A stretch of 64,000 nucleotides of DNA from Nitrospirota bacterium (GTDB lineage: Bacteria > JACPQY01): assembly GCA_016180645.1 (NCBI GenBank), contig JACPAV010000002.1, positions 300,628 to 364,627 of the forward strand. The letters are read 5' to 3'. The notes under the pieces are model-generated. The model was not told the DNA's origin and searched no databases. It was given only the letters and a program-made list of their open reading frames with translations. The translations under genes and the position numbers were made by a program. Below are positions 1 to 64,000 of this stretch, piece after piece (positions within the stretch are counted from its first letter, which is position 1; every line of letters begins with the position of its first letter).

Positions 1-1734
1 GACGTCGAGAAGCGCGTCTTTCACCTTGTTGCGCGAAAGCTGCGGGATTCCGCCCACGGTGTTGAGAACCAAGGCCGCCGTGTCGTAGGCCAACGATTCG
101 ATGTCCCCCAAAGGCTGTCCATATTTCTGCTCAAAGAGGGTCGCGACGTTCCGGGCTTTTTCATACTCGGTCTCGGCGAAAAAGACGTCCACAAAGACGG
201 CTCCGTCCACATGTTCGCCGGCAATCTTGACCAGTTGGGGATAGTTCCATCCGCTCGGGCCCAGCAGTTGGGCGGTCTTGATCTCATAGAACGCCAGTTG
301 GGGTGCCAATAGCCCTACACTGTCGTAGTAATCCGGGACAAACAGCCCCGTCCTCTCCGGGGGGGGGGCGTCTTCCGGCAGGTCGGGGAATGCCTCGGCT
401 TTGATCTTCTCGATCGGCGCCTTGAAATCGGTGGACTTGGGCTCGTAGGCCGCTTCCGAAACGAGAACCCCGCCTTGGGCCGCCAGTTCCGCCTTGAAGA
501 GCGATTCCATATCCGTTCCGTAAGGCTCCAGCGGGAAGAGGATCGCAAACCGCTTCAGACCCAGGTTCTGCATGGCGTAGGTCACGAGGGCTCGGACTTG
601 TGCGGAAGCGGTGAGCGCGTGCCGGAATGCGTATTCACCCAGATCCGGCAATCCCTCGCGCGGGGCCATCAACATGATCGGAAGTTTTGCAGAGTCCGCC
701 AAAGGCCCCACGGCGGCCGCCGTCTTAGAAAGAAGAGGGCCGATGACCGACAGCACCTTTTCGTTCGCCGAGAAGGCTTTGAAGAGCGCCGCCGCCGCCT
801 CGGGGTCACCCTTTGTGTCCTGACAATCCACGTCCACATCCTTGATCTCGCTGGAAAGCGTGTCGAGCGCCAACTCGATGCCCCGCCGGGCGCGTTGACC
901 GTAGATCGACGGTTTTCCGGTGAGGGGAAGGAGGCAGCCGATTTTCCATTTCCCCTTTCCCAACACGGTCTTGATCTCTCCGAGCAGTTTCCGGGCTTCC
1001 TGTCCGTAGTCATCCTGGCGATCGGCGAGGGTCTCCAACAGGCTCCGCGCTTCCACGAATTCCGACTCCGCCCTCAGCGCGCGCGCGAGGGCCAGCGCCG
1101 CCATGGCGTCGAAGGGATAGACCGGCTTCAGTTCCACGATACCCCTCAATTCCTTTGGGTTGAGTTTCTGGGTGATCATCAAATCGACGCGCGAACGGAT
1201 TTCGCCGGCCTCGTCGTAATTCTGCGAGCCCTGAAGGTACTTGAGGTACCACTGGGTGCTTTCGAAGAATCGCCCCTGATCGAAATGACTTTCCGCGATG
1301 AGCGTCATCACGTGCTGCGCGAATCCCGCGTCGCCGGCAGGGTCGTAGGCTCTCGTGAACGCCTCGGCGGCCTCTTTGAAGTGGCTGAGCCCGCGTTCGA
1401 TCTGACCCAAATAGTAATGCGAGTAGCGCTGGATCTTGGAACTTTCGAAGGTTGTTCCGATCTCGAATTGCTTTCGGGCACGATCCAGATCTTTGAGTTT
1501 GTAGTAGCACTGACCCAGGCGATAGTGGGCGTTTGGGGCGCGCACGGAGGCCGGATACGTCTTCAAGAATTCTTCGAAACGCTGGGCGGCGGCGGTGAAA
1601 TCGCCCTCCTTGTAGGATGCCTCCCCGTCGTCGTAGAGGCGTATGCCCGCTTGAGGAACCGTTTCCTGTCCCCACGCCGTCGTAGTGAGCAGACCAAGGA
1701 AAAGGATCCCGAACCAATGCGCCGCGAAGGGCAT
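1..1734 (-). CDS. TPR (BamD/YfiO-like) plus type I periplasmic-binding domain protein, LpoA/LppC-like; 3' end runs off the window
   Basis: Not in the ORF track; translated by hand: MPFAAHWFGILFLGLLTTTAWGQETVPQAGIRLYDDGEASYKEGDFTAAAQRFEEFLKTYPASVRAPNAHYRLGQCYY (signal peptide + TPR). Later segments resemble a substrate-binding fold. Alternative GTG start at 1782 overlaps the dnaJ stop. Confidence 0.7.
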   Translation of the reverse strand, partial: MPFAAHWFGILFLGLLTTTAWGQETVPQAGIRLYDDGEASYKEGDFTAAAQRFEEFLKTYPASVRAPNAHYRLGQCYYKLKDLDRARKQFEIGTTFESSKIQRYSHYYLGQIERGLSHFKEAAEAFTRAYDPAGDAGFAQHVMTLIAESHFDQGRFFESTQWYLKYLQGSQNYDEAGEIRSRVDLMITQKLNPKELRGIVELKPVYPFDAMAALALARALRAESEFVEARSLLETLADRQDDYGQEARKLLGEIKTVLGKGKWKIGCLLPLTGKPSIYGQRARRGIELALDTLSSEIKDVDVDCQDTKGDPEAAAALFKAFSANEKVLSVIGPLLSKTAAAVGPLADSAKLPIMLMAPREGLPDLGEYAFRHALTASAQVRALVTYAMQNLGLKRFAILFPLEPYGTDMESLFKAELAAQGGVLVSEAAYEPKSTDFKAPIEKIKAEAFPDLPEDAPPPERTGLFVPDYYDSVGLLAPQLAFYEIKTAQLLGPSGWNYPQLVKIAGEHVDGAVFVDVFFAETEYEKARNVATLFEQKYGQPLGDIESLAYDTAALVLNTVGGIPQLSRNKVKDALLDV

Positions 1735-1778
1735 CCGTCGGCGATTCGAGAAGTCAGAATGGGCTCTTGCGAACCCGA

Positions 1779-2903
1779 TCACGACTTCCAGAACTTCCTC
1801 GCTTTTTCGAGGAAGCTTCGCCTCCGGGGGGCTTCCGAATCCTGGCTGACCCGTGCAAACTCCTCCAGGAGCCGCTTCTGCTCGCGCGAGAGACGATCGG
1901 GAACTTCGACAAAGATTCTGATCAAGAGGTCGCCGCGCCGCCCCGAACGAAGGTCCGGAATGCCACACCCCTTCACGCGCAGGGTATCGCCGGTCTGAGT
2001 TCCCGACGGGATCTCCATGGACTGCGGACCGTCCAAAGTGGGCACCTGCACTTTTCCTCCCAGTGCGGCGAGGGGGAAATCGATCGGCATATCGCACACC
2101 AGGTCGTTCTCGACGCGCTGGAAGAGGGGATGATTCTCCACGATGATCCGCACGTAAAGGTCCCCCGGCTGGGCGCCCTGGCGCCCCATGACTCCCTCGC
2201 CCCGATATCGAATCCGGGTGCCCGTATCCACCCCCGGCTGGATCTTGATTGAAACCTTCTTCTTCCGCGGAACCCGGCCCTCCCCGCGGCACGCCGTGCA
2301 GGGTTCCCGCACCACCTCTCCTTGCCCATGGCAGGAGGGACAGGTGCGTGCAATGGTGAAAAAGCCCTGTTGGATCTGCACGCGTCCCCGCCCACGGCAG
2401 GTCGAGCAGGTTTCCGGCCGCGTGCCGGGCCGGATTCCGTTCCCGCCGCATGCGTCGCATGGACCGTAGATGGAGAGTTCCGTCTCCCGCTCCCCGCCAC
2501 GCACGGCCTCTTCGAGAGTGACGATCAGTTCGAGCTCGAGATCCGCGCCTTTCTCCTCGCGGCGCGAGCCTCCCCGCCGCGCCCGCCGGCCGCCGAAAAT
2601 GTCTCCGAAGAAATCTTCAAAGATGTCCTCGAACAGGCCTCCGCCGAAATCGACACCGGCGGCTCCTCCCGCCGCCCCTCGAAGGCCGGCCCGGCCGTAC
2701 TGATCGTACACGGCCCGCCTCTCAGGATCACGGAGCACTTCGTAGGCCTCGTTGACTTCCTTGAAGCGCTCCTCGGCCTGTTTGTTGCCCTGGTTCTTGT
2801 CGGGATGATGCTCCATCGCCATTCGGCGGAAGGCTTTCTTGAGATCGTCCGCCGAGGCGTTCCGCGGGACGCCGAGAATTTCGTAAAAATCCCGTTCAGC
2901 CAT
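1779..2903 (-). CDS. dnaJ: Chaperone DnaJ
   Basis: J-domain with HPD, G/F-rich region, four CxxCxGxG zinc-finger repeats, C-terminal domain. Confidence 0.97.
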
Positions 2904-2947
2904 GGTTGGTCCGAGGGAATGTCCGCCGGGAAGTCACCCGGATCACA

Positions 2948-4759
2948 CTATCCGGGGCTTGTCTCGTAAAGCTTGCTGGCGAAAGTATTCACAAGGGACG
3001 TGAGCATTCGGGAGAGCTCCCTCACCTGCGCCAGGTCATCTTTCTCCATCGCCGTCTCCAGCAGGTCGACCGTTTTTTCCAGGTCTCCACGGGTCGTCTC
3101 ATCCAATTTGTCCGTGTAGTCCGCCAGAATCTTGTTCGCCCCGTAGAGAATGCTTTCCGCAAGGTTCCGAGCCTCGGCGGCCTCGCGCTTCTCCCGGTCG
3201 GTTTGCGCGTGATCCTCCGCTTCCTTCTGGAGCCGCTCGACTTCGCCACGCCCCAATCCCCCGAAACTTTTCACCTGGATGGCCTGCTCCTGGCCCGTCC
3301 CGAGGTCTCTCGCGGTCACCCGGACCAGTCCGTCCGCGTCAATTTCGAATTGCACCTCAATTTGGGGAACGCCGCGCGGAGAGGGCGGGATGCCGATGAG
3401 CTGGAATTTGCCGAGGCTGAGGTTGTCCTCCGCCATTTCGCGCTCGCCCTGGAGAACGTTCACCTCCACCATGGGCTGCTGGTCATAGGCCGTGGTGAAA
3501 ATCCGCGAGCGTTTGATGGGAATGGTGGTGTTCCGATCGATGATCTTGGTGAAAATCCCTCCCCCCGTTTCGATTCCCAGGGAGAGAGGGGTCACATCAA
3601 GCAGCAGTATTTTTTCGAGCGCACCGGAGATGATTCCCGCCTGAATGGCCGCGCCAATGGCCACGGCCTCGTCCGGATTGATGTCCCCCCGGGGCGGTTT
3701 CTGGAAGACCTGCTCGGCCAGCCGGCGGACGGCGGGCATGCGCGTCATCCCGCCGACGAGCAGCACCGCATCGATACTCTTGGGTGTCAATTTCGCATCG
3801 GACATGGCCCGCTGGCAGAAGGGCGCGAGCCGTTGCACAAGACCGTCGACCAGTTTCTCCATGTCCGCCCGGGCGAATCGAAATTGGATCGAGTGGGAAT
3901 GGCCGCCGCCCGTGGTCAGGAAGGGGATCGAAACAAGCGTTTCCGATGAGAAGGAGAGCTCGTGCTTGGCATTTTCAGCCGCTTCTTTCAAGCGCTGGAA
4001 GACGAAGGGATCCTTCGGCAGTTTCATGTTGAGGGTCCCTTCGCACACGCCGATGAAATGCTTGAGAATTTCCTGGTCGAAATCCTCGCCGCCGAGGAAG
4101 GTGTCCCCGCAGGTGGAGAGCACGTGGAAAATGCCCTTTTTCACTTCCAGCATGGAGATATCGAACGTTCCTCCACCGAGATCGAACACGGCCACCGTGC
4201 CTGTGTCGGCTTTGTCGATACCGTAGGCCAGCGCCGCGGCGGTGGGTTCATTGATGATGCGAACGACATTCAGTCCGGCGATCTCGCCGGCATCTTTAGT
4301 GGCTTGACGCTGGCGATCGTCGAAATAGGCCGGCACGGTCACGACCGCGTCCTTGACTTCACCGCTCGTGTGCCGCTCGGCGGCCTGCCGCAACTTGGCA
4401 AGAATTTTGGACGAGATTTCCGGCGGGCTAAACTTGCGGCCGTCCAGTTGGACCCACGCGTCCCGGCTGTCCCCCTCCACAATGTCGTACGGGTAATGCG
4501 ATCGCGCCTGTTGGACCACGTCGGAGAAGTAGCTTCTCCCCATCAGCCGTTTCACCGCAAAAACGGAGGATTTGGGGTTGACCACCATCTGCCGCTTGGC
4601 CGGATGGCCCACGAGGAGTTCGCTGTTCTGACCGAACGCAACGACCGATGGCGTGGTGCGCGTTCCCTCCTGATTGACGACCACCACCGGACGACCTCCC
4701 TCGATCACCGCGCAGCACGAATTCGTCGTGCCGAGGTCGATCCCGATGGTCGGCGGCAT
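2948..4759 (-). CDS. dnaK: Hsp70 chaperone DnaK
   Basis: GIDLGTTNS, DLGGGTFD, LVGGMTRMP and DVTPLSLGIET motifs; lies between grpE and dnaJ. Confidence 0.95.
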   Translation of the reverse strand: MPPTIGIDLGTTNSCCAVIEGGRPVVVVNQEGTRTTPSVVAFGQNSELLVGHPAKRQMVVNPKSSVFAVKRLMGRSYFSDVVQQARSHYPYDIVEGDSRDAWVQLDGRKFSPPEISSKILAKLRQAAERHTSGEVKDAVVTVPAYFDDRQRQATKDAGEIAGLNVVRIINEPTAAALAYGIDKADTGTVAVFDLGGGTFDISMLEVKKGIFHVLSTCGDTFLGGEDFDQEILKHFIGVCEGTLNMKLPKDPFVFQRLKEAAENAKHELSFSSETLVSIPFLTTGGGHSHSIQFRFARADMEKLVDGLVQRLAPFCQRAMSDAKLTPKSIDAVLLVGGMTRMPAVRRLAEQVFQKPPRGDINPDEAVAIGAAIQAGIISGALEKILLLDVTPLSLGIETGGGIFTKIIDRNTTIPIKRSRIFTTAYDQQPMVEVNVLQGEREMAEDNLSLGKFQLIGIPPSPRGVPQIEVQFEIDADGLVRVTARDLGTGQEQAIQVKSFGGLGRGEVERLQKEAEDHAQTDREKREAAEARNLAESILYGANKILADYTDKLDETTRGDLEKTVDLLETAMEKDDLAQVRELSRMLTSLVNTFASKLYETSPG

Positions 4760-4763
4760 GGCG

Positions 4764-5417
4764 TCAGCCGCCTGATTCGGACTTCTTGGCCGAACCAGGG
4801 ACCGCGATTGTCACGAGCGCCGGACGCACCAGCTTCCGATCCAAGACATAACCGCGCTGGTGCTCCCCGATCACCTGATTGCGCCCGTCTTCCTTTTCCA
4901 CTTTCGAAATCGCCTCATGAAAATTGGGATCGAACGCCGCGCCCACGGCCTCCACGGGCTCGACGCCGAATTTCTTCATCGCCGCCATCAGGCCCTTGTG
5001 TGTCATTTCCACGCCGTTGAAAAGCGGGCTGTCTTCTTTTCGCTCCCTTGCGTGCTGCAGGGCGTATTCGAGGTTATCGATGCTCGGAAGAATTTCCCGG
5101 ATCAGCGCTTCCTTGGCCTGGCGGATGTAGTCTTCGCGTTCCCGGACGAGGCGCTTTTTCAGATTCTCGAAATCCGCCTGGAGATGGATGAGCTGGTTGT
5201 ACGTCGCCTTCGCGTCCTTTCGTGCCGCCTTCAGCTCCATGCGGAGTTCCTTGCGGGACAGTTTCCGCTTCGCCGGGATTTCCGCCTTGGCTTCGGCGGC
5301 TTGACCCGCAGCCGAAGGGGCGACGGCACCTCCACCGTTGTTGGGCACGACAGAATCCTTCGACCCTTCCGTGCCTTCCGTTTCATCCGACTTTTTCGAC
5401 GTTTCGCTGTCCATCAT
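4764..5417 (-). CDS. grpE: Nucleotide exchange factor GrpE
   Basis: ADFENLKKR, FDPNFHEAI, GYVLDRKLVRPALVTI motifs; start uncertain (ATG at 5417 or 5414). Confidence 0.93.
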   Translation of the reverse strand: MMDSETSKKSDETEGTEGSKDSVVPNNGGGAVAPSAAGQAAEAKAEIPAKRKLSRKELRMELKAARKDAKATYNQLIHLQADFENLKKRLVREREDYIRQAKEALIREILPSIDNLEYALQHARERKEDSPLFNGVEMTHKGLMAAMKKFGVEPVEAVGAAFDPNFHEAISKVEKEDGRNQVIGEHQRGYVLDRKLVRPALVTIAVPGSAKKSESGG

Positions 5418-5596
5418 GACAAGAATTTGGGATGTTATCGTTTCGCCGGACAAACTTCAATCGCGCGAGCGGTGACCTTGAGGCAACACGGCATCCCGGT
5501 AACTGCGGGAACCCCCGAAGATCGACCAGTTTGCCTCTTCCATGCGATCCCTTCAGAATAGCCGAATGATCCTATTGGATCACAACTGAGGAAGTC

Positions 5597-5923
5597 GTGA
5601 AGCTCCCACCAGATACCATTATTGCTCCGCAAAAGCTGACGGGCTACTTGCTTTGTCCGCGAGTGGACGACGACAAATCGCGGTTCCTTGCCTTGGCCGG
5701 ATACACCATCGAAAACGCCGACCGATTGATGAAGGACCTCCGGGAAAAGATTCTTCCCTTGGACGCCGAGCTGTTCGATAGAACCGAGTATGGCACGAAG
5801 TACCGGATTCGCGGCTCACTGGCGGGTCCGAATGGCCGTGTCCTCCGTGTTGTCACGATTTGGATGATGGAAGAAGCGACAAGTCAGACAAAGTTTGTTA
5901 CGCTGATACCGGACAGCCAATGA
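5597..5923 (+). CDS. DUF6883-like putative toxin (copy 1)
   Basis: KLTGYLL...DKSRFL...GY...G.L.GPNG...TIW...FVTLIP pattern; ATGA-coupled to a DUF4926-like gene. Confidence 0.7.
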   Translation: MKLPPDTIIAPQKLTGYLLCPRVDDDKSRFLALAGYTIENADRLMKDLREKILPLDAELFDRTEYGTKYRIRGSLAGPNGRVLRVVTIWMMEEATSQTKFVTLIPDSQ

Positions 5924-6162
5924 AATACGAATTGTTCACGAGAGTCGCCTTGAGAGAAGACCTGCCGGATCACGGTCTCCGGCGCGGCGACGTCGCAACC
6001 TTGGTCGAACACCACCCCGGCCGAGCCGGCCAGGAGTCAGGCTACAGCCTCGAAGTGTTCAACGCCGTCGGCGACACCGTGGCGGTTGTTACCGTGCGTG
6101 AATCACAGGTCGAGCCGCTGACCGCCAACGAACTCCTGCACGTCCGCCCGCTCGCCGCATAA
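5920..6162 (+). CDS. DUF4926-like putative antitoxin/immunity protein (copy 1)
   Basis: VALREDLPDHGLRRGDVATLVEHH...GYSLEVFNAVGDTVAVVTV; ATG overlaps the upstream TGA. Confidence 0.75.
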   Translation: MKYELFTRVALREDLPDHGLRRGDVATLVEHHPGRAGQESGYSLEVFNAVGDTVAVVTVRESQVEPLTANELLHVRPLAA

Positions 6163-6260
6163 TTCCGTCCGACTCCCCCTGCCCCCGGCCCCGCCGTCAA
6201 CCTCAAAACTCCGCGCAAGCCTCGTCCAAAGGTGTCAACCCCTGTGCCTGACCCCAGCGC
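6140..6260 (+). repeat. DUF4926 3'-end plus downstream element ending TGTCAACCCC..GCCTGACCCC (copy 1 of 3)
   Basis: Visibly similar to 6814-6935 and 20815-20920. Confidence 0.8.
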
Positions 6261-6264
6261 CCCC

Positions 6265-6390
6265 AGACGCAATTTCATGTACGGTCAAGAGTGGCAGGGC
6301 CGGCTATTCGCCACGAAGCAGGTCGAAGCGTATGCGGTTCAACAGGATGAGGGTTGGCTGGTCGTCACGGTCGAGGTAAAGTATTTCTGA
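6265..6390 (+). pseudogene. 5'-truncated toxin gene (DUF4258/RelE-like partner of DUF2283)
   Basis: RRNFMYGQEWQGRLFATKQVEAYAVQQDEGWLVVTVEVKYF*; begins at the repeat edge and stops 5 nt before the DUF2283 gene. Confidence 0.6.
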
Positions 6391-6395
6391 CCAGA

Positions 6396-6635
6396 ATGAA
6401 GATTCAATTTGATTCACGGCAGAACATCGCATACATCGGCCTTCGAGAGAAGCCCGCGCAAGTCCAAACGATCAAGATCAGCGATGAACTGAACGTCGAT
6501 CTGGCGCCGGATGGCACGATCTACGGGATCGAACTGTTGAACGCAAACGAACAACTGCTCTCGCTGGGCAATGGGCAACTGGTCTTCGAGGACCAGTCGA
6601 CCGGGAATGCCGTCGGCCTGATGCTCCCTCGCTAG
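6396..6635 (+). CDS. DUF2283-family putative antitoxin
   Basis: MKIQFDSRQNIAYIGLRE...ISDELNVDLAPDGTIYGIELLNA. Confidence 0.75.
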   Translation: MKIQFDSRQNIAYIGLREKPAQVQTIKISDELNVDLAPDGTIYGIELLNANEQLLSLGNGQLVFEDQSTGNAVGLMLPR

Positions 6636-6813
6636 TCACCGTTCAAGCGGCTCAGGTACGGATCCAGTTCGAAGAGGGGGCCGATGCGAACGTCCTCCCC
6701 ACCGCATATCTCGTACCGCTACGTGAGAACAAAGTGCTTTGCGGTCGAGCGTGAGGCGAGCCGCACTCGCATCATCTGCCGCCGGCCATGGAGGGACGGC
6801 ATGACGAGGGAAG

Positions 6814-6935
6814 TGCGTCCGTCCGCTGGCTGCCTGAGATCGTCGGATTCCACCTGCCTCCGGCTCCGCCCTCACCTTCAAGACTCCGCGCAAGCCTCGC
6901 CCGAATGTGTCAACCCCCATGCCCGACCCCGGCAC
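6814..6935 (+). repeat. DUF4926 3'-end fossil (CVRPLAA*) plus downstream element (copy 2)
   Basis: tgc gtc cgt ccg ctg gct gcc tga, followed by actccgcgcaagcctcg...tgtcaacccccatgcccgacccc. Confidence 0.75.
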
Positions 6936-7007
6936 CCTTAGCCCCATCGATTCTTGCATTAGATGTCAACACCGATTCCTTGCCTATGCAATCCGTTGGC
7001 CACCGCG

Positions 7008-8681
7008 CTATTCCTTCTTTCTGCCAGATGGGGCACTCTCATGAATGTATTCGGCCCTATGCGCTCCCCACCAGACCTTCCAATGGTTGATGATCTTCGA
7101 CAACGACTCACCCGACCATTCACGTCCCGACAGCATGGATAGGCGGGGATCTTCGAAGTAGGCCAGCGTGTCACTGTCCTTCGGGAGGGTAAACTCGGCA
7201 CCCTCAGGGTTGATGAAAGTGTGGGTGGCGCGTTCAAGCGCCTCAACAACGTCATTGCGGTCCCACTCATTCAAATCCTGGCGATCAAGCGCATTCATGA
7301 GATGCGGGGTGGCCGCCGTCCCCAAGATAACCGGTAACAACAGTGCCTCGTCTCCCAAGCGAGGTTTCTTTTCCAGCCGCTGGACCAGAAAGTCTCCAAC
7401 CTTCGCATCACCCCGGAAGTATTTGAGGGAATCCAGCGCTCCAGAAAACGCCCTGGCACCCCCCGGCTCTCCAATCTTTGAAAGGAGAAAGTCCCGCCAA
7501 TCCAAGTCACTCCCCCTCCCCGGCCCGCTGAATCCGCGAACGATGCAATCAAAATGCACACCATACGGCACCGGCGATTTCAGCAACTCCTCTCGGAGCG
7601 ACTTGAAGTTCTGCATCCTGCTAGCGAGGAATTCCATCTCCTCGCAACCCCACCTGCTTGGAGGCATGGAACGAACATAGCGCTCCACAAAGTTTGGTCT
7701 GAATCGAGACAGTGGGGAAAAGAATTGCGCATAGAATGAATCACCGATCAATTCGTCCGCTGCTCCCCGTGGAAGGAAAGATATCAGGCTCTTGTACGTC
7801 GCGTCACACGTCGTTTCCCGCATGGGCGGCTTCTTGTCGGGCTGCGGGACATAGTGCCTCCAGGTCTCAGCCTGGAAGTCGAGCCGGGAAAGTCCCAAGT
7901 CCGTTGCCACCCACAGAGCGCCACTGTCCGCCAAGATGTCATGAACAATGAATCCGCACGGGCCGCTTTCGGTGCCTGCGAATGTCTGAACCTGATCCTT
8001 CTCCCAGTCGTATCTTACGAGGCCATGCGTTGGCTCGGCCCCGAGGCACTCGCAGCCTCTCTCCGTGCCGAACCAAAGACTTTTTCCATCGTAGGCGAGA
8101 TGCGAGGCACCAGAGTCCATCAGAACACTTGGTCGGCGGATCTCCAACTTCCCAGTCTTCGGTAGGAATCTGCCGATTCCGCCTACGAGGCCCCCGCCTT
8201 CACACACAGTTGATCCCATGACGAACCAAACATCATCTCCCACTTCCACGCAGGATGATGGCGACTGCGCAACCTCATCCACATCTTGGTACTGGTAGTG
8301 GGGATTGATTTCCGCAGCCCGCTCCTTCGAGATCGGAAGTTCCGGAAGCGTGACCTCACATCCACGTTCGTACTTGAAGCATTCGCTCCCTGAGCACTTG
8401 AGATCGGGCTGTCGTGCCCAATCCTTTCCCTCATGAAGCTGGAGGACCAAGATGGAGGCCCGTTCCACGTAAACTCGCGGGTCTCCTGTGCGCGCGAACT
8501 TGCCGCCCAGAAAGACCTCCAATCCGTTTTCACCCTTCTCCAGATGCCAAACTGCCGGATAGTACTTCTCATCAGAGCAAACGAACGCCGCGAAGCTTGT
8601 TGAAGCCGGGACAACATACGCCCCAAACACGGCTACGATCAGAAAAACCTTATGCCCGAAGAGGTGATTGAGCTTGCCCAT
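7008..8681 (-). CDS. Secreted hypothetical protein, probable beta-propeller N-half and helical C-half
   Basis: 557 aa ORF with signal peptide; propeller-like LWFGT and LWVATDLGLSRLD motifs; many Cys. Confidence 0.65.
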   Translation of the reverse strand: MGKLNHLFGHKVFLIVAVFGAYVVPASTSFAAFVCSDEKYYPAVWHLEKGENGLEVFLGGKFARTGDPRVYVERASILVLQLHEGKDWARQPDLKCSGSECFKYERGCEVTLPELPISKERAAEINPHYQYQDVDEVAQSPSSCVEVGDDVWFVMGSTVCEGGGLVGGIGRFLPKTGKLEIRRPSVLMDSGASHLAYDGKSLWFGTERGCECLGAEPTHGLVRYDWEKDQVQTFAGTESGPCGFIVHDILADSGALWVATDLGLSRLDFQAETWRHYVPQPDKKPPMRETTCDATYKSLISFLPRGAADELIGDSFYAQFFSPLSRFRPNFVERYVRSMPPSRWGCEEMEFLASRMQNFKSLREELLKSPVPYGVHFDCIVRGFSGPGRGSDLDWRDFLLSKIGEPGGARAFSGALDSLKYFRGDAKVGDFLVQRLEKKPRLGDEALLLPVILGTAATPHLMNALDRQDLNEWDRNDVVEALERATHTFINPEGAEFTLPKDSDTLAYFEDPRLSMLSGREWSGESLSKIINHWKVWWGAHRAEYIHESAPSGRKKE

Positions 8682-8939
8682 GTGATCCCCAGACCTTGAC
8701 TACGGCTTGCGGCTCGCGCTCTTGCAACGCAGCTGTCGCAACATGGCCCATTCAGTGTAGTCCCCTTCACAAGAACCAACAAGGGCTGGCCTGTCTACAA
8801 GCCATGTCGCCCCAGTGCCTTGGTGATGGTCCGATCCGCAACCCTGTTGAAAGCCAGCGAACGAGGGCTAAGGTGTCGGTTTTGCAGATTGAGTTGTGCT
8901 TTCATTCTACCGATGGGAGACGTCTTTACAAAGGTGCGG

Positions 8940-9074
8940 TCATCTTCTCCCTCGAATCCGCTGGAGTTCATCAGGGTCGATTTCAATATCCTTTAGAATG
9001 GAGCGTATCGTTCCTCGTCGAAGGTCCTCCCCGCGATGAACAGGTACGACGGTGGCCCTACCATCTTCGTCAAT
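8940..9074 (-). pseudogene. hicA: 5'-truncated HicA toxin
   Basis: Hand translation IDEDGRATVVPVHRGEDLRRGTIRSILKDIEIDPDELQRIRGRR* matches the HicA C-half pattern (VVP.H...L..GT..SIL); N-half absent at the repeat. Confidence 0.75.
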
Positions 9075-9076
9075 CT

Positions 9077-9160
9077 GGGGACACCATACCTATTTTCACG
9101 AACTGAGTAAGGTGTCCCCCGATTCCCCCTTCTGTTTTCATGAAATGAGTAAGGTGCCCC
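9077..9160. repeat. REP-like palindrome GGGGACACCATAC..GTAAGGTGTCCCC plus a partial second copy
   Basis: Imperfect inverted repeat 9077-9119 and right arm 9135-9160; other copies at 9947-9989 and 21557-21596. Confidence 0.85.
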
Positions 9161-9177
9161 CCGATTCCGAAAATAAT

Positions 9178-9933
9178 TTAGAAGAATGGGGCGGAATCGA
9201 GCGATGATCGGCTTGTCGGTGGATTTAGCCGGTACTGTTTTGCGACCGATTGAACGGCCTCGAGGTACCAGTCGGGTGCTAAGGGACTAACTAACACCTT
9301 CTCTATCAACAAATTTAGTTCGACCTGAACGAGCGTACCCTGGTCTGGCGGAACTGCCTCAAAGTCATACACAACCATACGGGGAGGTCGAGCCGACTTA
9401 CTTCTCTTATATTTCAATGGCCAGTCGTCGGTTAGAATTGCCCGCAACTCACGTTCATGCTCGAATGATTTTCTTTTGTATAGGAATGGAGCGATGTACA
9501 TGTCTTCAGGAATGGGCTGAGTCGCATAGTCGACATACGCAACCTTCCCACACAAAATACTTTCATGCAGCAACCTGCGTAATCGCCCGAATGTAGATTG
9601 AATGGCTATCGCCTTGCCTGAATCCGAATAGAGGCGCCACATTGCCTCTGACTCACCATCGTTTATATGCCAGCAGCTCACCTTGGTCCACTGGCGAATC
9701 GACTCTCGAAAAAGTGATTGAACTTCTCGAATCTCCTTTGGAGTTCTTGACTTGGAATTGCGGTTGCTCTTATTTGCTATCGGCAACGAGCCTTCGTGCG
9801 CATCCGCCAACGTCGAAACTCGTGAGAAATATAAGCCCCCCTTGGCCAACATGGATACAAATTTGGCGAAATCCATGTAACGCCAGATCCTGACCTTGGG
9901 ATTTCCAGGCTCCCGGATATTGGGATGGATCAT
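9178..9933 (-). CDS. DUF2971-like protein
   Basis: IWRYMDFAKF, F...D..EG, VSCWH...ESEAMWRLY, KRKSFEHERELR motifs; the track's ATG at 9969 lies within the repeat, so 9933 is preferred. Confidence 0.7.
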   Translation of the reverse strand: MIHPNIREPGNPKVRIWRYMDFAKFVSMLAKGGLYFSRVSTLADAHEGSLPIANKSNRNSKSRTPKEIREVQSLFRESIRQWTKVSCWHINDGESEAMWRLYSDSGKAIAIQSTFGRLRRLLHESILCGKVAYVDYATQPIPEDMYIAPFLYKRKSFEHERELRAILTDDWPLKYKRSKSARPPRMVVYDFEAVPPDQGTLVQVELNLLIEKVLVSPLAPDWYLEAVQSVAKQYRLNPPTSRSSLDSAPFF

Positions 9934-9946
9934 CTTCTTTCGATCT

Positions 9947-9989
9947 GGGGGCATCATACCTATTTTCATGAATTGAGTAAGGTGTCCCC
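9947..9989. repeat. REP-like palindrome of the GGGG.CA.CATAC..GTAAGGTGTCCCC family
   Basis: Near-identical to 9077-9119; followed by a ccccgattt tandem duplication. Confidence 0.85.
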
Positions 9990-10050
9990 CGATTTCCCCG
10001 ATTTCCCCAATTTCGAAAGGACGGGGGTAAGCTCCCTTTCCATCAGCCGC

Positions 10051-10968
10051 TCAAAGAATCTCGTGGATGCGAAGGTAGATGTTGCCAGTTTGCGACGCCT
10101 CTCTGCGCTTTCTCAGGAGAAGCTGAATGAGATCAATGCGCCCTTCCAGAACCGCCATCAGATCGCTGCCGTCTACAAGCAGCATCATCCGGCGGCCGGA
10201 CGAGTGAGCCCTTACGCCGTCCTCCGAGAAACCATTGATCGAGAGGAAGAACCCCAGGGTGTTGTCGAGCTTACGGGCCAGCTTCCCGGCAAGAACATCC
10301 AGGTCTGCCGCACCGATAGCCTCCTGCTGCCACTTGCCCTCGAATAGGTAATCCGTAGCGTCGAAGGTGAAGGCCCCGTCGATCTGCTCTCCGACGATCT
10401 TGAAAGACGCGCGGGGGTCCAGATCAAAGAGTTCAAACAGCTCGCGAATGATCTTCTCCAAGCGGTAGCCGCGCTGCTGCGGCTCTTGGGAGTTCAAGAG
10501 GCTGAAGTATTCCTTTGTCAGATCCTCCAGCTTGGACCGGACGGCTGTCGTCCGGAGCATCTCCTCATGCGCTTTCCGCCGTCGCTCCTCCATCCGCTTC
10601 TGCTCGTCAAACAGAGCTTCGTGGGCTTCTGTCAGTTTCCGAAGCGCCCGTACGGACGCACGAGCTGCGGCAGCCTTCTCCTTTCCGCCCTCAAGACGCT
10701 CCAGATGCGAGAAGTCGTCGACTCTCGCGACCTCTGCCATCAACCTGAGGATGTCCGCCTGGTATTCATCCTGCCGGCGCTCAAGAAAGCCAATCAACTC
10801 GCTGACGATGTTCCTCTTGTAGTCACCCCAATTTAGACGGCTCAGCAAGGCCGGGTTGGTGACCGTGGTCGTCAGGAAGCTCCTGAGATCGCCCTTGTAC
10901 CAGTAGAGATTGGTCAGAGCATCTTTGAGAGCGACGATCGCGGCTGACGCGATCTTCTTGGTCGACAT
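10051..10968 (-). CDS. Mrr-like restriction endonuclease (C-terminal PD-(D/E)xK domain)
   Basis: RGYRLEKII...EQIDGAF...YLFEGKWQ...GFFLSINGFS; helical N-terminal domain. Confidence 0.8.
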   Translation of the reverse strand: MSTKKIASAAIVALKDALTNLYWYKGDLRSFLTTTVTNPALLSRLNWGDYKRNIVSELIGFLERRQDEYQADILRLMAEVARVDDFSHLERLEGGKEKAAAARASVRALRKLTEAHEALFDEQKRMEERRRKAHEEMLRTTAVRSKLEDLTKEYFSLLNSQEPQQRGYRLEKIIRELFELFDLDPRASFKIVGEQIDGAFTFDATDYLFEGKWQQEAIGAADLDVLAGKLARKLDNTLGFFLSINGFSEDGVRAHSSGRRMMLLVDGSDLMAVLEGRIDLIQLLLRKRREASQTGNIYLRIHEIL

Positions 10969-10993
10969 GTGCGTCTCTAGTGTTCCTCCAGGT

Positions 10994-11032
10994 GGCTAAC
11001 GCTCCGGTTCAGCGGCGGCGGAACGCCGTCCG
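10994..11032 (-). other. Half attC-like integron recombination site
   Basis: Minus strand reads cggacggcgttccgccgccgctgaaccggagcGTTAGCC, 25 nt before the nuclease ATG; the other half is missing. Confidence 0.5.
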
Positions 11033-11052
11033 TGCATTTGGGGCGTGCATTT

Positions 11053-11141
11053 GGGGTCAACTCCACACACTTGACAGAACGGACGGTCGGGTCAGTCCGA
11101 CGGGAGCGGAGTGCCTTGTGTACAGAGTGTAGAGCTCCTCC
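11053..11141. repeat. GGGGTCA..TTGACA / TGT..AGAG..CCC inverted-repeat element
   Basis: Left arm GGGGTCAACTCCACACACTTGACA, degenerate right arm tgtacagagtgtagagctcctccc; 13-bp tandem duplication cgtgcatttgggg at its edge. Confidence 0.65.
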
Positions 11142-11265
11142 CAATACTTGCCTTGCTTGGTCCCCCAACATCGGATGGAAGATTCCCACGGCGGTCTTGG
11201 TGCTGTCAAGCGCGGGGAAAGCACATTTGAAAACCGCAGGAGGGGTCTGATAGAGTGAAACCCTC

Positions 11266-12330
11266 ATGAAAGGTCTCATCCTCAGCGGCGGGAAGGGCAC
11301 GCGGCTCCGCCCGATGACGTACACGAGCGCGAAGCAACTCCTCCCCGTTGCCAATAAGCCGATCATCTTCTATGGAATTGAAGCTCTCCGCGAAGCGGGA
11401 ATCGTAGACATCGGAATCATTGTCGGAGAAACCAAGAAGGAAATCGTCGAAGCGGTGGGCGACGGCTCGCGATGGGGCGTGTCGATCACGTACATCGAGC
11501 AGGACGCCCCCCTCGGACTGGCCCACGCGGTCAAGACGGCCCGAGACTATCTCAAGAAAGATCGTTTCGTCATGTATCTCGGCGACAACCTCCTCCTCGA
11601 AGGCATCAAGAAGTGGGCCGACCTCTACAGCCAGGATAATGCTCATTCTCACATTCTGCTCGTGAAGGTGCCAAACCCGTCCTCCTTTGGAGTGGCCGAG
11701 GTGAAGGATGGGCGTGTGGTGAAGCTCGTCGAGAAACCGAAGCAGCCGAAGAGCGATCTCGCTCTGGTCGGGGTTTATTTCTTCGATCACCACGTGTTTG
11801 AGGCCGTGGATCAACTGAAACCCTCGGCGCGTGGCGAACTGGAAATTACCGATGCCATCCAGTGGCTCGTCGATCACGATTTCAAGGTCGTCCCCCACCA
11901 GATCACGGGGTGGTGGAAGGACACCGGCAAGCTGGAGGATATCCTGGAGGCAAACCGGATGGTGCTCGACAATCTCACGATGCGCGTGGAGGGAAAAGTC
12001 AGCGAGTCGTCACGCGTGGAATTCAAAGTTGTGATCGAGCAGGGCGCCGAAATCGTCGGCAGCGTCGTCCGCGGGCCCGCGATTATCGGCCGCGGGGCAC
12101 GGGTGGAGGGATCCTACGTCGGGCCTTTCACGGCCATCGGGGAGAATGCGGTGATCCAGAACAGCGAAGTGGAGCACAGCATCATCCTGGGAGGCAGCCG
12201 GATTCTCGATCTGGAAGGGCGCATTGAAGACAGCCTGGTGGGAAAGGACAGCGTGATCACACGGGCGAAGAAGTTCCCGCGGGTGCACCGGTTCATGATC
12301 GGAGACAGTTCCCAGGTCGAAATCGTTTGA
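11266..12330 (+). CDS. rmlA: Glucose-1-phosphate thymidylyltransferase (long form)
   Basis: GLILSGGKGTRLRP, KQLLPVANKP, EKP, SARGELEITDA; hexapeptide-repeat C-terminus. Confidence 0.93.
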   Translation: MKGLILSGGKGTRLRPMTYTSAKQLLPVANKPIIFYGIEALREAGIVDIGIIVGETKKEIVEAVGDGSRWGVSITYIEQDAPLGLAHAVKTARDYLKKDRFVMYLGDNLLLEGIKKWADLYSQDNAHSHILLVKVPNPSSFGVAEVKDGRVVKLVEKPKQPKSDLALVGVYFFDHHVFEAVDQLKPSARGELEITDAIQWLVDHDFKVVPHQITGWWKDTGKLEDILEANRMVLDNLTMRVEGKVSESSRVEFKVVIEQGAEIVGSVVRGPAIIGRGARVEGSYVGPFTAIGENAVIQNSEVEHSIILGGSRILDLEGRIEDSLVGKDSVITRAKKFPRVHRFMIGDSSQVEIV

Positions 12331-12337
12331 GGCGGAG

Positions 12338-13363
12338 ATGAAGCTGCTCGTCACAGGCGGCGCGGGTTTCATCGGGTCGGCGTTCATCCGGCTGGTTCTC
12401 CGCGAGAGAGCCGCATGGAGCGTCGTTAACGTCGACACGCTCACCTACGCGGGTAATCTGGAGAATCTTGCCGAGGTCGAAACCAACTCCCGGTACCAAT
12501 TCGTCAAGGCGGACATCACGGACGGCAAGGCGATCCAGGAGGTCCTATCGAACGGATTGGATGCCATTGTCCATTTTGCCGCCGAAAGTCACGTAGATCG
12601 GAGCATTCAGGACTCCCATCCGTTCATCGCCACCAACGTCCTCGGCACACAAATCCTCCTCGATGCGGCCCGCGCGCGCAAGGTTCCCCGTTTTCTCCAC
12701 ATATCCACCGATGAAGTCTACGGCTCACTCGGGGAGACAGGCCACTTCACCGAGGACAGCCCCTTGCAACCCAACAGCCCTTACGCGGCCACAAAAGCCG
12801 CCGCCGACCTTCTTGTGAGAGCCGCCTTCGTCACCCACAAGATGGGCGCTCTGATCACGCGCTCGTCCAACAACTACGGCCCCTACCAGTTTCCCGAGAA
12901 GCTCATCCCGCTCATGATCACGAATGCGATGGACGATCAGCCGCTTCCCGTCTACGGCAAGGGCGAGAACGTGCGGGATTGGACGTATGTGGACGACAAC
13001 GCGAGGGGGATCCTCACGGTTCTGGAGAAGGGCAAGGACGGCGAGGTGTACAACATCGGCGCCGGGGAGGAGCGGAGAAATCTCGAAATCTGTGAAATCA
13101 TCCTAAAGGAACTTGGGAAGTCTCGATCGCTCCTTCGTTTTGTGACGGATCGGCCGGGGCACGACTGGCGGTACGCGCTAAAGAGCGACAAGGTCCGTGC
13201 ACTCGGCTGGTCGCCCGCTCTCGATCTGCCGCGCGGCCTCCATCAAACCGTGGAATGGTACAAAGCCCAACGCACATGGTGGGAGCGCGTCAAGTCCGGC
13301 GAATACAAGAACTACTACGAACAGGCGTACGGTCGCAGGCTCCAGGCCGCTCGCGCTCGCTGA
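12338..13363 (+). CDS. rmlB: dTDP-glucose 4,6-dehydratase
   Basis: VTGGAGFIGS, HFAAESHVDRSI, STDEVYG, YAATK, DRPGHD. Confidence 0.95.
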   Translation: MKLLVTGGAGFIGSAFIRLVLRERAAWSVVNVDTLTYAGNLENLAEVETNSRYQFVKADITDGKAIQEVLSNGLDAIVHFAAESHVDRSIQDSHPFIATNVLGTQILLDAARARKVPRFLHISTDEVYGSLGETGHFTEDSPLQPNSPYAATKAAADLLVRAAFVTHKMGALITRSSNNYGPYQFPEKLIPLMITNAMDDQPLPVYGKGENVRDWTYVDDNARGILTVLEKGKDGEVYNIGAGEERRNLEICEIILKELGKSRSLLRFVTDRPGHDWRYALKSDKVRALGWSPALDLPRGLHQTVEWYKAQRTWWERVKSGEYKNYYEQAYGRRLQAARAR

Positions 13364-13369
13364 CATGGC

Positions 13370-15214
13370 ATGAGCGCCGACAGCGCGCTCCTCGAAAAAA
13401 TCGGGCGGTTTCCCCACTCCCCTGGCGTTTACCTCATGAAATCGGCCCGCGGGGACGTTCTCTATGTCGGCAAATCCACCGACCTCCGCTCCCGCGTGAG
13501 GCAGTACTTCGCGGGACAGGATACCCGGCCGCGCATCCACTCCCTCATGAAACAAGTCTCCGATGTGGACTGCATCGTCACCGCGAGCGAAAAAGAGGCC
13601 CTCCTACTCGAAAATTCGCTGATCAAGGAGCACCAGGCTCCTTACAACGTGTCGTTCCGCGACGACAAGGACTATCTCTGGCTCAAGATGGACATGCGGC
13701 ATGATTTCCCCCGCCTGGTCTTCGTGCGCCGCCCCAAACACGATCAGTCCAAGCTATTCGGTCCCTTCGCCTCCGCGCGGGCGGCGCGGGAAACCGTCCG
13801 ATTCGTCAGCTCGATGTTCCCCCTCCGCACCTGCTCCGATTTCGAGTTCGCGAACCGGAGCCGACCCTGCCTCGAATACCAGATGATGCGATGTCCCGCC
13901 CCGTGCGTCGGCAACATAAGCCGGGAGGATTACGGGAATCGCGCCAGGGAGGCGATGCTATTCCTGAGCGGAAAGAGATCGGAGGTCGTGCGCGAGCTGG
14001 AAGCCGAGATGGCCGCCCTCTCCGCCGAGGAACGCTTCGAAGAGGCGGCCGCGGTCCGCGACCGGATCGACGCCATCCGGAAAACACTCGAACCGCAGTC
14101 GGTGAATCGGGCGGAATCCCAGGACCAGGACGTGCTAGGCATGGCGAGAGAGGCCGATCGGTTGACCGTCATCCTCATGGCCATCCGGCAGGGGAAACTG
14201 ACGGACACCAAGACCTACCACCGGCACGATGTTATGGAAGACGATCCCGAAGTTCTGGCCGCGTTTCTCTTGCAGCACTACGAGAAGAACGCCGTCCCAA
14301 GTCAGATTCTGCTCCCTTTTTCCGTTGCCGGCATGGAAGAGATGCAGGGGGAACTGAAATCCAAGGCCCTGCACGCGGTATCTCTGGAGGTTCCGGAGAG
14401 GGGCATGCGCAAGTCGCTGACCGAACTGGCGAGGAAGAATGCGGAGAATGCGCTTCAAATCGCCCGGCGGGAAGAGGAGCGGAATCATGATCTGCTTGCC
14501 GGTCTCCAAAAAGAGCTCTCTCTCCGGAATTTCCCCGCCGTGATGGACTGTCTGGACATCTCCAACATTTCGGGCGAGCACGCCGTGGGATCGGCCGTTG
14601 TCTTCAGAGACGGGATTGCGTCGAAAAAAGATTACCGGAAGTTCCGTGTTCGCCTTCGGACGTCGGATGGAACCACGCTCGTGGATGACTACGCCATGAT
14701 GCGCGAGGTGGTCCGTCGAAGATACGCGCGCCTTCTCCGGGAGTCCAAACCGCTGCCGGATTTGATCGTCATTGATGGCGGACGAGGGCACGTCGAGGCT
14801 GCCCGCACTGTTTTGGCGGAGTTGAACGCGGAGACTGATCTGATCGGCTTGGCGAAGGACAAGGAATCAGGAGTCCAGCCCCGTGTGGATAGGGTTTACA
14901 AGGCCGGGGCCGTCGCCCCAATCATCCTTTCAAGCAACGCGGCGGCCGCCTTCGTTCTGATGCGGTTGAGGGACGAAGCGCACCGGTTCGCCATCACCTA
15001 CCATCGGGTCCTGAGATCGAAAAACACCATCGCCGGCGAACTTGAAAAGATTCCGGGAATCGGGCCGAAGACCTTGCGAAAAATCATGCGGGCATTTGGA
15101 AGCCCGGACGCAGTGAAAAAGGCCACAGTGGAGGATCTTGTGGGCAGGGGGAAACTGCATGCGGCACTCGCCGATCGATTGTATCGCCACTTTCATCCTG
15201 AGACACCCGCCTGA
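13370..15214 (+). CDS. uvrC: Excinuclease ABC subunit C
   Basis: GIY-YIG (PGVYLMK..LYVGKS), Cys cluster, DISN, DDYAMM, IDGGRGH, RDEAHRFAI, HhH. Confidence 0.97.
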   Translation: MSADSALLEKIGRFPHSPGVYLMKSARGDVLYVGKSTDLRSRVRQYFAGQDTRPRIHSLMKQVSDVDCIVTASEKEALLLENSLIKEHQAPYNVSFRDDKDYLWLKMDMRHDFPRLVFVRRPKHDQSKLFGPFASARAARETVRFVSSMFPLRTCSDFEFANRSRPCLEYQMMRCPAPCVGNISREDYGNRAREAMLFLSGKRSEVVRELEAEMAALSAEERFEEAAAVRDRIDAIRKTLEPQSVNRAESQDQDVLGMAREADRLTVILMAIRQGKLTDTKTYHRHDVMEDDPEVLAAFLLQHYEKNAVPSQILLPFSVAGMEEMQGELKSKALHAVSLEVPERGMRKSLTELARKNAENALQIARREEERNHDLLAGLQKELSLRNFPAVMDCLDISNISGEHAVGSAVVFRDGIASKKDYRKFRVRLRTSDGTTLVDDYAMMREVVRRRYARLLRESKPLPDLIVIDGGRGHVEAARTVLAELNAETDLIGLAKDKESGVQPRVDRVYKAGAVAPIILSSNAAAAFVLMRLRDEAHRFAITYHRVLRSKNTIAGELEKIPGIGPKTLRKIMRAFGSPDAVKKATVEDLVGRGKLHAALADRLYRHFHPETPA

Positions 15215-15229
15215 TCCTGGGCGCATGCC

Positions 15230-17668
15230 GTGAATCCGCCGCCTCCACGGCAGGCCACGCCGCTCATTCAATCCCTCTTCCTTCAGCCGCTCATCGTGTG
15301 TCTGGCCGGTGTCGCAATCGGCATCCTCCTCTCGTCATCCATCCATTTCTCGCTCCCCATCCTTCTCATTCTGGATGCCATTCTCGTATTGCCCCTGATT
15401 TGGACTCACACCAAACCCACGCTCTACCTCTTCCTGCTCCTCGCGACGGCCGCCTTATTCGGAGCAGCAAGGACAAGGGCATCCCTCACCCCTCCAGCCT
15501 CAGACGACGTTTCCAAGTCGGATTCCAGCAAGTCGGTCATTCTCGAAGGTCAGATCGACGAGGTTCCGGATCTGACCCGCAATGGAACACGCTTTGTGCT
15601 CCGCGCCACCAGGCGGATTCTGGGTCCGGCGGAATGGCAGCCGCTCACCGGGCGAATCCTCATCTACCTGCCGGAGAAGATTCCCGATCTCGCTTTCGGC
15701 GACAGGCTCCGAGCACGCGTGAAGGTCTCGCCACCCCGGAACTACCGGACGCCCGGGGCGTTTGACTACGTCCGGCACCTGGAACGTCGGAACATCCATG
15801 TTGTGGGCTATGTGCATGACAGCCGTCACCTCGCCGTGCTCGGTGATCGGCCCTCGACCGGTTTTCGCGGTTGGATCCTTCGCGTTCGGAATCGATTGGA
15901 TGACGCACTCTCCCGCCACTTCCCGCCGCGATCGGCGGGCCTGGCCAAGGCCTTCCTCATCGGCCGGCGCGACGCTCTGTCCGAGCAGGATGAAGATATT
16001 TTCCGCCGGGCGGGCGTTGTTCACATTCTATCCGTGTCCGGACTGCACATGGGCGTGGTGGGCCTGTCGGTCTTCGCCGTTCTCTGGCGCCTTCTCGCCG
16101 CGATTCCGGGGCTTGCGCTGCGAATGTCCGTCCGAAAAATGGCGGCCGTGTTCGCCATCGGGCCGACGGTCTTGTACCTCTTCCTCTCCGGAGCGGAACC
16201 GCCGGCCGTCCGCTCCACTCTCCTGATCGGGCTTTTCTGCATGGCCCAGTTGGTGGAGAGGCCGAAAGAACCGTTCCACGCCCTCGCTGTTTCGGCGCTC
16301 ATCATGCTGGTTGCCCGCCCCCTTCTTCTGTTCGACATTTCATTCCAGCTCACGTTTCTCTCTGTCCTCGGCATTCTGATGGCCATGCACGGCTTTCCCG
16401 TCCTGGAGTTCGATGCTGAAGGTATCACTCGCATCTTGTTCAAACCGATCCGGGGGCTTATTCAGGGCCTGACCGCCACGATCGGGGCCACGCTGCTTAC
16501 CGCTCCGCTCGTCCTTCAAGCGTTCAACCTTTTCTCTCCGGTCGCCATTCTCTCGAACCTGGTGATCGCGCCCCTGTCGAGCGTGGCCGTCGTTCTTCTC
16601 CTCCTGCTGACGCCTGCGGCCCTGTCGGGATCGTCCATCCTTCCGGTCCTAATCACCCCGGTTCAGGCCCTCCTGAATGGAATCACGGATTGCGCGAAGC
16701 TCCTCTCCAATCTCCCCGCCGCCTCCCTCTGGCTGCCGGAACCCACCCTCACAGAAACCTGCCTCCTTGTCACCCTGGGCACAAGCCTCCTGTTGATCCG
16801 GAGGCGCGTGGGACGCGCAGGGCTCGCGCTCTCAGTTCTTGGCCTGGGCGCGGTTATGGGCGGAGGCTTCCTCCACGAACACCGTGCGGGGACCTTCAAG
16901 GCCGTCTTCCTCGATGTCGGGCAGGGAGACTCCGCCTGGGTCCGGCTTCCCTCGGGTAAGACCATGCTGATCGATGCCGGTGGAGGGGCCTTTCAGACCT
17001 TCGACGTGGGAAAAAACGTCGTGGCCCGATACCTCTGGTTGCGAAAACAACTCCGCGTGGATGTTCTGGCCATTTCGCATCCTCATCCGGACCACGCGGA
17101 TGGGGCAAAGTTCATCCTCGAACACTTTCGGGTCGGGGAGCTGTGGACATCGCCCGAATTCCCCGGCCCGGACGGCTACGGTGCCGAACTTCTGGACATC
17201 GCAAAGCACAAGGGAATCCCCCACCGCGTGCTCCAGGCAGGGGACGTCGCATGGCAGGGACCGAGCGAGATCATCCGCGCTCTTGCACCGCCGACGGCGC
17301 TTTACGATGACGTCAACGACAACTCACTGGTACTCCGAATTGATGCGGATGGCGCGAACGCACTTTTCCCCGGCGATATCGGAACCCGATCCGAAACCCG
17401 GATGTGGCTCGCCGGTGAGGATCTACACGCCGCTTTGCTTAAAGTCCCTCACCACGGCTCGCGCACCTCCAGTTCGGAAGCGTTTCTGCAAGCGGTCCTC
17501 CCGAAGCATGCGGTCGTTTCGGTGGGAGCGGACAATCGATACGGACTTCCCGATGAAGAAATCTTGGAGCGAATTGCTAAGGTTGGTGCTGAAGTTGTGC
17601 GATTGGATCAGACCGGCGCCGTCGCCTTCGAATGGAAGAATGGAAAATGGCAAAGGGCGACTCCATAG
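15230..17668 (+). CDS. comEC: Competence protein ComEC/Rec2
   Basis: HILSVSGLHMG, FQLTF, metallo-beta-lactamase domain (DVGQGD, SHPHPDH, KVPHHGS). Confidence 0.95.
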   Translation: MNPPPPRQATPLIQSLFLQPLIVCLAGVAIGILLSSSIHFSLPILLILDAILVLPLIWTHTKPTLYLFLLLATAALFGAARTRASLTPPASDDVSKSDSSKSVILEGQIDEVPDLTRNGTRFVLRATRRILGPAEWQPLTGRILIYLPEKIPDLAFGDRLRARVKVSPPRNYRTPGAFDYVRHLERRNIHVVGYVHDSRHLAVLGDRPSTGFRGWILRVRNRLDDALSRHFPPRSAGLAKAFLIGRRDALSEQDEDIFRRAGVVHILSVSGLHMGVVGLSVFAVLWRLLAAIPGLALRMSVRKMAAVFAIGPTVLYLFLSGAEPPAVRSTLLIGLFCMAQLVERPKEPFHALAVSALIMLVARPLLLFDISFQLTFLSVLGILMAMHGFPVLEFDAEGITRILFKPIRGLIQGLTATIGATLLTAPLVLQAFNLFSPVAILSNLVIAPLSSVAVVLLLLLTPAALSGSSILPVLITPVQALLNGITDCAKLLSNLPAASLWLPEPTLTETCLLVTLGTSLLLIRRRVGRAGLALSVLGLGAVMGGGFLHEHRAGTFKAVFLDVGQGDSAWVRLPSGKTMLIDAGGGAFQTFDVGKNVVARYLWLRKQLRVDVLAISHPHPDHADGAKFILEHFRVGELWTSPEFPGPDGYGAELLDIAKHKGIPHRVLQAGDVAWQGPSEIIRALAPPTALYDDVNDNSLVLRIDADGANALFPGDIGTRSETRMWLAGEDLHAALLKVPHHGSRTSSSEAFLQAVLPKHAVVSVGADNRYGLPDEEILERIAKVGAEVVRLDQTGAVAFEWKNGKWQRATP

Positions 17669-17808
17669 TCACCCTTTGAAACTCTATCCCTGTATTCAGC
17701 CAGAACGCCCTCCGTCCTGCCGAAGGCCACCGTCGCCTTATCTGATCGTCAGAACTCGGCCAAAGTTTAGCGTTTTACACTCGGGGCCTTCTCCGCAACA
17801 ATGCGCGC

Positions 17809-18963
17809 ATGCGAATACTGGTCACAGGCATCGATGGGTACATCGGCTGGCCGCTGGCGCTGCGCCTTTCCCGAAGGCTTCCGAAAGCGAAAATCGTGGG
17901 CGTGGACAATCTGGCACGCCGAAAATGGGTGCGGGAATCGAAATCCACCTCTGCAATCCCGATCCAAGGAATGGAAACCCGGCTCAAAGCCGCCCGCGCG
18001 AACGGGTTTGAACGCATCTCCTTTCAGAAATTGGACCTCACCCGGCTGGACGAAGTCCACGATCTGATCCGGCGGACCAAGCCCGACCTTATCCTTCATC
18101 TTGCGGCACAACCGTCGGCGCCCTACTCCGAGTCGAGTCCCGCACGGGCCCATTACACCCAGGCCAACAACGTGCTCGGCACGCTGAACCTGCTTTGGAG
18201 TTTGCGGAAAACGGGTTTGGAGAAAGATTGCACGTTCGTCGAAACGACCACGATGGGCATTTATGGCGCTCCGGAGATTCCGATTCCCGAGGGATTCCTC
18301 GACGTGAGCCGGGATGGAAAACAGGATCGGCTTCCCTATCCCGGCCTGGCGAGTTCCTGGTACCACATGACCAAGGCCCACGACTTCAACAACCTCTACC
18401 TCGCACACCGCCAGTGGAAACTGAAGGCGATCGATCTTCGCACGGCCATCGTCTACGGGACCGGAACCGTGGAAACGAGCGTCCATCCACACCTCGCTAC
18501 CCGTTTCGATTTCGATTTCTACTTTGGGATCGTCATCAATCGATTTTGCGCGATGGCCATGATCGGCCACCCCATCAGCATCTATGGTACGGGCGAGAGG
18601 GGCAAACCGTTCATTGCGCTGGAGGACTGCGTCGAGTCGCTCGTGCGCATCGCCGAGAAGCCGCCCGCGGGCGGTTTCCACGTTCTCAATCAGTTCACGG
18701 AGATCGTGACCATTACGGAACTCGCCCGCCTCGTGGAGGCGGCAGCGCAAGAGCTGAACTTGAAGTGCGAAATGAATTGGATCGAAAATCCGCGTTCAGA
18801 GAAGGACGTTCACAAGATGGCCGTGGACTCTCCGGCCTTTCAGCGTCTGCTCGGCGAGCCCAAAGTCCGGGTCAGCGCCGGCATCCGCGAGATCATGAAA
18901 CGTCTCCTCCCCGCCCGCCCCGTCATCGAAAACCACCGCTCCGCCATCCTGCCGAAAAAATAG
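17809..18963 (+). CDS. sqdB: UDP-sulfoquinovose synthase-like extended SDR (SqdB/Agl3)
   Basis: GIDGYIGWP, VDNLARR, HLAAQPSAPYS, TMGIYG, YHMTK, TRFDFD, INRFC. Confidence 0.8.
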   Translation: MRILVTGIDGYIGWPLALRLSRRLPKAKIVGVDNLARRKWVRESKSTSAIPIQGMETRLKAARANGFERISFQKLDLTRLDEVHDLIRRTKPDLILHLAAQPSAPYSESSPARAHYTQANNVLGTLNLLWSLRKTGLEKDCTFVETTTMGIYGAPEIPIPEGFLDVSRDGKQDRLPYPGLASSWYHMTKAHDFNNLYLAHRQWKLKAIDLRTAIVYGTGTVETSVHPHLATRFDFDFYFGIVINRFCAMAMIGHPISIYGTGERGKPFIALEDCVESLVRIAEKPPAGGFHVLNQFTEIVTITELARLVEAAAQELNLKCEMNWIENPRSEKDVHKMAVDSPAFQRLLGEPKVRVSAGIREIMKRLLPARPVIENHRSAILPKK

Positions 18964-18988
18964 CAGGGCTGGCGTTCAGCGCGCTAAT

Positions 18989-19063
18989 TCAGGAGGCGGA
19001 CGAACGGAGGGCCTTGGCGCCCGGAAAGATGGCGCGTTGGCCAAGGAGTTCCTCGATGCGGAG
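18989..19063 (-). pseudogene. eno: Displaced duplicate 3' end of enolase (att site of the island)
   Basis: [24 protein letters not shown] versus the eno end [24 protein letters not shown]; 19044-19063 is identical to 29918-29937. Confidence 0.9.
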
Positions 19064-19125
19064 ATGAGGCACCCCGCGTGAACCCAACCTTTGCCTGTTC
19101 GGTACTGTAACAATACAATGGCGCC

Positions 19126-20256
19126 ATGATTTACCTTGACCACAACGCCACAACGCCCGTGTTGCCGGAGGTACTTGAGACGATGATGCCCTACTTCACC
19201 AAGGAATGGGGCAACCCCTCCAGCAGCTACAAATTCGGATCCAAATTGAAAACCGTGATCGAGCAGGCGCGGGAGCAGGTAGCTCAACTGATAGGCGCGC
19301 ACCCAATGGAAATCATCTTCACCTCGTGCGCCACGGAGAGCAACAACGCGGCGATCCATGCAGTGCTCAAAGCCAATCCGGGCAAGCGGCACATCATCAC
19401 GTCATCTGTGGAACATTCGTCGGTGCTCAACTACTGCAAGGCACTGGAGAAGGATGGTTATCGCGTCACGTATCTGCCGGTGGATCGCGAAGGGCTGATG
19501 AAGCCGGCGGATTTGGAGACTGCGATCACCGGCGAAACGGCCATCGTCTCATTGATGTGGGCGAACAACGAGACGGGGGTGCTGTATCCGGTGAAAGAAA
19601 TCGCGGAGATTTGCCGGTCCCGCGGGGTATTCTTCCACTGTGATGCGGTGCAGGCAGCGGGCAAAGTGGAAATCGACGCACGAAAAGCGCCCTTAGACTT
19701 CCTTTCACTGACAGGCCACAAATTTCATGCGCCGAAGGGCATCGGGGCGTTGTACATCCGCCGAAAGGCGCCGTTTTCACCTCTCATCGTTGGTGGGCAT
19801 CAGGAGCGACGTCTGCGCGGGGGAACCGAGAGCGTCCCGTTGATCGTTGGGATGGGCAAGGCGGCGGAGTTGGTGGGCAAGAGTCTGCCCGCCTACGACA
19901 AGAGAGTCGGGCCGTTGCGTGATGCGTTGGAGGCCGGGATCCTTGGGTCAATTCCTTACGGGGAATTGAATGGGCATAAGACCTTCCGTTTGGCGAATAC
20001 CACCAACCTCACATTCAGAGGAATCGAATCGGAGGCTTTGCTTTTGCTGCTCGATCAGGAGGGAATATGTGCCTCATCGGGATCGGCCTGCCTTGCCGGG
20101 TCGGACGAACCTTCGCACGTCGTCAAGGCCATGAAGCCCGATTCCTCCGCTTCCCGTCAGATGATCCGATTTTCGCTGGCCCCTTCGAATACGTCCGATG
20201 AGGTATCGGCAGCCGTCGGGGCCGTGCTCCACGCTGTCACCGATTTGCGGGGCTGA
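19126..20256 (+). CDS. dndA: Cysteine desulfurase (IscS/NifS class; probable DndA)
   Basis: YLDHNATTP, GNPSS, NNETG, DAVQ, PLP lysine in TGHKFHAPKG, catalytic SSGSAC; lies inside the island with dndCD. Confidence 0.8.
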   Translation: MIYLDHNATTPVLPEVLETMMPYFTKEWGNPSSSYKFGSKLKTVIEQAREQVAQLIGAHPMEIIFTSCATESNNAAIHAVLKANPGKRHIITSSVEHSSVLNYCKALEKDGYRVTYLPVDREGLMKPADLETAITGETAIVSLMWANNETGVLYPVKEIAEICRSRGVFFHCDAVQAAGKVEIDARKAPLDFLSLTGHKFHAPKGIGALYIRRKAPFSPLIVGGHQERRLRGGTESVPLIVGMGKAAELVGKSLPAYDKRVGPLRDALEAGILGSIPYGELNGHKTFRLANTTNLTFRGIESEALLLLLDQEGICASSGSACLAGSDEPSHVVKAMKPDSSASRQMIRFSLAPSNTSDEVSAAVGAVLHAVTDLRG

Positions 20257-20266
20257 CTTCTCTCTC

Positions 20267-20599
20267 ATGAAACTTCCGGCGGACACGGTGATCGCCCCCG
20301 AGAAGGTGACGCGATACCTGCTTGTACAGTATGCCCGTGGCGACAAGTCAAAGTTTCTGGCGGCGGCAGGCTATTCTCTCGAAGACCCTGACAGGCTCCT
20401 CCACGATCTCCGCGCGCAGATTCTCCCGTTGGAGGCAACGGCCGTGGAATCGAATCAGTTCGGGGAATATTTTGAAATCCGAGGCACGCTGACCGGCCCC
20501 AACGGCGTAACGTTGGCTATCCGAACCATCTGGCTCAAGGAACGTTTGTCCGGCGCCACGAAATTCGTTACACTAATTCCAGACAGGCGGAAAAAATGA
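20267..20599 (+). CDS. DUF6883-like putative toxin (copy 2)
   Basis: MKLPADTVIAPEKVTRYLL...DKSKFLAAAGY...FVTLIPD; paralog of 5597-5923. Confidence 0.7.
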   Translation: MKLPADTVIAPEKVTRYLLVQYARGDKSKFLAAAGYSLEDPDRLLHDLRAQILPLEATAVESNQFGEYFEIRGTLTGPNGVTLAIRTIWLKERLSGATKFVTLIPDRRKK

Positions 20600-20838
20600 C
20601 GGAATTGACATTGTACAGAGATGCCGTGCTCACGGCCGACCTGCCCAAGCATGGCCTCAGGCGTGGCGATATCGTCAAATTGGTGGACCACCATGTTGCT
20701 CCAGATGGGACGGAGGGTTACTCCATCGAGGTGTTCAATGCCGTGGGCGACACCATCGCCGTCACCGCCGTTCCAGCCGCTTCGCTCGAACCCCTAAGCG
20801 AGAACGAAATCCTCTGCGTCCGCCCCCTCGCCGCGTAA
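20596..20838 (+). CDS. DUF4926-like protein (copy 2)
   Basis: DLPKHGLRRGDIVKLVDHH...GYSIEVFNAVGDTIAV; paralog of 5920-6162. Confidence 0.75.
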   Translation: MTELTLYRDAVLTADLPKHGLRRGDIVKLVDHHVAPDGTEGYSIEVFNAVGDTIAVTAVPAASLEPLSENEILCVRPLAA

Positions 20839-20988
20839 TATCGTCCGATTCCCCCCGCCTCAGGGTCCACCCCCTACCTGAAGCTTCGTCCAAATGTGCC
20901 AAACCCCATGCCTTACCCCGGCCGTGCGGTTGCCGCTCGGGCCGCTCTTGAGGAGCGTGGAGGCCTCTGCTAGACTCCGATTGAGATC

Positions 20989-21162
20989 ATGACCATTACC
21001 ACGCTCGCCCAAACTATCCGCCACCTTCCTACTCCGGACCGGATCAAGCTCTTTGATCGGCTTGGCCCGACGCTGGAAGATTACCTTCTCGCCAAGATAG
21101 CCTACGACCGCTTCAGGAAGGCATCTCACAAGCGGATTCCCTGGGCGGACCTCAAGCCCTGA
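20989..21162 (+). CDS. Putative antitoxin of the RelE toxin (57 aa)
   Basis: Not in the track: MTITTLAQTIRHLPTPDRIKLFDRLGPTLEDYLLAKIAYDRFRKASHKRIPWADLKP*; ends 2 nt before relE; LED...IPW.DLK tail typical of antitoxins. Confidence 0.65.
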   Translation: MTITTLAQTIRHLPTPDRIKLFDRLGPTLEDYLLAKIAYDRFRKASHKRIPWADLKP

Positions 21163-21164
21163 CG

Positions 21165-21443
21165 TTGTACAAGGTCGAATTCCTCGAGGAAGCCGCACAG
21201 GACTGGCTTGACCTCGATCATTCCGTCCGCAAGAGACTTTTCGCGGCCATTGAACGATTGAGGTCGCATCCCGATCTGTACGGGAAACCTCTCGCCCAGC
21301 CTCTCCACCGTCTGCGACGCATCCGAAGCGGCGACTTCCGAATCGTCTACAGGGTGAACGAAGGAACCAAGACGGTCGAAGTTGGAGTCGTCTGCCACAG
21401 ATCGCAGGTCTACCAAATCGCCCTCCGTCGCCGGCTCGTCTGA
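21165..21443 (+). CDS. RelE/ParE-family toxin
   Basis: YKVEFLEEAAQDW..LD, GKPL...L..LRRIRSGDFRIVY, HRSQVY. Confidence 0.85.
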   Translation: MYKVEFLEEAAQDWLDLDHSVRKRLFAAIERLRSHPDLYGKPLAQPLHRLRRIRSGDFRIVYRVNEGTKTVEVGVVCHRSQVYQIALRRRLV

Positions 21444-21556
21444 ACCTCCCGCATAACGCCGCGGTTCACGCGCGCCAAGGGGGAGTGGCACAATCGGGGT
21501 ACATTCAAAACCACGCTCTGGCGGAATTGCGAGATCCGCGCTGTCGGGGGGAATCG

Positions 21557-21817
21557 GGGGACGCCATACTTATTTGTGAATTGAGTACGGTATCCCGGGA
21601 ATCCAGACCGTATCGAGCCATCGAGAGAATGCTCACAATCACGTTGTCGGGATCAGCCTTGTCCGTGCTGCCCCACGGAGTGTCAGAACACGCCGGACTC
21701 AAAGTATCAACCCCCATGCGCCATGCCAGCCGCCGCGAAATGTCCTGTGTCTAGAGTTGACCCCACTGCCCGCTAGAGTTGACCCCACTGCCCGCATCAA
21801 CCCCCATGCCTGACCCC
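21557..21817. repeat. Cluster of REP-like elements of both GGGG..CCCC families
   Basis: ggggacgccatac..gtacggtatccc (21557-21596); tcaacccccatgc twice; 22-bp tandem ctagagttgaccccactgcccg x2. Confidence 0.75.
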
Positions 21818-21852
21818 CGCCAGCCGCCGTTGATTTCACCTTCACCCGCAGA

Positions 21853-22851
21853 TCAGGGAAATAGCACCTCCGAAAAGGATGGGAAGTATCGATACACCTC
21901 CGCATATCTCTTGACATCCGATTCAGGCACGCCGGGCACGCGCAGTTTTCCTGAGGATATCTTGGGCAACTGCGAGTTAAGATGACGAATTTCTTTCGGC
22001 GTCAGACAGGGCGCCTTTATGTGGCAAGGATCGGAACTGGCGCGAATGAACGGCAACGTATCAAAGTTGCACTCTAGGAATTTCTGCTCCTCTTCCGCAC
22101 GGAAAAAGATTCCACCGACCGTAACCATCTGGGCTCCATCCTTGTAGCGGAAGTGAAATAGTTGCCGATATTGGACCTTTTCATTCAGCGGAAGCATTGA
22201 ATTTCGCAAAGATATTTGCTCGGAAATTACGTTATCAATGACCTTGCGAAACACGCTAGCAAGCCCTTGACCACGCAAGTCAGTTCCAGAAGTGCCAGCC
22301 GGCAGTTGCCCCCCCAAAAGCTCCTTGGCGATACGCAGGCGATACTCGTCGAGATCGAACGTTTTGCCAGTTTCCTTTTCATACGTTTCGCGATCCTCCT
22401 TGGCTGGCTCGGCGTCTGGGTGTGCGTTTACGGTGACTACCAACGAACTGCCGCTGGCCGCACGCAGACAGACGGTTGCGATATCCCCCAATATTCCAGT
22501 ATCAAGACGATTCTCGTAGTCCAACCATGCGATGGTGCGACGCCGCCAGTCTATTGTAGGCAGAACCTCACCAGAGTTTGCAAACTTCAATTGTATGCAC
22601 CGGTAAGGGCGGTTGAATCGGAAGCAGGCTCTCGACGACGTTTCTTTTTCAATACTCAGCATGTTGGTTATGCCGAGTTCGCGATGGAGGAGTTGGAAAT
22701 CGCTGAAGTAGATGGAGCCAAATCCCACGTAGCGGTATTCCTGAATCCGCTGGAAGGGATGCAGACGTTCGAACGCCGCACACAGCATCCTCCGTTCAAT
22801 CGCCTTTCCCGGACGCAGTGCATAGTTGATGATTCGGAAGCTGTCCGACAC
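21853..22851 (-). CDS. Putative SAM-dependent methyltransferase-fold protein (Methyltransf_35-like)
   Basis: INYALRPGKAIERRM, YRYVGFGSIYFSDF, MLSIEKE, IAWLDY; GTG overlaps the GHKL stop by 1 nt. Confidence 0.6.
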   Translation of the reverse strand: MSDSFRIINYALRPGKAIERRMLCAAFERLHPFQRIQEYRYVGFGSIYFSDFQLLHRELGITNMLSIEKETSSRACFRFNRPYRCIQLKFANSGEVLPTIDWRRRTIAWLDYENRLDTGILGDIATVCLRAASGSSLVVTVNAHPDAEPAKEDRETYEKETGKTFDLDEYRLRIAKELLGGQLPAGTSGTDLRGQGLASVFRKVIDNVISEQISLRNSMLPLNEKVQYRQLFHFRYKDGAQMVTVGGIFFRAEEEQKFLECNFDTLPFIRASSDPCHIKAPCLTPKEIRHLNSQLPKISSGKLRVPGVPESDVKRYAEVYRYFPSFSEVLFP

Positions 22852-24215
22852 TATTCTTCCCCTTCGGCTTCGTAGCGCATGAAATATTCGAACGTTTTCT
22901 CCCCAACGCCAGTGAAGGTTTTCGATTTAAGAATCAGCTTGGCTCTCTCAACCTCACTCGCAGGCTTCCAGTATTGAATTCTACACATTCTCGGCCCGGC
23001 AGCGGCGGGAGCCATTGACGGAGCTACGAAATTACCCCCACGCTTAATCATGTTGACCTGTTTCGAGTCGGCGGTCTCGATTGCATTTTCGAGGGGATGT
23101 TGGCCCTCACCGGCAGTCTTTTCCTTGACAAGATTAGTTAGAAAAGTCAGTACCGGCCTGGTCATCTCGATCATCTCGCGCTGGACAGCCTTGTAGACGG
23201 GGGAGTCGGCGTCCACTCCGGTTTTCGTCGTTGTCCAAGGCAGCAAAGAACCATCATCAGAGTCGAGATAAGCGTAGCCACGAAAATAGGCAAAATCAGG
23301 ATGGTATGCCCGCATGTTGTGACGATTCCCCCAGACTGTTGCGTCTGATTGGTCGGCGCGCAATATTAGGCGTCCGTTGCAGAAGACATACCAGCCGCCA
23401 TCGTGGAAGCTACGCTCCGCAACGCCAGCATATAGCCTTACTCGCACCGGCGGGCCCGGCTTACCTACGAGTATTTTGCTCGGATAAGACTTCTCCACAT
23501 AGCCGGGCTGCAACATCTTCGAAACAAAAAGCTCCTGCGGATCATGCTTGATCGGCAGACCGTTCAAGGTGATGGCAAGCTCGCGATCCAAAGTTAAGGG
23601 GTGAGCTTGGCTCATCTCCTCTGCAAGCCTGCTCTTAAAGTTATCCAATGCGAAAGTATCCGCAACATTCGCCAGGAGCCGGTCGACCTCGATGCGCGTG
23701 CCGGTGTCCTTCTCCGGAACGTGCAAACCAGTCTCTAGTTCACTGAAAGTGAAGTGCCACTCCTCGGGAGATTGGGCATCAGCCATCCATTGATCCACAT
23801 CGACATCCACCGTGAATCGCGCCTCCCTTGTTGTCGAGCGCACGACAAAATGGCGTCCAAGCCTAAAGAAGGTCCGCTTCATGCCTACTCCGAACTGTCC
23901 CATTGAGCCAGGGGTGCCCTCAGTTTCTTCTGGCCGCCCAAAGCGAAATGCGTAGCCGCGTGCGACATCAACGGGAATTCCGCCACAGTTATCGGCAATG
24001 AGAAAATGCCTAGCATCCAGTTTCATTTCCACCCTTAGCCCGCCATAGTTGCCAGCGGGACGAAGTCTCCGTGCTCCGTCCACCGAATTATCTACGAGAT
24101 CAAGAATGGCTCGCGTTAGCGGGATGTCCCTTGTGAGCATGTGAATGAAGAATTCCTTTGTTGGAGACGCATTGATGAGCTTCTGCCCACCTTGGGAGGA
24201 TGAAGTAGGTGCCAT
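22851..24215 (-). CDS. GHKL (MORC/MutL-like) ATPase
   Basis: DLVDNSVDG (N box), DNCGGI (G1), GQFGVGMK (G2), S5-like GWYVFCNGRLI. Confidence 0.85.
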   Translation of the reverse strand: MAPTSSSQGGQKLINASPTKEFFIHMLTRDIPLTRAILDLVDNSVDGARRLRPAGNYGGLRVEMKLDARHFLIADNCGGIPVDVARGYAFRFGRPEETEGTPGSMGQFGVGMKRTFFRLGRHFVVRSTTREARFTVDVDVDQWMADAQSPEEWHFTFSELETGLHVPEKDTGTRIEVDRLLANVADTFALDNFKSRLAEEMSQAHPLTLDRELAITLNGLPIKHDPQELFVSKMLQPGYVEKSYPSKILVGKPGPPVRVRLYAGVAERSFHDGGWYVFCNGRLILRADQSDATVWGNRHNMRAYHPDFAYFRGYAYLDSDDGSLLPWTTTKTGVDADSPVYKAVQREMIEMTRPVLTFLTNLVKEKTAGEGQHPLENAIETADSKQVNMIKRGGNFVAPSMAPAAAGPRMCRIQYWKPASEVERAKLILKSKTFTGVGEKTFEYFMRYEAEGEE

Positions 24216-24219
24216 GCGT

Positions 24220-25701
24220 CTACCTCCCCCCATCACGCCAGAATTGGCGGGCTGGGCCGGTGATGAGCTTGCCTTGCAAGCGCAGAGCGGCTTCGGCTTT
24301 CGTGAGTTTCTGATGAACCACACCGCCGAGGATCATTCGTTGTTCGGCGTCTTTCAGCGTGTGCGGCGAGAAGTGGGCTCCGCATTCGGCCAACTCGGCG
24401 AAATTGGTATCGTTGGCGCCCGGCGTCAGGAATTTATCGGCGTCCTGCGAAGCCAGCCAGACGGGGAAGCCCCATGATCGACCCTGCCTCGCGAGCAGGC
24501 TCAGCAGGCCGGCCTTGCTCTCCTTCGGCAGAATCAGATGCGCTTCATCCACAAATAGCACCATCTTGAGAGGCTGGATGTCATTCTTCACGGCCAGTTG
24601 CCGGCTCAATTTCTTGATGAGGAAGTTCAGAATGAGGGCGGCCGACAATGCCTTCGTATCGTTGTCCGTCCCGAACTCCTTGAAATCGATGACCAGGGAA
24701 CCATTCAACCATTCCTCCGGGGTGATCGCGGTCCGGGCGGAGGCGAACAGATTGAACCGCTCGATCTTTTGAACGATGCGCTGTTCAACACCCTCCGTGC
24801 CGCTGTTCACGAGCTCCGCCGACAAGGACGCGAAATCCGGTTCGGCGAGTCGCTGGTAGCAGTCGCTGAGATTGCCCTCCTGTCTAGCGCCGAGTTGCGG
24901 CGCGAAGCATCGGATAAGGCCCGCCATCTCGTAGGCAACCTGGGCATTCTGTGTTGGGTTCTGATGGCGGTAGAGTGGGTTGATCGGCAGGCTCTGCTGG
25001 ATCAGGCGGACATACCGCGCGCCGGTCTGTTCCAGGAAGCGCCTGCGATTCTCCGTCTGCCTTGCGTCCTTGGGATTGTCTTCAAGCTCGCCCTTCATGT
25101 CGAAAAACACGAAACGAACGCCACCATTCGCCGCTTGCGCCAGGAGGTCGAGCGCAAGCTGGCTCTTGCCGCTGCCGGGTTGACCGGAAATCACCAGCAA
25201 GCCGTTGTTCGTGCCCGGACCGTTTACCGACCATTCCGGACCGTCCGTCAATACTTTCAATTTCACTTCGGTCTCGACCACCGGCATCGGTCGAGCGACG
25301 GGCTCCGCGCCGGGAAGCCCAGACTCGCCACTCGCCAAACGCAAGAGAGACGCCACGAACCGGGCCTGATCGTTCCCCGATTCCGACCATATCTGCCCCA
25401 AGCGTTGGCAGCCAAACTCAAAGTGACGACGAAACTCCTGCCGGTACCCGGCTTCGTCGAGGGTCCGTCCGGCCCGGTGGTTCAATGCGGCGCGGACCAG
25501 ATCCCGGAGATCATCGCCGACAACCTGCTCGTCATTCAGCGTCACGCCTTTGGAGTCCTTGGGTTTGTACTCGGTGGGCACGCCCTGCCCCAGAGCGAGG
25601 AAGAGCGCCGCGCGTCCGACAATCGCCTGATTCCGCGCGCCGACGCGGGCAAAGACGTTCTCGATGAACTCGTGAGCTTCGCCGCTGGTCTCGAATTTCA
25701 T
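24220..25701 (-). CDS. DndE-like domain fused to a HerA/FtsK-type P-loop ATPase
   Basis: N-terminal ~120 aa: AIVGRAALFLAL...DSKG..L....VG...FRRHFEFGC (DndE-like). C-terminal: GQPGSGKS, FVFFDMKGE, LFVDEAH, RQGRSWG, LASQ. Confidence 0.75.
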   Translation of the reverse strand: MKFETSGEAHEFIENVFARVGARNQAIVGRAALFLALGQGVPTEYKPKDSKGVTLNDEQVVGDDLRDLVRAALNHRAGRTLDEAGYRQEFRRHFEFGCQRLGQIWSESGNDQARFVASLLRLASGESGLPGAEPVARPMPVVETEVKLKVLTDGPEWSVNGPGTNNGLLVISGQPGSGKSQLALDLLAQAANGGVRFVFFDMKGELEDNPKDARQTENRRRFLEQTGARYVRLIQQSLPINPLYRHQNPTQNAQVAYEMAGLIRCFAPQLGARQEGNLSDCYQRLAEPDFASLSAELVNSGTEGVEQRIVQKIERFNLFASARTAITPEEWLNGSLVIDFKEFGTDNDTKALSAALILNFLIKKLSRQLAVKNDIQPLKMVLFVDEAHLILPKESKAGLLSLLARQGRSWGFPVWLASQDADKFLTPGANDTNFAELAECGAHFSPHTLKDAEQRMILGGVVHQKLTKAEAALRLQGKLITGPARQFWRDGGR

Positions 25702-25964
25702 GGGCCTTTTCCTTCCCGAACAAGCCGCTGCCCTGTGGGAGAGGCCCAAAAAGCTGCGAGAACGCCGTCGCGGAATTCTTCGTAAACCCCTCGATCAGCC
25801 TCAAGCATCTTGGCTGCCTTTCGCGCAGCGCGGCGAAACTCAGCCGCAGTTTGCCAGTCCAGCGTACTGTGAAATATCTCGTTGCGCATGATCTCTTCAA
25901 TCATCCCTGCGTCCACCGGACTGCAACCCGTAGCTTCGATGATGTCTTCAGCGTAGCCGCTCAT
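25698..25964 (-). CDS. Hypothetical protein (88 aa) in the dnd operon
   Basis: AAGGAGG RBS upstream; ATGA-coupled to the downstream DndE-ATPase gene. Confidence 0.7.
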   Translation of the reverse strand: MSGYAEDIIEATGCSPVDAGMIEEIMRNEIFHSTLDWQTAAEFRRAARKAAKMLEADRGVYEEFRDGVLAAFWASPTGQRLVREGKGP

Positions 25965-25982
25965 GGTATTCCTCCTTCGTTG

Positions 25983-28046
25983 TTACAGGTCCTTTCCGAA
26001 GTAGTCGCTTGTGATGCGCACTTCGTAGTTCGGGCTGTCGGGTCTGCCATGCGGGTGCAACGTGTAGGCACGCGCAAACCGGCCACGGGCGCGGTCAAAC
26101 AGCGGTCCATCCGGATCAATCTCAGCATTCGTGCTGAGGATGATGGACTGGTGGCCGCTGAGGTAAAGCCGGTCGAGCACGTTGGCGCGGACTTCTTTGT
26201 CGAGGCGGGCCAGTGGCGTGTCCACAACCAGCGGCGGAACGAGCTTGGCCAGACGACGCAGGGCTTCGTAGAACGCCAGCATTCGCACCTGTCGCTGACC
26301 GGCGGACGTGTTCGTTTCCTCCCAGGTAACTTTCCTGCCATCCCGGCGCACGAGCCAGCATTGCCAATGGCCGTCAAAGTCCATGCCCTCGAACTCCCGC
26401 TCCCGCTCGGTAATTTCCACCCACAACTTGCCGACTTCCTCGGAGAGCTTCCGCCGCATCAGAATTGCGGCTCGGCTGCGAATCTCGCCGGCGGCCTCGC
26501 GGTAGCGGGTCGCCATCGCCGCCAAACTTTCGCCCCGCTTGGCACGTTCGGCAATTTCCGACTGCGTCGTCTCCTGGCGTTTCAGATCCACAAGCTCAAC
26601 CTCAAGACGCGCGATTTCGGCATCAATATCCTTCAGTCGTTTGGAGATTTGATCGCGGCGAGTGATGAGGCCGCCCCGCTTTTCGTGGAGTTCCACGCCT
26701 CGTTTGTACGCCGCCGTGTTTTGTTGCATCTGTCTCAGCTTCTGGTTCAACTCGCGTAGCTCAACGTCCATTCGGTCGATCTCCGCACACCTGTCCGATA
26801 GGTCGCGAATATCGCTCTGGTTCAGGGCAAGCTGTCGGCGAATCTGCGCACTCGTGTCGTTGCGGTCGGCAATGTAGATGCGGTCGGGCATCCCTTGCGG
26901 TGGTGGATGGAACAGGCTGTGGAGAGCGTCTTCCAATCGCTTCATGTAGAAGGATTCGACATCAGGTTGGAGCTCGAATTCCTTGGGAACACCACCAAAC
27001 ACGTCCTGCTTTACCTGCGGAATCTTCGGCTCGACCGTGGACTTGGCGCTTTCCCACTCGCGACGACGTTCCTCGGATAGCAAAGCGCCATGCAATTCCT
27101 TGCAGTAGACCCCAAGCAACGAGACCGGTAGAGCCAACTCCCAAGCTTCTGTGAGTCTGGCTTCGAGTTTGGCTTTGGCCCCTGTAAGTTCGCCGCGGCG
27201 TTCTTGAGCTCTCTGCAACTCATCGGGGTCGACTGCTCCAAGCGTTTTCAAGTCGTCTTCGACTTCAACCAGTTCGGCTTCGACTTCTTTCAAGTCGCGG
27301 TCAAGGGTTTCGCGTTCAAGATGTCTGACCTTCAAGTTGCCCTCCACAGTCCTCACCTTGCTGTTCAACTCGTTGAGGGTCGTCAATGGGTCAGGGCCGC
27401 CGGTGGAATTGAACACGCGTGGGATCTTCGAGCTGATCAGTTGACGGAGATCGTTTTCCAGTTCGGCATAGGCCTGAAGGCCAAGGATTCGACTCACGCC
27501 TTCAACGATGTCCTGCTGTCCCAAGTTGATGGCCTGGCTGCGCTCAGCATCGAAAAAGAAGAACCGCGCCAGATGGCGCGGCAGGAAAGCGTCCCGAAGT
27601 TTGTGTATCTCTTGTTCGTCTTGGATGGTGCCCGGCTTGTCGGACCGTGTGGCATGATGCTCCCAGACTGGCGCCGAGTTGGAGCGGAACCGCACTTGGC
27701 GAAGGATCTCCACTTTCCGACTGCCCACTTTGTCATCGCGGAGACTCACCACCGCCTTGAGACGCACTAAGTCTTTACCTTCAGACAGTGCATGCCGATT
27801 GAGCGACTTCTCGAAGGTGAACCGCGTCGCATCTGACCCAGTCTCCACCTTCTTCAAGTCGCCGACGCCGCTCTCGCCGACCACCGCAAGATATAGGGCG
27901 CGCAGCAGGTGAGTTTTTCCGGCACCATTCTTTCCGCCCACGATAACGCCACACTTGCCCTCAAGACTTCGGAAGTCAACGGTGTGCTCGCCGTAGAATG
28001 GCCCAAAGTTCTCCAGCGTTAGTGAGTCGATATGGACTTCCGCCAT
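25983..28046 (-). CDS. dndD: DNA sulfur modification SMC-like ATPase DndD
   Basis: GGKNGAGKT, FFFFDAE, long coiled coil, SAGQRQ, VVDTPLARLD, QSIILSTNAEI; directly follows dndC. Confidence 0.88.
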   Translation of the reverse strand: MAEVHIDSLTLENFGPFYGEHTVDFRSLEGKCGVIVGGKNGAGKTHLLRALYLAVVGESGVGDLKKVETGSDATRFTFEKSLNRHALSEGKDLVRLKAVVSLRDDKVGSRKVEILRQVRFRSNSAPVWEHHATRSDKPGTIQDEQEIHKLRDAFLPRHLARFFFFDAERSQAINLGQQDIVEGVSRILGLQAYAELENDLRQLISSKIPRVFNSTGGPDPLTTLNELNSKVRTVEGNLKVRHLERETLDRDLKEVEAELVEVEDDLKTLGAVDPDELQRAQERRGELTGAKAKLEARLTEAWELALPVSLLGVYCKELHGALLSEERRREWESAKSTVEPKIPQVKQDVFGGVPKEFELQPDVESFYMKRLEDALHSLFHPPPQGMPDRIYIADRNDTSAQIRRQLALNQSDIRDLSDRCAEIDRMDVELRELNQKLRQMQQNTAAYKRGVELHEKRGGLITRRDQISKRLKDIDAEIARLEVELVDLKRQETTQSEIAERAKRGESLAAMATRYREAAGEIRSRAAILMRRKLSEEVGKLWVEITEREREFEGMDFDGHWQCWLVRRDGRKVTWEETNTSAGQRQVRMLAFYEALRRLAKLVPPLVVDTPLARLDKEVRANVLDRLYLSGHQSIILSTNAEIDPDGPLFDRARGRFARAYTLHPHGRPDSPNYEVRITSDYFGKDL

Positions 28047-28048
28047 GA

Positions 28049-29347
28049 TTAGGCCTTCTTCTCTGCCTCCTGTTTCGCCAAATCGTCTTTCAAGATGAAG
28101 AGCAGATCGTCCGGGAGGCCGTGGGCGCGGTGGCTTTCGCTGTATTCCTCCACCTTGGCAAGCATCCGACGGAGCGTGTCGGTGTTGATCCCCTTTTCCC
28201 GGGCGATTTCGTCCTCCAGCTCCCGAAGTTTGTTGAGTTCCTTCAGATCCGTGCTCATCATGACACCTCGCTGTTTGTTGAGGATACGGGCGACGCCCCG
28301 GCCGTCATCGGGATCGCGCGCGGCCTTCCACATTTGTTGGATCAAGAGGAGCTCCTCGGAGGCTATAATGGGCAAACGGGTTTCCTCCTGCAACGCGAGC
28401 AATCGGGCCAGCAACTCACGCCGGGCCTCAATGTGCAAAGGCCCCGGGCCCTTGTCGCCATTCATCCGTTTCATGTCGCGCTTGCCGTTGGCGGGGTCGC
28501 GGTAGAACTGTAGGGTTTCTCGAAATTCGATGAGCTTCTCCATCCGCTCGTCGCCGGCGGCCAGCAGCCCCTCACTGGCTTTGTCGCGATCCACCACGGT
28601 GCAGGTCCAGCAGCCGAAGCGGGAGTTGCCGCAGCTTGGAGTGCTGGTGTCGATCTGAATGGGACATTCACCGTTGGAGGCGCTGGAGTAGAGTTTGTAT
28701 AGTGCGCGGTTGTCGCCACCCCAGGGGTTCGGCGTTTGGAGGAGATAGGCCCAAACTTCCTCGGTGGTCAGGTATTCGATTGGATTGGAGACCCACACGC
28801 GCGGCAGGTCCGGGTGACGGCGCAAGCCGTTGCGGGTCTCGATACCCGCCATTGTTTGCGCCCGAGTTGCGCTTTCCTCCCGCCGCGCCCCCAAATGCAG
28901 GATGGCATCGCCCCAGTGTCCTATCCGTTTCTTTACAAAGTCATTTACCGGATCTATCTTCATCCGCTGAGTACACCAACGAAAGGTGCGATTGGGAGGG
29001 GGGTATCCACGCCCGATGATGTTGACCCAGAACGATTGTTCGGCCGGGGGTTTCAGGAGGTGGGCTTCGAAGTTCAACTCGTTCTGGCTGGAGAACTTCC
29101 TCATTTTGTCGAGCGTGCCCTCTACCATCCCGACGATGGCCGGGATTTCCACGCGCGTGTCCGTACAGAGGAGATTGATCGGCTTCTTGCGATTTTCCCT
29201 GGGGATGGACGCGACCGCGTCGAAGAGGAGCGAGGCCAGCATGGTGCTGTCCTTCCCCCCGCTGAATCCGACGAGCCACGGACGAGGATCCTCGATGTAG
29301 AGGCGGCTGAGGGATTCGCGAATTTCTTGATATCCGCCGGTCACCAC
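28049..29347 (-). CDS. dndC: DNA phosphorothioation sulfurtransferase DndC (PAPS reductase family)
   Basis: PWLVGFSGGKDS, DTRVE, IGRGYPPPNRTFRWCTQRMKI, ECP...TPSCGNSRFGCWTCTVV. Confidence 0.93.
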   Translation of the reverse strand: MVTGGYQEIRESLSRLYIEDPRPWLVGFSGGKDSTMLASLLFDAVASIPRENRKKPINLLCTDTRVEIPAIVGMVEGTLDKMRKFSSQNELNFEAHLLKPPAEQSFWVNIIGRGYPPPNRTFRWCTQRMKIDPVNDFVKKRIGHWGDAILHLGARREESATRAQTMAGIETRNGLRRHPDLPRVWVSNPIEYLTTEEVWAYLLQTPNPWGGDNRALYKLYSSASNGECPIQIDTSTPSCGNSRFGCWTCTVVDRDKASEGLLAAGDERMEKLIEFRETLQFYRDPANGKRDMKRMNGDKGPGPLHIEARRELLARLLALQEETRLPIIASEELLLIQQMWKAARDPDDGRGVARILNKQRGVMMSTDLKELNKLRELEDEIAREKGINTDTLRRMLAKVEEYSESHRAHGLPDDLLFILKDDLAKQEAEKKA

Positions 29348-29429
29348 GGGCGACAGTAAGCGACCCCCAGCGAGCTTGTCAAGCCGGGCCTGCCACAGGG
29401 GAGGAGGTCGGCAAAGTCAGGGAAGAATC

Positions 29430-29686
29430 GTCATTCCCGCGGAGGCGGGAATCCAGAGCTTCTTGATTTCACTGGACCCCCGCCTTCGCGGGGGTGACGG
29501 ATAGGGTCGGGATTCCATTCTCATGATTCCCGATTGTTCATGGGCAGTTGGCATGGAACCTGCCGTGACCGTGGCCACAGGGGTACGTTAGGGGTTGCGA
29601 GGAAAGAACCTACTCAATTTTCCATCTTCTCGTCATGCCCGCGGAGGCGGGCCTCCAGTCTGGATTCCCGTCTTCACGGGAATGAC
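29430..29686. repeat. Two GTCATTCCCGC..GCGGGAATCCAG / CTGGATTCCCG..GGGAATGAC palindromic repeats
   Basis: Copies at 29430-29498 and 29632-29686, each a long imperfect hairpin. Confidence 0.8.
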
Positions 29687-29862
29687 GGAGCGAGGGACTT
29701 GTTCACTTTGTTTCCACGCGACCCCTTGCCTCCGTCTCACCCCCTTTTCCCGGCTTGGCATGTTGGCTTGGAAACGAGTTGTCAGAGTTGAGTGGGGCGT
29801 AGGGAATTCAGCATCCAACGGCGTCTCGCTTACGCCGCCGACTATGCTGACCGTGCGTGGAG

Positions 29863-31348
<1,486 letters not shown>

Positions 31349-31450
31349 CGGGCGTGAACGTAACGGAAGCGGTCCGCATTCGCAAGAGAAAACGGGGTCA
31401 ATTTCCGGGTTTACGCGGCCGGCCGATCATGGTATGGCTGGGCTCCGGCG

Positions 31451-31774
31451 ATGAACGCCCCATCAACAAACATCGAAGTTCGCATCCCATCGCCCGTCTG
31501 GATCATGCTCACACTGATGTGGGCCTTTCTAATCGGACTAGGGTTCATGGTCCGGCTGCCCAACGAGTCCCTCCAGGGTTTCATCCGATTCGCCTTCTGG
31601 GTCGTTCTGATCGCACACTTCGGCGAGGGCCTTGTCGGCGCCTATTTCGGTTTCCAAGCCAAGCAGAACCCCGTGAAGTGGTTTCTCCTCACCGTGTTTC
31701 TCGGCTTTCCGGCCTGGATAGCCCTGCGCCGGGCGATTCGCAAGGCCCGGATTCCTGCTTCCGCCAAGGCCTGA
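31451..31774 (+). CDS. Hypothetical membrane protein
   Basis: 107 aa, three hydrophobic segments. Confidence 0.6.
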   Translation: MNAPSTNIEVRIPSPVWIMLTLMWAFLIGLGFMVRLPNESLQGFIRFAFWVVLIAHFGEGLVGAYFGFQAKQNPVKWFLLTVFLGFPAWIALRRAIRKARIPASAKA

Positions 31775-31790
31775 TCCGTCGGCAGGCTTC

Positions 31791-32255
31791 ATGCCTGAAA
31801 ACACCTTCGCGCAGCTCGCCCAGCGGTTCCTATCGAACTGGGGACTGCGAGATCGGGCCTTCGAGCAGAAACTTGTCGCGCAATGGCCGGACGCCGTGGG
31901 TCCGTTTCTTGCCGGACTGACCATGCCGACGGGTTTCAAGAAAGGCTTCCTCTACCTGGCGGTGAACAACTCGGTGCTCCTGCACGAGCTGTTCTACCAG
32001 AAGCCGCAGATGCTGGAAAAAGTTCAGTCCTATTTTGGAACGGCGATACGGGACATCAAATTCTCCCTGCGTCCCCGATTCCTGGAGACCCCTCCGGCGG
32101 GCAAGCCCAAAGCAACCGGACCCGCCCCGCTCAGTCCAGAAGAACGGGCCTCGACGCTCCGCATCACCGAGGGAATCGCCGATGACGAACTGCGTTCCAG
32201 CCTGGTGAATCTTTTCGCGAACTCGAAACGGCGCCTGGCCGCCCGGAAACGCTGA
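31791..32255 (+). CDS. DUF721/DciA-family protein
   Basis: QWPDAVG...T.P......LYLAV.NS....EL......L pattern. Confidence 0.75.
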   Translation: MPENTFAQLAQRFLSNWGLRDRAFEQKLVAQWPDAVGPFLAGLTMPTGFKKGFLYLAVNNSVLLHELFYQKPQMLEKVQSYFGTAIRDIKFSLRPRFLETPPAGKPKATGPAPLSPEERASTLRITEGIADDELRSSLVNLFANSKRRLAARKR

Positions 32256-32258
32256 GAC

Positions 32259-33053
32259 TCACTCTTCGAGGGGGAGATCTTTTCGATTTCCCCATTCGCC
32301 CCACGATCCGATGTAGTTGCGAACCCGATCCGCTCCGATCAGCCAAAGGGCCAGAAAGGTGTGTGCAGATCGGTAGCCGCCGTGACAGTAAGTAATGAAC
32401 TCCTTCTTGGGATCGATCCCTACCCCCCGGTACACACTCTCCAGTTCGGAGGGCGGCAGAAAGTATCCGTCGGACGTCAGATTCCTCTTCCACTCCACGT
32501 TCACGGCGCCGGGGATGTGCCCTCCTCGATCCGCACGCACGTGTTGTCCTGAAAATTCATCCGGCGTCCGGCAGTCGATGATCCTCGCTCCCATGCCTGA
32601 GAGGTTTGAATGCGTCGAATCGACCGTCGCCAGGAGTTCGGCGCGCGGCGTGTACTGAAATCCCTCGATTCCCGGAAGCGCCGCCGGGTCGGTCGAAAGG
32701 TCGTGGCCGCACCGCAACCATTCGCGCAATCCGCCGTCCAGCATGAGCGGTTCCTTGAATGAAAAGTAGTGAAGTACCCAAATCATCCGCGCGGCAAGCA
32801 TTCCCGAGTAGCCCTCGTAGACCACCGTGGTCCGGTCGGGATGGAGTCCCGCCTCGCGCAGCCCCGCCGCCATCCACTCATTGAATTTTTTCATTCCAGC
32901 CTGGGTCGTATCGAACCAATGGTACTCCCAGATGTCGAAAAGAATCGCCCCGGGGATGTGTCCCTTGTCGTATTCCTCCCGCGGCCGCACGTCCACCACC
33001 GCGGCGTCCTGAAGGTGTTCCCGCAGCCAACTTCCTTCCGTCAAAATGCGCAT
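32259..33053 (-). CDS. Tandem-domain rhodanese (thiosulfate/3-mercaptopyruvate sulfurtransferase)
   Basis: Two GHIPGA motifs, LDGG, active-site YCHGGYRS, YIGSWGEW. Confidence 0.9.
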   Translation of the reverse strand: MRILTEGSWLREHLQDAAVVDVRPREEYDKGHIPGAILFDIWEYHWFDTTQAGMKKFNEWMAAGLREAGLHPDRTTVVYEGYSGMLAARMIWVLHYFSFKEPLMLDGGLREWLRCGHDLSTDPAALPGIEGFQYTPRAELLATVDSTHSNLSGMGARIIDCRTPDEFSGQHVRADRGGHIPGAVNVEWKRNLTSDGYFLPPSELESVYRGVGIDPKKEFITYCHGGYRSAHTFLALWLIGADRVRNYIGSWGEWGNRKDLPLEE

Positions 33054-33127
33054 GAGAAGGGTGAAGTATAGCAGCATCATGATGGCGAAGGTTGTGTTCG
33101 CCGCGAAAGTTCCTTATATTGATTTCC

Positions 33128-34420
33128 GTGCGTAAGAAATTGTTCGCGTGGGGCATCGTGGCATTCGTGCTCGTTGGATGGGCGGCGCATGCGCAGGATG
33201 TCCCAAACCCCTCCGCCCTGCTCCATCTCAAGATCGATGGGGCCATCAACCCGGTCGTCGCCGAGTTCATCATCGACGCGATTGAGCAGGCCGAGCGGGA
33301 AGGCGCGCAGGGCGTGCTCGTCGAGCTGGACACGCCGGGCGGTCTGGACGAATCCATGCGGGACATCATCAAGAAAATCCTCAACACCCCCGTCGTGGTG
33401 ATCGTGTACGTCTCACCCTCCGGAGCACGGGCCGCCTCGGCGGGAGCTCTCATCACACTTGCGGCCGATGTGGCCGCCATGGCGCCCGGCACGAACATCG
33501 GCGCGGCACACCCGGTCGCCATGGGCGGCGGCATGGACAAGACCATGGAGAAGAAGGTGGTGAACGACGCCGTCGCCTACATCAAGGGCCTCGCCAAAAA
33601 GCGAAACCGAAATGAGCGATGGGCTGAGCGCGCCGTGAAGGACAGCATCTCTACCTCGGCGGACGAGGCGTTGAAACAGAATGTGGTGGACGTAGTGGCC
33701 GCGAGCGTGACGGAGTTGATGGAGAAGATCCACGGGAAAGTCCTGAAAAAGGGAACCGAATCCCTCACTCTCGCCACCCGGGGAGCCGAGCTTCGCCCCG
33801 TTGGAATGAGTTTCCGGCAACGGCTCCTCAACACCCTCTCCAATCCAAACATCGCCTACATCCTCATGATGATCGGCGTGTGGGGAATGTTCTTCGAGCT
33901 GACGAATCCGGGCGCCATTTTCCCCGGCGTGGTCGGTGGTCTCTGCCTTCTCCTCGGTCTGTACTCGCTTCAAACACTTCCGGTCAACTACGCCGGGTTC
34001 GCCCTCATCGGCCTTGGCATCGTGCTCCTCATTCTCGAAATCAAAGTCACCAGCTACGGCCTGCTGACGATCAGCGGACTCATTGCGATGGCCCTCGGCT
34101 CGATGATGCTCATCAAGGGGCCGGCGCCGTTTTTCACCATCTCCAAATCCGTGGTGCTGGCGACCGTGGGGGCCACGGGGCTGCTGTTTGCCTTCGTCAT
34201 GCTCGCCGTGGCCCGCGCTCAACGATCCCTGCCGGCCTCCGGAGCGGAAGGGCTCGCCGGCGAAGTCGGTCACGCCCTGAGTCCGATCTCGTCCGGCGGG
34301 GGGAAAGTGTTCGTCCACGGGGAATACTGGGACGCCGTCAGCGATGAGTCGCTGGAGGCCGGATCAAAAGTCAAAGTGAAATCCGTGAACGGCCTCACGA
34401 TAAAGGTCGGAAGAGTTTAA
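33128..34420 (+). CDS. nfeD: NfeD-family membrane serine protease
   Basis: LDTPGG, RAASAG, GTNIGAAHPV, transmembrane bundle, OB-fold GKVFVHGEYW. Confidence 0.92.
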   Translation: MRKKLFAWGIVAFVLVGWAAHAQDVPNPSALLHLKIDGAINPVVAEFIIDAIEQAEREGAQGVLVELDTPGGLDESMRDIIKKILNTPVVVIVYVSPSGARAASAGALITLAADVAAMAPGTNIGAAHPVAMGGGMDKTMEKKVVNDAVAYIKGLAKKRNRNERWAERAVKDSISTSADEALKQNVVDVVAASVTELMEKIHGKVLKKGTESLTLATRGAELRPVGMSFRQRLLNTLSNPNIAYILMMIGVWGMFFELTNPGAIFPGVVGGLCLLLGLYSLQTLPVNYAGFALIGLGIVLLILEIKVTSYGLLTISGLIAMALGSMMLIKGPAPFFTISKSVVLATVGATGLLFAFVMLAVARAQRSLPASGAEGLAGEVGHALSPISSGGGKVFVHGEYWDAVSDESLEAGSKVKVKSVNGLTIKVGRV

Positions 34421-34434
34421 CGTAAGGAGGACTC

Positions 34435-35202
34435 ATGGGACTCGGACTACTGGTCGTCATCGCCATCATCATTTTCGGATTCATCTCGGGCGTCCGGGTC
34501 TTGAATGAGTACGAACGCGGCGTCCATTTCCGGCTGGGACGCATCCAGGACACCAAGGGCCCCGGCCTGCGCTGGATCATTCCCTTCGTCGATCGGCTTG
34601 TGAAAGTCAGCCTCCGAACCGTGGTGCTGGACGTTCCTCCGCAGGATGTCATCACCAAAGACAACGTCTCCGTGAAAGTGAACGCCGTGGTGTATTTCCG
34701 CGTGCTGGACGCGCGCAAGGCCGTGATCGAGGTTGAAAACTACCTCTATGCAACCTCTCAGCTCGCGCAAACAACTTTGCGAAGCGTGTTGGGAGAAACC
34801 GAACTGGATGAATTGCTGGCCGACCGCGAAAAGATCAACCACAAGCTCCAGGAAATTTTGGACCGACACACAGACCCGTGGGGCATCAAGGTGGCCAACG
34901 TGGAAGTGAAACACGTGGACCTCCCGCAGGAAATGCAGCGGGCGATGGCCAAGCAGGCGGAGGCGGAACGGGAGCGGCGCGCAAAGATCATCAACGCCGA
35001 GGGCGAATTCCAGGCGGCCCAGAAGCTCTCAGAGGCGGCGAACATCATGTCCAAGAACCCCACCACGCTGCAGCTTCGATACCTTCAAACGCTTGTGGAG
35101 ATTTCCTCCGAGCGGAATTCCACCGTCATCTTCCCCCTGCCCATGGACATCATCCGGCCCTTCCTGGACACCGTATCGAAGAAGGAGTTGAGCGGGTCGT
35201 AA
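34435..35202 (+). CDS. Stomatin/SPFH (slipin) protein
   Basis: [42 protein letters not shown]. Confidence 0.93.
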
Positions 35203-35238
35203 GGTCTTCCCGAGAGGACCCTCCCGTTCGGGCCCCGC

Positions 35239-36075
35239 ATGGATGTCCTTTCCTATTCTTCTCCGGACGTGGTGGCGCCCTACGCCGCCTACTGTAAGAG
35301 TCTCAAGTCACGGAACGCCTATGTCTCCCTCGCCCGTCACCTGATCCACACGGCCGCGCTGAAGAAGGGCGAGAGAGTCCTCGATCTCGGCTGCGGCTGT
35401 GGCGAATCGACCAAGGCGATTCTGCAGGTCATCGGCAAAACCGGGACGGTCATCGGCGTCGATCCCTCGGAACCGATGATCGAAAGTGCCCGCCGAAATC
35501 TCGGTGACTCGAACGTTGCTTTCAACGTCTCCACCGCGGAGGCGGTTCAACAATGGGTGAAACCGGAGTCGGTCGACTCGGTCATCTCCAGCGCCGCGAT
35601 CTGGTATCTGGATTTTTCGCTCACCTTGGCCGCCGCCCGGGCCGTGCTCAAAGCCCACGGCGCACTCGCATTCAACTTGCGATGGGATGTCATGCCGGAC
35701 GATCTCCCGCTCGCCAAGGCATCGGCCCGATTCATGACCGAATTCGGAAAGAAGGTGGTGGAACTGGCCCAACATGTGGAGCCCGGATATTCACCCACGG
35801 CTCATCCGGCCCCTGAAAGGCGGATCTTCAAGTTCATTGAAATGTACAAGACCATTCCGACCTCCGGTTTCACGCTCATGCAGTGCAAGGTCTTTGAAGT
35901 CGGAACCAGCCCGCAGGACTTCCTCGCCTGGCTCAAGTGCCCCAGGGAGGGCGCGCGTTTTCTTCCCGGCCTGGCGCCGAAGAAGCAGGAACGGGTCTTT
36001 CAGCAGGTTTTGAAGGAACTGAAGCCCAAAGCCATCCGTCAGAAGTTCGCCGACGTCCTTCTCTACCGCGACTGA
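35239..36075 (+). CDS. Class I SAM-dependent methyltransferase
   Basis: VLDLGCGCG, GVDPS..MI. Confidence 0.8.
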   Translation: MDVLSYSSPDVVAPYAAYCKSLKSRNAYVSLARHLIHTAALKKGERVLDLGCGCGESTKAILQVIGKTGTVIGVDPSEPMIESARRNLGDSNVAFNVSTAEAVQQWVKPESVDSVISSAAIWYLDFSLTLAAARAVLKAHGALAFNLRWDVMPDDLPLAKASARFMTEFGKKVVELAQHVEPGYSPTAHPAPERRIFKFIEMYKTIPTSGFTLMQCKVFEVGTSPQDFLAWLKCPREGARFLPGLAPKKQERVFQQVLKELKPKAIRQKFADVLLYRD

Positions 36076-36082
36076 GTTCAAT

Positions 36083-37435
36083 TCATCCGCTGCCGCAGCG
36101 GACTCGCAGGCCGAGCCTGCCGGAGCAGGAATCGGTTTCCTTCCAGCAAAAATCCTTCGATCGTTCGGCGCCGGCGGGAGCCGACACCGTCACCATCCAC
36201 TCCGTACCCGAAAGCGGTTCAATCGTGATCCCTCCGGGCAGGCCCTCGCGCGCGGGGAGGGAACCGTTTTCTCGATACTGCCTGCAGGAGGCCGCGGCCG
36301 TTTCCACAATCCGAATTCTCATCGGCACTCGATCGATCCGCTCGCGAAGCATCGCATGCGGGAGATCGGTCATGGCTTCCATCAACAGCCGTTGAACGGG
36401 TCCCGCGGGAGAGTAGTACCACGCGACCGGAGAGATCATCTGCCGACTCTCCCGCGCCTGGATTTGTACAAGGCTTGGAACGCCCTCCATCCAACCGGCC
36501 AGGAGGCGCGCCGCCTCGGACTCGATCTCGAGAAGACGATCTGCATCGAGCGATCCGGCCGCGACGGAAGAGCCGAGAACGGTAAACGCCTGAGCCGCGA
36601 GGCTTCCGGCAAGGATCAACCCTTCGACCGTGTGGCTGGAGAGGGCCACATGGAGGCCCAATCGCGCCGTGTCGAAATAGGTACGAACCGCGGCCTCCGG
36701 TTCTCCCGATTTCTGCTCGCCTGAGCCCAGGAGAAGCAGGAAGCATCCGAGGTCGCGCGCCTTGAGGAGTGCCTCCGCAAGCACCGGATTGTCCAACTCC
36801 ATGGCTGAACGAGCGGGCAGGATCTGAAGTGCCCGGTGCACCGCCTCGATGGCTCTCGACTGCCTGCGAAGTTGGACCATCGCCCGTGTCCACTGCTCAT
36901 CGGTCCAAAGATCCTCTGCATCAACGAGTTCCCGGCAGGAAGTAAGTTGGGTATCATCGACTTGGATTTCGTGCGACGCGGTGAGGAATTCCAGCAGGAA
37001 ATCCGAGTCCCGAGGAACGGCTCGCGAGTGAACGGAGACGCTACCGGGAAACTTCAGGGCTCGGCCGTCATGCGAATAGACGGAGAGATTCGTCATCTCC
37101 AGCTGTGTCGTCCCGACCTGAAGAGGCGGCAATTCGATTCGCAGATCTTCAAGCGTGGTGACCCTGCCGGAATCCAGCGGCACGTTTGATCCCGCCGGGC
37201 TCTTGTAGGATTGGCCGTTCCACACCACCTGAGCTCCCGTGGTCCAGAACCCGCGGCCGGCCGACGTCGATATCCGCAATTGGACTTGAGGCTTTTCTCC
37301 CTCACGACCCGCCAGAAGGTTGACGGAGTAGCCGTAGGAACGCGTTCGCTCACGCATCTGCATCACTCCGAGGCAGGCCCATCCAACCAGCAGGCTGGAC
37401 AGCGCGAGCGAATAGGCCAACCGCCGATGCTTCAT
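36083..37435 (-). CDS. Hypothetical exported protein
   Basis: ATG at 37435 overlaps the upstream stop; N-terminal hydrophobic anchor. Confidence 0.55.
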   Translation of the reverse strand: MKHRRLAYSLALSSLLVGWACLGVMQMRERTRSYGYSVNLLAGREGEKPQVQLRISTSAGRGFWTTGAQVVWNGQSYKSPAGSNVPLDSGRVTTLEDLRIELPPLQVGTTQLEMTNLSVYSHDGRALKFPGSVSVHSRAVPRDSDFLLEFLTASHEIQVDDTQLTSCRELVDAEDLWTDEQWTRAMVQLRRQSRAIEAVHRALQILPARSAMELDNPVLAEALLKARDLGCFLLLLGSGEQKSGEPEAAVRTYFDTARLGLHVALSSHTVEGLILAGSLAAQAFTVLGSSVAAGSLDADRLLEIESEAARLLAGWMEGVPSLVQIQARESRQMISPVAWYYSPAGPVQRLLMEAMTDLPHAMLRERIDRVPMRIRIVETAAASCRQYRENGSLPAREGLPGGITIEPLSGTEWMVTVSAPAGAERSKDFCWKETDSCSGRLGLRVRCGSG

Positions 37436-37965
37436 CGAAGGAGGTTGATAAGGGGAAAGGCCGTGACCGCCGCGGCGGCCAAGACGGGGGCGTAGAAGCA
37501 GGTCAATGTGGCCACCCAGGTTTCCTTGCGGCTCAGCAGGTGGACCTTTCCCCACGTCCTTCCCGTCCAACCCAGCACGGACAGGAATCCAAGCATGAAT
37601 CCAGCGAAGCCGGCCCATTCGTGCAGTCCATTGAGCGTCGCGCCCAAACGCGCGGCTTCAAGAAGAGCGATGATCCCGATCATTCGTCCTGTCATTCTCA
37701 TGCTGTCCATCAACGATCCCTTGCCGTTTATAAACCAGGCGATGATGTGGAGAATCAGGCTGAAACCGAGCCACCCCAGGAGGAGATAGGCAATGGGCAT
37801 GAGATCTGGAAAGTGTTGAGTGGACGAGGCCGACCATGGCCTCTGCAGGGCGAGTTCGGCCTCATGGGCCATCTCCATCCCTTCGTACAGCATCAGAAGG
37901 CAGGCCAAGAGAGGAGAGCCGAAGGAGAAAAGCGTTCCGAACAGCCCCGGTTCCCTTCGTTCCAA
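37432..37965 (-). CDS. Hypothetical multi-pass membrane protein (Yip1-like)
   Basis: About five hydrophobic segments. Confidence 0.5.
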   Translation of the reverse strand: MERREPGLFGTLFSFGSPLLACLLMLYEGMEMAHEAELALQRPWSASSTQHFPDLMPIAYLLLGWLGFSLILHIIAWFINGKGSLMDSMRMTGRMIGIIALLEAARLGATLNGLHEWAGFAGFMLGFLSVLGWTGRTWGKVHLLSRKETWVATLTCFYAPVLAAAAVTAFPLINLLR

Positions 37966-38066
37966 GATGACGCGAGTATATCACCCACCGAAAGAAAAAC
38001 CTTCCACTTGAGGCTCATCGCTTCAAATTGACAATCGTCGTGGGGGTGTCGTAGGTTCACGTCGAA

Positions 38067-38354
38067 ATGCCGGTCACCAAAGAAACCGTCGATCACGTCG
38101 CCAAGCTCGCCCGGCTGGAATTTCCCGAGGAAAAAAAGGCCAAGCTCACCGAGCAGCTCGGGAACATTCTCGACTATGTCTCGAAGTTGAATGAATTGAA
38201 GACGGATGACGTGGCGCCCCTCACTCATACCCTCGATCTGGAGACGCCATATCGAGAGGACGCCGTGAAACCTTCGCTCGGGCTGGAAGACGCCCTGGCC
38301 AACGCGCCCGCCAAGGAAGGCCCGTACTTCAAAGTGCCGCCGATCATTGAATAG
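38067..38354 (+). CDS. gatC: Asp/Glu-tRNA amidotransferase subunit C
   Basis: VDHVAKLARL, REDAV, ALANAP, YFKVPPIIE. Confidence 0.93.
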   Translation: MPVTKETVDHVAKLARLEFPEEKKAKLTEQLGNILDYVSKLNELKTDDVAPLTHTLDLETPYREDAVKPSLGLEDALANAPAKEGPYFKVPPIIE

Positions 38355-38425
38355 TGCCGAGTCCTGAGTCCCGAGCCATGAGTCGAAGCGAAGTTTTCTC
38401 TGCTCAGCACTCAGCACTTCCAGCG

Positions 38426-39913
38426 ATGGATCTCCTAGATCTGACTCTGAAGGAAGCGCGCGACGGGCTCCGTGCCCGGAAATTCTCCTCCGTCGATCTC
38501 ACCAAGGCTGTTCTGGCCGAAGTGGAAAAGCGGGAGCCTGAAATCCACAGCTTCATCACCCTCACGCCGGATCTCGCGATGGCCCAAGCCAGGGAAGCCG
38601 ATGCGGCACTCGACAAAGGGAACGCGCCGCCGCTGTGTGGAGTGCCCATCGCGCTGAAGGACATCTTCTGCACGAGAGGCGTCAAGACCACCTGCGGCAG
38701 CCGGATTCTAGAAAACTTCGTGCCCCCCTTCGACGCCACCGTCACGCGAAAACTTCGAGACGCCGGCGCCGTGATTGTAGGAAAGGCCAATATGGACGAA
38801 TTCGCCATGGGTTCCTCCACGGAACGCAGTGCGTTCGGCCCGACGAGGAATCCGGTGAACACCGCCTGCGTTCCGGGCGGCTCCAGTGGTGGTTCCGCGG
38901 CCGCGGTGGCCGCGAAGTTTGCGTTCGGTTCAATCGGCACCGATACGGGCGGGTCGATCCGCCAGCCGGCGGCCTTTTGCGGCGTGGTCGGCATGAAGCC
39001 CACATACGGCCGGGTGAGCCGATACGGCATGATCGCCTTTGCCTCGTCGCTCGATCAGGCCGGACCCTTCGCGCGGAACACCGATGACGCCGCACTTCTC
39101 CTCCAAGCCATCATGGGGCACGATCCGCTCGACTCCACGTCCTCCCCTCTGCCGGCCCCCAACCTGCAATCGGAATTGGAGCCCGTGAGCAAGGGCCTCC
39201 GGCTCGGCAAGCCGAAGGAGTACTTCGTGCAGGGTCTCGATCCGGAAATCCGCGCGGCCATCGACGGAGCGCTCAAGAAAATGGAATCCGCAGGCGCGGC
39301 GGTGGAAGAAGTCACGTTGCCGCACACGGAGTACGCCGTGCCGACCTACTACGTCCTGGCGCCGGCCGAAGCCAGCTCGAATCTTTCACGCTTCGATGGC
39401 GTGCGATACGGATTCCGCGCCAGGATGGCTGGCGGTCCCCGGAGCACCATGGACGGTAGCGGAGGGGGCCGCGCCCCCGGCACGGACAGACTCCTCGAGG
39501 TGTTCACGGAGTCACGGTCACAGGGATTCGGCGAAGAGGTGAAGCGTCGCATCCTGATCGGCACCTACGCCCTGAGCGCCGGATATTACGACGCCTACTA
39601 CCTCAAGGCCCTGAAAGTGCGCCGGCTCATCAAGCAGGATTACGACCGCGCGTTTTCAAGGGTCGACGTTATCGTCACTCCCACGACTCCATCACCGGCC
39701 TTCAAGCTCGGCGAGAAGCTGGACGATCCGCTCCAGATGTACCTGTCGGACATCTTCACCATTCCTTGCAATCTGGCGGGTCTCTGCGGCATTTCGATTC
39801 CCTGCGGGAAAACGAAGAGCGGACTCCCCATCGGCCTCCAGATCCTGGGCAAACCGCTCGACGAGCAGAAGGTGCTCCGCGTCGCAAAGGCGTTTGAGGA
39901 ATGTCTCAGATAG
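38426..39913 (+). CDS. gatA: Asp/Glu-tRNA amidotransferase subunit A
   Basis: IALKD, NMDEFAMGSS, GGSSGGS, GTDTGGSIRQPA, EVKRRILIGTYALSAGYYDAYY. Confidence 0.97.
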   Translation: MDLLDLTLKEARDGLRARKFSSVDLTKAVLAEVEKREPEIHSFITLTPDLAMAQAREADAALDKGNAPPLCGVPIALKDIFCTRGVKTTCGSRILENFVPPFDATVTRKLRDAGAVIVGKANMDEFAMGSSTERSAFGPTRNPVNTACVPGGSSGGSAAAVAAKFAFGSIGTDTGGSIRQPAAFCGVVGMKPTYGRVSRYGMIAFASSLDQAGPFARNTDDAALLLQAIMGHDPLDSTSSPLPAPNLQSELEPVSKGLRLGKPKEYFVQGLDPEIRAAIDGALKKMESAGAAVEEVTLPHTEYAVPTYYVLAPAEASSNLSRFDGVRYGFRARMAGGPRSTMDGSGGGRAPGTDRLLEVFTESRSQGFGEEVKRRILIGTYALSAGYYDAYYLKALKVRRLIKQDYDRAFSRVDVIVTPTTPSPAFKLGEKLDDPLQMYLSDIFTIPCNLAGLCGISIPCGKTKSGLPIGLQILGKPLDEQKVLRVAKAFEECLR

Positions 39914-39916
39914 CCC

Positions 39917-40021
39917 TCAGCGGTCAGCTGTCAGCTTTCAGTGCCGTAGGGGAGGACCTTCAGGTCCTCCCTGCTTGGGAGCAGCTAAAGCTGCTCCCCT
40001 ACACTGAATACTGACAACTGA
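39917..40021. repeat. GTAG-type REP doublet nested in a TCAGCnn heptamer inverted repeat
   Basis: GTAGGGGAGGACCTTCAGGTCCTCCC..GGGAGCAGCTAAAGCTGCTCCCCTAC (39946-40002) flanked by tcagcgg/tcagctg/tcagctt and ctgaata/ctgacaa/ctga. Confidence 0.8.
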
Positions 40022-40030
40022 GAACTTGGA

Positions 40031-41314
40031 ATGAACATTCTAGTCGTCGGCGGCGGAGGGCGGGAGCATGCCCTTGTCTGGAGGCTGGCTCAGAGTCCCG
40101 AGAAACCCCGCATCTTCTGTGTTCCGGGAAGCGATGGGATTTCTCACCTCGCGGAAACCGCCAATATCCGCGTGGACCAGATTCCTCACCTCGTCCAGTT
40201 CGCGAGAGAAGAGAGAATCGACGTCGCCGTGGTGGGTCCCGAACAGCCGCTTGTTGCCGGTCTGATCGACGAACTCCAGAAGGCGGGCGTCCCATCCGTA
40301 GGACCTACCCGCACCGCGGCAGAAATCGAAGGAAGCAAGGTCTTCATGAAAGAACTTATGACGCGCGTCGGCGTGAAAACGGCACCCTTCAAGGTTCTTT
40401 CCGGCAAGACCGACACGCTGACCTACATCCGGCACCGGCCCTTCCCTCAAGTGCTCAAAGTGGACGGACTCGCCGGCGGCAAGGGCGCCTTTGTTTTGAA
40501 TGAACTTGCGGACGCATGGGCGGCCCTGGGGATGATCTTCGACTCGAAGGAACTCGCCGAAGCTGGAAAACGGCTGATCGTGGAAGATTTTCTGCCCGGA
40601 GAGGAGGCCTCGTTCATTGTGCTGACCGACGGAGAGAACTGCGTTCCACTTCCACCGGCGCAGGACCACAAAAGGCTCAACGACGACGACCAAGGCCCCA
40701 ACACCGGCGGCATGGGCGCGTACGTCCCCGCCCCCGTCCTCACCGACGAACTGCAACAGCGCGTCCTGAAAGAGATCATCCGGCCCGTTCTGCACGGCAT
40801 GGCGCAAATGGGACGTCCCTATCGGGGATTTCTCTACGCCGGCCTCATGATCACAAAAGAGGGGCCGTCCGTACTGGAGTTCAATGCCCGTCCTGGAGAT
40901 CCGGAGACGCAGCCCCAAATGTTTTCGCTCCGCGAAGATCTCCTTCCCGTTCTGGTCCAAGTGGCGCAGGGCAGATTGGAGGGTCGCCCTCAGTCGATCG
41001 AGTTTTCTCCTTCAGCGTGTGTCGTGGTGTCCTCGGCCGGATATCCCGGAACCCCGGAGAAAGGAAAAGTCATACAAGGGCTGGGGAAGAAAGAAACCGA
41101 TCCGGACGTGGCCGTCTTTCATGCGGGCACAAAGAAATCCGGGGAAAATTGGATCACCAACGGCGGGCGCGTGCTCGGAGTGACGGCGCGCGGCAGCTCG
41201 CTCCAAAACGCCCTTCAGAAGGCCTACGGCCGCCTCGAAACCATCCAGTTTGAAGGCATGCATTTCCGAAAAGACATCGGGCGGAAAGGCCTGAACCGAC
41301 CGGAGGCGCCCTGA
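40031..41314 (+). CDS. purD: Phosphoribosylamine-glycine ligase
   Basis: GGGGREHAL, VGPEQPL, EGSK, QDHKR, GPNTGGMGAY, TNGGRVL. Confidence 0.97.
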   Translation: MNILVVGGGGREHALVWRLAQSPEKPRIFCVPGSDGISHLAETANIRVDQIPHLVQFAREERIDVAVVGPEQPLVAGLIDELQKAGVPSVGPTRTAAEIEGSKVFMKELMTRVGVKTAPFKVLSGKTDTLTYIRHRPFPQVLKVDGLAGGKGAFVLNELADAWAALGMIFDSKELAEAGKRLIVEDFLPGEEASFIVLTDGENCVPLPPAQDHKRLNDDDQGPNTGGMGAYVPAPVLTDELQQRVLKEIIRPVLHGMAQMGRPYRGFLYAGLMITKEGPSVLEFNARPGDPETQPQMFSLREDLLPVLVQVAQGRLEGRPQSIEFSPSACVVVSSAGYPGTPEKGKVIQGLGKKETDPDVAVFHAGTKKSGENWITNGGRVLGVTARGSSLQNALQKAYGRLETIQFEGMHFRKDIGRKGLNRPEAP

Positions 41315-41320
41315 GGCCCC

Positions 41321-41650
41321 ATGGCTGATTTCGTTGACGCCATCGTCGTTCTCATCACCGCTCCTCCCGGCGAAGCGGCGGACACAATCAGCCGCAAGAT
41401 CCTGGAGGACAAGCTCGCCGCCTGCGTGAATCAAATTCCCCAGATCCGCTCACTGTATGGGTGGGAAGGAAAAATCAACGACGATTCCGAGGTGTTACTG
41501 GTTGTCAAGACCACTCGATCACACTTCCAGAAACTCGTCCACGTTGTGAAGAGCGTCCACCCCTATGAAGTGCCGGAGATCATCGCGCTGCCCGTGGTGG
41601 ACGGTTCGGACTCGTATTTGAAATGGATTGCCGAAGCCACGCGAACGTGA
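41321..41650 (+). CDS. cutA: Divalent-cation tolerance protein CutA
   Basis: LAACVN, SLYGWEGKI, HPYEVPEIIALPV. Confidence 0.92.
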   Translation: MADFVDAIVVLITAPPGEAADTISRKILEDKLAACVNQIPQIRSLYGWEGKINDDSEVLLVVKTTRSHFQKLVHVVKSVHPYEVPEIIALPVVDGSDSYLKWIAEATRT

Positions 41651-41663
41651 TAGCCAGAGCCAC

Positions 41664-42206
41664 GTGGCTCGTAAGACGGTTCGAGGTGTATCAGTCAAGA
41701 AAGGGCGGGACGGTCCGCTCGTGGCCATTCTCATGGGCAGCCTATCGGATCAAGACTCCATGCAAGAAGCGGCTAAGGCCTTGTCGGACTTTGGAATCCC
41801 ATACGAGTCCCACGTCACGTCGGCCCATCGCACACCTTCGCGAACCGAGAAACTGGTACACGATTGCGAAGCGAACGGCGTGGAAGTATTCATCGCGGGC
41901 GCCGGCGGAGCGGCTCACCTCGCCGGCGTGGTGGCGGCGCGAACTCTCGTTCCGGTGATTGGGGTTCCGCTCGATTCGTCCCCACTCAGGGGAATCGATG
42001 CCCTCCTCTCCACTGCCCAGATGCCCCCGGGAGTTCCCGTGGCCTCCATGGGCATCGGCCGATGGGGAGCAAGGAATGCGGGGATTCTGGCCGTCCAAAT
42101 TCTTTCCCTGAGCCGGCCGCCTCTCCGGGAGGCCCTGGCGAAACATCGAAAGACCATGGAAGAAGGTGTTGAGGAAGCGGATGGAAAACTCAAGAAGGGT
42201 GCGTAG
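41664..42206 (+). CDS. purE: N5-CAIR mutase
   Basis: ILMGSLSD, SAHRTP, AGAGGAAHLAG, QMPPGVPVA; start uncertain. Confidence 0.95.
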   Translation: MARKTVRGVSVKKGRDGPLVAILMGSLSDQDSMQEAAKALSDFGIPYESHVTSAHRTPSRTEKLVHDCEANGVEVFIAGAGGAAHLAGVVAARTLVPVIGVPLDSSPLRGIDALLSTAQMPPGVPVASMGIGRWGARNAGILAVQILSLSRPPLREALAKHRKTMEEGVEEADGKLKKGA

Positions 42207-42876
42207 GAAGTCCGGTGACGCCCGACGAATTTCGAATGCAAGATTCCCCCAACTTGTTCCGATCCGAGAGGCCTACCCGGATGGAGACGTGCTGGACCGC
42301 GCCCGCCTTGAAATCTATGCCGGTGGAATTGTGGCGTACCCCACGGAAACGTTTTTCGGACTTGGCGTGAACGCGCTCGACTCAAAGGCCGTGGAGAAAC
42401 TCTTTGCCCTCAAGGGAAGAGATCGAAAGAAAGCCATGCCGATGCTGCTCCCCTCGCGCAATTCCCTCGATCAGTGGGCGCGCAAGGTGACGCCCCTCGC
42501 CCGAAGGCTGATGGAGGCCTTCTGGCCGGGGCCGCTCACGCTCCTGCTCGCCGCCCGTCCCGGATTGCCCGCTCCGCTCATCGGTCAGGACGGCACACTG
42601 GGGGTTCGGGAGACCCGACTCCGCTGGGTTCAGGATTGGGTGGCGGCTTGCGGCACGTTGATCACCTCCACGAGCGCGAATCGATCCGGCCGTTCCCCGG
42701 CCACTCGCGGCGCCCAGGTGGCGCGGGAGTTCGGACTGGGAGTCGATCTGGTTCTCGACGCGGCGGGATGCACCTTGCGCGCGCCATCCACGGTGGTGGA
42801 CGCCCGCCAAAAGCGGCCGGTGATCGTCCGTGAAGGCGCCATCGCGCGAAAAGACATCCTGGAGGCCGCCCAGTGA
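42199..42876 (+). CDS. tsaC: Threonylcarbamoyl-AMP synthase (YrdC/Sua5)
   Basis: AYPTETFFGLG, KGR, FWPGPLT, TSTSANRSG, PSTVVD, REGAI; start uncertain. Confidence 0.92.
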   Translation: MRRKSGDARRISNARFPQLVPIREAYPDGDVLDRARLEIYAGGIVAYPTETFFGLGVNALDSKAVEKLFALKGRDRKKAMPMLLPSRNSLDQWARKVTPLARRLMEAFWPGPLTLLLAARPGLPAPLIGQDGTLGVRETRLRWVQDWVAACGTLITSTSANRSGRSPATRGAQVAREFGLGVDLVLDAAGCTLRAPSTVVDARQKRPVIVREGAIARKDILEAAQ

Positions 42877-42943
42877 TTCACCAGCCTCCAGCCGATTTGA
42901 GATTTGAGATTTCAAATTTGAAATCCTCTGAACGGGTGGTGGG

Positions 42944-44281
42944 ATGATCGAGATCAAACCCTTCCGGGGGGTGCGGTACAGCGCCTCCCACATCCGCGAC
43001 CTCTCGAACGTGGTGGCCCCTCCTTACGACGTCATCACGCCTGATCTCCAGGAATCGCTCTACGAAACGCACCAGTACAATTGCGTCCGTCTGACCTTCG
43101 GAAAGATTTACGGGAGCGACACGCCGGATGACAATCGATACACCCGTTCGGCGCAATTGCTGCACGACTGGATGGCCAAGGGAACTCTGGCCGCGGATGC
43201 CGAGCCCTCCATCTACATCACCCAGCAGGAATATCCGGTTCCCCTCTGGCCTCACGGCCCCATGACCCCGACCCGGCGCAAGCAGGTCGGGTTCGTCGCT
43301 TTGTTCAAACTTAGGCCGCTGACATCGGGAGACATTTTCCCGCATGAGAAGACGCACGGGCCCCCGAAGGAAGACCGGTACAAGCTCCTCGAATCCACCC
43401 GCGCCAATTTCTGCCAGGTGTTCGGACTCTACTCCGATCCCTCGGGAAAGATCGAGGAGCTCCTAAAAAAACGGATCAGGGGCAAGGCCTCCAAGGTCCA
43501 ATTCCAAACGGTGGAAGGATCGGAACACCGGATGTGGGTCGAGTCCGACAAGGCTTTTCTCGGTCCCTTCATCCAGTTGGTTCAGAAAAGCGCCCTGATG
43601 ATCGCGGATGGCCATCACCGCTATGAAGCGGCCCTTCGCTTCTCCAAAGATCATCCGGGCCGGGAAACCCCGTGGTCGCACGTCCTCATGTACTTCACGC
43701 GGATGGAAGGCGAAGGGGTCTCCGTGTATCCCACCCACCGTCTCGTCGGGGGTCTGGAAAAGCGGGATGCGCAGGCCTTCGTGGCCCAACTGCGAAAAGA
43801 CCACCCGACGGACATCGTCTCGTTCGACCGGACAAACCCCCAGAAGATGGCGCGGCGCCTCCTCAGCCAACTCGAGAAAAAAGGCAAGTTCCCCTATTTC
43901 GGAATCTACATTGCGGACAGCACCGAGCTCGTTTTCGTGAACGCCAGGAACGCGAAGGTGAAAGTCCCGGCGGCGTTGAAACAGATGACCGTCCCGATCC
44001 TCCATGAAGGATTCATCGAACCCCTCTTGGGAAAAGGGAAAGAGCGCGAAACGCGCACCTTGAGTTACGGCGTCGATCCTATTGAACTAATGCGGTGGGT
44101 GGACGAGGGCCAATATCAGATCGCCTTCTTGGTGCCGCCCGTCGATACCAAATCCGTGTTCGAGGCCGCCTCCCAATCGATCATCCTCCCGCCAAAGACG
44201 ACTTTCTTTTTTCCCAAGCGCCTCTCCGGGATGGTCATGTACAAGTGGGAACTGCCCGTCAAGCAGGAGCAGGCGGGGTGA
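42944..44281 (+). CDS. DUF1015-family protein (ParB-like fold)
   Basis: IKPFRGVRY, APPYDVI, IFPHEKT, IADGHHRY, LPPKTTFFFPK. Confidence 0.88.
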   Translation: MIEIKPFRGVRYSASHIRDLSNVVAPPYDVITPDLQESLYETHQYNCVRLTFGKIYGSDTPDDNRYTRSAQLLHDWMAKGTLAADAEPSIYITQQEYPVPLWPHGPMTPTRRKQVGFVALFKLRPLTSGDIFPHEKTHGPPKEDRYKLLESTRANFCQVFGLYSDPSGKIEELLKKRIRGKASKVQFQTVEGSEHRMWVESDKAFLGPFIQLVQKSALMIADGHHRYEAALRFSKDHPGRETPWSHVLMYFTRMEGEGVSVYPTHRLVGGLEKRDAQAFVAQLRKDHPTDIVSFDRTNPQKMARRLLSQLEKKGKFPYFGIYIADSTELVFVNARNAKVKVPAALKQMTVPILHEGFIEPLLGKGKERETRTLSYGVDPIELMRWVDEGQYQIAFLVPPVDTKSVFEAASQSIILPPKTTFFFPKRLSGMVMYKWELPVKQEQAG

Positions 44282-44348
44282 CCCCGCCTCCACGGCGAGA
44301 TTTGAGATTTGAGATTTCAAATGGGGAATCCGCGGAGGGGAGCGGATC

Positions 44349-45047
44349 ATGAGATTCGGCGTCGTCGTCTTCCCGGGCTCCAATTGCGATCTGGATGCGC
44401 TGTATGTTCTGAGGAACGTCCTCGGCGTGCCGGCCGATCTCGTTTGGCACGGTCAAGCGGATCTCTCCGGATATGACACCGTCATTCTACCCGGAGGTTT
44501 TTCGTACGGGGACTACCTCCGCGCCGGCGCCCTCGCCGCCTTCTCTCCCGTCATGGGCGCCGTGAAATCCTATGCGGAGCGGGGCGGCCTCGTAGTGGGC
44601 ATCTGCAATGGCTTCCAGATCCTGGTCGAAGCCGGTCTCCTGCCGGGCGCCTTGATTACGAACAAAACGCTCTCCTTCATCTGCCGTGAGGTCCCCCTGA
44701 GGGTGGAGCGAACGGACACCCCCTTCACCAAGCTCTATCGCCTGGGCGAAATCATCCGCTTGCCCATCGCCCACCAAACCGGAAACTACATGGGAAACCC
44801 CGACACCCTCGCGCAGATCCAGAACCACCGCCAGATCCTATTCCGCTACTGCGGCGAAGAAGGGGAATCGTCGCCGGACGCCAATCCAAACGGCTCGGCC
44901 CTGGACATTGCAGGGCTCCAGAACCTCCAAGGCAACGTGCTCGGCATGATGCCCCACCCCGAACGCGCCTCCGAATCCGTTCTGGGGCGCGCGGACGGAC
45001 TCAGACTCTTCGAATCCATCCTTGCCCACGCCCAACACCGGAACTGA
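44349..45047 (+). CDS. purQ: FGAM synthase glutaminase subunit
   Basis: VFPGSNCD, PGGFSYGDYLRAG, GICNGFQ, MMPHPER. Confidence 0.96.
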   Translation: MRFGVVVFPGSNCDLDALYVLRNVLGVPADLVWHGQADLSGYDTVILPGGFSYGDYLRAGALAAFSPVMGAVKSYAERGGLVVGICNGFQILVEAGLLPGALITNKTLSFICREVPLRVERTDTPFTKLYRLGEIIRLPIAHQTGNYMGNPDTLAQIQNHRQILFRYCGEEGESSPDANPNGSALDIAGLQNLQGNVLGMMPHPERASESVLGRADGLRLFESILAHAQHRN

Positions 45048-45167
45048 ACGCTCGCCTGCCGAATCCGCCGCCCCTTCCGCGGCGCTTCAGGGACGGCCCC
45101 CTGCGCTCCGCTTCGGGGACGATGAAAGGACTCGTCATGGGGTCTCTGCATCGCGAATGGAATTGCA

Positions 45168-47348
45168 ATGCTGACTCTCGCCGCTCGCCACGGTCTCGGA
45201 CCGGCCGAATACGAGCGCCTGAGAGAGCTGCTCGGCCGGGAACCGGACGAGATCGAAATGGGCGTCATGGGCGCCATGTGGAGCGAGCATTGCAGCTACA
45301 AAAGCTCCAAGGTACATCTCCGCAAGTTGGCGAGTTCCAGCCCGCGCCTCGTGCAGGGCCCCGGCGAAAATGCAGGCATCGTCGAGCTGATGGACGGCTG
45401 GTGCGCCGCTTTCAAGATCGAGAGCCACAATCATCCCTCGTACATCGAGCCGTTCCAGGGTGCGGCCACCGGCGTGGGCGGAATCATCCGCGACATCCTC
45501 GCCATGGGCGCCCGCCCCATCGCCCTGCTCGACTCCCTCCGCTTCGGCTGGCCCGATCATCCGAAAACGAAATACCTCGTGAACGGAGTCGTCTCCGGCG
45601 TCGGCTCCTACGGAAACTGTGTCGGCGTGCCCACCGTGGGCGGTGAAATCCAGTTCCATCGCTCCTACAATCGGAACAATCTCGTCAATGCGTTCTGCCT
45701 CGGCATCGTCCGGAAGGACCGCATCATTCGCGGACGCGCCGAGGGCATTGGAAATCCTCTGATCTACACAGGCGCAAAGACCGGAAGGGACGGCATCCAC
45801 GGCGCCACGATGGCCTCGGCCGCATTCGGCTCCAAGGATGAGGAGGTCAAGCGGCCCAACGTCCAGATCGCGGATCCGTTCATGGAAAAACTTCTGATCG
45901 AAGCCTGCCTCGAAGCCATCGACAAGGGCCTCGTCCTCGGGATGCAGGACATGGGCGCGGCCGGCATCATCAACTCCACGTCCGAAATGGCGGGGCGCGG
46001 GGGAAACGGAGTGGATCTCCAACTGGAACGCGTGCCTCTCCGGGAGCCGGCGATGAGACCCTACGAAATCGTGCTTTCTGAGTCGCAGGAACGAATGGTC
46101 CTCGTGGTTCCCTCTTCGAGAGCCTCGGAAGCCGTCGAACTGTTCCGCAAGTGGGGTCTGAATACGGAAGTCTTCGGAAATGTCACGGATCACGGCGCCG
46201 TCCGACTGCTCTCCGACGGCCGGGAGGTCGGGCGGATTCCCGTTCACGTGATCGTGGACGGCGCGCCGCAATACACCCGTGCCTTCGAGGCCGACCCGCG
46301 CCCGGCCGCGACCCCCCCCCCGGCGCTCCGCGAGGAACCGGAACGGATCTTCAAGGCGCTGCTGGCCGACCCGAATCTGAAGAGCAAGCGCTGGGTGTGG
46401 GAGAAATACGATTGGAGCGTGGGCACCAACACCGTGTTAGGGCCGGGTTCCGATGCCGCCGTCCTCCGTCTGAAGGGATCGCGGGGGGGGATCGCACTGA
46501 CGGTGGATGCCAACCCGCGGTGGTGCTTCGCCGACCCGAAAAAGGGAACGATCCTGACGCTTCTCGAATCCTTCCGAAATCTTGCCTGCGTGGGAGCGGA
46601 ACCCGTGGGGGTGACCAATTGCCTGAACTTCGGGAACCCGGAGAATCAGCGCGTGATGGGCCAATTCGCCGCCGCCGTGGCCGGTTTGCAAGAGGCCTGC
46701 AAAAACCTTACACTCCCGATTGTGAGTGGAAACGTCAGTTTCTACAACGAAACCGAAGGGGACCAAATCCATCCAACACCCGCTTTGGCTCTCGTTGGGA
46801 CACTCGAAGACGTATCCAAGCCGGTAGGCGCTTCGTTCAGGAAAGATAATCAGATCATCGGGTTGGTTGGAGACTCATTGGGTTCGGCAATGCATCTTGT
46901 TGGTTCAGAAGCCCTCGCATTCCTCGAGGACGCAGAAGGGATTCCTCCTTACGAACCCAGTTTCCAAAAGGAGCAGGCCACCGCTTCGTTTCTCCGCGAG
47001 GCTCTGAACGCAGCGATAGTTTCTTCTGTGCACGACGTATCGGATGGGGGGCTTGCCGTGGCGCTCATGGAATGTTGTCTGGGTGCGGCAAGCATCGGCG
47101 GCATCGGAGCCCGCGTGTCCCTGAAGAACTCAAATCATCCCATTGCCGAATTGTTCGGCGAAGGTCCTCCCCGATTCGTGATCTCGGCGGACGCCGATTC
47201 GGCTGGGCGTCTCCATGAGCTCGCCTCCTCGCACCAGGTCACGTTCTCCGAGATCGGCCGCACGGGCGGCGACGCCCTCGTCCTCGATCCTTTCCTCCGA
47301 ATCCCACTCCGCGCTCTCCGGGAGCAATGGGAGGCCCCGTGGCGTTAG
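45168..47348 (+). CDS. purL: FGAM synthase subunit PurL (small form)
   Basis: [47 protein letters not shown]. Confidence 0.97.
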
Positions 47349-48850
47349 AGCTTCGCGAGGGCTGCGGCGTATTCGGCATCTATTCTCACAGCGAGGCCGC
47401 GAACATGACCTACCTCGGCCTGCACGCCCTCCAGCACCGGGGTCAGGAGAGCGCCGGCATCGCCACGGCGGACGGACAGAGAATCATGACCCACCGAGGC
47501 ATGGGCCTCGTGGCGGACATCTTCGATGAAGACACCCTGGCGAAGTTGCACGGACACCACGCCATCGGTCATGTGCGCTATTCGACGGCCGGAAGCAGCG
47601 ACCTCAAGAACGCGCAGCCCCTGCTCGTCACGTCTTCCAAAGGCGCCGTCGCCCTCGCCCACAACGGCAATCTCGTCAATTACGAAATCATCCGCAACGA
47701 ACTGGAAAACCACGGAGCCATCTTTCAATCCTCCACGGACACCGAAGTGATCGCGCATCTGATGGCCATCTCCCAGCAAGAGAAGCTCATCGACCGGATC
47801 ATATCGGCCCTGTCCTACGTCCGGGGGGCCTTCTCGCTCGTGTTTCTGACCGAGAAGGCGCTGATTGCCGCCCGTGACCCGCAGGGATTCCGCCCGCTCG
47901 TCCTGGGAACGCTCGGTGATTCGTATGTCGTCGCCTCCGAAACCTGCGCCTTCGACCTCATCGGCGCGAAATTCGAGCGCGAGATCGAACCCGGCGAAAT
48001 CATCGTGGTGGACGAATGGGGCCTCAACAGCCTCAAGCCCTTCACGCAGCAACAACACGCGAAATGCGTGTTCGAGTTCGTCTACTTTGCGCGACCGGAC
48101 AGCACCATCTTCGGCCGCAATGTCTATGAAGTGCGCAAGGAGCTTGGCCGCCAGCTCGCGCGCGAGGCTCCCGTGCCGGCCGATCTCGTGATGGCCGTGC
48201 CCGATTCCGGTGTGCCCGCCGCCATCGGATTCGCGGAAGAATCCGGGATCCCGTACGAAATAGGAATGATCCGAAATCACTACGTCGGCCGCACCTTCAT
48301 CGAACCCCAGCAGAGCATTCGCAACTTCGGCGTGAAGCTGAAACTCAATCCCATTCCGCACGTTCTCAAGGGAAAGCGTGTGATCGTGGTCGACGATTCG
48401 ATCGTACGGGGCACCACGGGCCGGAAGATCATGAAGATGCTCCGCCACGCCGGCGCGCGGGAAGTCCACGCCCGCATTACCTCTCCGCCCTTCGCCTGGC
48501 CCTGCTATTACGGCATCGACACACCCACCCGGAAAGAGTTGATCGCCGCGGTGCATACCATTGAAGAAATGAACCAGTTCCTGACAAGCGATTCTCTCCG
48601 CTACCTCAGCCTGGACGGTCTGCTGAAAATCGCCGCCAAGAACGATATCGAAGGGTTCTGTCGCGCCTGCTTCTCGGGGCAGTATCCCGTGAAAATTCCC
48701 CAACCCAGCACAGTGGAACAGATCCCGCTTTTCCGGGGCCACGCCAAAACAAACGGCGAATCCCCGGGGGCGAGAGAGGAAAAGCCGCCCGTCCCGGCGG
48801 AAACGCCGGTCGCCAAGGAAAAAGGCACCCGCACGGATTTTGTCTACTGA
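47339..48850 (+). CDS. purF: Amidophosphoribosyltransferase
   Basis: Propeptide + [37 protein letters not shown]. Confidence 0.97.
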
Positions 48851-48875
48851 GAGCGGGCCCCAAGGTCCACACGTT

Positions 48876-48934
48876 GTAGGGGAGCATCTTCAGATGCTCC
48901 CTCTTGACGGGAGGGTCTGAAGACCCTCCCCTAC
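48876..48934. repeat. GTAG-type REP doublet
   Basis: GTAGGGGAGCATCTTCAGATGCTCCC..GGGAGGGTCTGAAGACCCTCCCCTAC; same family as 39946-40002. Confidence 0.8.
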
Positions 48935-48944
48935 GTATCCGGGA

Positions 48945-49508
48945 ATGCGTTCCGAAATCCGACAAGTCTCCCGGCTCCGCACGCTCCTCAAGACAATCGC
49001 CCTTCAGCGCGGACCGTTCGTCCTCTCCTCCGGCAAGACCTCCAGCTACTATTTGGATTGCCGCCGAGTAACGCTCGACCCGGAAGGCGCTTTCCTGATT
49101 GGCAGCCTCCTGTTCAATCGCCTGACACAGGGCCGACCCAAAGTCGCCGGAGTGGGTGGACCGACCATGGGCGCCGATCCGATCGTTTCCGCCATCACCG
49201 TGATCAGTCAACTGAAGAAAAAACCGCTGGGTGGGTTCTACGTACGAAAAGAGCCCAAGAGTCATGGGATGGCTCAATGGGTTGAAAAGTCGGGACGCCT
49301 CCGCGTGGGCGCCAAGGTAGCCATCGTGGAAGACGTGGTCACGAGCGGCGGATCGATCGTGAAAGCCATCGAACGCGCGCGGCTGGATGGCTTCCATGTG
49401 GTCCGGGCCATGGTCGTGGTGGATCGGGAGGAAGGAGGCCGCGAAGCGGTCGAAGCCGCCGGCATTCCCCTGGAAAGCCTGTTCAAGGTGGGCGAGCTGC
49501 TGAAATGA
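48945..49508 (+). CDS. pyrE: Orotate phosphoribosyltransferase
   Basis: FVLSSGKTSSYYLD, VRKEPKSHG, IVEDVVTSGGS, VDREEGG. Confidence 0.95.
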   Translation: MRSEIRQVSRLRTLLKTIALQRGPFVLSSGKTSSYYLDCRRVTLDPEGAFLIGSLLFNRLTQGRPKVAGVGGPTMGADPIVSAITVISQLKKKPLGGFYVRKEPKSHGMAQWVEKSGRLRVGAKVAIVEDVVTSGGSIVKAIERARLDGFHVVRAMVVVDREEGGREAVEAAGIPLESLFKVGELLK

Positions 49509-49651
49509 AAGACTGTCAGCTTTCAGCATGCAGCCATCGGCCCCAAGCCAGGAGGGCCTTCCCTTGTTGAATGCCGAAGCGGCCAAGGTGCGCGCCATGA
49601 ACCGGAACAACTGCGCACCATGAGCGGAATACGCAACGATGCGGACATTAG

Positions 49652-51883
49652 TCAAGGAGACAATTTCCTCTGCCCTGCCTTCAACCGTTTTGCAGCGGCA
49701 AGCAACCTCCGTATTTCCACGGAGTCTGGCTGTATTCGTAGGGCTTCCGTGTAATGGTATATGGCTTCTTCACGCCTCCCCTGTTCACCTAGAAGGTTGG
49801 CTAGATTAATGTGTGCCACCACGTCTTCTGGCTTGCTTTGAATGGCCTTCTGGTAATGTTTTACAGCCTCTTCCACGTTCCCGCGCTCGGCCAGGAGATT
49901 TCCCAAGTTATTGTGGGACTCAACATGATCAGGATCGAGTCGGAGCACCTCGGAGTAATGCGCCATGGCCTCGTCAACCTTGCCCTGCGCGAACAAAGCT
50001 ACTCCCAAACTATAGTGGGCGTCCTTGTGATCGGGTCTTATCCGTAGTGCTTTCCTGTAACAAACGATGGCTTCTTCAACCTTGCCCTGCCTGGCCATAG
50101 CAATACCAAGATTAACGTGAGCATTGGCAAAGTTCGGAGCAGTTTCAATGGCCCTCTGGTAATGTTTTACGGCCTCTTCCACGTTCCCGCGCTCGGTCAG
50201 GAGATTTCCCAAGTCATTGTGTGTCTCAACATCTTCAGGATCGAGTCGGAGAATCTCGGAGTAATGCGCCATGGCCTCGTCAACCTTGCCCTGTCGTATG
50301 AGCAGATTCCCTAGCCTGTGATGAGCCTTCCGATAGGTTGGTAAGATGCTTAGAGCGTAAATATAATGAGCGACAGCTTTGTCCGGTGCACCTTGCCTCT
50401 CGGCTGCAACGCCCAAGTTGTAGTGCGTTCTCACACTACTTGGGTCAAGCCGCAGGGACTCGGAGTAATGCGCTATGGCCTCATCAACCTTGCCCTGTCG
50501 CATAAGCGCAGCTCCTAGGCTGTTGTGCGCGGGGCTCGATAGCGGCGCTTTCTTGACCGTATCTTCGAAAAGAGACAGTTCAGAAGCCCACAATCCACTC
50601 CGTTCGAATGTAGCAATCAACAAGGGCAATATGAGTACTCCTAGAAGAAACGGAACCGAAAACGCTTTTGAAAGCTTACAGATCATGGATTGGAGGAGCA
50701 GGACTAATCCTATCGAAGGCAGGTAGATGCGGTGTTCGAACACTAAAGCCAGTTGGGGATGGAACACCTCGACGCCGCTGGCTACCAAGAAAAACAACCA
50801 ACCAAAGGATGCGGAGGGCCAACGCCTTGACAAACACCCCGTTACGACGACACTTGCGAGCAGCAAGACCAATGCTGTTGCCGTAGTGGGCGGATCCCCT
50901 AAAGAAGTAGATAGAGGAAAATCATGCACAACGCTGAGCCTACTTGGTGCGGGAAATAGAAAAAGAGAGATATAGTACCACAGCGCCCTAGCCTCTGTTA
51001 GCCACCTTTCTAGTAAGGTCCACTCCTTGCCCTCAACGGTCGATCCAGTTTCAAGAGACACAACAAGCTGTGTGACTCCGGCCCGGAACTCAGCTGAGGA
51101 AATGAGCAGTAGCACACCCGGTATGAACCAAAGGATAGTCCTACGAAGTGCGGTCTTCACGTCGGTTTTGAGGAGCATGACTTCACTCAAGAACAACACC
51201 GCAGGGAATGACACAGCCAACTCTTTGGTACCCAAGGCGAGAAGGTAGAGAACGCAGGCAAGTGCGAAGAAATGGTGGCACCCGGGTCGAGGCCCAAGCC
51301 TAGCGCGGAGATAACACACCAGGGACCATATGTAGAAGGCCGCGCAGAGGGAAGTCATTCGCTGGACAACATATGCTACAGCCTGGGTTTGGACGGGGTT
51401 GAGGGCCCAGATTAGAGTAAGTACTAGAGGTATACCAAACTTCGATGGAGTGTTGCCATCTTGGTCTACAACATGACGCACAAAGTACAATAGAAGGAAA
51501 AGGCCGATCGAGGCTCCAACATGGATCAGGATGTTGGTTACATGATAGGTAACAGGATTCAACCCTCCAAGGCGGTAATTGAGTACAAATGTGAGATTTG
51601 CAATAGGACGAGGGGCGGCAACCGTAGGGCTGCGTACCATCGCACGCCACAAGGCGCCTGGGCTAATATCATCCAAGTGCAGCGCGTAGTTGTCGACAAT
51701 ATTACCGCTATCATCATAGACAAACGGACCGAACAAGGCAGGCCAATACGCGAGAAAAACAAGAAGTGTAAGAGCTATGATACTGGCGATGGCTTTTCGC
51801 CAAGATCTCAACTCTAGGAGATCAAAACCTCCATCTGCTGTGAGCTGTCCGCCCACGCTTTTCGGAGAAATAGACTCCCCCAA
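49652..51883 (-). CDS. TMTC-like membrane glycosyltransferase with C-terminal TPR array
   Basis: FVYDD, RP, YHVTNILIH, P.QTQAVAYVVQR, KE, EHRIYLPS, then about eight TPRs. Confidence 0.85.
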   Translation of the reverse strand: MGESISPKSVGGQLTADGGFDLLELRSWRKAIASIIALTLLVFLAYWPALFGPFVYDDSGNIVDNYALHLDDISPGALWRAMVRSPTVAAPRPIANLTFVLNYRLGGLNPVTYHVTNILIHVGASIGLFLLLYFVRHVVDQDGNTPSKFGIPLVLTLIWALNPVQTQAVAYVVQRMTSLCAAFYIWSLVCYLRARLGPRPGCHHFFALACVLYLLALGTKELAVSFPAVLFLSEVMLLKTDVKTALRRTILWFIPGVLLLISSAEFRAGVTQLVVSLETGSTVEGKEWTLLERWLTEARALWYYISLFLFPAPSRLSVVHDFPLSTSLGDPPTTATALVLLLASVVVTGCLSRRWPSASFGWLFFLVASGVEVFHPQLALVFEHRIYLPSIGLVLLLQSMICKLSKAFSVPFLLGVLILPLLIATFERSGLWASELSLFEDTVKKAPLSSPAHNSLGAALMRQGKVDEAIAHYSESLRLDPSSVRTHYNLGVAAERQGAPDKAVAHYIYALSILPTYRKAHHRLGNLLIRQGKVDEAMAHYSEILRLDPEDVETHNDLGNLLTERGNVEEAVKHYQRAIETAPNFANAHVNLGIAMARQGKVEEAIVCYRKALRIRPDHKDAHYSLGVALFAQGKVDEAMAHYSEVLRLDPDHVESHNNLGNLLAERGNVEEAVKHYQKAIQSKPEDVVAHINLANLLGEQGRREEAIYHYTEALRIQPDSVEIRRLLAAAKRLKAGQRKLSP

Positions 51884-51906
51884 GTTAGGGCGGACGGAGC
51901 TATAGG

Positions 51907-54432
51907 CTACTTCCCCCGTTCTATCACCTTGATGGTATCTGTCACCGAGAACGTACTGCCAGTAGTAAGTTGGCCCTGAATCTGAATCGTTGCGTCACCC
52001 TCGCCAAAGCCGAGACCTTTAAGAGCGCTGATGAGCGCTTGACGACTGAACTGAACCTTCAAATCTTGTACGCCATTTCCGTTCGCATCAGCCAACTCAA
52101 CAGGCTTGTTGAAAGGAGACAACGCAGCGATTGCCTGACTATTTACGGCATTCAAAGTCAAGGTTGCCACAACAATCTGGGACGAGTCTCCTCCTTGTGT
52201 TACCTCAAGAACAGCAGTGACAGGATTACCCTGGCTCCTAATATTCAGAGTATTCGGATCAATATCCAGAGCCACAACAAGCTGGGAAGGTGGAGGAGGC
52301 ACATTCAGCACAGTTACCTGAACGCTCCCACTGGTCACCCCACCTTGACCATCGGAGACCTGCACCGTAATTGTGATTGTCTGGTCAGCATCAACCTGGG
52401 GAGATGTCCACATCGGATTTTGCAAAGAGGGATTTGAAAAGGTGCCCGCTGGAGCCGACCACAAGAACGACAAGGGATCCCCATCGGGATCGGACGCCTG
52501 TACGGATAGACTGACAGTTCCACCCTCATTGACAGTCGTTGGATCCGCCGAAGGACCAGAGGTGATCACTGGAGGGTTATTGGGAAGAGGACATTCTTGA
52601 ACCTCGGACGAAACTGTATCGGATACAATGGCTGATGTGGGACTCGGACTCACCGTGGTGGCGGTAATTCCAGAAGATGTCGGTTGTGCACCTGCGAGCG
52701 TGTTCGTTACCGTAGCCAAAGTATCGCCGAGTGGAGGGCAGATCGGTACGTTACCGCCAGCGTCGACGTTGAGAACAACGACGCCACTCCCGAAGCCAGA
52801 CACGGCAAAGCCACCCCCGACCGTATGGACGATCTCCGTTGCAAAACCAAACGACACGAGGTTGAAGACCTTCTGCCACTCTGCGTTGCCGGCGGCGTCA
52901 AGCCTCACAACCCAGGCGTCGGTGTCGCCAGCGTCGAATGAATCGGTCCGACCAGCAAACGCAAATCCTCCGCCTACCACGTTGACTATGGAGAACGCCA
53001 CATCCATGCCACTGCCACCATACGCCTTCTGAGACATCACATTCCCTGCCGAGTCAATCCGTAAAACCCAGGCGTCAGAGGAACCGGCCCCGAAGGATCC
53101 AGTGCTACCGGCAACTGCAAACCCACCATCGGATGTCTGCACGATCGACTGCCCAGAATCGCCAGCGGCTCCACCATATGCCTTCTGCCATATTACGTTC
53201 CCAGCTCCATCAAGCCTCACAACCCAGGCGTCACCAATCCCGAAAGATGACGTGGAACCAGCAACCGCGAACCCCCCATCCATGGTCTGAACAATGGATT
53301 GAAAGCCATCCGCGCTCGGTCCGCCAGACGCTCGCTGCCATATGATGTTTCCACTTCCGTCCAACCTCAGAATCCAGCCACGCAAAACACCACCTGGAGC
53401 AAAAGATGTTGCTTCGCCAGCAACCGCAAACCCACCATCCCCCGTTTGAACAATAGACCGGGCGGCATCAAAGGTGCTGCCACCATATGCCTTCTGCCAT
53501 ATTACGTTCCCAGCTCCATCAAGCCTCAACACCCAGAAGTCAGCATTACCTGCGCCAAAGGATTCTGTATGCCCGGCCAAGGCAAACCCACCATCGGATG
53601 TCTGCACGATCGACTGCGCAAAATCGGCAGCGGCTCCACCATATCTTTTCTGCCATATGACGTTGCCTGATGGATCGAGCCTAACCAGCCAGAGATCGTT
53701 TGGACCCGCCACGACACTTGCTTCGCCAGCAACCGCAAATCCTCCATCTCCTGTCTGGACAATAGACCAACCTCGCCCACCAAACAGTTGAGGAGTAAAC
53801 ACTTTCGCGAAGGGGGGATCGTTAATTTGTGTCGTTTCAACCGACTTGATTTCCACGATCGGAAAAAGCAGTAGGCCTTGGCCTTGTCTTTCGACAACCG
53901 ACCTTTTCGCATCAAAATCGAGGGTGATAGAAAGCTGTTCACCCTTTCCCACGCCGTAGGATGTTTCAAAGTCAACGCTAACACGAGTACCGGTAGGTAC
54001 GTCAACAGGTACCCGCTGGCCACCAACGACAGCAGTTGCTGAAGAAACGCCAAACCCAATTCCAATCAACGTGCCCTGTCCGAGACCCACACTGCCAAGT
54101 TTCAGGGTCTGTCCATTTTGCAGAGATAGAAGCTCAACCTGTGTCTCGCCACTTATACGGATCCATTGAGACCCGGTGCCGGATGCACGGAAATGAATCA
54201 AGAGCTCAGAGAGCGTGACTGAAAGAGCTTCCAAATCAGCCGGAGCATCCGTCAATTTGACAACGATGCGCGATTCGCCGGTGAGGTTTTTTCCATCCAC
54301 GATTTCGCCAGGCGTGATTTCGCCGGGCGTATTGCTACCTGAATTCGTACAGCTCAGCCCAAGCAAGCTGAGAACAAGCAGAACATAGGAAGAGAGGGAA
54401 AACCCCTTGGAGATGGAACGCTCACCAGTCAT
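51907..54432 (-). CDS. Lipoprotein with DUF4382-like domain, beta-propeller repeats and PKD/Ig-like domain
   Basis: Lipobox LGLSC; VKLTDAP and LDFDA; about seven WQKAYGG..SIVQT.DGGFAVAG repeats; NNPPVITS..ASDPDGDPL. Confidence 0.75.
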   Translation of the reverse strand: MTGERSISKGFSLSSYVLLVLSLLGLSCTNSGSNTPGEITPGEIVDGKNLTGESRIVVKLTDAPADLEALSVTLSELLIHFRASGTGSQWIRISGETQVELLSLQNGQTLKLGSVGLGQGTLIGIGFGVSSATAVVGGQRVPVDVPTGTRVSVDFETSYGVGKGEQLSITLDFDAKRSVVERQGQGLLLFPIVEIKSVETTQINDPPFAKVFTPQLFGGRGWSIVQTGDGGFAVAGEASVVAGPNDLWLVRLDPSGNVIWQKRYGGAAADFAQSIVQTSDGGFALAGHTESFGAGNADFWVLRLDGAGNVIWQKAYGGSTFDAARSIVQTGDGGFAVAGEATSFAPGGVLRGWILRLDGSGNIIWQRASGGPSADGFQSIVQTMDGGFAVAGSTSSFGIGDAWVVRLDGAGNVIWQKAYGGAAGDSGQSIVQTSDGGFAVAGSTGSFGAGSSDAWVLRIDSAGNVMSQKAYGGSGMDVAFSIVNVVGGGFAFAGRTDSFDAGDTDAWVVRLDAAGNAEWQKVFNLVSFGFATEIVHTVGGGFAVSGFGSGVVVLNVDAGGNVPICPPLGDTLATVTNTLAGAQPTSSGITATTVSPSPTSAIVSDTVSSEVQECPLPNNPPVITSGPSADPTTVNEGGTVSLSVQASDPDGDPLSFLWSAPAGTFSNPSLQNPMWTSPQVDADQTITITVQVSDGQGGVTSGSVQVTVLNVPPPPSQLVVALDIDPNTLNIRSQGNPVTAVLEVTQGGDSSQIVVATLTLNAVNSQAIAALSPFNKPVELADANGNGVQDLKVQFSRQALISALKGLGFGEGDATIQIQGQLTTGSTFSVTDTIKVIERGK

Positions 54433-54914
54433 GTATCCCCCTTTCGCCTAGAGCAGCTGTGTGACACGTGTTACGATCCGCCCGCGTATGCACAATTACT
54501 GCCCTTTCGTCCACAGTCTTCTCTTTTTTGTACCGAAGTTGGACGCGATCATATGGTTATCTCGTGGAGGAAAGTGGCGGTGCCGACCTCAGAACTGAGG
54601 AGAAGTTTCAGGCCGACGTCTATGGACCCACTGCCAAATCGACGCTTGCATGCCGCGCCAAGGATAACCAGGCTGAGAAGCAAGAGGCTAAACCCATGCC
54701 TGCTAACGAATCGCCCTGCCCTACTCCTGAACCTTTTTCCCAATCGACCTCACTTATCGTATCGTGTCCATCCGTGGGTCGACCAACTCTACCGTTTTTC
54801 TTTCGCTGATACCCGATTACCACGAGGGTGTAGTCTTGTCAAGCAAATTGGGCGCTTCGCGTCGGCACGTGTGCAACTCGCGCCGCCATCTGCCCCGAAG
54901 TTTGCCTCGGATCC

Positions 54915-55046
54915 GAGATTGCTTCACCCTCGTCCTGCCTGCCCACACCCACGCAGGCGGATCGTACAAACTGCTCGCAATGCCACCTTGTGTTGTCATT
55001 GCGAGGGAAGGTCCTCGACGTTAGTCGAGGGCCCCGTGGCAATCCC
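54915..55046. repeat. GTCATTGCGAG..GCAATC-type palindromic repeat pair
   Basis: gagattgcttc..ctcgcaatgcc followed by gtcattgcgag..gtggcaatccc. Confidence 0.65.
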
Positions 55047-55191
55047 GGACGAGTCGTCCGATAAACTCAAATTGTGACAGCAACAAGTAGGCTATCTATG
55101 ATTGTGGGGTCACTTGACATTTCGATGCACGGCTCTACTGTGGTTTTCACTGGGAAGTCGCGCACAACAGTCACTTGGAAAGGACGCGAAC

Positions 55192-56031
55192 ATGCGATTG
55201 CAAAACCAGGTAGCCCTCATCACCGGTGGGGGGGACGGGATCGGACGGGCGATCGCGAGAGCTTACGCGCGCGAAGGCGCCCGAGTCGTCATCTCCGGCC
55301 GGAGAGCCGAGAAGCTGGAAGAGACCAGAAGCCAGATTCTCGGCGAGGGGGCTGCGCCGGGACCCCATAGCGATTCTGCTCGCCGTCCCCGGAGCGAAGC
55401 GGAGGGGGCTGCGCCAGGATCGGTGGTCACGGTTCCGGGGGATGTTTCGAGCGAACCGGACGTGCGCGGGCTTGTGCAGGAAACGCTCCGGCAATTCGGC
55501 CGGATCGATATTCTCGTGAACAACGCCGGCATCATCGGTCCCACCGCTCCGGTCGAACAGGTTCGGACGGAGGAGTGGGACGAAGTTCAAGCCATCAATC
55601 TCCGTGGTCCCTTTCTCACCTGTCGTGAAGTCGTTCCCCTTATGCTGAAGCAGGATCGAGGCGTCATTATCAACATCGCGTCCGTCGCGGGACGCATCGG
55701 GTATCCCACCCGAAGCCCCTACGCCGCTTCGAAGTGGGGGCTGATCGGATTCAGCCGGACACTGGCTCTGGAGTTGAGCACCACCGGCGTTCGGGTGAAC
55801 TGCGTCTGCCCCGGTGCTGTCATGGGAGAGCGGCTCGCCACGATCCTCGGAAACTTCAATCGCATCATTCAGGATCAAGCGAACTCGCGGCTGAAGGCTG
55901 CCCTTTCTTACGTGAAAGCCTCGAAACTTCTCCCACCGGAAGAGATCGCTTCCGTTTGCGTCTTCCTCGCGTCCTCGGAGGCGGCGGGAGTGTCCGGACA
56001 GGAAATCGTTGTCGCGGGCGTGACGGGGTAG
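55192..56031 (+). CDS. Classical short-chain dehydrogenase/reductase
   Basis: TGGGDGIG, NNAG, YAASK, RVNCVCPG. Confidence 0.92.
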   Translation: MRLQNQVALITGGGDGIGRAIARAYAREGARVVISGRRAEKLEETRSQILGEGAAPGPHSDSARRPRSEAEGAAPGSVVTVPGDVSSEPDVRGLVQETLRQFGRIDILVNNAGIIGPTAPVEQVRTEEWDEVQAINLRGPFLTCREVVPLMLKQDRGVIINIASVAGRIGYPTRSPYAASKWGLIGFSRTLALELSTTGVRVNCVCPGAVMGERLATILGNFNRIIQDQANSRLKAALSYVKASKLLPPEEIASVCVFLASSEAAGVSGQEIVVAGVTG

Positions 56032-56038
56032 TTCCGCC

Positions 56039-56956
56039 GTGCGCATCGCCCTCTTCGGTCTGCCCAAGCGCGCTACACATTTCGTCCCGGTCCTCGTTCA
56101 GGAGAACTACAAGGTCGTCGCCCTGTTTCTTTCGGAGCCGCATGAGCCCTATTTTCCGCAGATCCAGGCCATTGCCGAGGCCTTCAAGATCCCCTGCATC
56201 TACCCGGCGGACGCCGCCGATCCCACGCTGCCGGGACGCCTCCACCAACTCGAGATCGACCTCCTCATCTCGATCAATTTCACCAAGCGCCTCCCGAAAA
56301 GCATTCTGAGCGCGCCTCGCCGCGCGGCGATCAATCTCCACCCCTCCCTCCTGCCCAAGTACCGGGGACCGAATCCCTATTTCTGGGTTCTTCGAAACGG
56401 CGAGCCCCGCACCGGCGTGACCGCCCACTACATGGAGGAAACCCTGGACACCGGGCCGATCATTCTCCAGAAAGCGATGGAGATCGAAGCCCATGAGACG
56501 TTGGGCGGTCTGCTTGGAAAACTGGAGGCCCTGGGTGAACAGGTCCTGTTGGACACTCTCCGACTTTTCAAGAGCCGGGATGACGTGCCTTCTTCGCCGC
56601 AGGATCCGGCCGAGGCCACGCTTGCGCCGCAAATCAAGGAGGAGGATTTGGTCCTCAATTTCGCCAACCCGACCGCCGATATTCTCCGCCAGATCCGTGC
56701 CTGCAATCCGGCCTATGGAGCGTGGACTTCACTCGACGGTCGGGCCGTCAAGTTCTTCTCGGCGTCGATGGTGCAGGGGGCGATATCGCTCGCCGCTCCA
56801 GGCACTTGTTTTCTACACGAGGGACATTTCCTCATTGCCACGGGGGACGGCGCGATTCGTCCGGAGGTGATTCTCCTGGAGGACGGCGGATTCTACTCCG
56901 CCGATTCGCTCGCCCGACTCGGTCTCCTCATCCCCGGCTCCCGCTTCGGCGCGTAG
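56039..56956 (+). CDS. Fmt/ArnA-like formyltransferase
   Basis: INLHPSLLPKYRGPNP, TGVTAH, LDTGPI; lacks the canonical Fmt FMGTP start, so the substrate is uncertain. Confidence 0.8.
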   Translation: MRIALFGLPKRATHFVPVLVQENYKVVALFLSEPHEPYFPQIQAIAEAFKIPCIYPADAADPTLPGRLHQLEIDLLISINFTKRLPKSILSAPRRAAINLHPSLLPKYRGPNPYFWVLRNGEPRTGVTAHYMEETLDTGPIILQKAMEIEAHETLGGLLGKLEALGEQVLLDTLRLFKSRDDVPSSPQDPAEATLAPQIKEEDLVLNFANPTADILRQIRACNPAYGAWTSLDGRAVKFFSASMVQGAISLAAPGTCFLHEGHFLIATGDGAIRPEVILLEDGGFYSADSLARLGLLIPGSRFGA

Positions 56957-56964
56957 GTCGGGGT

Positions 56965-57882
56965 TCAATCGCAGATCTGGAAGCCTTCCGCGGGGTAGTG
57001 GTACATGAGCGTCACGCACATCTCCTCGGGGAACTGGAGGATGTGGTCGGTCGTGTTGTCGAATTCGCACACCATTCGAAACCGGTCACCCTTTTCCACA
57101 CGCAGCGGCGCATCGACCGGAAAATTCATGATCGGCGGATCTCGCTGGAGTTGCGCGCCCGCCCCAACCTGTTTGTAGATCAACCTCTCCTCCCCCTGCT
57201 GGGTGAGCCAGAGCTCAAAATTCACACCCCACTGGTGGGTGTGGCCGAGGACCGTGATGATGCTGGACGTTCGTTCGGCGCTGCACGTTGCTTCGGAGCG
57301 GTGGGTTTTTCCCGGCTGGATCTGGAAACTACTCTCGTTGATCGCCCACGGAGCCGCAGAGGATAGCGCCGGAGTGGGATCGACCGTGTGGAGGTTCACC
57401 GTGTCAGTCTGAAGGGCCGCATCGCTCCCCGGGTTGATGTAGTGCGATTGGAGCATGATCTGCGATCCCCGCGGGACCAGGATGGCCACGTCCTTCGGCA
57501 GACGCGTCACGGCCGCCGGAACATCGCCTGAACCGCCGCCCGCCCCACCGACAAACATCAGCCAGGGAGCTGCCATGTCGAAATCTGCGCACACATGCGA
57601 AGTCGGATCGTACTTGATCGAGCTTCTATACACCGCCACGTGATGACCCGTTTTGCCACCGCTTTGACGCCCTTCGATGAGCGTGACGTACATGTCGTCC
57701 GTGGTCACCACATCCGTGTACGTGCAGACAAAGACTTCGGAATACGGCTCGATGCGCAGCTCGGGGGTATGCACTTGTATTCCGCGCGCCGGTTTCGCCA
57801 GTCCCTCCGAATCCTCCGAACAGGAAATCGACCCCATCATGACTAATGAGGTCACCAATAACGCAAGAAAAACACCTCTCAC
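56965..57882 (-). CDS. Copper type II monooxygenase-like (PHM/DBH-like) lipoprotein
   Basis: HHVAVY, LQSHYIN, GHTHQWG, EEMC; signal peptide ending ..SISC. Confidence 0.7.
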   Translation of the reverse strand: MRGVFLALLVTSLVMMGSISCSEDSEGLAKPARGIQVHTPELRIEPYSEVFVCTYTDVVTTDDMYVTLIEGRQSGGKTGHHVAVYRSSIKYDPTSHVCADFDMAAPWLMFVGGAGGGSGDVPAAVTRLPKDVAILVPRGSQIMLQSHYINPGSDAALQTDTVNLHTVDPTPALSSAAPWAINESSFQIQPGKTHRSEATCSAERTSSIITVLGHTHQWGVNFELWLTQQGEERLIYKQVGAGAQLQRDPPIMNFPVDAPLRVEKGDRFRMVCEFDNTTDHILQFPEEMCVTLMYHYPAEGFQICD

Positions 57883-57921
57883 ACCACCCTCCTTCCGGTT
57901 GGGAATCAGCGAATCAGGGAA

Positions 57922-59106
57922 TCAGTTCTTCCGGTAGACCGCCACGAAGCACGCCCCGCCGAGGCCGATGTTGTGTTGGAGTGCGATCTTGGCGTTCGGC
58001 ACCTGTCGCGGACCGCAAAGTCCACGAAGCTGCTGGTTGAGTTCGAAACATTGGGCCAAGCCGGTGGCGCCCAGCGGATGCCCTTTGGAAAGCAGGCCTC
58101 CGGAGGGATTGACAACCCATTTGCCGCCGTAGGTGGTTTGATTCTCATCGAGCAGACGCCCGGCCTCCCCTTCTTTGCAGAGACCCAGCGCCTCATACGT
58201 GATCAGCTCGTTGGCCGTGAAACAGTCGTGAAGTTCGATGACGTTTACGTCCTTCGGACCCAGTCCCGACTGCTCATAGGCGCTGTCCGCAGCCTTCTTC
58301 GCCATATCATAGCCAACGACTTTGATCATCGAGGGGGGATCGAAAGCGGTCTTCACATCCGTCTTGAGCGCGGCCGCGGCAATCCACACCGGATCGGACT
58401 TGCCCATTTTTTTCGCGAACTCTTCCGAGCAGACGACGGCCGCCGCCGAGCCGTCCGTAGTGGGGCAGCACTGAAGTTTCGTCAGGGGATCGAAAATCAT
58501 GGGAGAGGCCATCACTTCCTCGAGCGAGACGGCCACGCGGAACTGCGACCGCTCATTGTGCACCGCATGCTTCTTGTTTTTCACGGCGATCTTGGCGATC
58601 TGTTCCTTGGTCGTGCCGTACTTCTTCATGTGCTCGCGTCCTGCCCCACCGAACAATTGGGCGGCGGGAGGTGCCATCTCGAATCCCTGCACGGAACTCA
58701 TCACTTCCACGTGCTTATCCATCGGATTCGTTCGATCGCTGTATTTGGGCGCGAGCGATCCCTTCTCCATCTTTTCAAATCCAAGCGCGAGCGCGCATTC
58801 CACCGCTCCGCCCGCCACCGCCTGCGTGGCCAGGAAAAGCGCGGAGGAGCCCGTGGAGCAGTTGTTGTTGACGTTCACGACCGGGATACCCGTCAGACCG
58901 AGCTGGTACACCGCCCGTTGGCCGCAGGTGGATTCCCCATACACATATCCGACAAATGCCTGCTCGATCTTGTCATAGCTCACGCCGGCGTCTTTGAGGG
59001 CCATCTCCCCCGATTCCTTTGCCAATTCGGGATAGTCGTGTTCTCCCGGTTTGTGAAACTTGGTCATTCCGACGCCGATAATGCAGACTTTGCGGCCTTT
59101 ACCCAT
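57922..59106 (-). CDS. SCPx-type thiolase (lipid-transfer protein)
   Basis: [45 protein letters not shown]. Confidence 0.92.
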
Positions 59107-59245
59107 GGAAAACCCCTTTCGCTTTGAAAGATGTCAGTCGCGGCTGGTGCGAGTACGCGCTTTTCTCTTTAAGCACGCCGCGAAGTCTAGCTAACCGGAT
59201 GGTTAATTGCAACATAGCCGGGTGGGAGTGGTAAAGTACGCGCCC

Positions 59246-61444
59246 ATGGGGAGCCGCTTCACCCGATTGGCCGTCGCCCTTCTCATCTTCTCTTGCGACA
59301 GCCCAAAGCCTTGGGACGGAACCTTTCCCGAGCCTGTCGCCCGGCCTGAACACCCAAGGCCCGATTTCCGGCGCAACACCTTCATCAACCTGAACACGAA
59401 GTGGGATTTCGCGTACGACCCGGACGACCGCGGACTGCGCGAGGAATGGTTCAAACGCGAGGACGTTTGGACCCACAAGATTCAAGTGCCGTTCGCATGG
59501 GAGGCGCCCCTCTCGGGGCTCGTCCCGCCGCATGAAGGTCCGTACACGATTTTCGAGACACTCCAAGCCAAGACGTACCGAGGAGTGGGCTGGTACCGGC
59601 TCAAGCTTCCCGGCCGTTTACCGCAGACGAAGGGTCTCAACTGGCATCTGATCTTCGGCGCCGTCGATTTCAAGTCCACCGTCTGGATCAACGACAAGCA
59701 GGCAACCGAACACGAGGGCGGCTACGATCCGTTCTCGGTGAATCTGGCCGACTGGGCCGGTCCCAACGACGTTCCCGAAATCGTCCTTCGCGTCGAGGAC
59801 TTCACCGAACTCAACGACTACGCCCAGCCCGTCGGCAAACAGGGCGGCGTCTGGTACACCCGCACGAGCGGCATCTGGCAGACGGTGTATCTGGAACAAC
59901 GACCGAAGTTCTATTTGGCCGGGCTGCGATTGAATACATACATGGGCGTGCAGGAGGTTGCCATCGAACCCCAATTCAGCGGCACGCCGCAGGGCGAATT
60001 CAAGCTGGATTCGACTGAAGAGCCGGGATCATTCAACCCCGGGGAGAGCACGGCATGTTGCTGGTGGGAAAACCCAAATCCCCACGTTCAAGAGATTGCA
60101 GTTCGGCTCACCGATGAACGTGGAACGCCCGACGTGGTCCACACATACTTCGGAAAACGGGACCTTCACATTCTGAGAACTCAAACAGAGACAAGGATGA
60201 ACGCGGCTTACTATCACGCGCCGATCGAATCCTCGGTGCTTGCGGTAAACCTCTACCCACGGTATCTCCGTTGCGTCCTCGACCAGTCCTACTACCCGGA
60301 TGGCATCTACACCGCGCCGAGCGTGGATCGAATCCGGGCCGATCTCGAACTCGCCAAGTCGTTCGGGTTCAACTGCATCCGGCTCCACATCAAGATGGAT
60401 GAACCGATCAAATATCGAATTGCGGACGAACTGGGACTTTACGTCGTCTACGATATTCCCGCTCTCGATCTTCAAGCCGAGAACCTGCCGGGTTTCAAAG
60501 GCCGCGATTACTTCGAACACACGCTCCGCGCTGCCATCGAACGCGACGCCAACCATCCCAGCATCATCGCGTGGACCATCTTCAACGAAAACTGGGGGCT
60601 CCTCTCGAACGGCTCACTGACCAACCCCGTCCCGATGGGTGACAACCCGGAGATCCAGAAATGGGTGAAGGACATGGTCACCCTTGCGCGCTCCCTCGAT
60701 CCCACGCGCCCCGTCGAAGACAACAGCGCGGGCGGAGTGACGCAACGTTTCGAACACATCGACACCGACCTCAATTCCTTCCACTACTATGGAAACGACA
60801 TGGCCAAGTTCAGAGAGTTTCTGCAAACCGAATCGGATGGGACCTACCCAGGCAGCCCCCGGAACTTCGTCGGCGGCGCCGTCCAGGATGGCGATCCCTG
60901 GTGGAACTCCGAATTCGCCAGTTTCAGCGCGCTGGGCGGAACCGAAGGGCCCGGGATCTATTGCGATCTTTTCGGCCTCCTCAATGAGATGCGACGCTTC
61001 CCCAAGCTCGTCGGTTACGTGCTCACGCAACTTACGGACGTGGAGTACGAACGAAACGGTCTCGTAAATTATGACCGCTCACCCAAACCGGATCTCTGCG
61101 CGAGATTCGGCGTCAGCCTGAAGGATGTCCTTGGCGAAGATTTCATCGCCTTCGACTGGCTGCCGAATCATGAGCTCGGGGCCGGCGCAACCATCCATGT
61201 CCCGCTTCGCTACTCCCACTGGTCCGGCTCCACCATCGAGCCGAGGAAGGTCCGTTTGAGTTGGGAGAACGCCGCTCCAGTGGAATGGACGCTGGCCTCC
61301 TATGCGCCGTACGATGCCACCACCGTCGAGAGCCCCGATTTCATCACGCCCGCCGACCCCGGCGATCACACTCTGATCGCGGAGGTTTTCGACGCTCAAG
61401 GCAAGCGCACCTGCGCCAACCGGTTGACGGTCACGATCAGGTGA
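59246..61444 (+). CDS. Glycoside hydrolase family 2 (probable lipoprotein)
   Basis: HPRPDF.R, FGAVD, HEGGY, SGIWQTVYLE, GFN..RLH.K, NHPSIIAW..FNE. Confidence 0.85.
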   Translation: MGSRFTRLAVALLIFSCDSPKPWDGTFPEPVARPEHPRPDFRRNTFINLNTKWDFAYDPDDRGLREEWFKREDVWTHKIQVPFAWEAPLSGLVPPHEGPYTIFETLQAKTYRGVGWYRLKLPGRLPQTKGLNWHLIFGAVDFKSTVWINDKQATEHEGGYDPFSVNLADWAGPNDVPEIVLRVEDFTELNDYAQPVGKQGGVWYTRTSGIWQTVYLEQRPKFYLAGLRLNTYMGVQEVAIEPQFSGTPQGEFKLDSTEEPGSFNPGESTACCWWENPNPHVQEIAVRLTDERGTPDVVHTYFGKRDLHILRTQTETRMNAAYYHAPIESSVLAVNLYPRYLRCVLDQSYYPDGIYTAPSVDRIRADLELAKSFGFNCIRLHIKMDEPIKYRIADELGLYVVYDIPALDLQAENLPGFKGRDYFEHTLRAAIERDANHPSIIAWTIFNENWGLLSNGSLTNPVPMGDNPEIQKWVKDMVTLARSLDPTRPVEDNSAGGVTQRFEHIDTDLNSFHYYGNDMAKFREFLQTESDGTYPGSPRNFVGGAVQDGDPWWNSEFASFSALGGTEGPGIYCDLFGLLNEMRRFPKLVGYVLTQLTDVEYERNGLVNYDRSPKPDLCARFGVSLKDVLGEDFIAFDWLPNHELGAGATIHVPLRYSHWSGSTIEPRKVRLSWENAAPVEWTLASYAPYDATTVESPDFITPADPGDHTLIAEVFDAQGKRTCANRLTVTIR

Positions 61445-61467
61445 GTCCTCCGACCGGAAGGAGTAAC

Positions 61468-63459
61468 ATGCCCGCCATGGCACGAGTCCGGCGATACCTC
61501 CCGTGGCTGATCGGACTCTTCTGGCTCGCCTTCTACCTCACTTACCCTTACCGGGAACTGGTGGACGACTCCCAGCATAGGGGGATCCTGGAAAACCGCT
61601 ACTTCGCTATTTTCGATGAACTGAAGTACTCCCGGCCCCTTCACGCGCTCCTCCTGCACGCCCAGGGCCATTTCTTGAGCAAAGCGATGGACAAGGCAAT
61701 GCTCGTTTCGATGATTCTCCACCTGCTGATCGCCTTGATCGCGTGGCGTGTTGTTATTCCACGAATGCCCGAACGAATGCACTCCTGGGCAAGATTCGGC
61801 CTCACGGCTTTCATGCTTCATCCCATCGCGCTGCAAACCACCGTCCATGTTTCACAGCGCGTCGAACTGCTGGGCACGTTCTTCGTGGCTCTTTCCCTGG
61901 CCGTCTTCTTTCGCGCTCGGTCACGGACAACTCCCCTTCCATCCTCGGCTCCTCCTACTCACCACTCACCACTCACCACTCACCACTTCTTCTGGCTCAC
62001 CCTCTGCGCCCTCGGCGCCCTGGCCTCGAAGGAAAATTACGTACTCATCCCCTTCGCACTGACGCTGGCGCTCGCCATCCGGGCAAAATCCAACGCGGGA
62101 GCGATCGCCGCAGGCGTCATGGTCGCCTTCATAGTCCTCGGCTCCTATTTGAACACCTTTTCGCATGAGGAAATCCGGAGTGAAGACAATTACAGCCGCA
62201 GCCGGGCCTTCAGGCAGGCGGTCCTCGATGGTCGCGAGGTCACGAACGAGGAGTCCATCTTCCTCCCGCTGCGATCACCGGTGGAAAACCTGAAACTCCA
62301 GGTAGCATTGGTACCTCTCATCCTGAGAATCGTGTTCGTGCCCTTCGGACTCACCAAGGACTACGGCCACTTCCCCTACGGCCGCCAGACCTATTCCCCC
62401 GACCTCCCATGGCTTTGGATCGGGCTCGCGATCCTGATCGGCATCACCGCGCTCATTTTTGTGAAACGCAAAGCGGCGACCTTCGAACAATGGGTCCTCA
62501 TCCTGTCGCCCGCCGTTCTCTACAGCGCGTACGTCGTCTTCGTGGTCTACGATCCGCTCTTCCTCTACCGGCTCTATGGAGTCTCTTTTCTCACCTTCGT
62601 GGTGGCCCTCCCCACACTGGCCGGCATCCTTGTGGACGTGAAGAAGATCGGCCTGGAACGCGCCGAAAAGATTGCCGCGGGCCTGGCAGGAATCTGTGTC
62701 CTGGGCGGGGTTGTTCGTTTTTATGAGATGAAAAACCCGATCGCGGAGACCGCCATCGACCTGAGACGTCGGCCGGACAATTTCCGGCTGTACGTTTCCC
62801 ATATGCGCAAACTCGTGGAATCGGGAAAACGTCCCGTCGATTGCGGAGCCGAACTGGCCCCCGCGCTGAAGTATGCCCCGAGCAGTTCGCACGTCTATGT
62901 CCAGTGGGCGTGGTGCCTGAAACAACAGGGCAAGATTGAGGAAGCGCAGACCTATGCCATGAAGTCGCTCGAGCAGCAGACCGGATTCATCGAAGCCCAA
63001 ACCGCGCTCGGATATCTCTCCGAACCTCCCTTCCCCAAGATCGACATCGATCGGGTCCACCCCATGAACAAGGCATATCTGGCGCCGACTCCGATTCAAG
63101 ATGCGGCCGGAGCGCCCCGTCCGCAGAGTCCACCGCCCGGGGATGGACGAAGCACGTTCTGGTCCCCCAGTCCTCCTACCGGTCAGGGAGTCACTTCGGG
63201 CGCAGCGCGCCCGCTCGATGAACAATCAAAGATGTTCATCGACCTCTACGAACAGGGTCTCACGCGGGATCCAGGCAACATGAAGATTCGGGAAAAGTAC
63301 GCGGAGTTCCTGGCCGGTCGCGGCGATTGGAGCAAGGCGCTGGAGCACTACAGAATTCTTCTCGACAAGGACCCCACGAATGCCGACCTGAAGAAAAGAG
63401 TGCAGGAAGCGGAACTTCGGGCCGGATCGCCCGCTTCCGGAACCGCGCCGTCCAAGTAA
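61468..63459 (+). CDS. Divergent TMTC-like multi-pass membrane protein with TPRs
   Basis: LVDD, RPL, LHP.ALQTTVHVSQR, SKE, C-terminal TPR; AAGGAG RBS. Confidence 0.7.
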   Translation: MPAMARVRRYLPWLIGLFWLAFYLTYPYRELVDDSQHRGILENRYFAIFDELKYSRPLHALLLHAQGHFLSKAMDKAMLVSMILHLLIALIAWRVVIPRMPERMHSWARFGLTAFMLHPIALQTTVHVSQRVELLGTFFVALSLAVFFRARSRTTPLPSSAPPTHHSPLTTHHFFWLTLCALGALASKENYVLIPFALTLALAIRAKSNAGAIAAGVMVAFIVLGSYLNTFSHEEIRSEDNYSRSRAFRQAVLDGREVTNEESIFLPLRSPVENLKLQVALVPLILRIVFVPFGLTKDYGHFPYGRQTYSPDLPWLWIGLAILIGITALIFVKRKAATFEQWVLILSPAVLYSAYVVFVVYDPLFLYRLYGVSFLTFVVALPTLAGILVDVKKIGLERAEKIAAGLAGICVLGGVVRFYEMKNPIAETAIDLRRRPDNFRLYVSHMRKLVESGKRPVDCGAELAPALKYAPSSSHVYVQWAWCLKQQGKIEEAQTYAMKSLEQQTGFIEAQTALGYLSEPPFPKIDIDRVHPMNKAYLAPTPIQDAAGAPRPQSPPPGDGRSTFWSPSPPTGQGVTSGAARPLDEQSKMFIDLYEQGLTRDPGNMKIREKYAEFLAGRGDWSKALEHYRILLDKDPTNADLKKRVQEAELRAGSPASGTAPSK

Positions 63460-63534
63460 CGCGTGGCCGCACCCTCCGCAAAGTTTTCAGAAGCCATCCT
63501 GGCCTCTGGTCACAGCTCCGGGTACAGGCCTTCC

Positions 63535-64000
63535 GTGGCCGAACGCCTCCGACGATACTGTCCCTGGTCGGTTGCGGCTTTCTGGCTCCTTTTCTACCTC
63601 GCGCATCCTTATCGGATTCTCGTCGACGACACGACCTACCGCGGGATTCTGGAGAACAAGTTCTTCCACTACCACATCGAGCAACGCTACTCGCGCCTCC
63701 TGCACGACGGGCTGCTGTATCTCCAGGGATTCCTCTTCGAGCCGTCCATGCAAAAGGCGATGTTCGTGGCGATTCTCCTGCATCTGCTGACGGGATGGAT
63801 CACGTGGAGAAGGGTGATCCCGGCGCTCCCCTCACGGAGCCAGGTCCCTGCGCTCATGGGCCTCGTCGCCTTCCTTCTCCATCCGGTCTCGATGCAAACA
63901 GTGGTTCATGTGTCCCAGAGCGGCGAAGTCCTCGGCGGCGTCTTTCTGGCTCTCTCGCTGGCTGTCTTCTTCCGAGCTCATTCTTCCGATCCTTTGCCTC
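63535..64000 (+). CDS. Tandem paralog of the preceding gene, running off the window
   Basis: Hand translation VAERLRRYCPWSVAAFWLLFYLAHPYRILVDDTTYRGILENKFF aligns with MARVRRYLPWLIGLFWLAFYLTYPYRELVDDSQHRGILENRYF. Confidence 0.75.
   Translation, partial: MAERLRRYCPWSVAAFWLLFYLAHPYRILVDDTTYRGILENKFFHYHIEQRYSRLLHDGLLYLQGFLFEPSMQKAMFVAILLHLLTGWITWRRVIPALPSRSQVPALMGLVAFLLHPVSMQTVVHVSQSGEVLGGVFLALSLAVFFRAHSSDPLP

Follow-up and report, generated by a model that had tools for sequence, protein, structure and literature searches.

The locus described here raises the question of what a GHKL-type ATPase and a methyltransferase-fold protein do at the end of an operon for DNA phosphorothioate (PT) modification. 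The window analysed is a stretch of 64,000 nucleotides from a Nitrospirota bacterium (contig JACPAV010000002.1). Six tightly packed ORFs, all on the minus strand, were read from its sequence at 21853-29347, and a seventh gene of interest lies nearby:

28049-29347, minus strand: dndC, PAPS-reductase/PP-loop sulfurtransferase, 432 aa (TIGR03183, PADLOC DndC)
25983-28046, minus strand: dndD-like ABC/SMC-type ATPase with coiled coil, 687 aa (PADLOC DndD/PbeC, AAA_23/SMC_N)
25698-25964, minus strand: orf88, small accessory ORF between dndD and dndEi (no family match)
24220-25701, minus strand: dndEi-type fusion of a DndE domain and a HerA/FtsK-like P-loop ATPase, 493 aa from the ATG at 25701 (PF08870, AAA_10, HerA_C, TrwB)
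22851-24215, minus strand: GHKL+S5 (MORC/MutL-like, paraMORC-type) ATPase with C-terminal extension, 454 aa (PF13589)
21853-22851, minus strand: MT35, class-I methyltransferase-fold protein of family PF20553 (Methyltransf_35), 332 aa
19126-20256, plus strand: NifS/DndA-like cysteine desulfurase, probable dndA, convergent with the operon (PF00266, PADLOC DndA)

An earlier note on this DNA had described six co-directional genes with very tight junctions, and every junction was found as it described. The stop codon of dndC and the start codon of dndD are separated by 2 nt (TAA-TC-ATG), while the 18-nt gap between dndD and orf88 contains a Shine-Dalgarno-like GAAGGAGG upstream of orf88. An ATGA overlap joins orf88 to the DndE::ATPase fusion, the longest version of which opens at a TTG at 25749. 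The TAG of the fusion is followed by a 4-nt gap and the ATG of the GHKL gene at 24215, a start that gives the protein the 454 aa typical of its homologues; the GHKL and MT35 genes overlap by 1 nt (TAG/GTG). A DUF6883/DUF4926 pair is inserted between MT35 and the NifS-like gene in the window.

The first four genes of the operon, together with the convergent NifS-like desulfurase, constitute a predicted PT-modification module. DndC was identified with TIGR03183 (375.1 bits, cut-off 290.4) and PADLOC DndC (3.1e-125), and its translation shows an SGGKDS PP-loop and a C-terminal cluster of Cys residues. The DndD-like ATPase matches PADLOC DndD (3.1e-60) and PbeC nearly equally (1.6e-59), scores 162 bits with TIGR03185, under the cut-off of 245.85, and matches AAA_23/SMC_N; no CxC motif was seen by eye in its translation, and the position of its gene between dndC and dndE fits DndD. 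The desulfurase matches PF00266 (1e-86) and PADLOC DndA (3e-145) and falls under the cut-offs of both TIGR03402 NifS (521.5 against 530.75 bits) and TIGR03235 (387 against 480). No Pfam, PADLOC or NCBIfam match was obtained for orf88.

The DndE domain of the fusion (PF08870, 29 bits against 25, residues 19-117 of the longest ORF; 32.6 bits in the whole-genome search) is the sole DndE match of the source genome. It reaches 16.8 with TIGR03184 against a cut-off of 71.85 and is thus a divergent family member. The remainder of the protein is an ATPase of HerA/FtsK type (AAA_10, HerA_C, TrwB; PADLOC mad8 2.5e-17, DndH C-terminus 1e-3). The earlier note had grouped this ATPase with the GHKL and methyltransferase-fold proteins in a putative effector or second-modification module. 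A DndE domain and an ATPase in one polypeptide is the architecture of the published DndEi, to which the gene is likened by its fusion architecture; the fusion therefore probably belongs with modification, and a place for it in an effector trio is not supported.

The note had also found none of dndB and dndFGH. In the source genome, which is 97% complete, no match to DndB was obtained, nor to DndF or DndH, although the absence of the last two is weak, their models having matched in no control genome. Three Dcm-type genes are present in the source genome, unlinked to the cassette.

The fifth gene encodes a MORC/MutL-like GHKL+S5 ATPase (PF13589, 35.8 bits against 25). Its AlphaFold model (pLDDT 81.7) has MORC2, MORC3 and Hsp90 as top Foldseek matches (E 1e-12 to 1e-10 over about 420 columns). 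Across 27 homologues the invariant residues are D39/N43/D46-G47, D75-N-C-G-G79, G106-x-F-G-V-G-M-K113, G172-T173 and P-W-T-T-T-K331-T-G, which we take to be the ATP-binding motifs (N-box, DxGxG, GxxGxG) and the S5 lysine (K331), all intact. No conserved acidic or His cluster occurs in the C-terminal extension in the alignment of these homologues.

The sixth gene product, MT35, was identified with PF20553 (E 9.6e-103) and is modelled with a Rossmann methyltransferase fold (pLDDT 91.5). Its structural matches are to Tt1595, RlmO, RsmD-like proteins and Trm1 (VIA Z 14.7-13.3), with 165 residues of 1wxw aligned at an rmsd of 2.9 (VIA Z 14.7); a profile of 63 members matched no solved structure by sequence. 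The invariant residues comprise G43-x-G45, which follows strand 1, E68, where strand 2 ends, and D111-Y112 in strand 4. The model points to a class-I fold with a glycine-rich loop and an acid after strand 2, and MT35 may bind SAM. In strand 4 of MT35 the motif reads D-Y-[DE]-G and departs from the DPP[FY] of its nearest structural neighbours. Neither GHKL nor MT35 has an evident nuclease or other recognisable effector domain, as the earlier note had also observed for nucleases, and no biochemical data on MT35 were found in the literature.

A survey of 80 homologous loci from 80 species genomes shows that GHKL and MT35 form a pair that is obligate and translationally coupled. In 79 loci the gene next downstream of GHKL is MT35, the exception (L047) ending 122 nt past GHKL, and the commonest spacing in the 73 loci with called ORFs is a stop/start overlap of -1 or -4. 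When the search was made from the PF20553 side in two 401-genome samples, GHKL was found upstream in all six matching genomes.

Co-occurrence of the pair with dndCD elsewhere, a search proposed in the earlier note, was confirmed: the dndC-D-Ei-GHKL-MT35 cassette recurs in 14 further loci, whose record titles name Deltaproteobacteria, Nitrospirota, Actinomycetota, Verrucomicrobia, Acidobacteria and Binatia. Identity across these cassettes is 46-78% for GHKL and 37-77% for MT35, in step with the dnd genes. The DndE::ATPase fusion is common to all 14. A convergent NifS-like gene, 66-78% identical, lies downstream of MT35 in 12 of them (in L020 it is 40% identical, in L011 there is none), and the same range is seen in L007 and L028, two truncated loci. 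By tblastn, homologues of orf88 occupy the same position in four cassettes (L002, L006, L008 and L012; 44-73% identity) and are absent from the remaining ones. In 10 further loci the pair adjoins or sits inside other dnd clusters, one of which (L077) has the order dndB-GHKL-MT35-dndC-dndD. Evolutionary coupling of the pair to dnd genes is thus supported.

Exclusivity of that coupling is not supported. A Dcm cytosine methylase adjoins the pair in 41 of the 80 loci (four members of the Dcm cluster were checked by Pfam). Vsr was identified in 10 loci with Dcm-linked pairs and an HhH-GPD glycosylase in 10, neither being present in about half; HNH_2 occurs in six of the 80. On plasmid pR24_2 of Microvirga terrae a distant pair (GHKL 30%, MT35 27.6% identity) is flanked by drmMI and drmA within a DISARM class 1 operon, the latter encoding DrmA, DUF1998 and DrmC. 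GHKL-MT35-Dcm is also cargo of the Pseudomonas filamentous phage PfAC20, a Pf prophage, in a region where relatives carry defence systems according to the available part of PMC11878078. In four loci (L017, L018, L024 and L035) the pair coexists with a Pbe-like helicase and a second DndD-like gene. Large ORFs near pairs include BrxL, PtuA, MzaA, SspH and Old/GajA-like proteins. No modification gene was found within the fetched flanks in 13 of the 80 loci, in three of which (L021, L031 and L076) the sequence breaks off shortly before GHKL and one of which (L058) is a 3-kb contig. Cyanobacteria carry a stand-alone pair between housekeeping genes. The survey demonstrates recurrent, independent linkage of the pair to modification genes. 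No description of the pair and no experiment on any member were found in the literature.

In the GHKL tree a starred (99) clade of 25 sequences comprises the 14 cassette rows, six other dnd-linked GHKLs and five from cyanobacterial stand-alone pairs. Neighbourhood labels change 16 times on this 'quick' LG+G4 tree against a shuffled mean of 33.2, and as few changes were seen in none of 200 label shuffles, which ignore relatedness. DndC was found above cut-off elsewhere in the genome of all five cyanobacteria with a stand-alone pair, close kin that count as about one event, and in none of five Dcm-type genomes.

The pair is conserved and is found elsewhere beside cytosine methylases and in other modification-based defence, and this makes it a candidate reader or effector of self-marks. 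The reading we prefer, with a probability of roughly one half, is that the locus combines a PT-modification module with a GHKL/MT35 module that acts on PT self-marks against unmodified DNA. The first module would consist of DndA (NifS-like), DndC, DndD, the DndEi-type fusion and an optional small ORF, and would work without a DndB regulator. The second would plug into whichever self-marking enzyme adjoins it, be it a Dcm 5mC methylase, a DISARM methylase or Dnd, and in the source genome would take PT marks as its 'self' signal. MT35, probably SAM-bound, may be the subunit for nucleic-acid binding or base inspection, and a GHKL dimer may clamp or loop DNA driven by ATP; jointly they would counter incoming DNA that is unmodified, or enable some other activity of the host to counter it. 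Complex formation, self/non-self reading, an anti-phage outcome and the mode of DNA inactivation are inferred. Against this reading stand the lack of an evident effector domain in either protein and the presence of other effectors in the DISARM operon and in L017, L018, L024 and L035, for which reason the pair may be an accessory or regulator instead of the restriction component. A modification-linked sensor/effector is the most likely role of the pair.

Possible, though we regard it as unlikely, is that the pair serves modification and not restriction. MT35 would then be an active SAM-dependent methyltransferase whose loading or gating falls to the GHKL ATPase. It could place a second mark, whether on DNA, on RNA or on a protein, or it could decide the sites and timing of Dcm, DrmMI or Dnd action, for instance by keeping modifying enzymes off incoming DNA or by completing hemi-modified sites. 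The full class-I fold of MT35 with its glycine-rich loop and conserved acidic residues is consistent with this, as are the absence of the DndB regulator from the window cassette and the direct adjacency of the pair to the modifier (after Dcm, drmMI and dndEi, and between dndB and dndC). Coexistence of the pair with systems that already have nuclease or helicase effectors, as in the DISARM operon and in those four loci, also fits. A stand-alone protective methylase, however, would need no tie to another modification enzyme, and the strand-4 motif of MT35 differs from the DPP[FY] of its nearest nucleic-acid methyltransferase neighbours. The 41 loci with bare Dcm and the pair, lacking any other partner, moreover resemble a restriction-modification operon with the pair at the R position.

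Quite improbable is a role as accessory in repair or damage avoidance, in which a MutL-like ATPase and its partner process lesions caused by the mark itself, such as T:G mismatches from 5mC deamination or nicks at PT sites. The GHKL protein is MutL/MORC-like, and the Vsr and glycosylase genes that accompany Dcm-linked pairs would suit such a role; according to work cited in the available part of PMC2292703, MutL of E. coli acts together with Vsr. Vsr and glycosylases, however, commonly accompany any Dcm, and both are missing from about half of the loci linked to Dcm. A mismatch-recognition component is absent, and the DISARM adenine-methylase context and the prophage cargo position suit defence better.

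Highly improbable, and speculation from domain content only, is a guard in which MT35 senses SAM and, on SAM loss or phage inhibition of the modifier, arrests growth through GHKL. All partner enzymes use SAM: Dcm and DrmMI do, and PT modification in vitro reportedly needs it, as Pu et al. are said to have found in 2020. SAM-pocket-like residues are kept in MT35, and the model requires no nuclease; yet no toxic effector domain is evident in either protein, and the conserved GHKL+S5 architecture suggests action on DNA. That the pair is an unrelated mobile insertion beside the dnd operon is largely refuted, since the G+C dip (0.53 at 22001-24000 against about 0.59 around it) and the lone cyanobacterial pairs are outweighed by recurrence of the cassette in 14 other species genomes with identities tracking the dnd genes, by the overlapping stop and start codons, by the DndC counts and by the clustered tree labels.

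Compared with known systems, the modification module resembles the DndEi-type Dnd (dndA, dndC, dndD, dndEi) reported in Riemerella anatipestifer and other Bacteroidota in the available parts of PMC6435447 and PMC7464106. DndC is common to both; the DndD-like ATPase, the probable cysteine desulfurase and the polypeptide that joins DndE to an ATPase are the likely counterparts of the other components, and the source genome has no separate DndE. According to the available part of PMC6435447, the extra helicase/ATPase domain of DndEi is necessary for PT modification. The window cassette differs in the HerA/FtsK-like type of its extra domain (mad8 2.5e-17), in lacking DndB and in the presence of the GHKL/MT35 pair, found in 14 of 14 full cassettes.

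As a partner module linked to PT, the pair takes the same place as DndFGH and PbeABCD (CxC-ABC) in the available parts of PMC10853773 and PMC6459918. DndH, as described in the former, combines a methyltransferase domain that is inactive with a HerA/FtsK ATPase. No sequence relation to these systems was found for GHKL or MT35, which have no REase or HKD nuclease, and neither 'MORC' nor 'GHKL' occurs in the main text of PMC10853773. Coexistence with Pbe-like genes in four loci means that the pair is not simply a replacement for Pbe. One distant pair is embedded in a DISARM class 1 operon, but the window has no drmA, drmB, drmC or drmD, and the pair is not among the described components of DISARM.

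In MutL-MutH and MutL-Vsr, a GHKL+S5 ATPase and a small partner act depending on the modification state of DNA. The GHKL/MT35 pair shares the ATPase with its small partner, but here the partner has a methyltransferase fold instead of an RE fold, no MutS-like sensor is present and the setting is one of mobile defence islands. Such MutL partner systems are discussed in the available part of PMC2292703, where the occurrence of GHKL+S5 'paraMORC' ATPases alongside Dcm and Vsr in restriction-modification operons was predicted in 2008 (Iyer, Abhiman and Aravind). The likeness to those operons extends to the C-terminal extension of the ATPase, the sporadic lateral distribution and the presence nearby of Dcm, Vsr and sometimes HNH. 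Their partners in that part of the paper comprise SF2 helicases as well as nucleases of the RE-fold, HNH or TIR type, whereas here the partner is a methyltransferase-fold protein, and no helicase or nuclease is conserved at GHKL/MT35 loci; linkage to Dnd and DISARM, found here, goes unmentioned in that part. The earlier note had proposed an undescribed system: GHKL and MT35, like orf88, each match 0 families at E <= 0.01 in PADLOC-DB v2.0.0, but the general theme was predicted in 2008, and the interpretation as a whole is partly supported. The pair is classed with paraMORC-type restriction-modification-like systems and is a strong candidate for a so far undescribed protein module that reads DNA self-marks or acts on them.

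Six minus-strand ORFs occupy positions 21853-29347 (ORF calls on the window). Reading the junctions from the sequence again gave a 2-nt gap between dndC and dndD, an 18-nt gap including GAAGGAGG between dndD and orf88, an ATGA overlap between orf88 and the DndE-ATPase fusion gene, a 4-nt gap between the latter and the gene of the GHKL ATPase, and a TAG/GTG overlap of 1 nt between the GHKL gene and that of MT35, a PF20553 protein. The tight, co-directional packing described in the earlier note is borne out. The shorter starts (ATG 25701 and ATG 24215) were taken over the longest ORFs for the fusion and GHKL genes; from ATG 24215 the GHKL protein is 454 aa, the same as its homologues. The features of the region are as follows.

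First gene of the operon (to 29347), minus strand: DndC (TIGR03183, 375 bits; cut-off 290)
Second gene, minus strand: DndD-like ABC/SMC ATPase (PADLOC DndD 3.1e-60, PbeC almost equal at 1.6e-59; TIGR03185 under cut-off)
25698-25964, minus strand: orf88, a small ORF with no matches in family scans
24220-25701, minus strand: DndE domain (PF08870), then a HerA/FtsK-type P-loop ATPase (PADLOC mad8, 2.5e-17)
22851-24215, minus strand: GHKL ATPase (PF13589)
21853-22851, minus strand: MT35 (PF20553 'Methyltransf_35', E 9.6e-103)
20198-20838, plus strand: DUF6883 (133 aa) and DUF4926 (80 aa) pair with overlapping stop/start, between the desulfurase and MT35
19126-20256, plus strand: NifS/DndA-like desulfurase, convergent with the operon
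32259-33080, minus strand: tandem-rhodanese (sulfurtransferase) gene, approximately 3 kb beyond dndC, past enolase

A promoter/terminator scan of 19000-30000 gave counts not above those of shuffled sequence, and Rfam returned no matches in 19000-31500. Between dndC and enolase lie 515 nt of spacer, and this holds three copies (29429-29687; two direct, one inverted) of a 28-nt GC-rich palindromic element resembling CGTCATTCCCGCGGAGGCGGGAATCCAG and REP-like in appearance; by chance one would expect none (0 in 100 shuffles). A 22-nt unit (CTAGAGTTGACCCCACTGCCCG) occurs as an exact tandem duplicate at 21751-21794, about 60 nt past the MT35 stop codon. The tandem-rhodanese gene could be an unrelated housekeeping gene or a sulfur-relay helper.

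The operon had been described as lacking dndB and dndFGH. This agrees with the window's own genome (97% complete), where no match to DndB, DndF or DndH was found, the absence of DndF and DndH being weak since neither model matched any control genome. The only DndE of this genome is the one fused to the ATPase. DndE carrying an added helicase/ATPase domain has been described as DndEi (PMC6435447; PMC7464106), and in Riemerella anatipestifer the extra domain is reported to be necessary for phosphorothioate (PT) modification (PMC6435447). The likeness of the window's fusion to DndEi is one of architecture. Because of this architecture and the lack of another DndE in the genome, the HerA-type ATPase is assigned to the modification module and not to the effector, for which it had earlier been proposed as a component. 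By its architecture the dnd module fits a variant that is already known, namely the DndEi type lacking both DndB and DndFGH.

The GHKL alignment was scanned against one genome per species, yielding 218 confirmed relatives, and the best 80 were analysed with flanks of up to 10 kb; neighbour classes were set by clustering and Pfam, and MT35 was located by tblastn with the window's proteins. MT35 lies directly downstream of GHKL in 79 of these 80 loci, the exception (L047) being a sequence that stops 122 nt past GHKL; L026 is cut by a contig end and L032 retains only a 118-residue piece. Stop/start spacing between the two genes is mostly -1 or -4 (ORF calls, 73 loci). PF20553 itself is rare, found in 3/401 genomes in each of two classes with the centre genome counted each time, and in all six of these genomes a GHKL gene is upstream; both genes are frameshifted in one of the six. 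The only other species genome of the window's phylum in the GTDB-232 set (same family, 84% complete) is without PF20553. The decayed copy in genome G187 (loci L091/L092) has GHKL and MT35 each split into two frames.

The search proposed earlier for co-occurrence of the pair with dnd genes was positive among the best 80 of 218 relatives, where 14 loci carry the cassette dndC-dndD-(small ORF)-dndEi-GHKL-MT35 and 10 carry other dnd clusters. In the latter, dndBCDE or dndCDE is convergent right after MT35 (L017, L018, L024, L025, L035, L062), L077 has the order dndB-GHKL-MT35-dndC-dndD, and L013, L014 and L015 are variants. Homologues of orf88 were detected by tblastn at the same position in four related cassettes (L002, L006, L008, L012) and were missing from the other ten; orf88 is an optional accessory. 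A desulfurase 66-78% identical to that of the window is convergent downstream of MT35 in 12 of the 14 cassettes, no more than about 2 kb away and usually immediately adjacent, and is kept in L007 and L028, although these loci are cut upstream; that of L020 is only 40% identical and L011 is without one. This conservation supports a role for 19126-20256 as the DndA of the cassette. In most related cassettes the NifS-like gene follows straight after MT35 without the DUF6883/DUF4926 insert, which may be a small toxin-antitoxin-like insertion.

Several dnd loci show further variation. One cassette has an extra gene inserted between dndEi and GHKL (L003:7353-8930, plus strand), whose 525-aa product contains a class-I methyltransferase domain of the ordinary kind (Methyltransf_25/11). 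In the dnd cluster of a Candidatus Accumulibacter MAG (L013:12425-13972, minus strand), a 515-aa FtsK_alpha and FtsK/SpoIIIE protein at the dndE position may be another DndE/FtsK-type fusion, or a replacement, that arose independently. Loci L017, L018, L024 and L035 carry a second DndD-like ABC ATPase and an SF2 helicase (a Pbe/CxC-like module) upstream of the pair and dndCDE convergent downstream, with dndB also in L017 and L018, placing the pair between two Dnd-family modules.

A Dcm-type C5 methylase is present in 41 of the best 80 loci, on the same strand and immediately upstream in about 30, with Vsr (10), HhH-GPD glycosylase (10) and HNH_2 (6) as companions. The window's own genome has three unlinked Dcm-type genes on contigs C53 and C20 (L099-L102), with 4 kb separating the two that share C53. 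Thirteen of the 80 loci have neither dnd nor Dcm within the fetched DNA; three of these (L021, L031, L076) break off a short way upstream of GHKL, and the contig of L058 measures 3 kb. Cyanobacteria account for five of the thirteen, L031 included: the pairs of L026, L032 and L039 are flanked by housekeeping genes, and L043 has a DUF2887 protein upstream. DndC scored above cut-off elsewhere in all five cyanobacterial genomes (E 1e-211 to 1e-220) and in none of five Dcm-type genomes, the cyanobacterial co-presence counting as about one event because the five are close kin.

A GHKL tree of 77 rows was built after dropping L007, L012, L028 and L062 (GHKLs below 400 aa) and the second copy in L079. 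One starred clade (99) holds all 14 cassette rows, six other dnd-linked rows and the five cyanobacterial rows, and is nested among Dcm-linked rows. The dnd-linked L024, L035 and L077 fall elsewhere, indicating independent linkage. Context labels change 16 times on the tree, a count as low as which was reached in 0/200 shuffles (mean 33.2); the shuffles ignore relatedness.

The pair is also found on mobile elements. A distantly related pair lies within a DISARM operon (drmD, MmeI-like methylase, GHKL, MT35, drmA, DUF1998, drmC) of plasmid pR24_2 from Microvirga terrae, and pSymA of S. meliloti (L094) carries a decayed copy whose MT35 gene is interrupted by approximately 2.8 kb, with Dcm nearby. 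The left-end cargo of Pseudomonas filamentous phage PfAC20 comprises GHKL (33% identity), MT35 (31.5%) and Dcm. This cargo is described only as 'a cytosine methyltransferase, incomplete R-M', and in its sister phages the same place is taken by TA, IetAS, Avs or ShosTA systems (PMC11878078). As the PADLOC check proposed earlier showed, neither GHKL nor MT35 matches any v2 model, and this lack of recognition by defence-finding models would explain why the prophage was scored as having only an incomplete R-M system. Among 53 large neighbouring ORFs, PADLOC matches were to BrxL, PtuA, MzaA, SspH, Old/GajA/AriA-like proteins, a methyl-directed REase and PDC-S01, each type in one or two loci.

The MT35 model is of high confidence (pLDDT 91.5) and adopts a class-I methyltransferase fold, the closest structures being the nucleic-acid methyltransferases Tt1595, RlmO, RsmD-like and Trm1 (VIA Z 14.7-13.3), with Foldseek TM scores of only 0.3-0.44. 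Residues invariant among 63 members are G43 and G45 (following strand 1), E68 (where strand 2 ends), N80-x-P82, W109-x-D111-Y112 (strand 4), D123, D238 and E287. This conservation is compatible with SAM binding; the strand-4 motif departs from the usual DPP[FY]. At 50% identity, PF20553 counts 2340 representatives in a set of 1.84 billion proteins. A search for longer relatives found no fused forms (weak evidence); the best 150 of the representatives measure 293-453 aa, with no long fusion among them. The MT35 profile matched no sequence of a solved structure at E <= 10, and Foldseek against viral models returned generic methyltransferases only; in the Protein Atlas, with PF20553 excluded, the closest clusters are viral hypothetical proteins (0.90-0.91), a lead only.

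The GHKL ATPase belongs to a large, well-conserved family whose members share 50-79% identity across very different phylum labels. D39/N43/D46-G47, D75-N-C-G-G79, G106-x-F-G-V-G-M-K113, G172-T173 and P-W-T-T-T-K331-T-G are invariant (27 members), presumably representing the ATP-binding motifs and S5 lysine of GHKL enzymes. Its model (pLDDT 81.7) matched MORC2, MORC3 and Hsp90 (Foldseek, E 1e-12 to 1e-10), and the C-terminal extension (approximately residues 340-454) showed no conserved acidic or His cluster in the 27-member alignment. Complex prediction for GHKL and MT35, run without controls, gave a best score of 0.26 against a mark of 0.32.

GHKL and MT35 are an obligate two-gene unit that has become linked, several times independently, to enzymes that mark DNA by three chemistries. 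Both in the Dcm loci and in the window's cassette, the modifying genes have no conserved partner other than the pair, which occupies the R-gene position of an R-M operon. A 2008 analysis predicted that GHKL+S5 'paraMORC' proteins function in R-M systems alongside Dcm and Vsr (PMC2292703). The R-gene position and the fit with this prediction favour the pair as a candidate modification-linked sensor/effector (probability about 0.5), in which MT35 would inspect DNA and a GHKL dimer would provide ATP-driven clamping or looping. Substantial points stand against this: no nuclease domain is evident in the pair, and some loci already have DISARM or Pbe-like effectors alongside it. A role on the modification side, either a second methylation or control of the modifying enzyme, is possible at perhaps half that weight; the methyltransferase fold of MT35 speaks for it and the R-gene position of the pair against it. 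Of the earlier proposal of an alternative effector or second-modification module coupled to PT, the link of the pair to dnd stands, while the HerA-type ATPase falls to the modification module. A repair accessory is unlikely, about half of the Dcm-linked loci having neither Vsr nor a glycosylase, and a guard of SAM or of the modification is less probable still. Chance adjacency of the pair and the dnd operon is very improbable, the cassette recurring in 14 other loci.

A bolder form of the sensor/effector reading, which we consider doubtful, is a nuclease-free, mark-agnostic reader-effector, in which an MT35-guided, MORC-type ATP-driven clamp would entrap or silence DNA without the host self-mark (5mC, 6mA or phosphorothioate). 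If true, it would be a prokaryotic counterpart, possibly a forerunner, of eukaryotic MORC-based epigenetic silencing.

The literature searched gives no account of the GHKL/MT35 pair or of its Dnd link, and the supplements of PMC10853773 and PMC2292703 may list such neighbourhoods; the pair counts as a so far undescribed partner of DNA-modification modules that has been transferred widely. The 2024 Dnd reappraisal catalogues many nucleases in dnd neighbourhoods, with DndFGH also present in 806/3416 taxa whose modification neighbourhoods hold a nuclease (PMC10853773); 'MORC' and 'GHKL' are absent from its main text, and its supplementary neighbourhood tables may include such cases. Many dnd clusters are without DndFGH, and the pair, in which no nuclease is obvious, is a candidate effector linked to PT and methylation. 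It is a compact module, repeatedly and independently joined to PT, 5mC and DISARM genes and unrecognised by the defence-finding models of PADLOC v2, and Dcm-GHKL-MT35 offers a simple three-gene form for mechanism studies. The pair is classed with paraMORC-type R-M-like systems as a candidate PT-dependent effector; were the nuclease-free clamp true, it would add a third kind to the PT-dependent restriction by DndFGH and by Pbe. DndH combines an inactive methylase domain with a captured HerA/FtsK ATPase (PMC10853773), a useful parallel for the methyltransferase-fold reader that MT35 would be in a PT-linked partner.

Follow-up and report, generated by a model that had tools for sequence, protein, structure and literature searches.

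A DndE domain fused to a HerA/FtsK-clade ATPase in a dnd gene cassette of a Nitrospirota bacterium

Introduction

Canonical DndE, known from solved structures of the E. coli B7A (4lrv/5wtu) and Natronorubrum bangense (7x4e) proteins, is a stand-alone protein of ~105-115 aa that binds (nicked) double-stranded DNA and is paired with DndD and DndC in its operon. Its hallmark, as set out in section 13 of PMC10853773, is a tandem pair of ribbon-helix-helix units combined with an elongated H2b helix and a helix at the C-terminus; a likeness to TraY is also remarked upon there. [quoted passage not shown] On the restriction side, phosphorothioate (PT) represses both ATP hydrolysis and translocation by DndFGH, as stated in PMC11662687. 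Section 21 of PMC10853773 describes DndH as a protein of ~1700 aa with SF2-like, TRD, inactive methylase and REase domains, and names as hallmarks of the HerA/FtsK clade an arginine finger ahead of core strand 4 and a Gln sensor-1 at the end of this strand.

The fusion of DndE to a HerA/FtsK ATPase is already known, both from the literature and from database annotation. Rakesh, Aravind and Krishnan (NAR 2024; PMC10853773, section 22) state the existence of a fusion between DndE and a "clade-3" HerA/FtsK ATPase, citing Krishnan et al. (NAR 2020), which bears out the surmise of a preliminary description of the present locus that comparative-genomics work had recorded such fusions. The main text of PMC10853773, in the sections available to us, gives the fusion one sentence, with no mechanism, slot analysis or experiment. 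No experimental test of the fusion family was found in a literature search, and the portions of PMC11662687 (on DndI) and PMC8569181 at hand contain no mention of a DndE fusion. Relatives carry the NCBI name "DndE family protein". Here we analyze one such gene and its surroundings in a window of 64,000 nucleotides from a Nitrospirota bacterium (GCA_016180645.1, contig JACPAV010000002.1).

Results

The gene, here termed dndE::ATPase, occupies positions 24220-25701 of the window on the minus strand and comprises 493 codons plus a stop. The preliminary description had rightly taken this interval as coding and had left the strand unstated; the plus strand over the same positions is riddled with stop codons. 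The ATG at 25701 overlaps the stop codon of an upstream 88-aa ORF as ATGA, and because of this overlap a longer ORF with a TTG start, beginning at 25749, is unlikely. The assignment of the start to 25701, as read from the sequence, is thus well supported. A word-indexed search with the fusion protein returned 717 proteins at E ≤ 0.001 among 8000 scored candidates, and those among the matches listed (119, query excluded) are 491-498 aa long and align with 74-81% identity over 99-100% coverage. The number of matches, together with the near-full-length alignment of those listed, rules out a chance ORF.

dndE::ATPase ranks third among the Dnd genes of a compact minus-strand operon with the order dndC, dndD, 88-aa ORF, dndE::ATPase, GHKL ATPase and Methyltransf_35. 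The first gene, dndC (28049..29347), encodes a PAPS-reductase-like sulfurtransferase that scores 375.1 bits on NCBIfam TIGR03183 (cut-off 290.4) and matches the PADLOC DndC model with an E-value of 3e-125. It is followed by a dndD-related gene for an SMC-like ABC ATPase (25983..28046), identified by PADLOC (DndD, E 3.1e-60) and scoring 162 bits on TIGR03185, under the cut-off of 245.85. This gene lies directly upstream in the operon, so that DndE is here paired with a DndD-type ABC ATPase. The intervening 88-aa ORF (25698..25964) is preceded by a Shine-Dalgarno sequence, GAAGGAGG, and has tblastn matches in 14 of 47 related loci, at 44-80% identity; no Pfam family scores above cut-off on it. 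Downstream of dndE::ATPase, a gene for a 454-aa GHKL ATPase (22851..24215; MORC-like HATPase_c_3, Pfam PF13589, E 9.9e-9) starts with an ATG at 24215, 4 nt past the dndE::ATPase stop, and has a GGGAGG Shine-Dalgarno. The last gene of the operon (21853..22851) encodes a Methyltransf_35 protein, or "putative O-methyltransferase" (PF20553, E 9.6e-103). Convergent with the operon, on the plus strand, lies a gene for a NifS/DndA-type cysteine desulfurase (19126..20256), which matches PADLOC DndA with an E-value of 3e-145 and scores 387 bits on TIGR03235 and 521.5 bits on TIGR03402, each slightly under the respective cut-off.

DndA, DndC, DndD and DndE are hence all found together, DndC above its cut-off, DndD and DndA by PADLOC and DndE by Pfam. 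The NCBIfam equivalog cut-offs missed for both DndE and DndD indicate that this pair is divergent from the characterised systems. In the 97%-complete genome, dndE::ATPase is the sole DndE match, and neither DndB nor DndH was found; in the window, the slot that separates the fusion gene from dndA is likewise devoid of DndB. DndB has been described as not essential (PMC8569181). The PADLOC DndH model matches the fusion protein itself at E 9e-4 over residues 330-429. There is no tRNA in the window.

The predicted structure of the whole protein (pLDDT 90.2) resolves into two domains joined by a flexible linker. The linker spans residues 125-143 (25273..25329) and is disordered in the model at residues 126-135 only (pLDDT <50); with 4 Pro in the 21 residues from 125 to 145, its earlier characterization as Pro-rich was mildly overstated. 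The N-terminal domain covers residues 1-124 (25330..25701), and the motifs previously quoted for it are all present (RAALFLAL at 30-37, DSKGVTL at 49-55 and FRRHFEFG at 90-97). Pfam PF08870 (DndE) matches residues 3-101 with 29.0 bits against a cut-off of 25 (E 1.4e-6), and the TIGR03184 equivalog, which models the small stand-alone DndE, scores 16.9 bits, below its cut-off of 71.85. The Pfam DndE model also matches 34 of 45 chosen members of the fusion family, with a best E-value of 1.9e-15. Against PDB sequences, a profile of the N-domain reached DndE only at a non-significant E-value of 1.2, and a fold search was therefore needed to settle the identity of the domain; phmmer with the whole protein gave the HerA-like YjgR as its only PDB match (E 0.0018).

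In a Foldseek search with the model of residues 1-125 (pLDDT 92.1), solved DndE structures fill the ten best listed matches, with TM-scores of 0.73/0.79 for 7x4e and 0.65/0.75 for 4lrv. VIA-align yielded Z-scores for DndE of 13.8 (7x4e; rmsd 2.2 Å, 107 residues aligned) and 11.1, followed by TraY of the F-plasmid relaxosome at 8.6 and then by a fall to 5.1. TraY shares the tandem ribbon-helix-helix fold of the N-domain, but its match is weaker than that of DndE and its context, conjugative nicking at oriT, is different. In the model, a tandem pair of ribbon-helix-helix units is accompanied by a long H2b helix and a helix at the C-terminus, with DSSP assigning E2-4, H7-16, H25-39, a 14-residue linker, E54-56, H57-77, H83-107 and H112-124. 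The fold is thus common to the N-domain and canonical DndE (Z 13.8 and 11.1, TM up to 0.79), whereas their sequence identity is 14-19% and the fusion protein, instead of standing alone, bears a 350-aa ATPase. The profile and structural evidence sustains the DndE-like reading of residues 1-125 that had been proposed, similarity having been found by both routes. As judged from the predicted model, residues 1-124 form a compact DndE that belongs to the DndD-associated type.

The remainder of the protein, residues 144-493 (24223..25272), is a P-loop ATPase of the HerA/FtsK clade by structural alignment, invariant residues and PADLOC match. The sequence features quoted for it earlier could all be located, with Walker A GQPGSGKS at 173-180, FFDMKGE at 199-205, Walker B LFVDEAH at 382-388, RQGRSWG at 405-411 and LASQ at 416-419. 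Across 45 family proteins, down to ~20% identity, the invariant positions comprise G173, G178, K179, D201, G204, D385, E386 and Q419, and at R405 and R408 conservation is at least 90%. In the model, the sensor Gln Q419 directly follows strand 414-418 and R405/R408 lie just upstream, so that the HerA/FtsK hallmark set of Walker A, Walker B, arginine finger and Gln sensor-1 is found in full. VIA-align places the DndH C-terminal domain (7es4) first, with a Z-score of 36.7 (rmsd 2.1 Å, 326 of 373 residues aligned, 21% identity) over model residues 144-490, followed by VirB4 (26.6), HerA (22.4), TrwB (20.8) and FtsK (16.9). Motifs and fold matches therefore uphold the earlier HerA/FtsK/VirB4-clade call. 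Pfam AAA_10 scores above cut-off on the fusion protein. An assignment to HerA sensu stricto was rejected, since HerA_C remains below its cut-off (20.5 bits against 22) and the model lacks the N-terminal barrel of HerA, the DndE domain and linker preceding the ATPase in its place; HerA_C does match 35 of the 45 chosen family members.

From sequence and model, the C-terminal 350 residues are assigned as a catalytically intact P-loop ATPase that is closest to the DndH motor domain. This best match lends some substance to the previous suggestion that the fusion does in one chain what "DndE and a separate restriction ATPase" do elsewhere. The HerA/FtsK hallmarks are common to both ATPases, but the similarity to DndH is confined to the C-terminal ATPase and none of the other DndH domains occurs in the fusion protein, which rules it out as a full DndH-type protein. 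The kinship to DndH stated in PMC10853773 is reproduced here. The fusion reported in that work does not differ in kind from the present one, having the same single-polypeptide architecture and the same neighbourhood of PT-modification genes with an adjacent DndD-related ABC ATPase. Among the PADLOC models, the ATPase best matches mad8 from the MADS defence system (E 2.3e-17, residues 166-432), a likeness confined to the ATPase domain, the mad8 model having no counterpart of DndE. MAD7-MAD8 is described in PMC13662399 as an ATPase-nuclease module, and no domain description of mad8 was found in the available part of the MADS preprint.

Two lines of analysis bear on the relation between the DndE domain and DndD. 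In 31 loci, DndE-domain identity rises and falls with DndD identity (Spearman ρ = 0.86), against ρ = 0.47 for the ATPase domain, values that describe interrelated loci and do not constitute a significance test. In co-folding, DndD and the DndE domain gave a median ipSAE of 0.59, compared to 0.01 for the best of three controls, a mark that 58 of 80 solved complexes attain, as do 2 of 110 mismatched pairs. A value of ≤0.60 was, however, seen in only 7 of those 80 complexes and in both of the passing mismatches. The three runs agree in at least 94% of contacts, and partner pLDDT is at least 82. The predicted complex hence lends weak support to the pairing.

Close relatives of the fusion protein (68-80% identity) were located in 47 loci from many phyla, with DndC in 45, DndD in 40 and NifS/DndA, mostly convergent, in 40. 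In a branch of 27-29% identity, the dndC-dndD-fusion order is kept in all four full loci. The contents of the slot, from the fusion gene to dndA, differ by locus. The slot is readable in 39 loci, 19 of which carry a protein of a single BLASTP cluster; all three scanned members of this cluster are DndB, a regulator. A small unknown protein is the sole neighbour in the slot in most of these 19 loci, and no nuclease was recognised in the scanned cluster representatives. A GHKL gene directly follows the fusion gene in eight complete related loci and in one more that is ended by the contig end. The Methyltransf_35 gene, which most related loci do not have, is always paired with a GHKL gene in these loci. 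A 330-aa protein that comes after DndB in five loci shows no relationship to Methyltransf_35. No relatives of the fusion were found in a plasmid collection or in viral contigs. Forty relative genomes gave no match, a result of little weight because all but one are related at the domain level only. The one same-family genome, compared to see whether the cassette is an insertion, yielded no enolase match and, for the other flanking gene, weak paralogues only.

Discussion

Having been printed and annotated in public databases, the fusion adds little as a discovery; it is a variant of the Dnd machinery that is widespread in environmental bacteria. In our judgement, the fusion protein is probably the DndE subunit of a DndA-C-D-E PT-modification cassette and permanently carries a ring motor of the HerA/FtsK clade. 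The DndE domain would dock on the DndD coiled coil and read DNA with its two-stranded sheet, and the ATPase would assemble on double-stranded DNA as a hexameric ring. Driven by ATP, this ring would then track along the chromosome and carry DndC and DndD with it, allowing target sites to be found and sulfur from DndA to be installed at them processively. If the parallel with DndFGH holds, already modified sites may slow the motor or cause it to disengage. The variant could help to address how DndCDE finds and selects its sites, the motor joined to DndE offering a handle on active scanning and on PT feedback of the DndFGH kind.

Canonical DndCDE functions without such a motor, and the nearest structural relative of the ATPase, the restriction-side DndH, fits at least as well a reading in which the ATPase half is a restriction-side defence motor. 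Such a motor would track unmodified invader DNA, be held back by PT and hand the DNA to a downstream slot effector, here the GHKL ATPase and Methyltransf_35, placing the fusion protein in both halves of a self-contained PT-based immune system. The DndH C-domain leads the structural matches by 10 Z units, mad8 is the best PADLOC match, and PMC10853773, as far as consulted, groups such fusions with some DndH proteins in HerA/FtsK clade-3. No DndH was found in the genome, and hence no classical restriction partner is seen; the slot is variable, as in defence islands, and the GHKL and Methyltransf_35 pair recurs inside a DISARM operon and beside Dcm/Vsr. We nonetheless consider this reading unlikely, since the slot holds a DndB-type cluster with no nuclease in the scanned representatives in nearly half of the readable loci, no nuclease domain was detected by profile searches in the GHKL or Methyltransf_35 proteins of the window, and the fusion partner is a modification subunit that co-varies with DndD. 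Taken further, this reading would make the cassette a PT immune system complete in itself and independent of DndFGH, one in which a DndH-type motor senses PT while tracking, an interchangeable two-gene slot supplies an effector or second mark (here GHKL and Methyltransf_35), and DndD and the DndE domain form a specificity unit that is swapped or co-evolves apart from the motor and DndC; we regard this extended proposal as a long shot.

The ATPase might alternatively be an assembly or switching NTPase rather than a processive translocase, acting for instance in the loading and release of DndCD on DNA or as a stand-in for the DndB absent from the genome. The absence of DndB from the slot of the window is in keeping with this idea, as is the fact that several HerA/FtsK-clade proteins of defence complexes act as scaffolds for partner enzymes, the solved HerA-Sir2 and HerA-DUF4297 complexes being among the structural matches. 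Many related loci, however, carry both the fusion gene and DndB, which argues against a general replacement of DndB, and the catalytic and arginine-finger residues are conserved family-wide, as expected of an oligomeric motor, making a non-translocating role rather improbable. It is also conceivable that no phosphorothioate is made and that the DndD-DndE core recruits some other modification, such as methylation by Methyltransf_35. PMC10853773 describes DndDE cores as able to recruit cytosine methylases in place of PT enzymes, and a methyltransferase-fold gene lies within the operon, but DndC scores above its curated equivalog cut-off, a DndA-type desulfurase adjoins the cassette in 40 of 47 loci and the Methyltransf_35 gene is absent from most of them, so that we attach very little probability to this scenario. 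PT modification by a motor-bearing DndE remains our preferred interpretation. The recurring GHKL and Methyltransf_35 pair may be a fresher lead than the fusion.

This pair was observed in three different DNA-modification defence contexts, occurring, besides the dnd cassette, inside a DISARM operon and beside Dcm/Vsr genes. Literature searches on PF20553/Methyltransf_35, and on DISARM, GHKL and O-methyltransferase in combination, found no paper, and PMC12839542 makes no mention of GHKL, MORC, O-methyl or DndE. An Atlas structure search with Methyltransf_35 recovered its own family only. In the window, a dip in GC content to 0.52-0.55 is confined to the GHKL and Methyltransf_35 genes.

Organization of the fusion gene and its operon

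The minus strand at window positions 24220-25701 contains an ORF of 493 residues followed by a stop codon, and the plus strand across the same interval carries stops throughout. The start of the gene is well defined, because its ATG at 25701 overlaps the stop codon of an 88-aa ORF as ATGA. The packed minus-strand operon has the order dndC, a dndD-related ABC ATPase gene, the 88-aa ORF, the fusion gene, and genes for a GHKL ATPase and a Methyltransf_35 protein, which makes the fusion gene its third Dnd gene; a NifS/DndA-type desulfurase gene (dndA) is convergent with it. The dndC product scores 375 bits against TIGR03183 (cut-off 290), and the GHKL gene starts at an ATG at 24215, 4 nt after the fusion gene stop, with its own ribosome-binding site. 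Within this 97%-complete genome, the fusion protein is the sole DndE match, and neither DndB nor DndH was found.

The 88-aa ORF (25698-25964, minus strand), which separates dndD from the fusion gene, is preceded by a strong GAAGGAGG ribosome-binding site directly after the dndD stop and matches no known family. Its matches, in 14/47 related loci, have 44-80% identity, so that it is more divergent than its neighbours; this conserved ORF is worth noting beside the fusion.

A DndE domain joined to a HerA/FtsK-clade ATPase

The preliminary description had interpreted this ORF as a DndE-like domain followed by a HerA/FtsK-like ATPase, and all the motifs it quoted are present where it placed them. 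Pfam DndE (PF08870) matches residues 3-101 at 29.0 bits (cut-off 25). The stricter NCBIfam equivalog TIGR03184 was missed (16.9 vs 71.85 bits) and a profile of the domain reached DndE among PDB sequences at E 1.2 only, so that the sequence evidence alone for DndE is modest. The AlphaFold2 model of residues 1-125 (pLDDT 92.1, 21-row alignment) was compared with the PDB using Foldseek, as had been proposed, and all top ten listed matches are DndE, with TM scores of 0.73/0.79 and an rmsd of 2.4 Å for 7x4e and TM scores of about 0.6-0.75 for 4lrv and 5wtu. An exhaustive VIA-align search of 48,161 chains likewise placed DndE first (7x4e, Z 13.8, rmsd 2.2 Å, 107 aligned; E. coli DndE 5wtu, Z 11.1), followed by the weaker match to F-plasmid TraY (Z 8.6) and then a fall to 5.1. 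The predicted secondary structure of strand, helix, helix, 14-residue linker, strand, helix, long helix and C-terminal helix shows the tandem ribbon-helix-helix plan that section 13 of PMC10853773 describes as a DndE hallmark, along with its likeness to TraY. The modelled structure thus settles the DndE identity of the N-terminal domain. Its short loops fit the compact "clade-1" DndE type, associated with DndD in section 14 of the same paper, a placement made from the model and not from a tree.

The whole-protein model (pLDDT 90.2, 45-row alignment) predicts disorder at residues 126-135 only. Its residues 144-490 align best by VIA-align with the DndH C-domain (7es4; Z 36.7, rmsd 2.1 Å, 326/373 aligned, 21% identity), ahead of VirB4 (Z 26.6), HerA (Z 22.4), TrwB (Z 20.8) and FtsK (Z 16.9), and Foldseek likewise ranks the DndH C-domain first (E 5.8e-15). 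Across 45 family members, with identities down to about 20%, G173, G178 and K179 of Walker A, the pair D201 and G204, D385 and E386 of Walker B, and Q419 are invariant, and R405 and R408 are conserved to at least 90%. In the model, Gln 419 ends the strand 414-418 and both arginines lie just ahead of it; arginines before the strand and a Gln closing it are the HerA/FtsK clade signature in section 21 of PMC10853773. Among defence-system models the best match is mad8 of MADS (E 2.3e-17), a likeness that covers the ATPase at residues 166-432.

The preliminary description was therefore right in what it observed and in how it read the domains, and also in its surmise that similar fusions might already have been noted: the DndE-ATPase fusion is covered in sections of Rakesh, Aravind and Krishnan (NAR 2024; PMC10853773). 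The DndE-HerA/FtsK fusion is a kind already known and annotated, and full-text literature searches found no experimental test of it.

Distribution and evolution of the fusion

Of 8000 candidates scored in a homology search, 717 are relatives at E ≤ 0.001. The 119 matches listed besides the query have 491-498 aa and 74-81% identity, and 3 of them are named "DndE family protein" by NCBI. In a library clustered at 50% identity, 268 clusters reached E ≤ 0.001, and many of these were fragments. The 45-protein set, restricted to full-length sequences, comprised the query, 5 proteins from the first search and 39 from the clustered library. Pfam DndE matches 34/45 of these, DUF87 34/45 and HerA_C 35/45, indicating that the fusion is a property of the family.

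A scan of species-representative genomes identified 47 loci encoding proteins 68-80% identical to the fusion protein. Their labels span Verrucomicrobiota, Nitrospirota, Acidobacteriota, Planctomycetota, several former Deltaproteobacteria, Actinomycetota, Lentisphaerota, Burkholderiaceae and Bathyarchaeia. Metagenome bins make up the majority, and an individual label may therefore be incorrect, but several of the loci lie on contigs of 0.4-3.6 Mb. Using tblastn with the window proteins, DndC was recovered in 45/47 loci, DndD in 40/47 and NifS in 40/47, in unchanged order. On a quick maximum-likelihood tree of 42 rows, with 8 partial-match loci left out and two distant representatives added, the phylum labels require 16 changes against a minimum of 9, and none of 200 shuffles needed as few, which fits repeated transfer with some vertical runs. 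The dndC-dndD-fusion order is kept in all four full loci of a branch at only 27-29% identity, implying that the arrangement is old.

Some Verrucomicrobiota loci (L042, local coordinates 4851-10969; L043, 5444-10960; also L045, L046 and L047) have a fusion gene reduced to the ATPase part, from about residue 173. In place of DndD and the DndE domain, L042 has HNH endonuclease and Ser/Thr kinase genes, and L043 has an HSDR_N-like protein and DUF5131. Loci of this type look like decayed or rebuilt cassettes.

Coupling of the DndE domain to DndD

Identities to the window were compared over the 31 loci in which all four queries were fully covered, the other 16 being dropped. DndE-domain identity tracks that of DndD (Spearman ρ = 0.86), against 0.47 for the ATPase domain with DndD and 0.42 for the ATPase with the DndE domain, correlations that are descriptive only because the loci are related to one another. 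Five loci (L025, L027, L029, L033 and L034) have DndE domains at 62-65% and DndD at 58-60% identity, with the ATPase at 73-78% and DndC at 74-79%. This is in line with section 14 of PMC10853773, which describes DndD and DndE as a co-evolving pair. Within the DndE domain, the two strands that read DNA also occur in two co-varying versions, and together these patterns suggest that DndD and the DndE domain form a specificity unit that can be exchanged within the fused gene. This unit diverges separately from the motor.

Co-folding DndD with the DndE domain gave a median ipSAE of 0.59 (best of three controls, 0.01), graded as weak support on a scale whose mark is reached by 58/80 solved complexes and 2/110 mismatched pairs, with only 7/80 solved complexes, and both passing mismatches, at or below 0.60. 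The three runs share at least 94% of contacts, and partner pLDDT is at least 82.

The variable slot and the role of the motor

The slot between the fusion gene and dndA spans about 0.1-4 kb and varies in content among the 39 loci with both ends present. It holds a protein of one BLASTP cluster in 19/39 loci, preceded in most by a small unknown protein of about 150-230 aa; all three cluster members scanned are DndB. Eight loci, and one cut by a contig end, carry the pair found in the window. Five loci encode an unrelated 330-aa protein, directly after a short DndB in three and with no DndB ORF in the other two, and one locus encodes a lipase-like protein and an RNase T-like exonuclease.

In the main alternative, the motor would have a DndH-like role in defence and the slot genes would act as effectors. 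In favour of such a role are the relationship of the ATPase to DndH, the apparent absence of DndFGH and the defence-island settings in which the GHKL and Methyltransf_35 pair occurs. However, about half of the readable slots hold DndB, mostly accompanied by just the small unknown protein, and the slot representatives scanned contained no recognisable nuclease. We favour a role in modification, in which the fusion protein would supply the cassette with its DndE subunit, joined to a ring motor. Its DndE domain would hold DndD and, through DndD, DndC, and would also read DNA, while the motor, probably a hexamer, would track on duplex DNA and make the search for sites of phosphorothioate (PT) formation an active one. 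The motor may further be sensitive to sites already bearing PT; according to the Discussion of PMC11662687, PT represses ATP hydrolysis and translocation of DndFGH.

In the window, the slot pair (21853-24215, minus strand, after the Dnd cassette) encodes a MORC-like GHKL ATPase and a Methyltransf_35 "putative O-methyltransferase". This two-gene module, on which no paper was found, recurs in Dnd, DISARM and Dcm/Vsr DNA-modification defence contexts. One copy (30% and 28% identity) lies within a DISARM operon carried by a plasmid of Microvirga terrae (L050, local coordinates 4564-6978), and another, split by an IS66 element, is found next to Dcm and Vsr genes on pSymA of S. meliloti (L051, 1671-3056 and 6055-6816). 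Locus L008 has a second, 31% identical pair beyond dndA (16415-18702), and in L001 a 525-aa protein with a class-I SAM methyltransferase domain (7353-8930) is encoded between the fusion and GHKL genes. GC content is 0.52-0.55 over the pair (window 21500-24000) vs about 0.58-0.61 in the remaining cassette and flanks, consistent with separate acquisition of the pair.

Just downstream of dndA, a DUF6883 gene overlaps a DUF4926 gene (window 20198-20838, plus strand). In 7/47 related loci, DUF6883 matches are found near NifS or no more than about 0.6 kb away, and they also occur near two distant-branch loci; the two genes are possibly a toxin-antitoxin-like pair travelling with the Dnd cassette.
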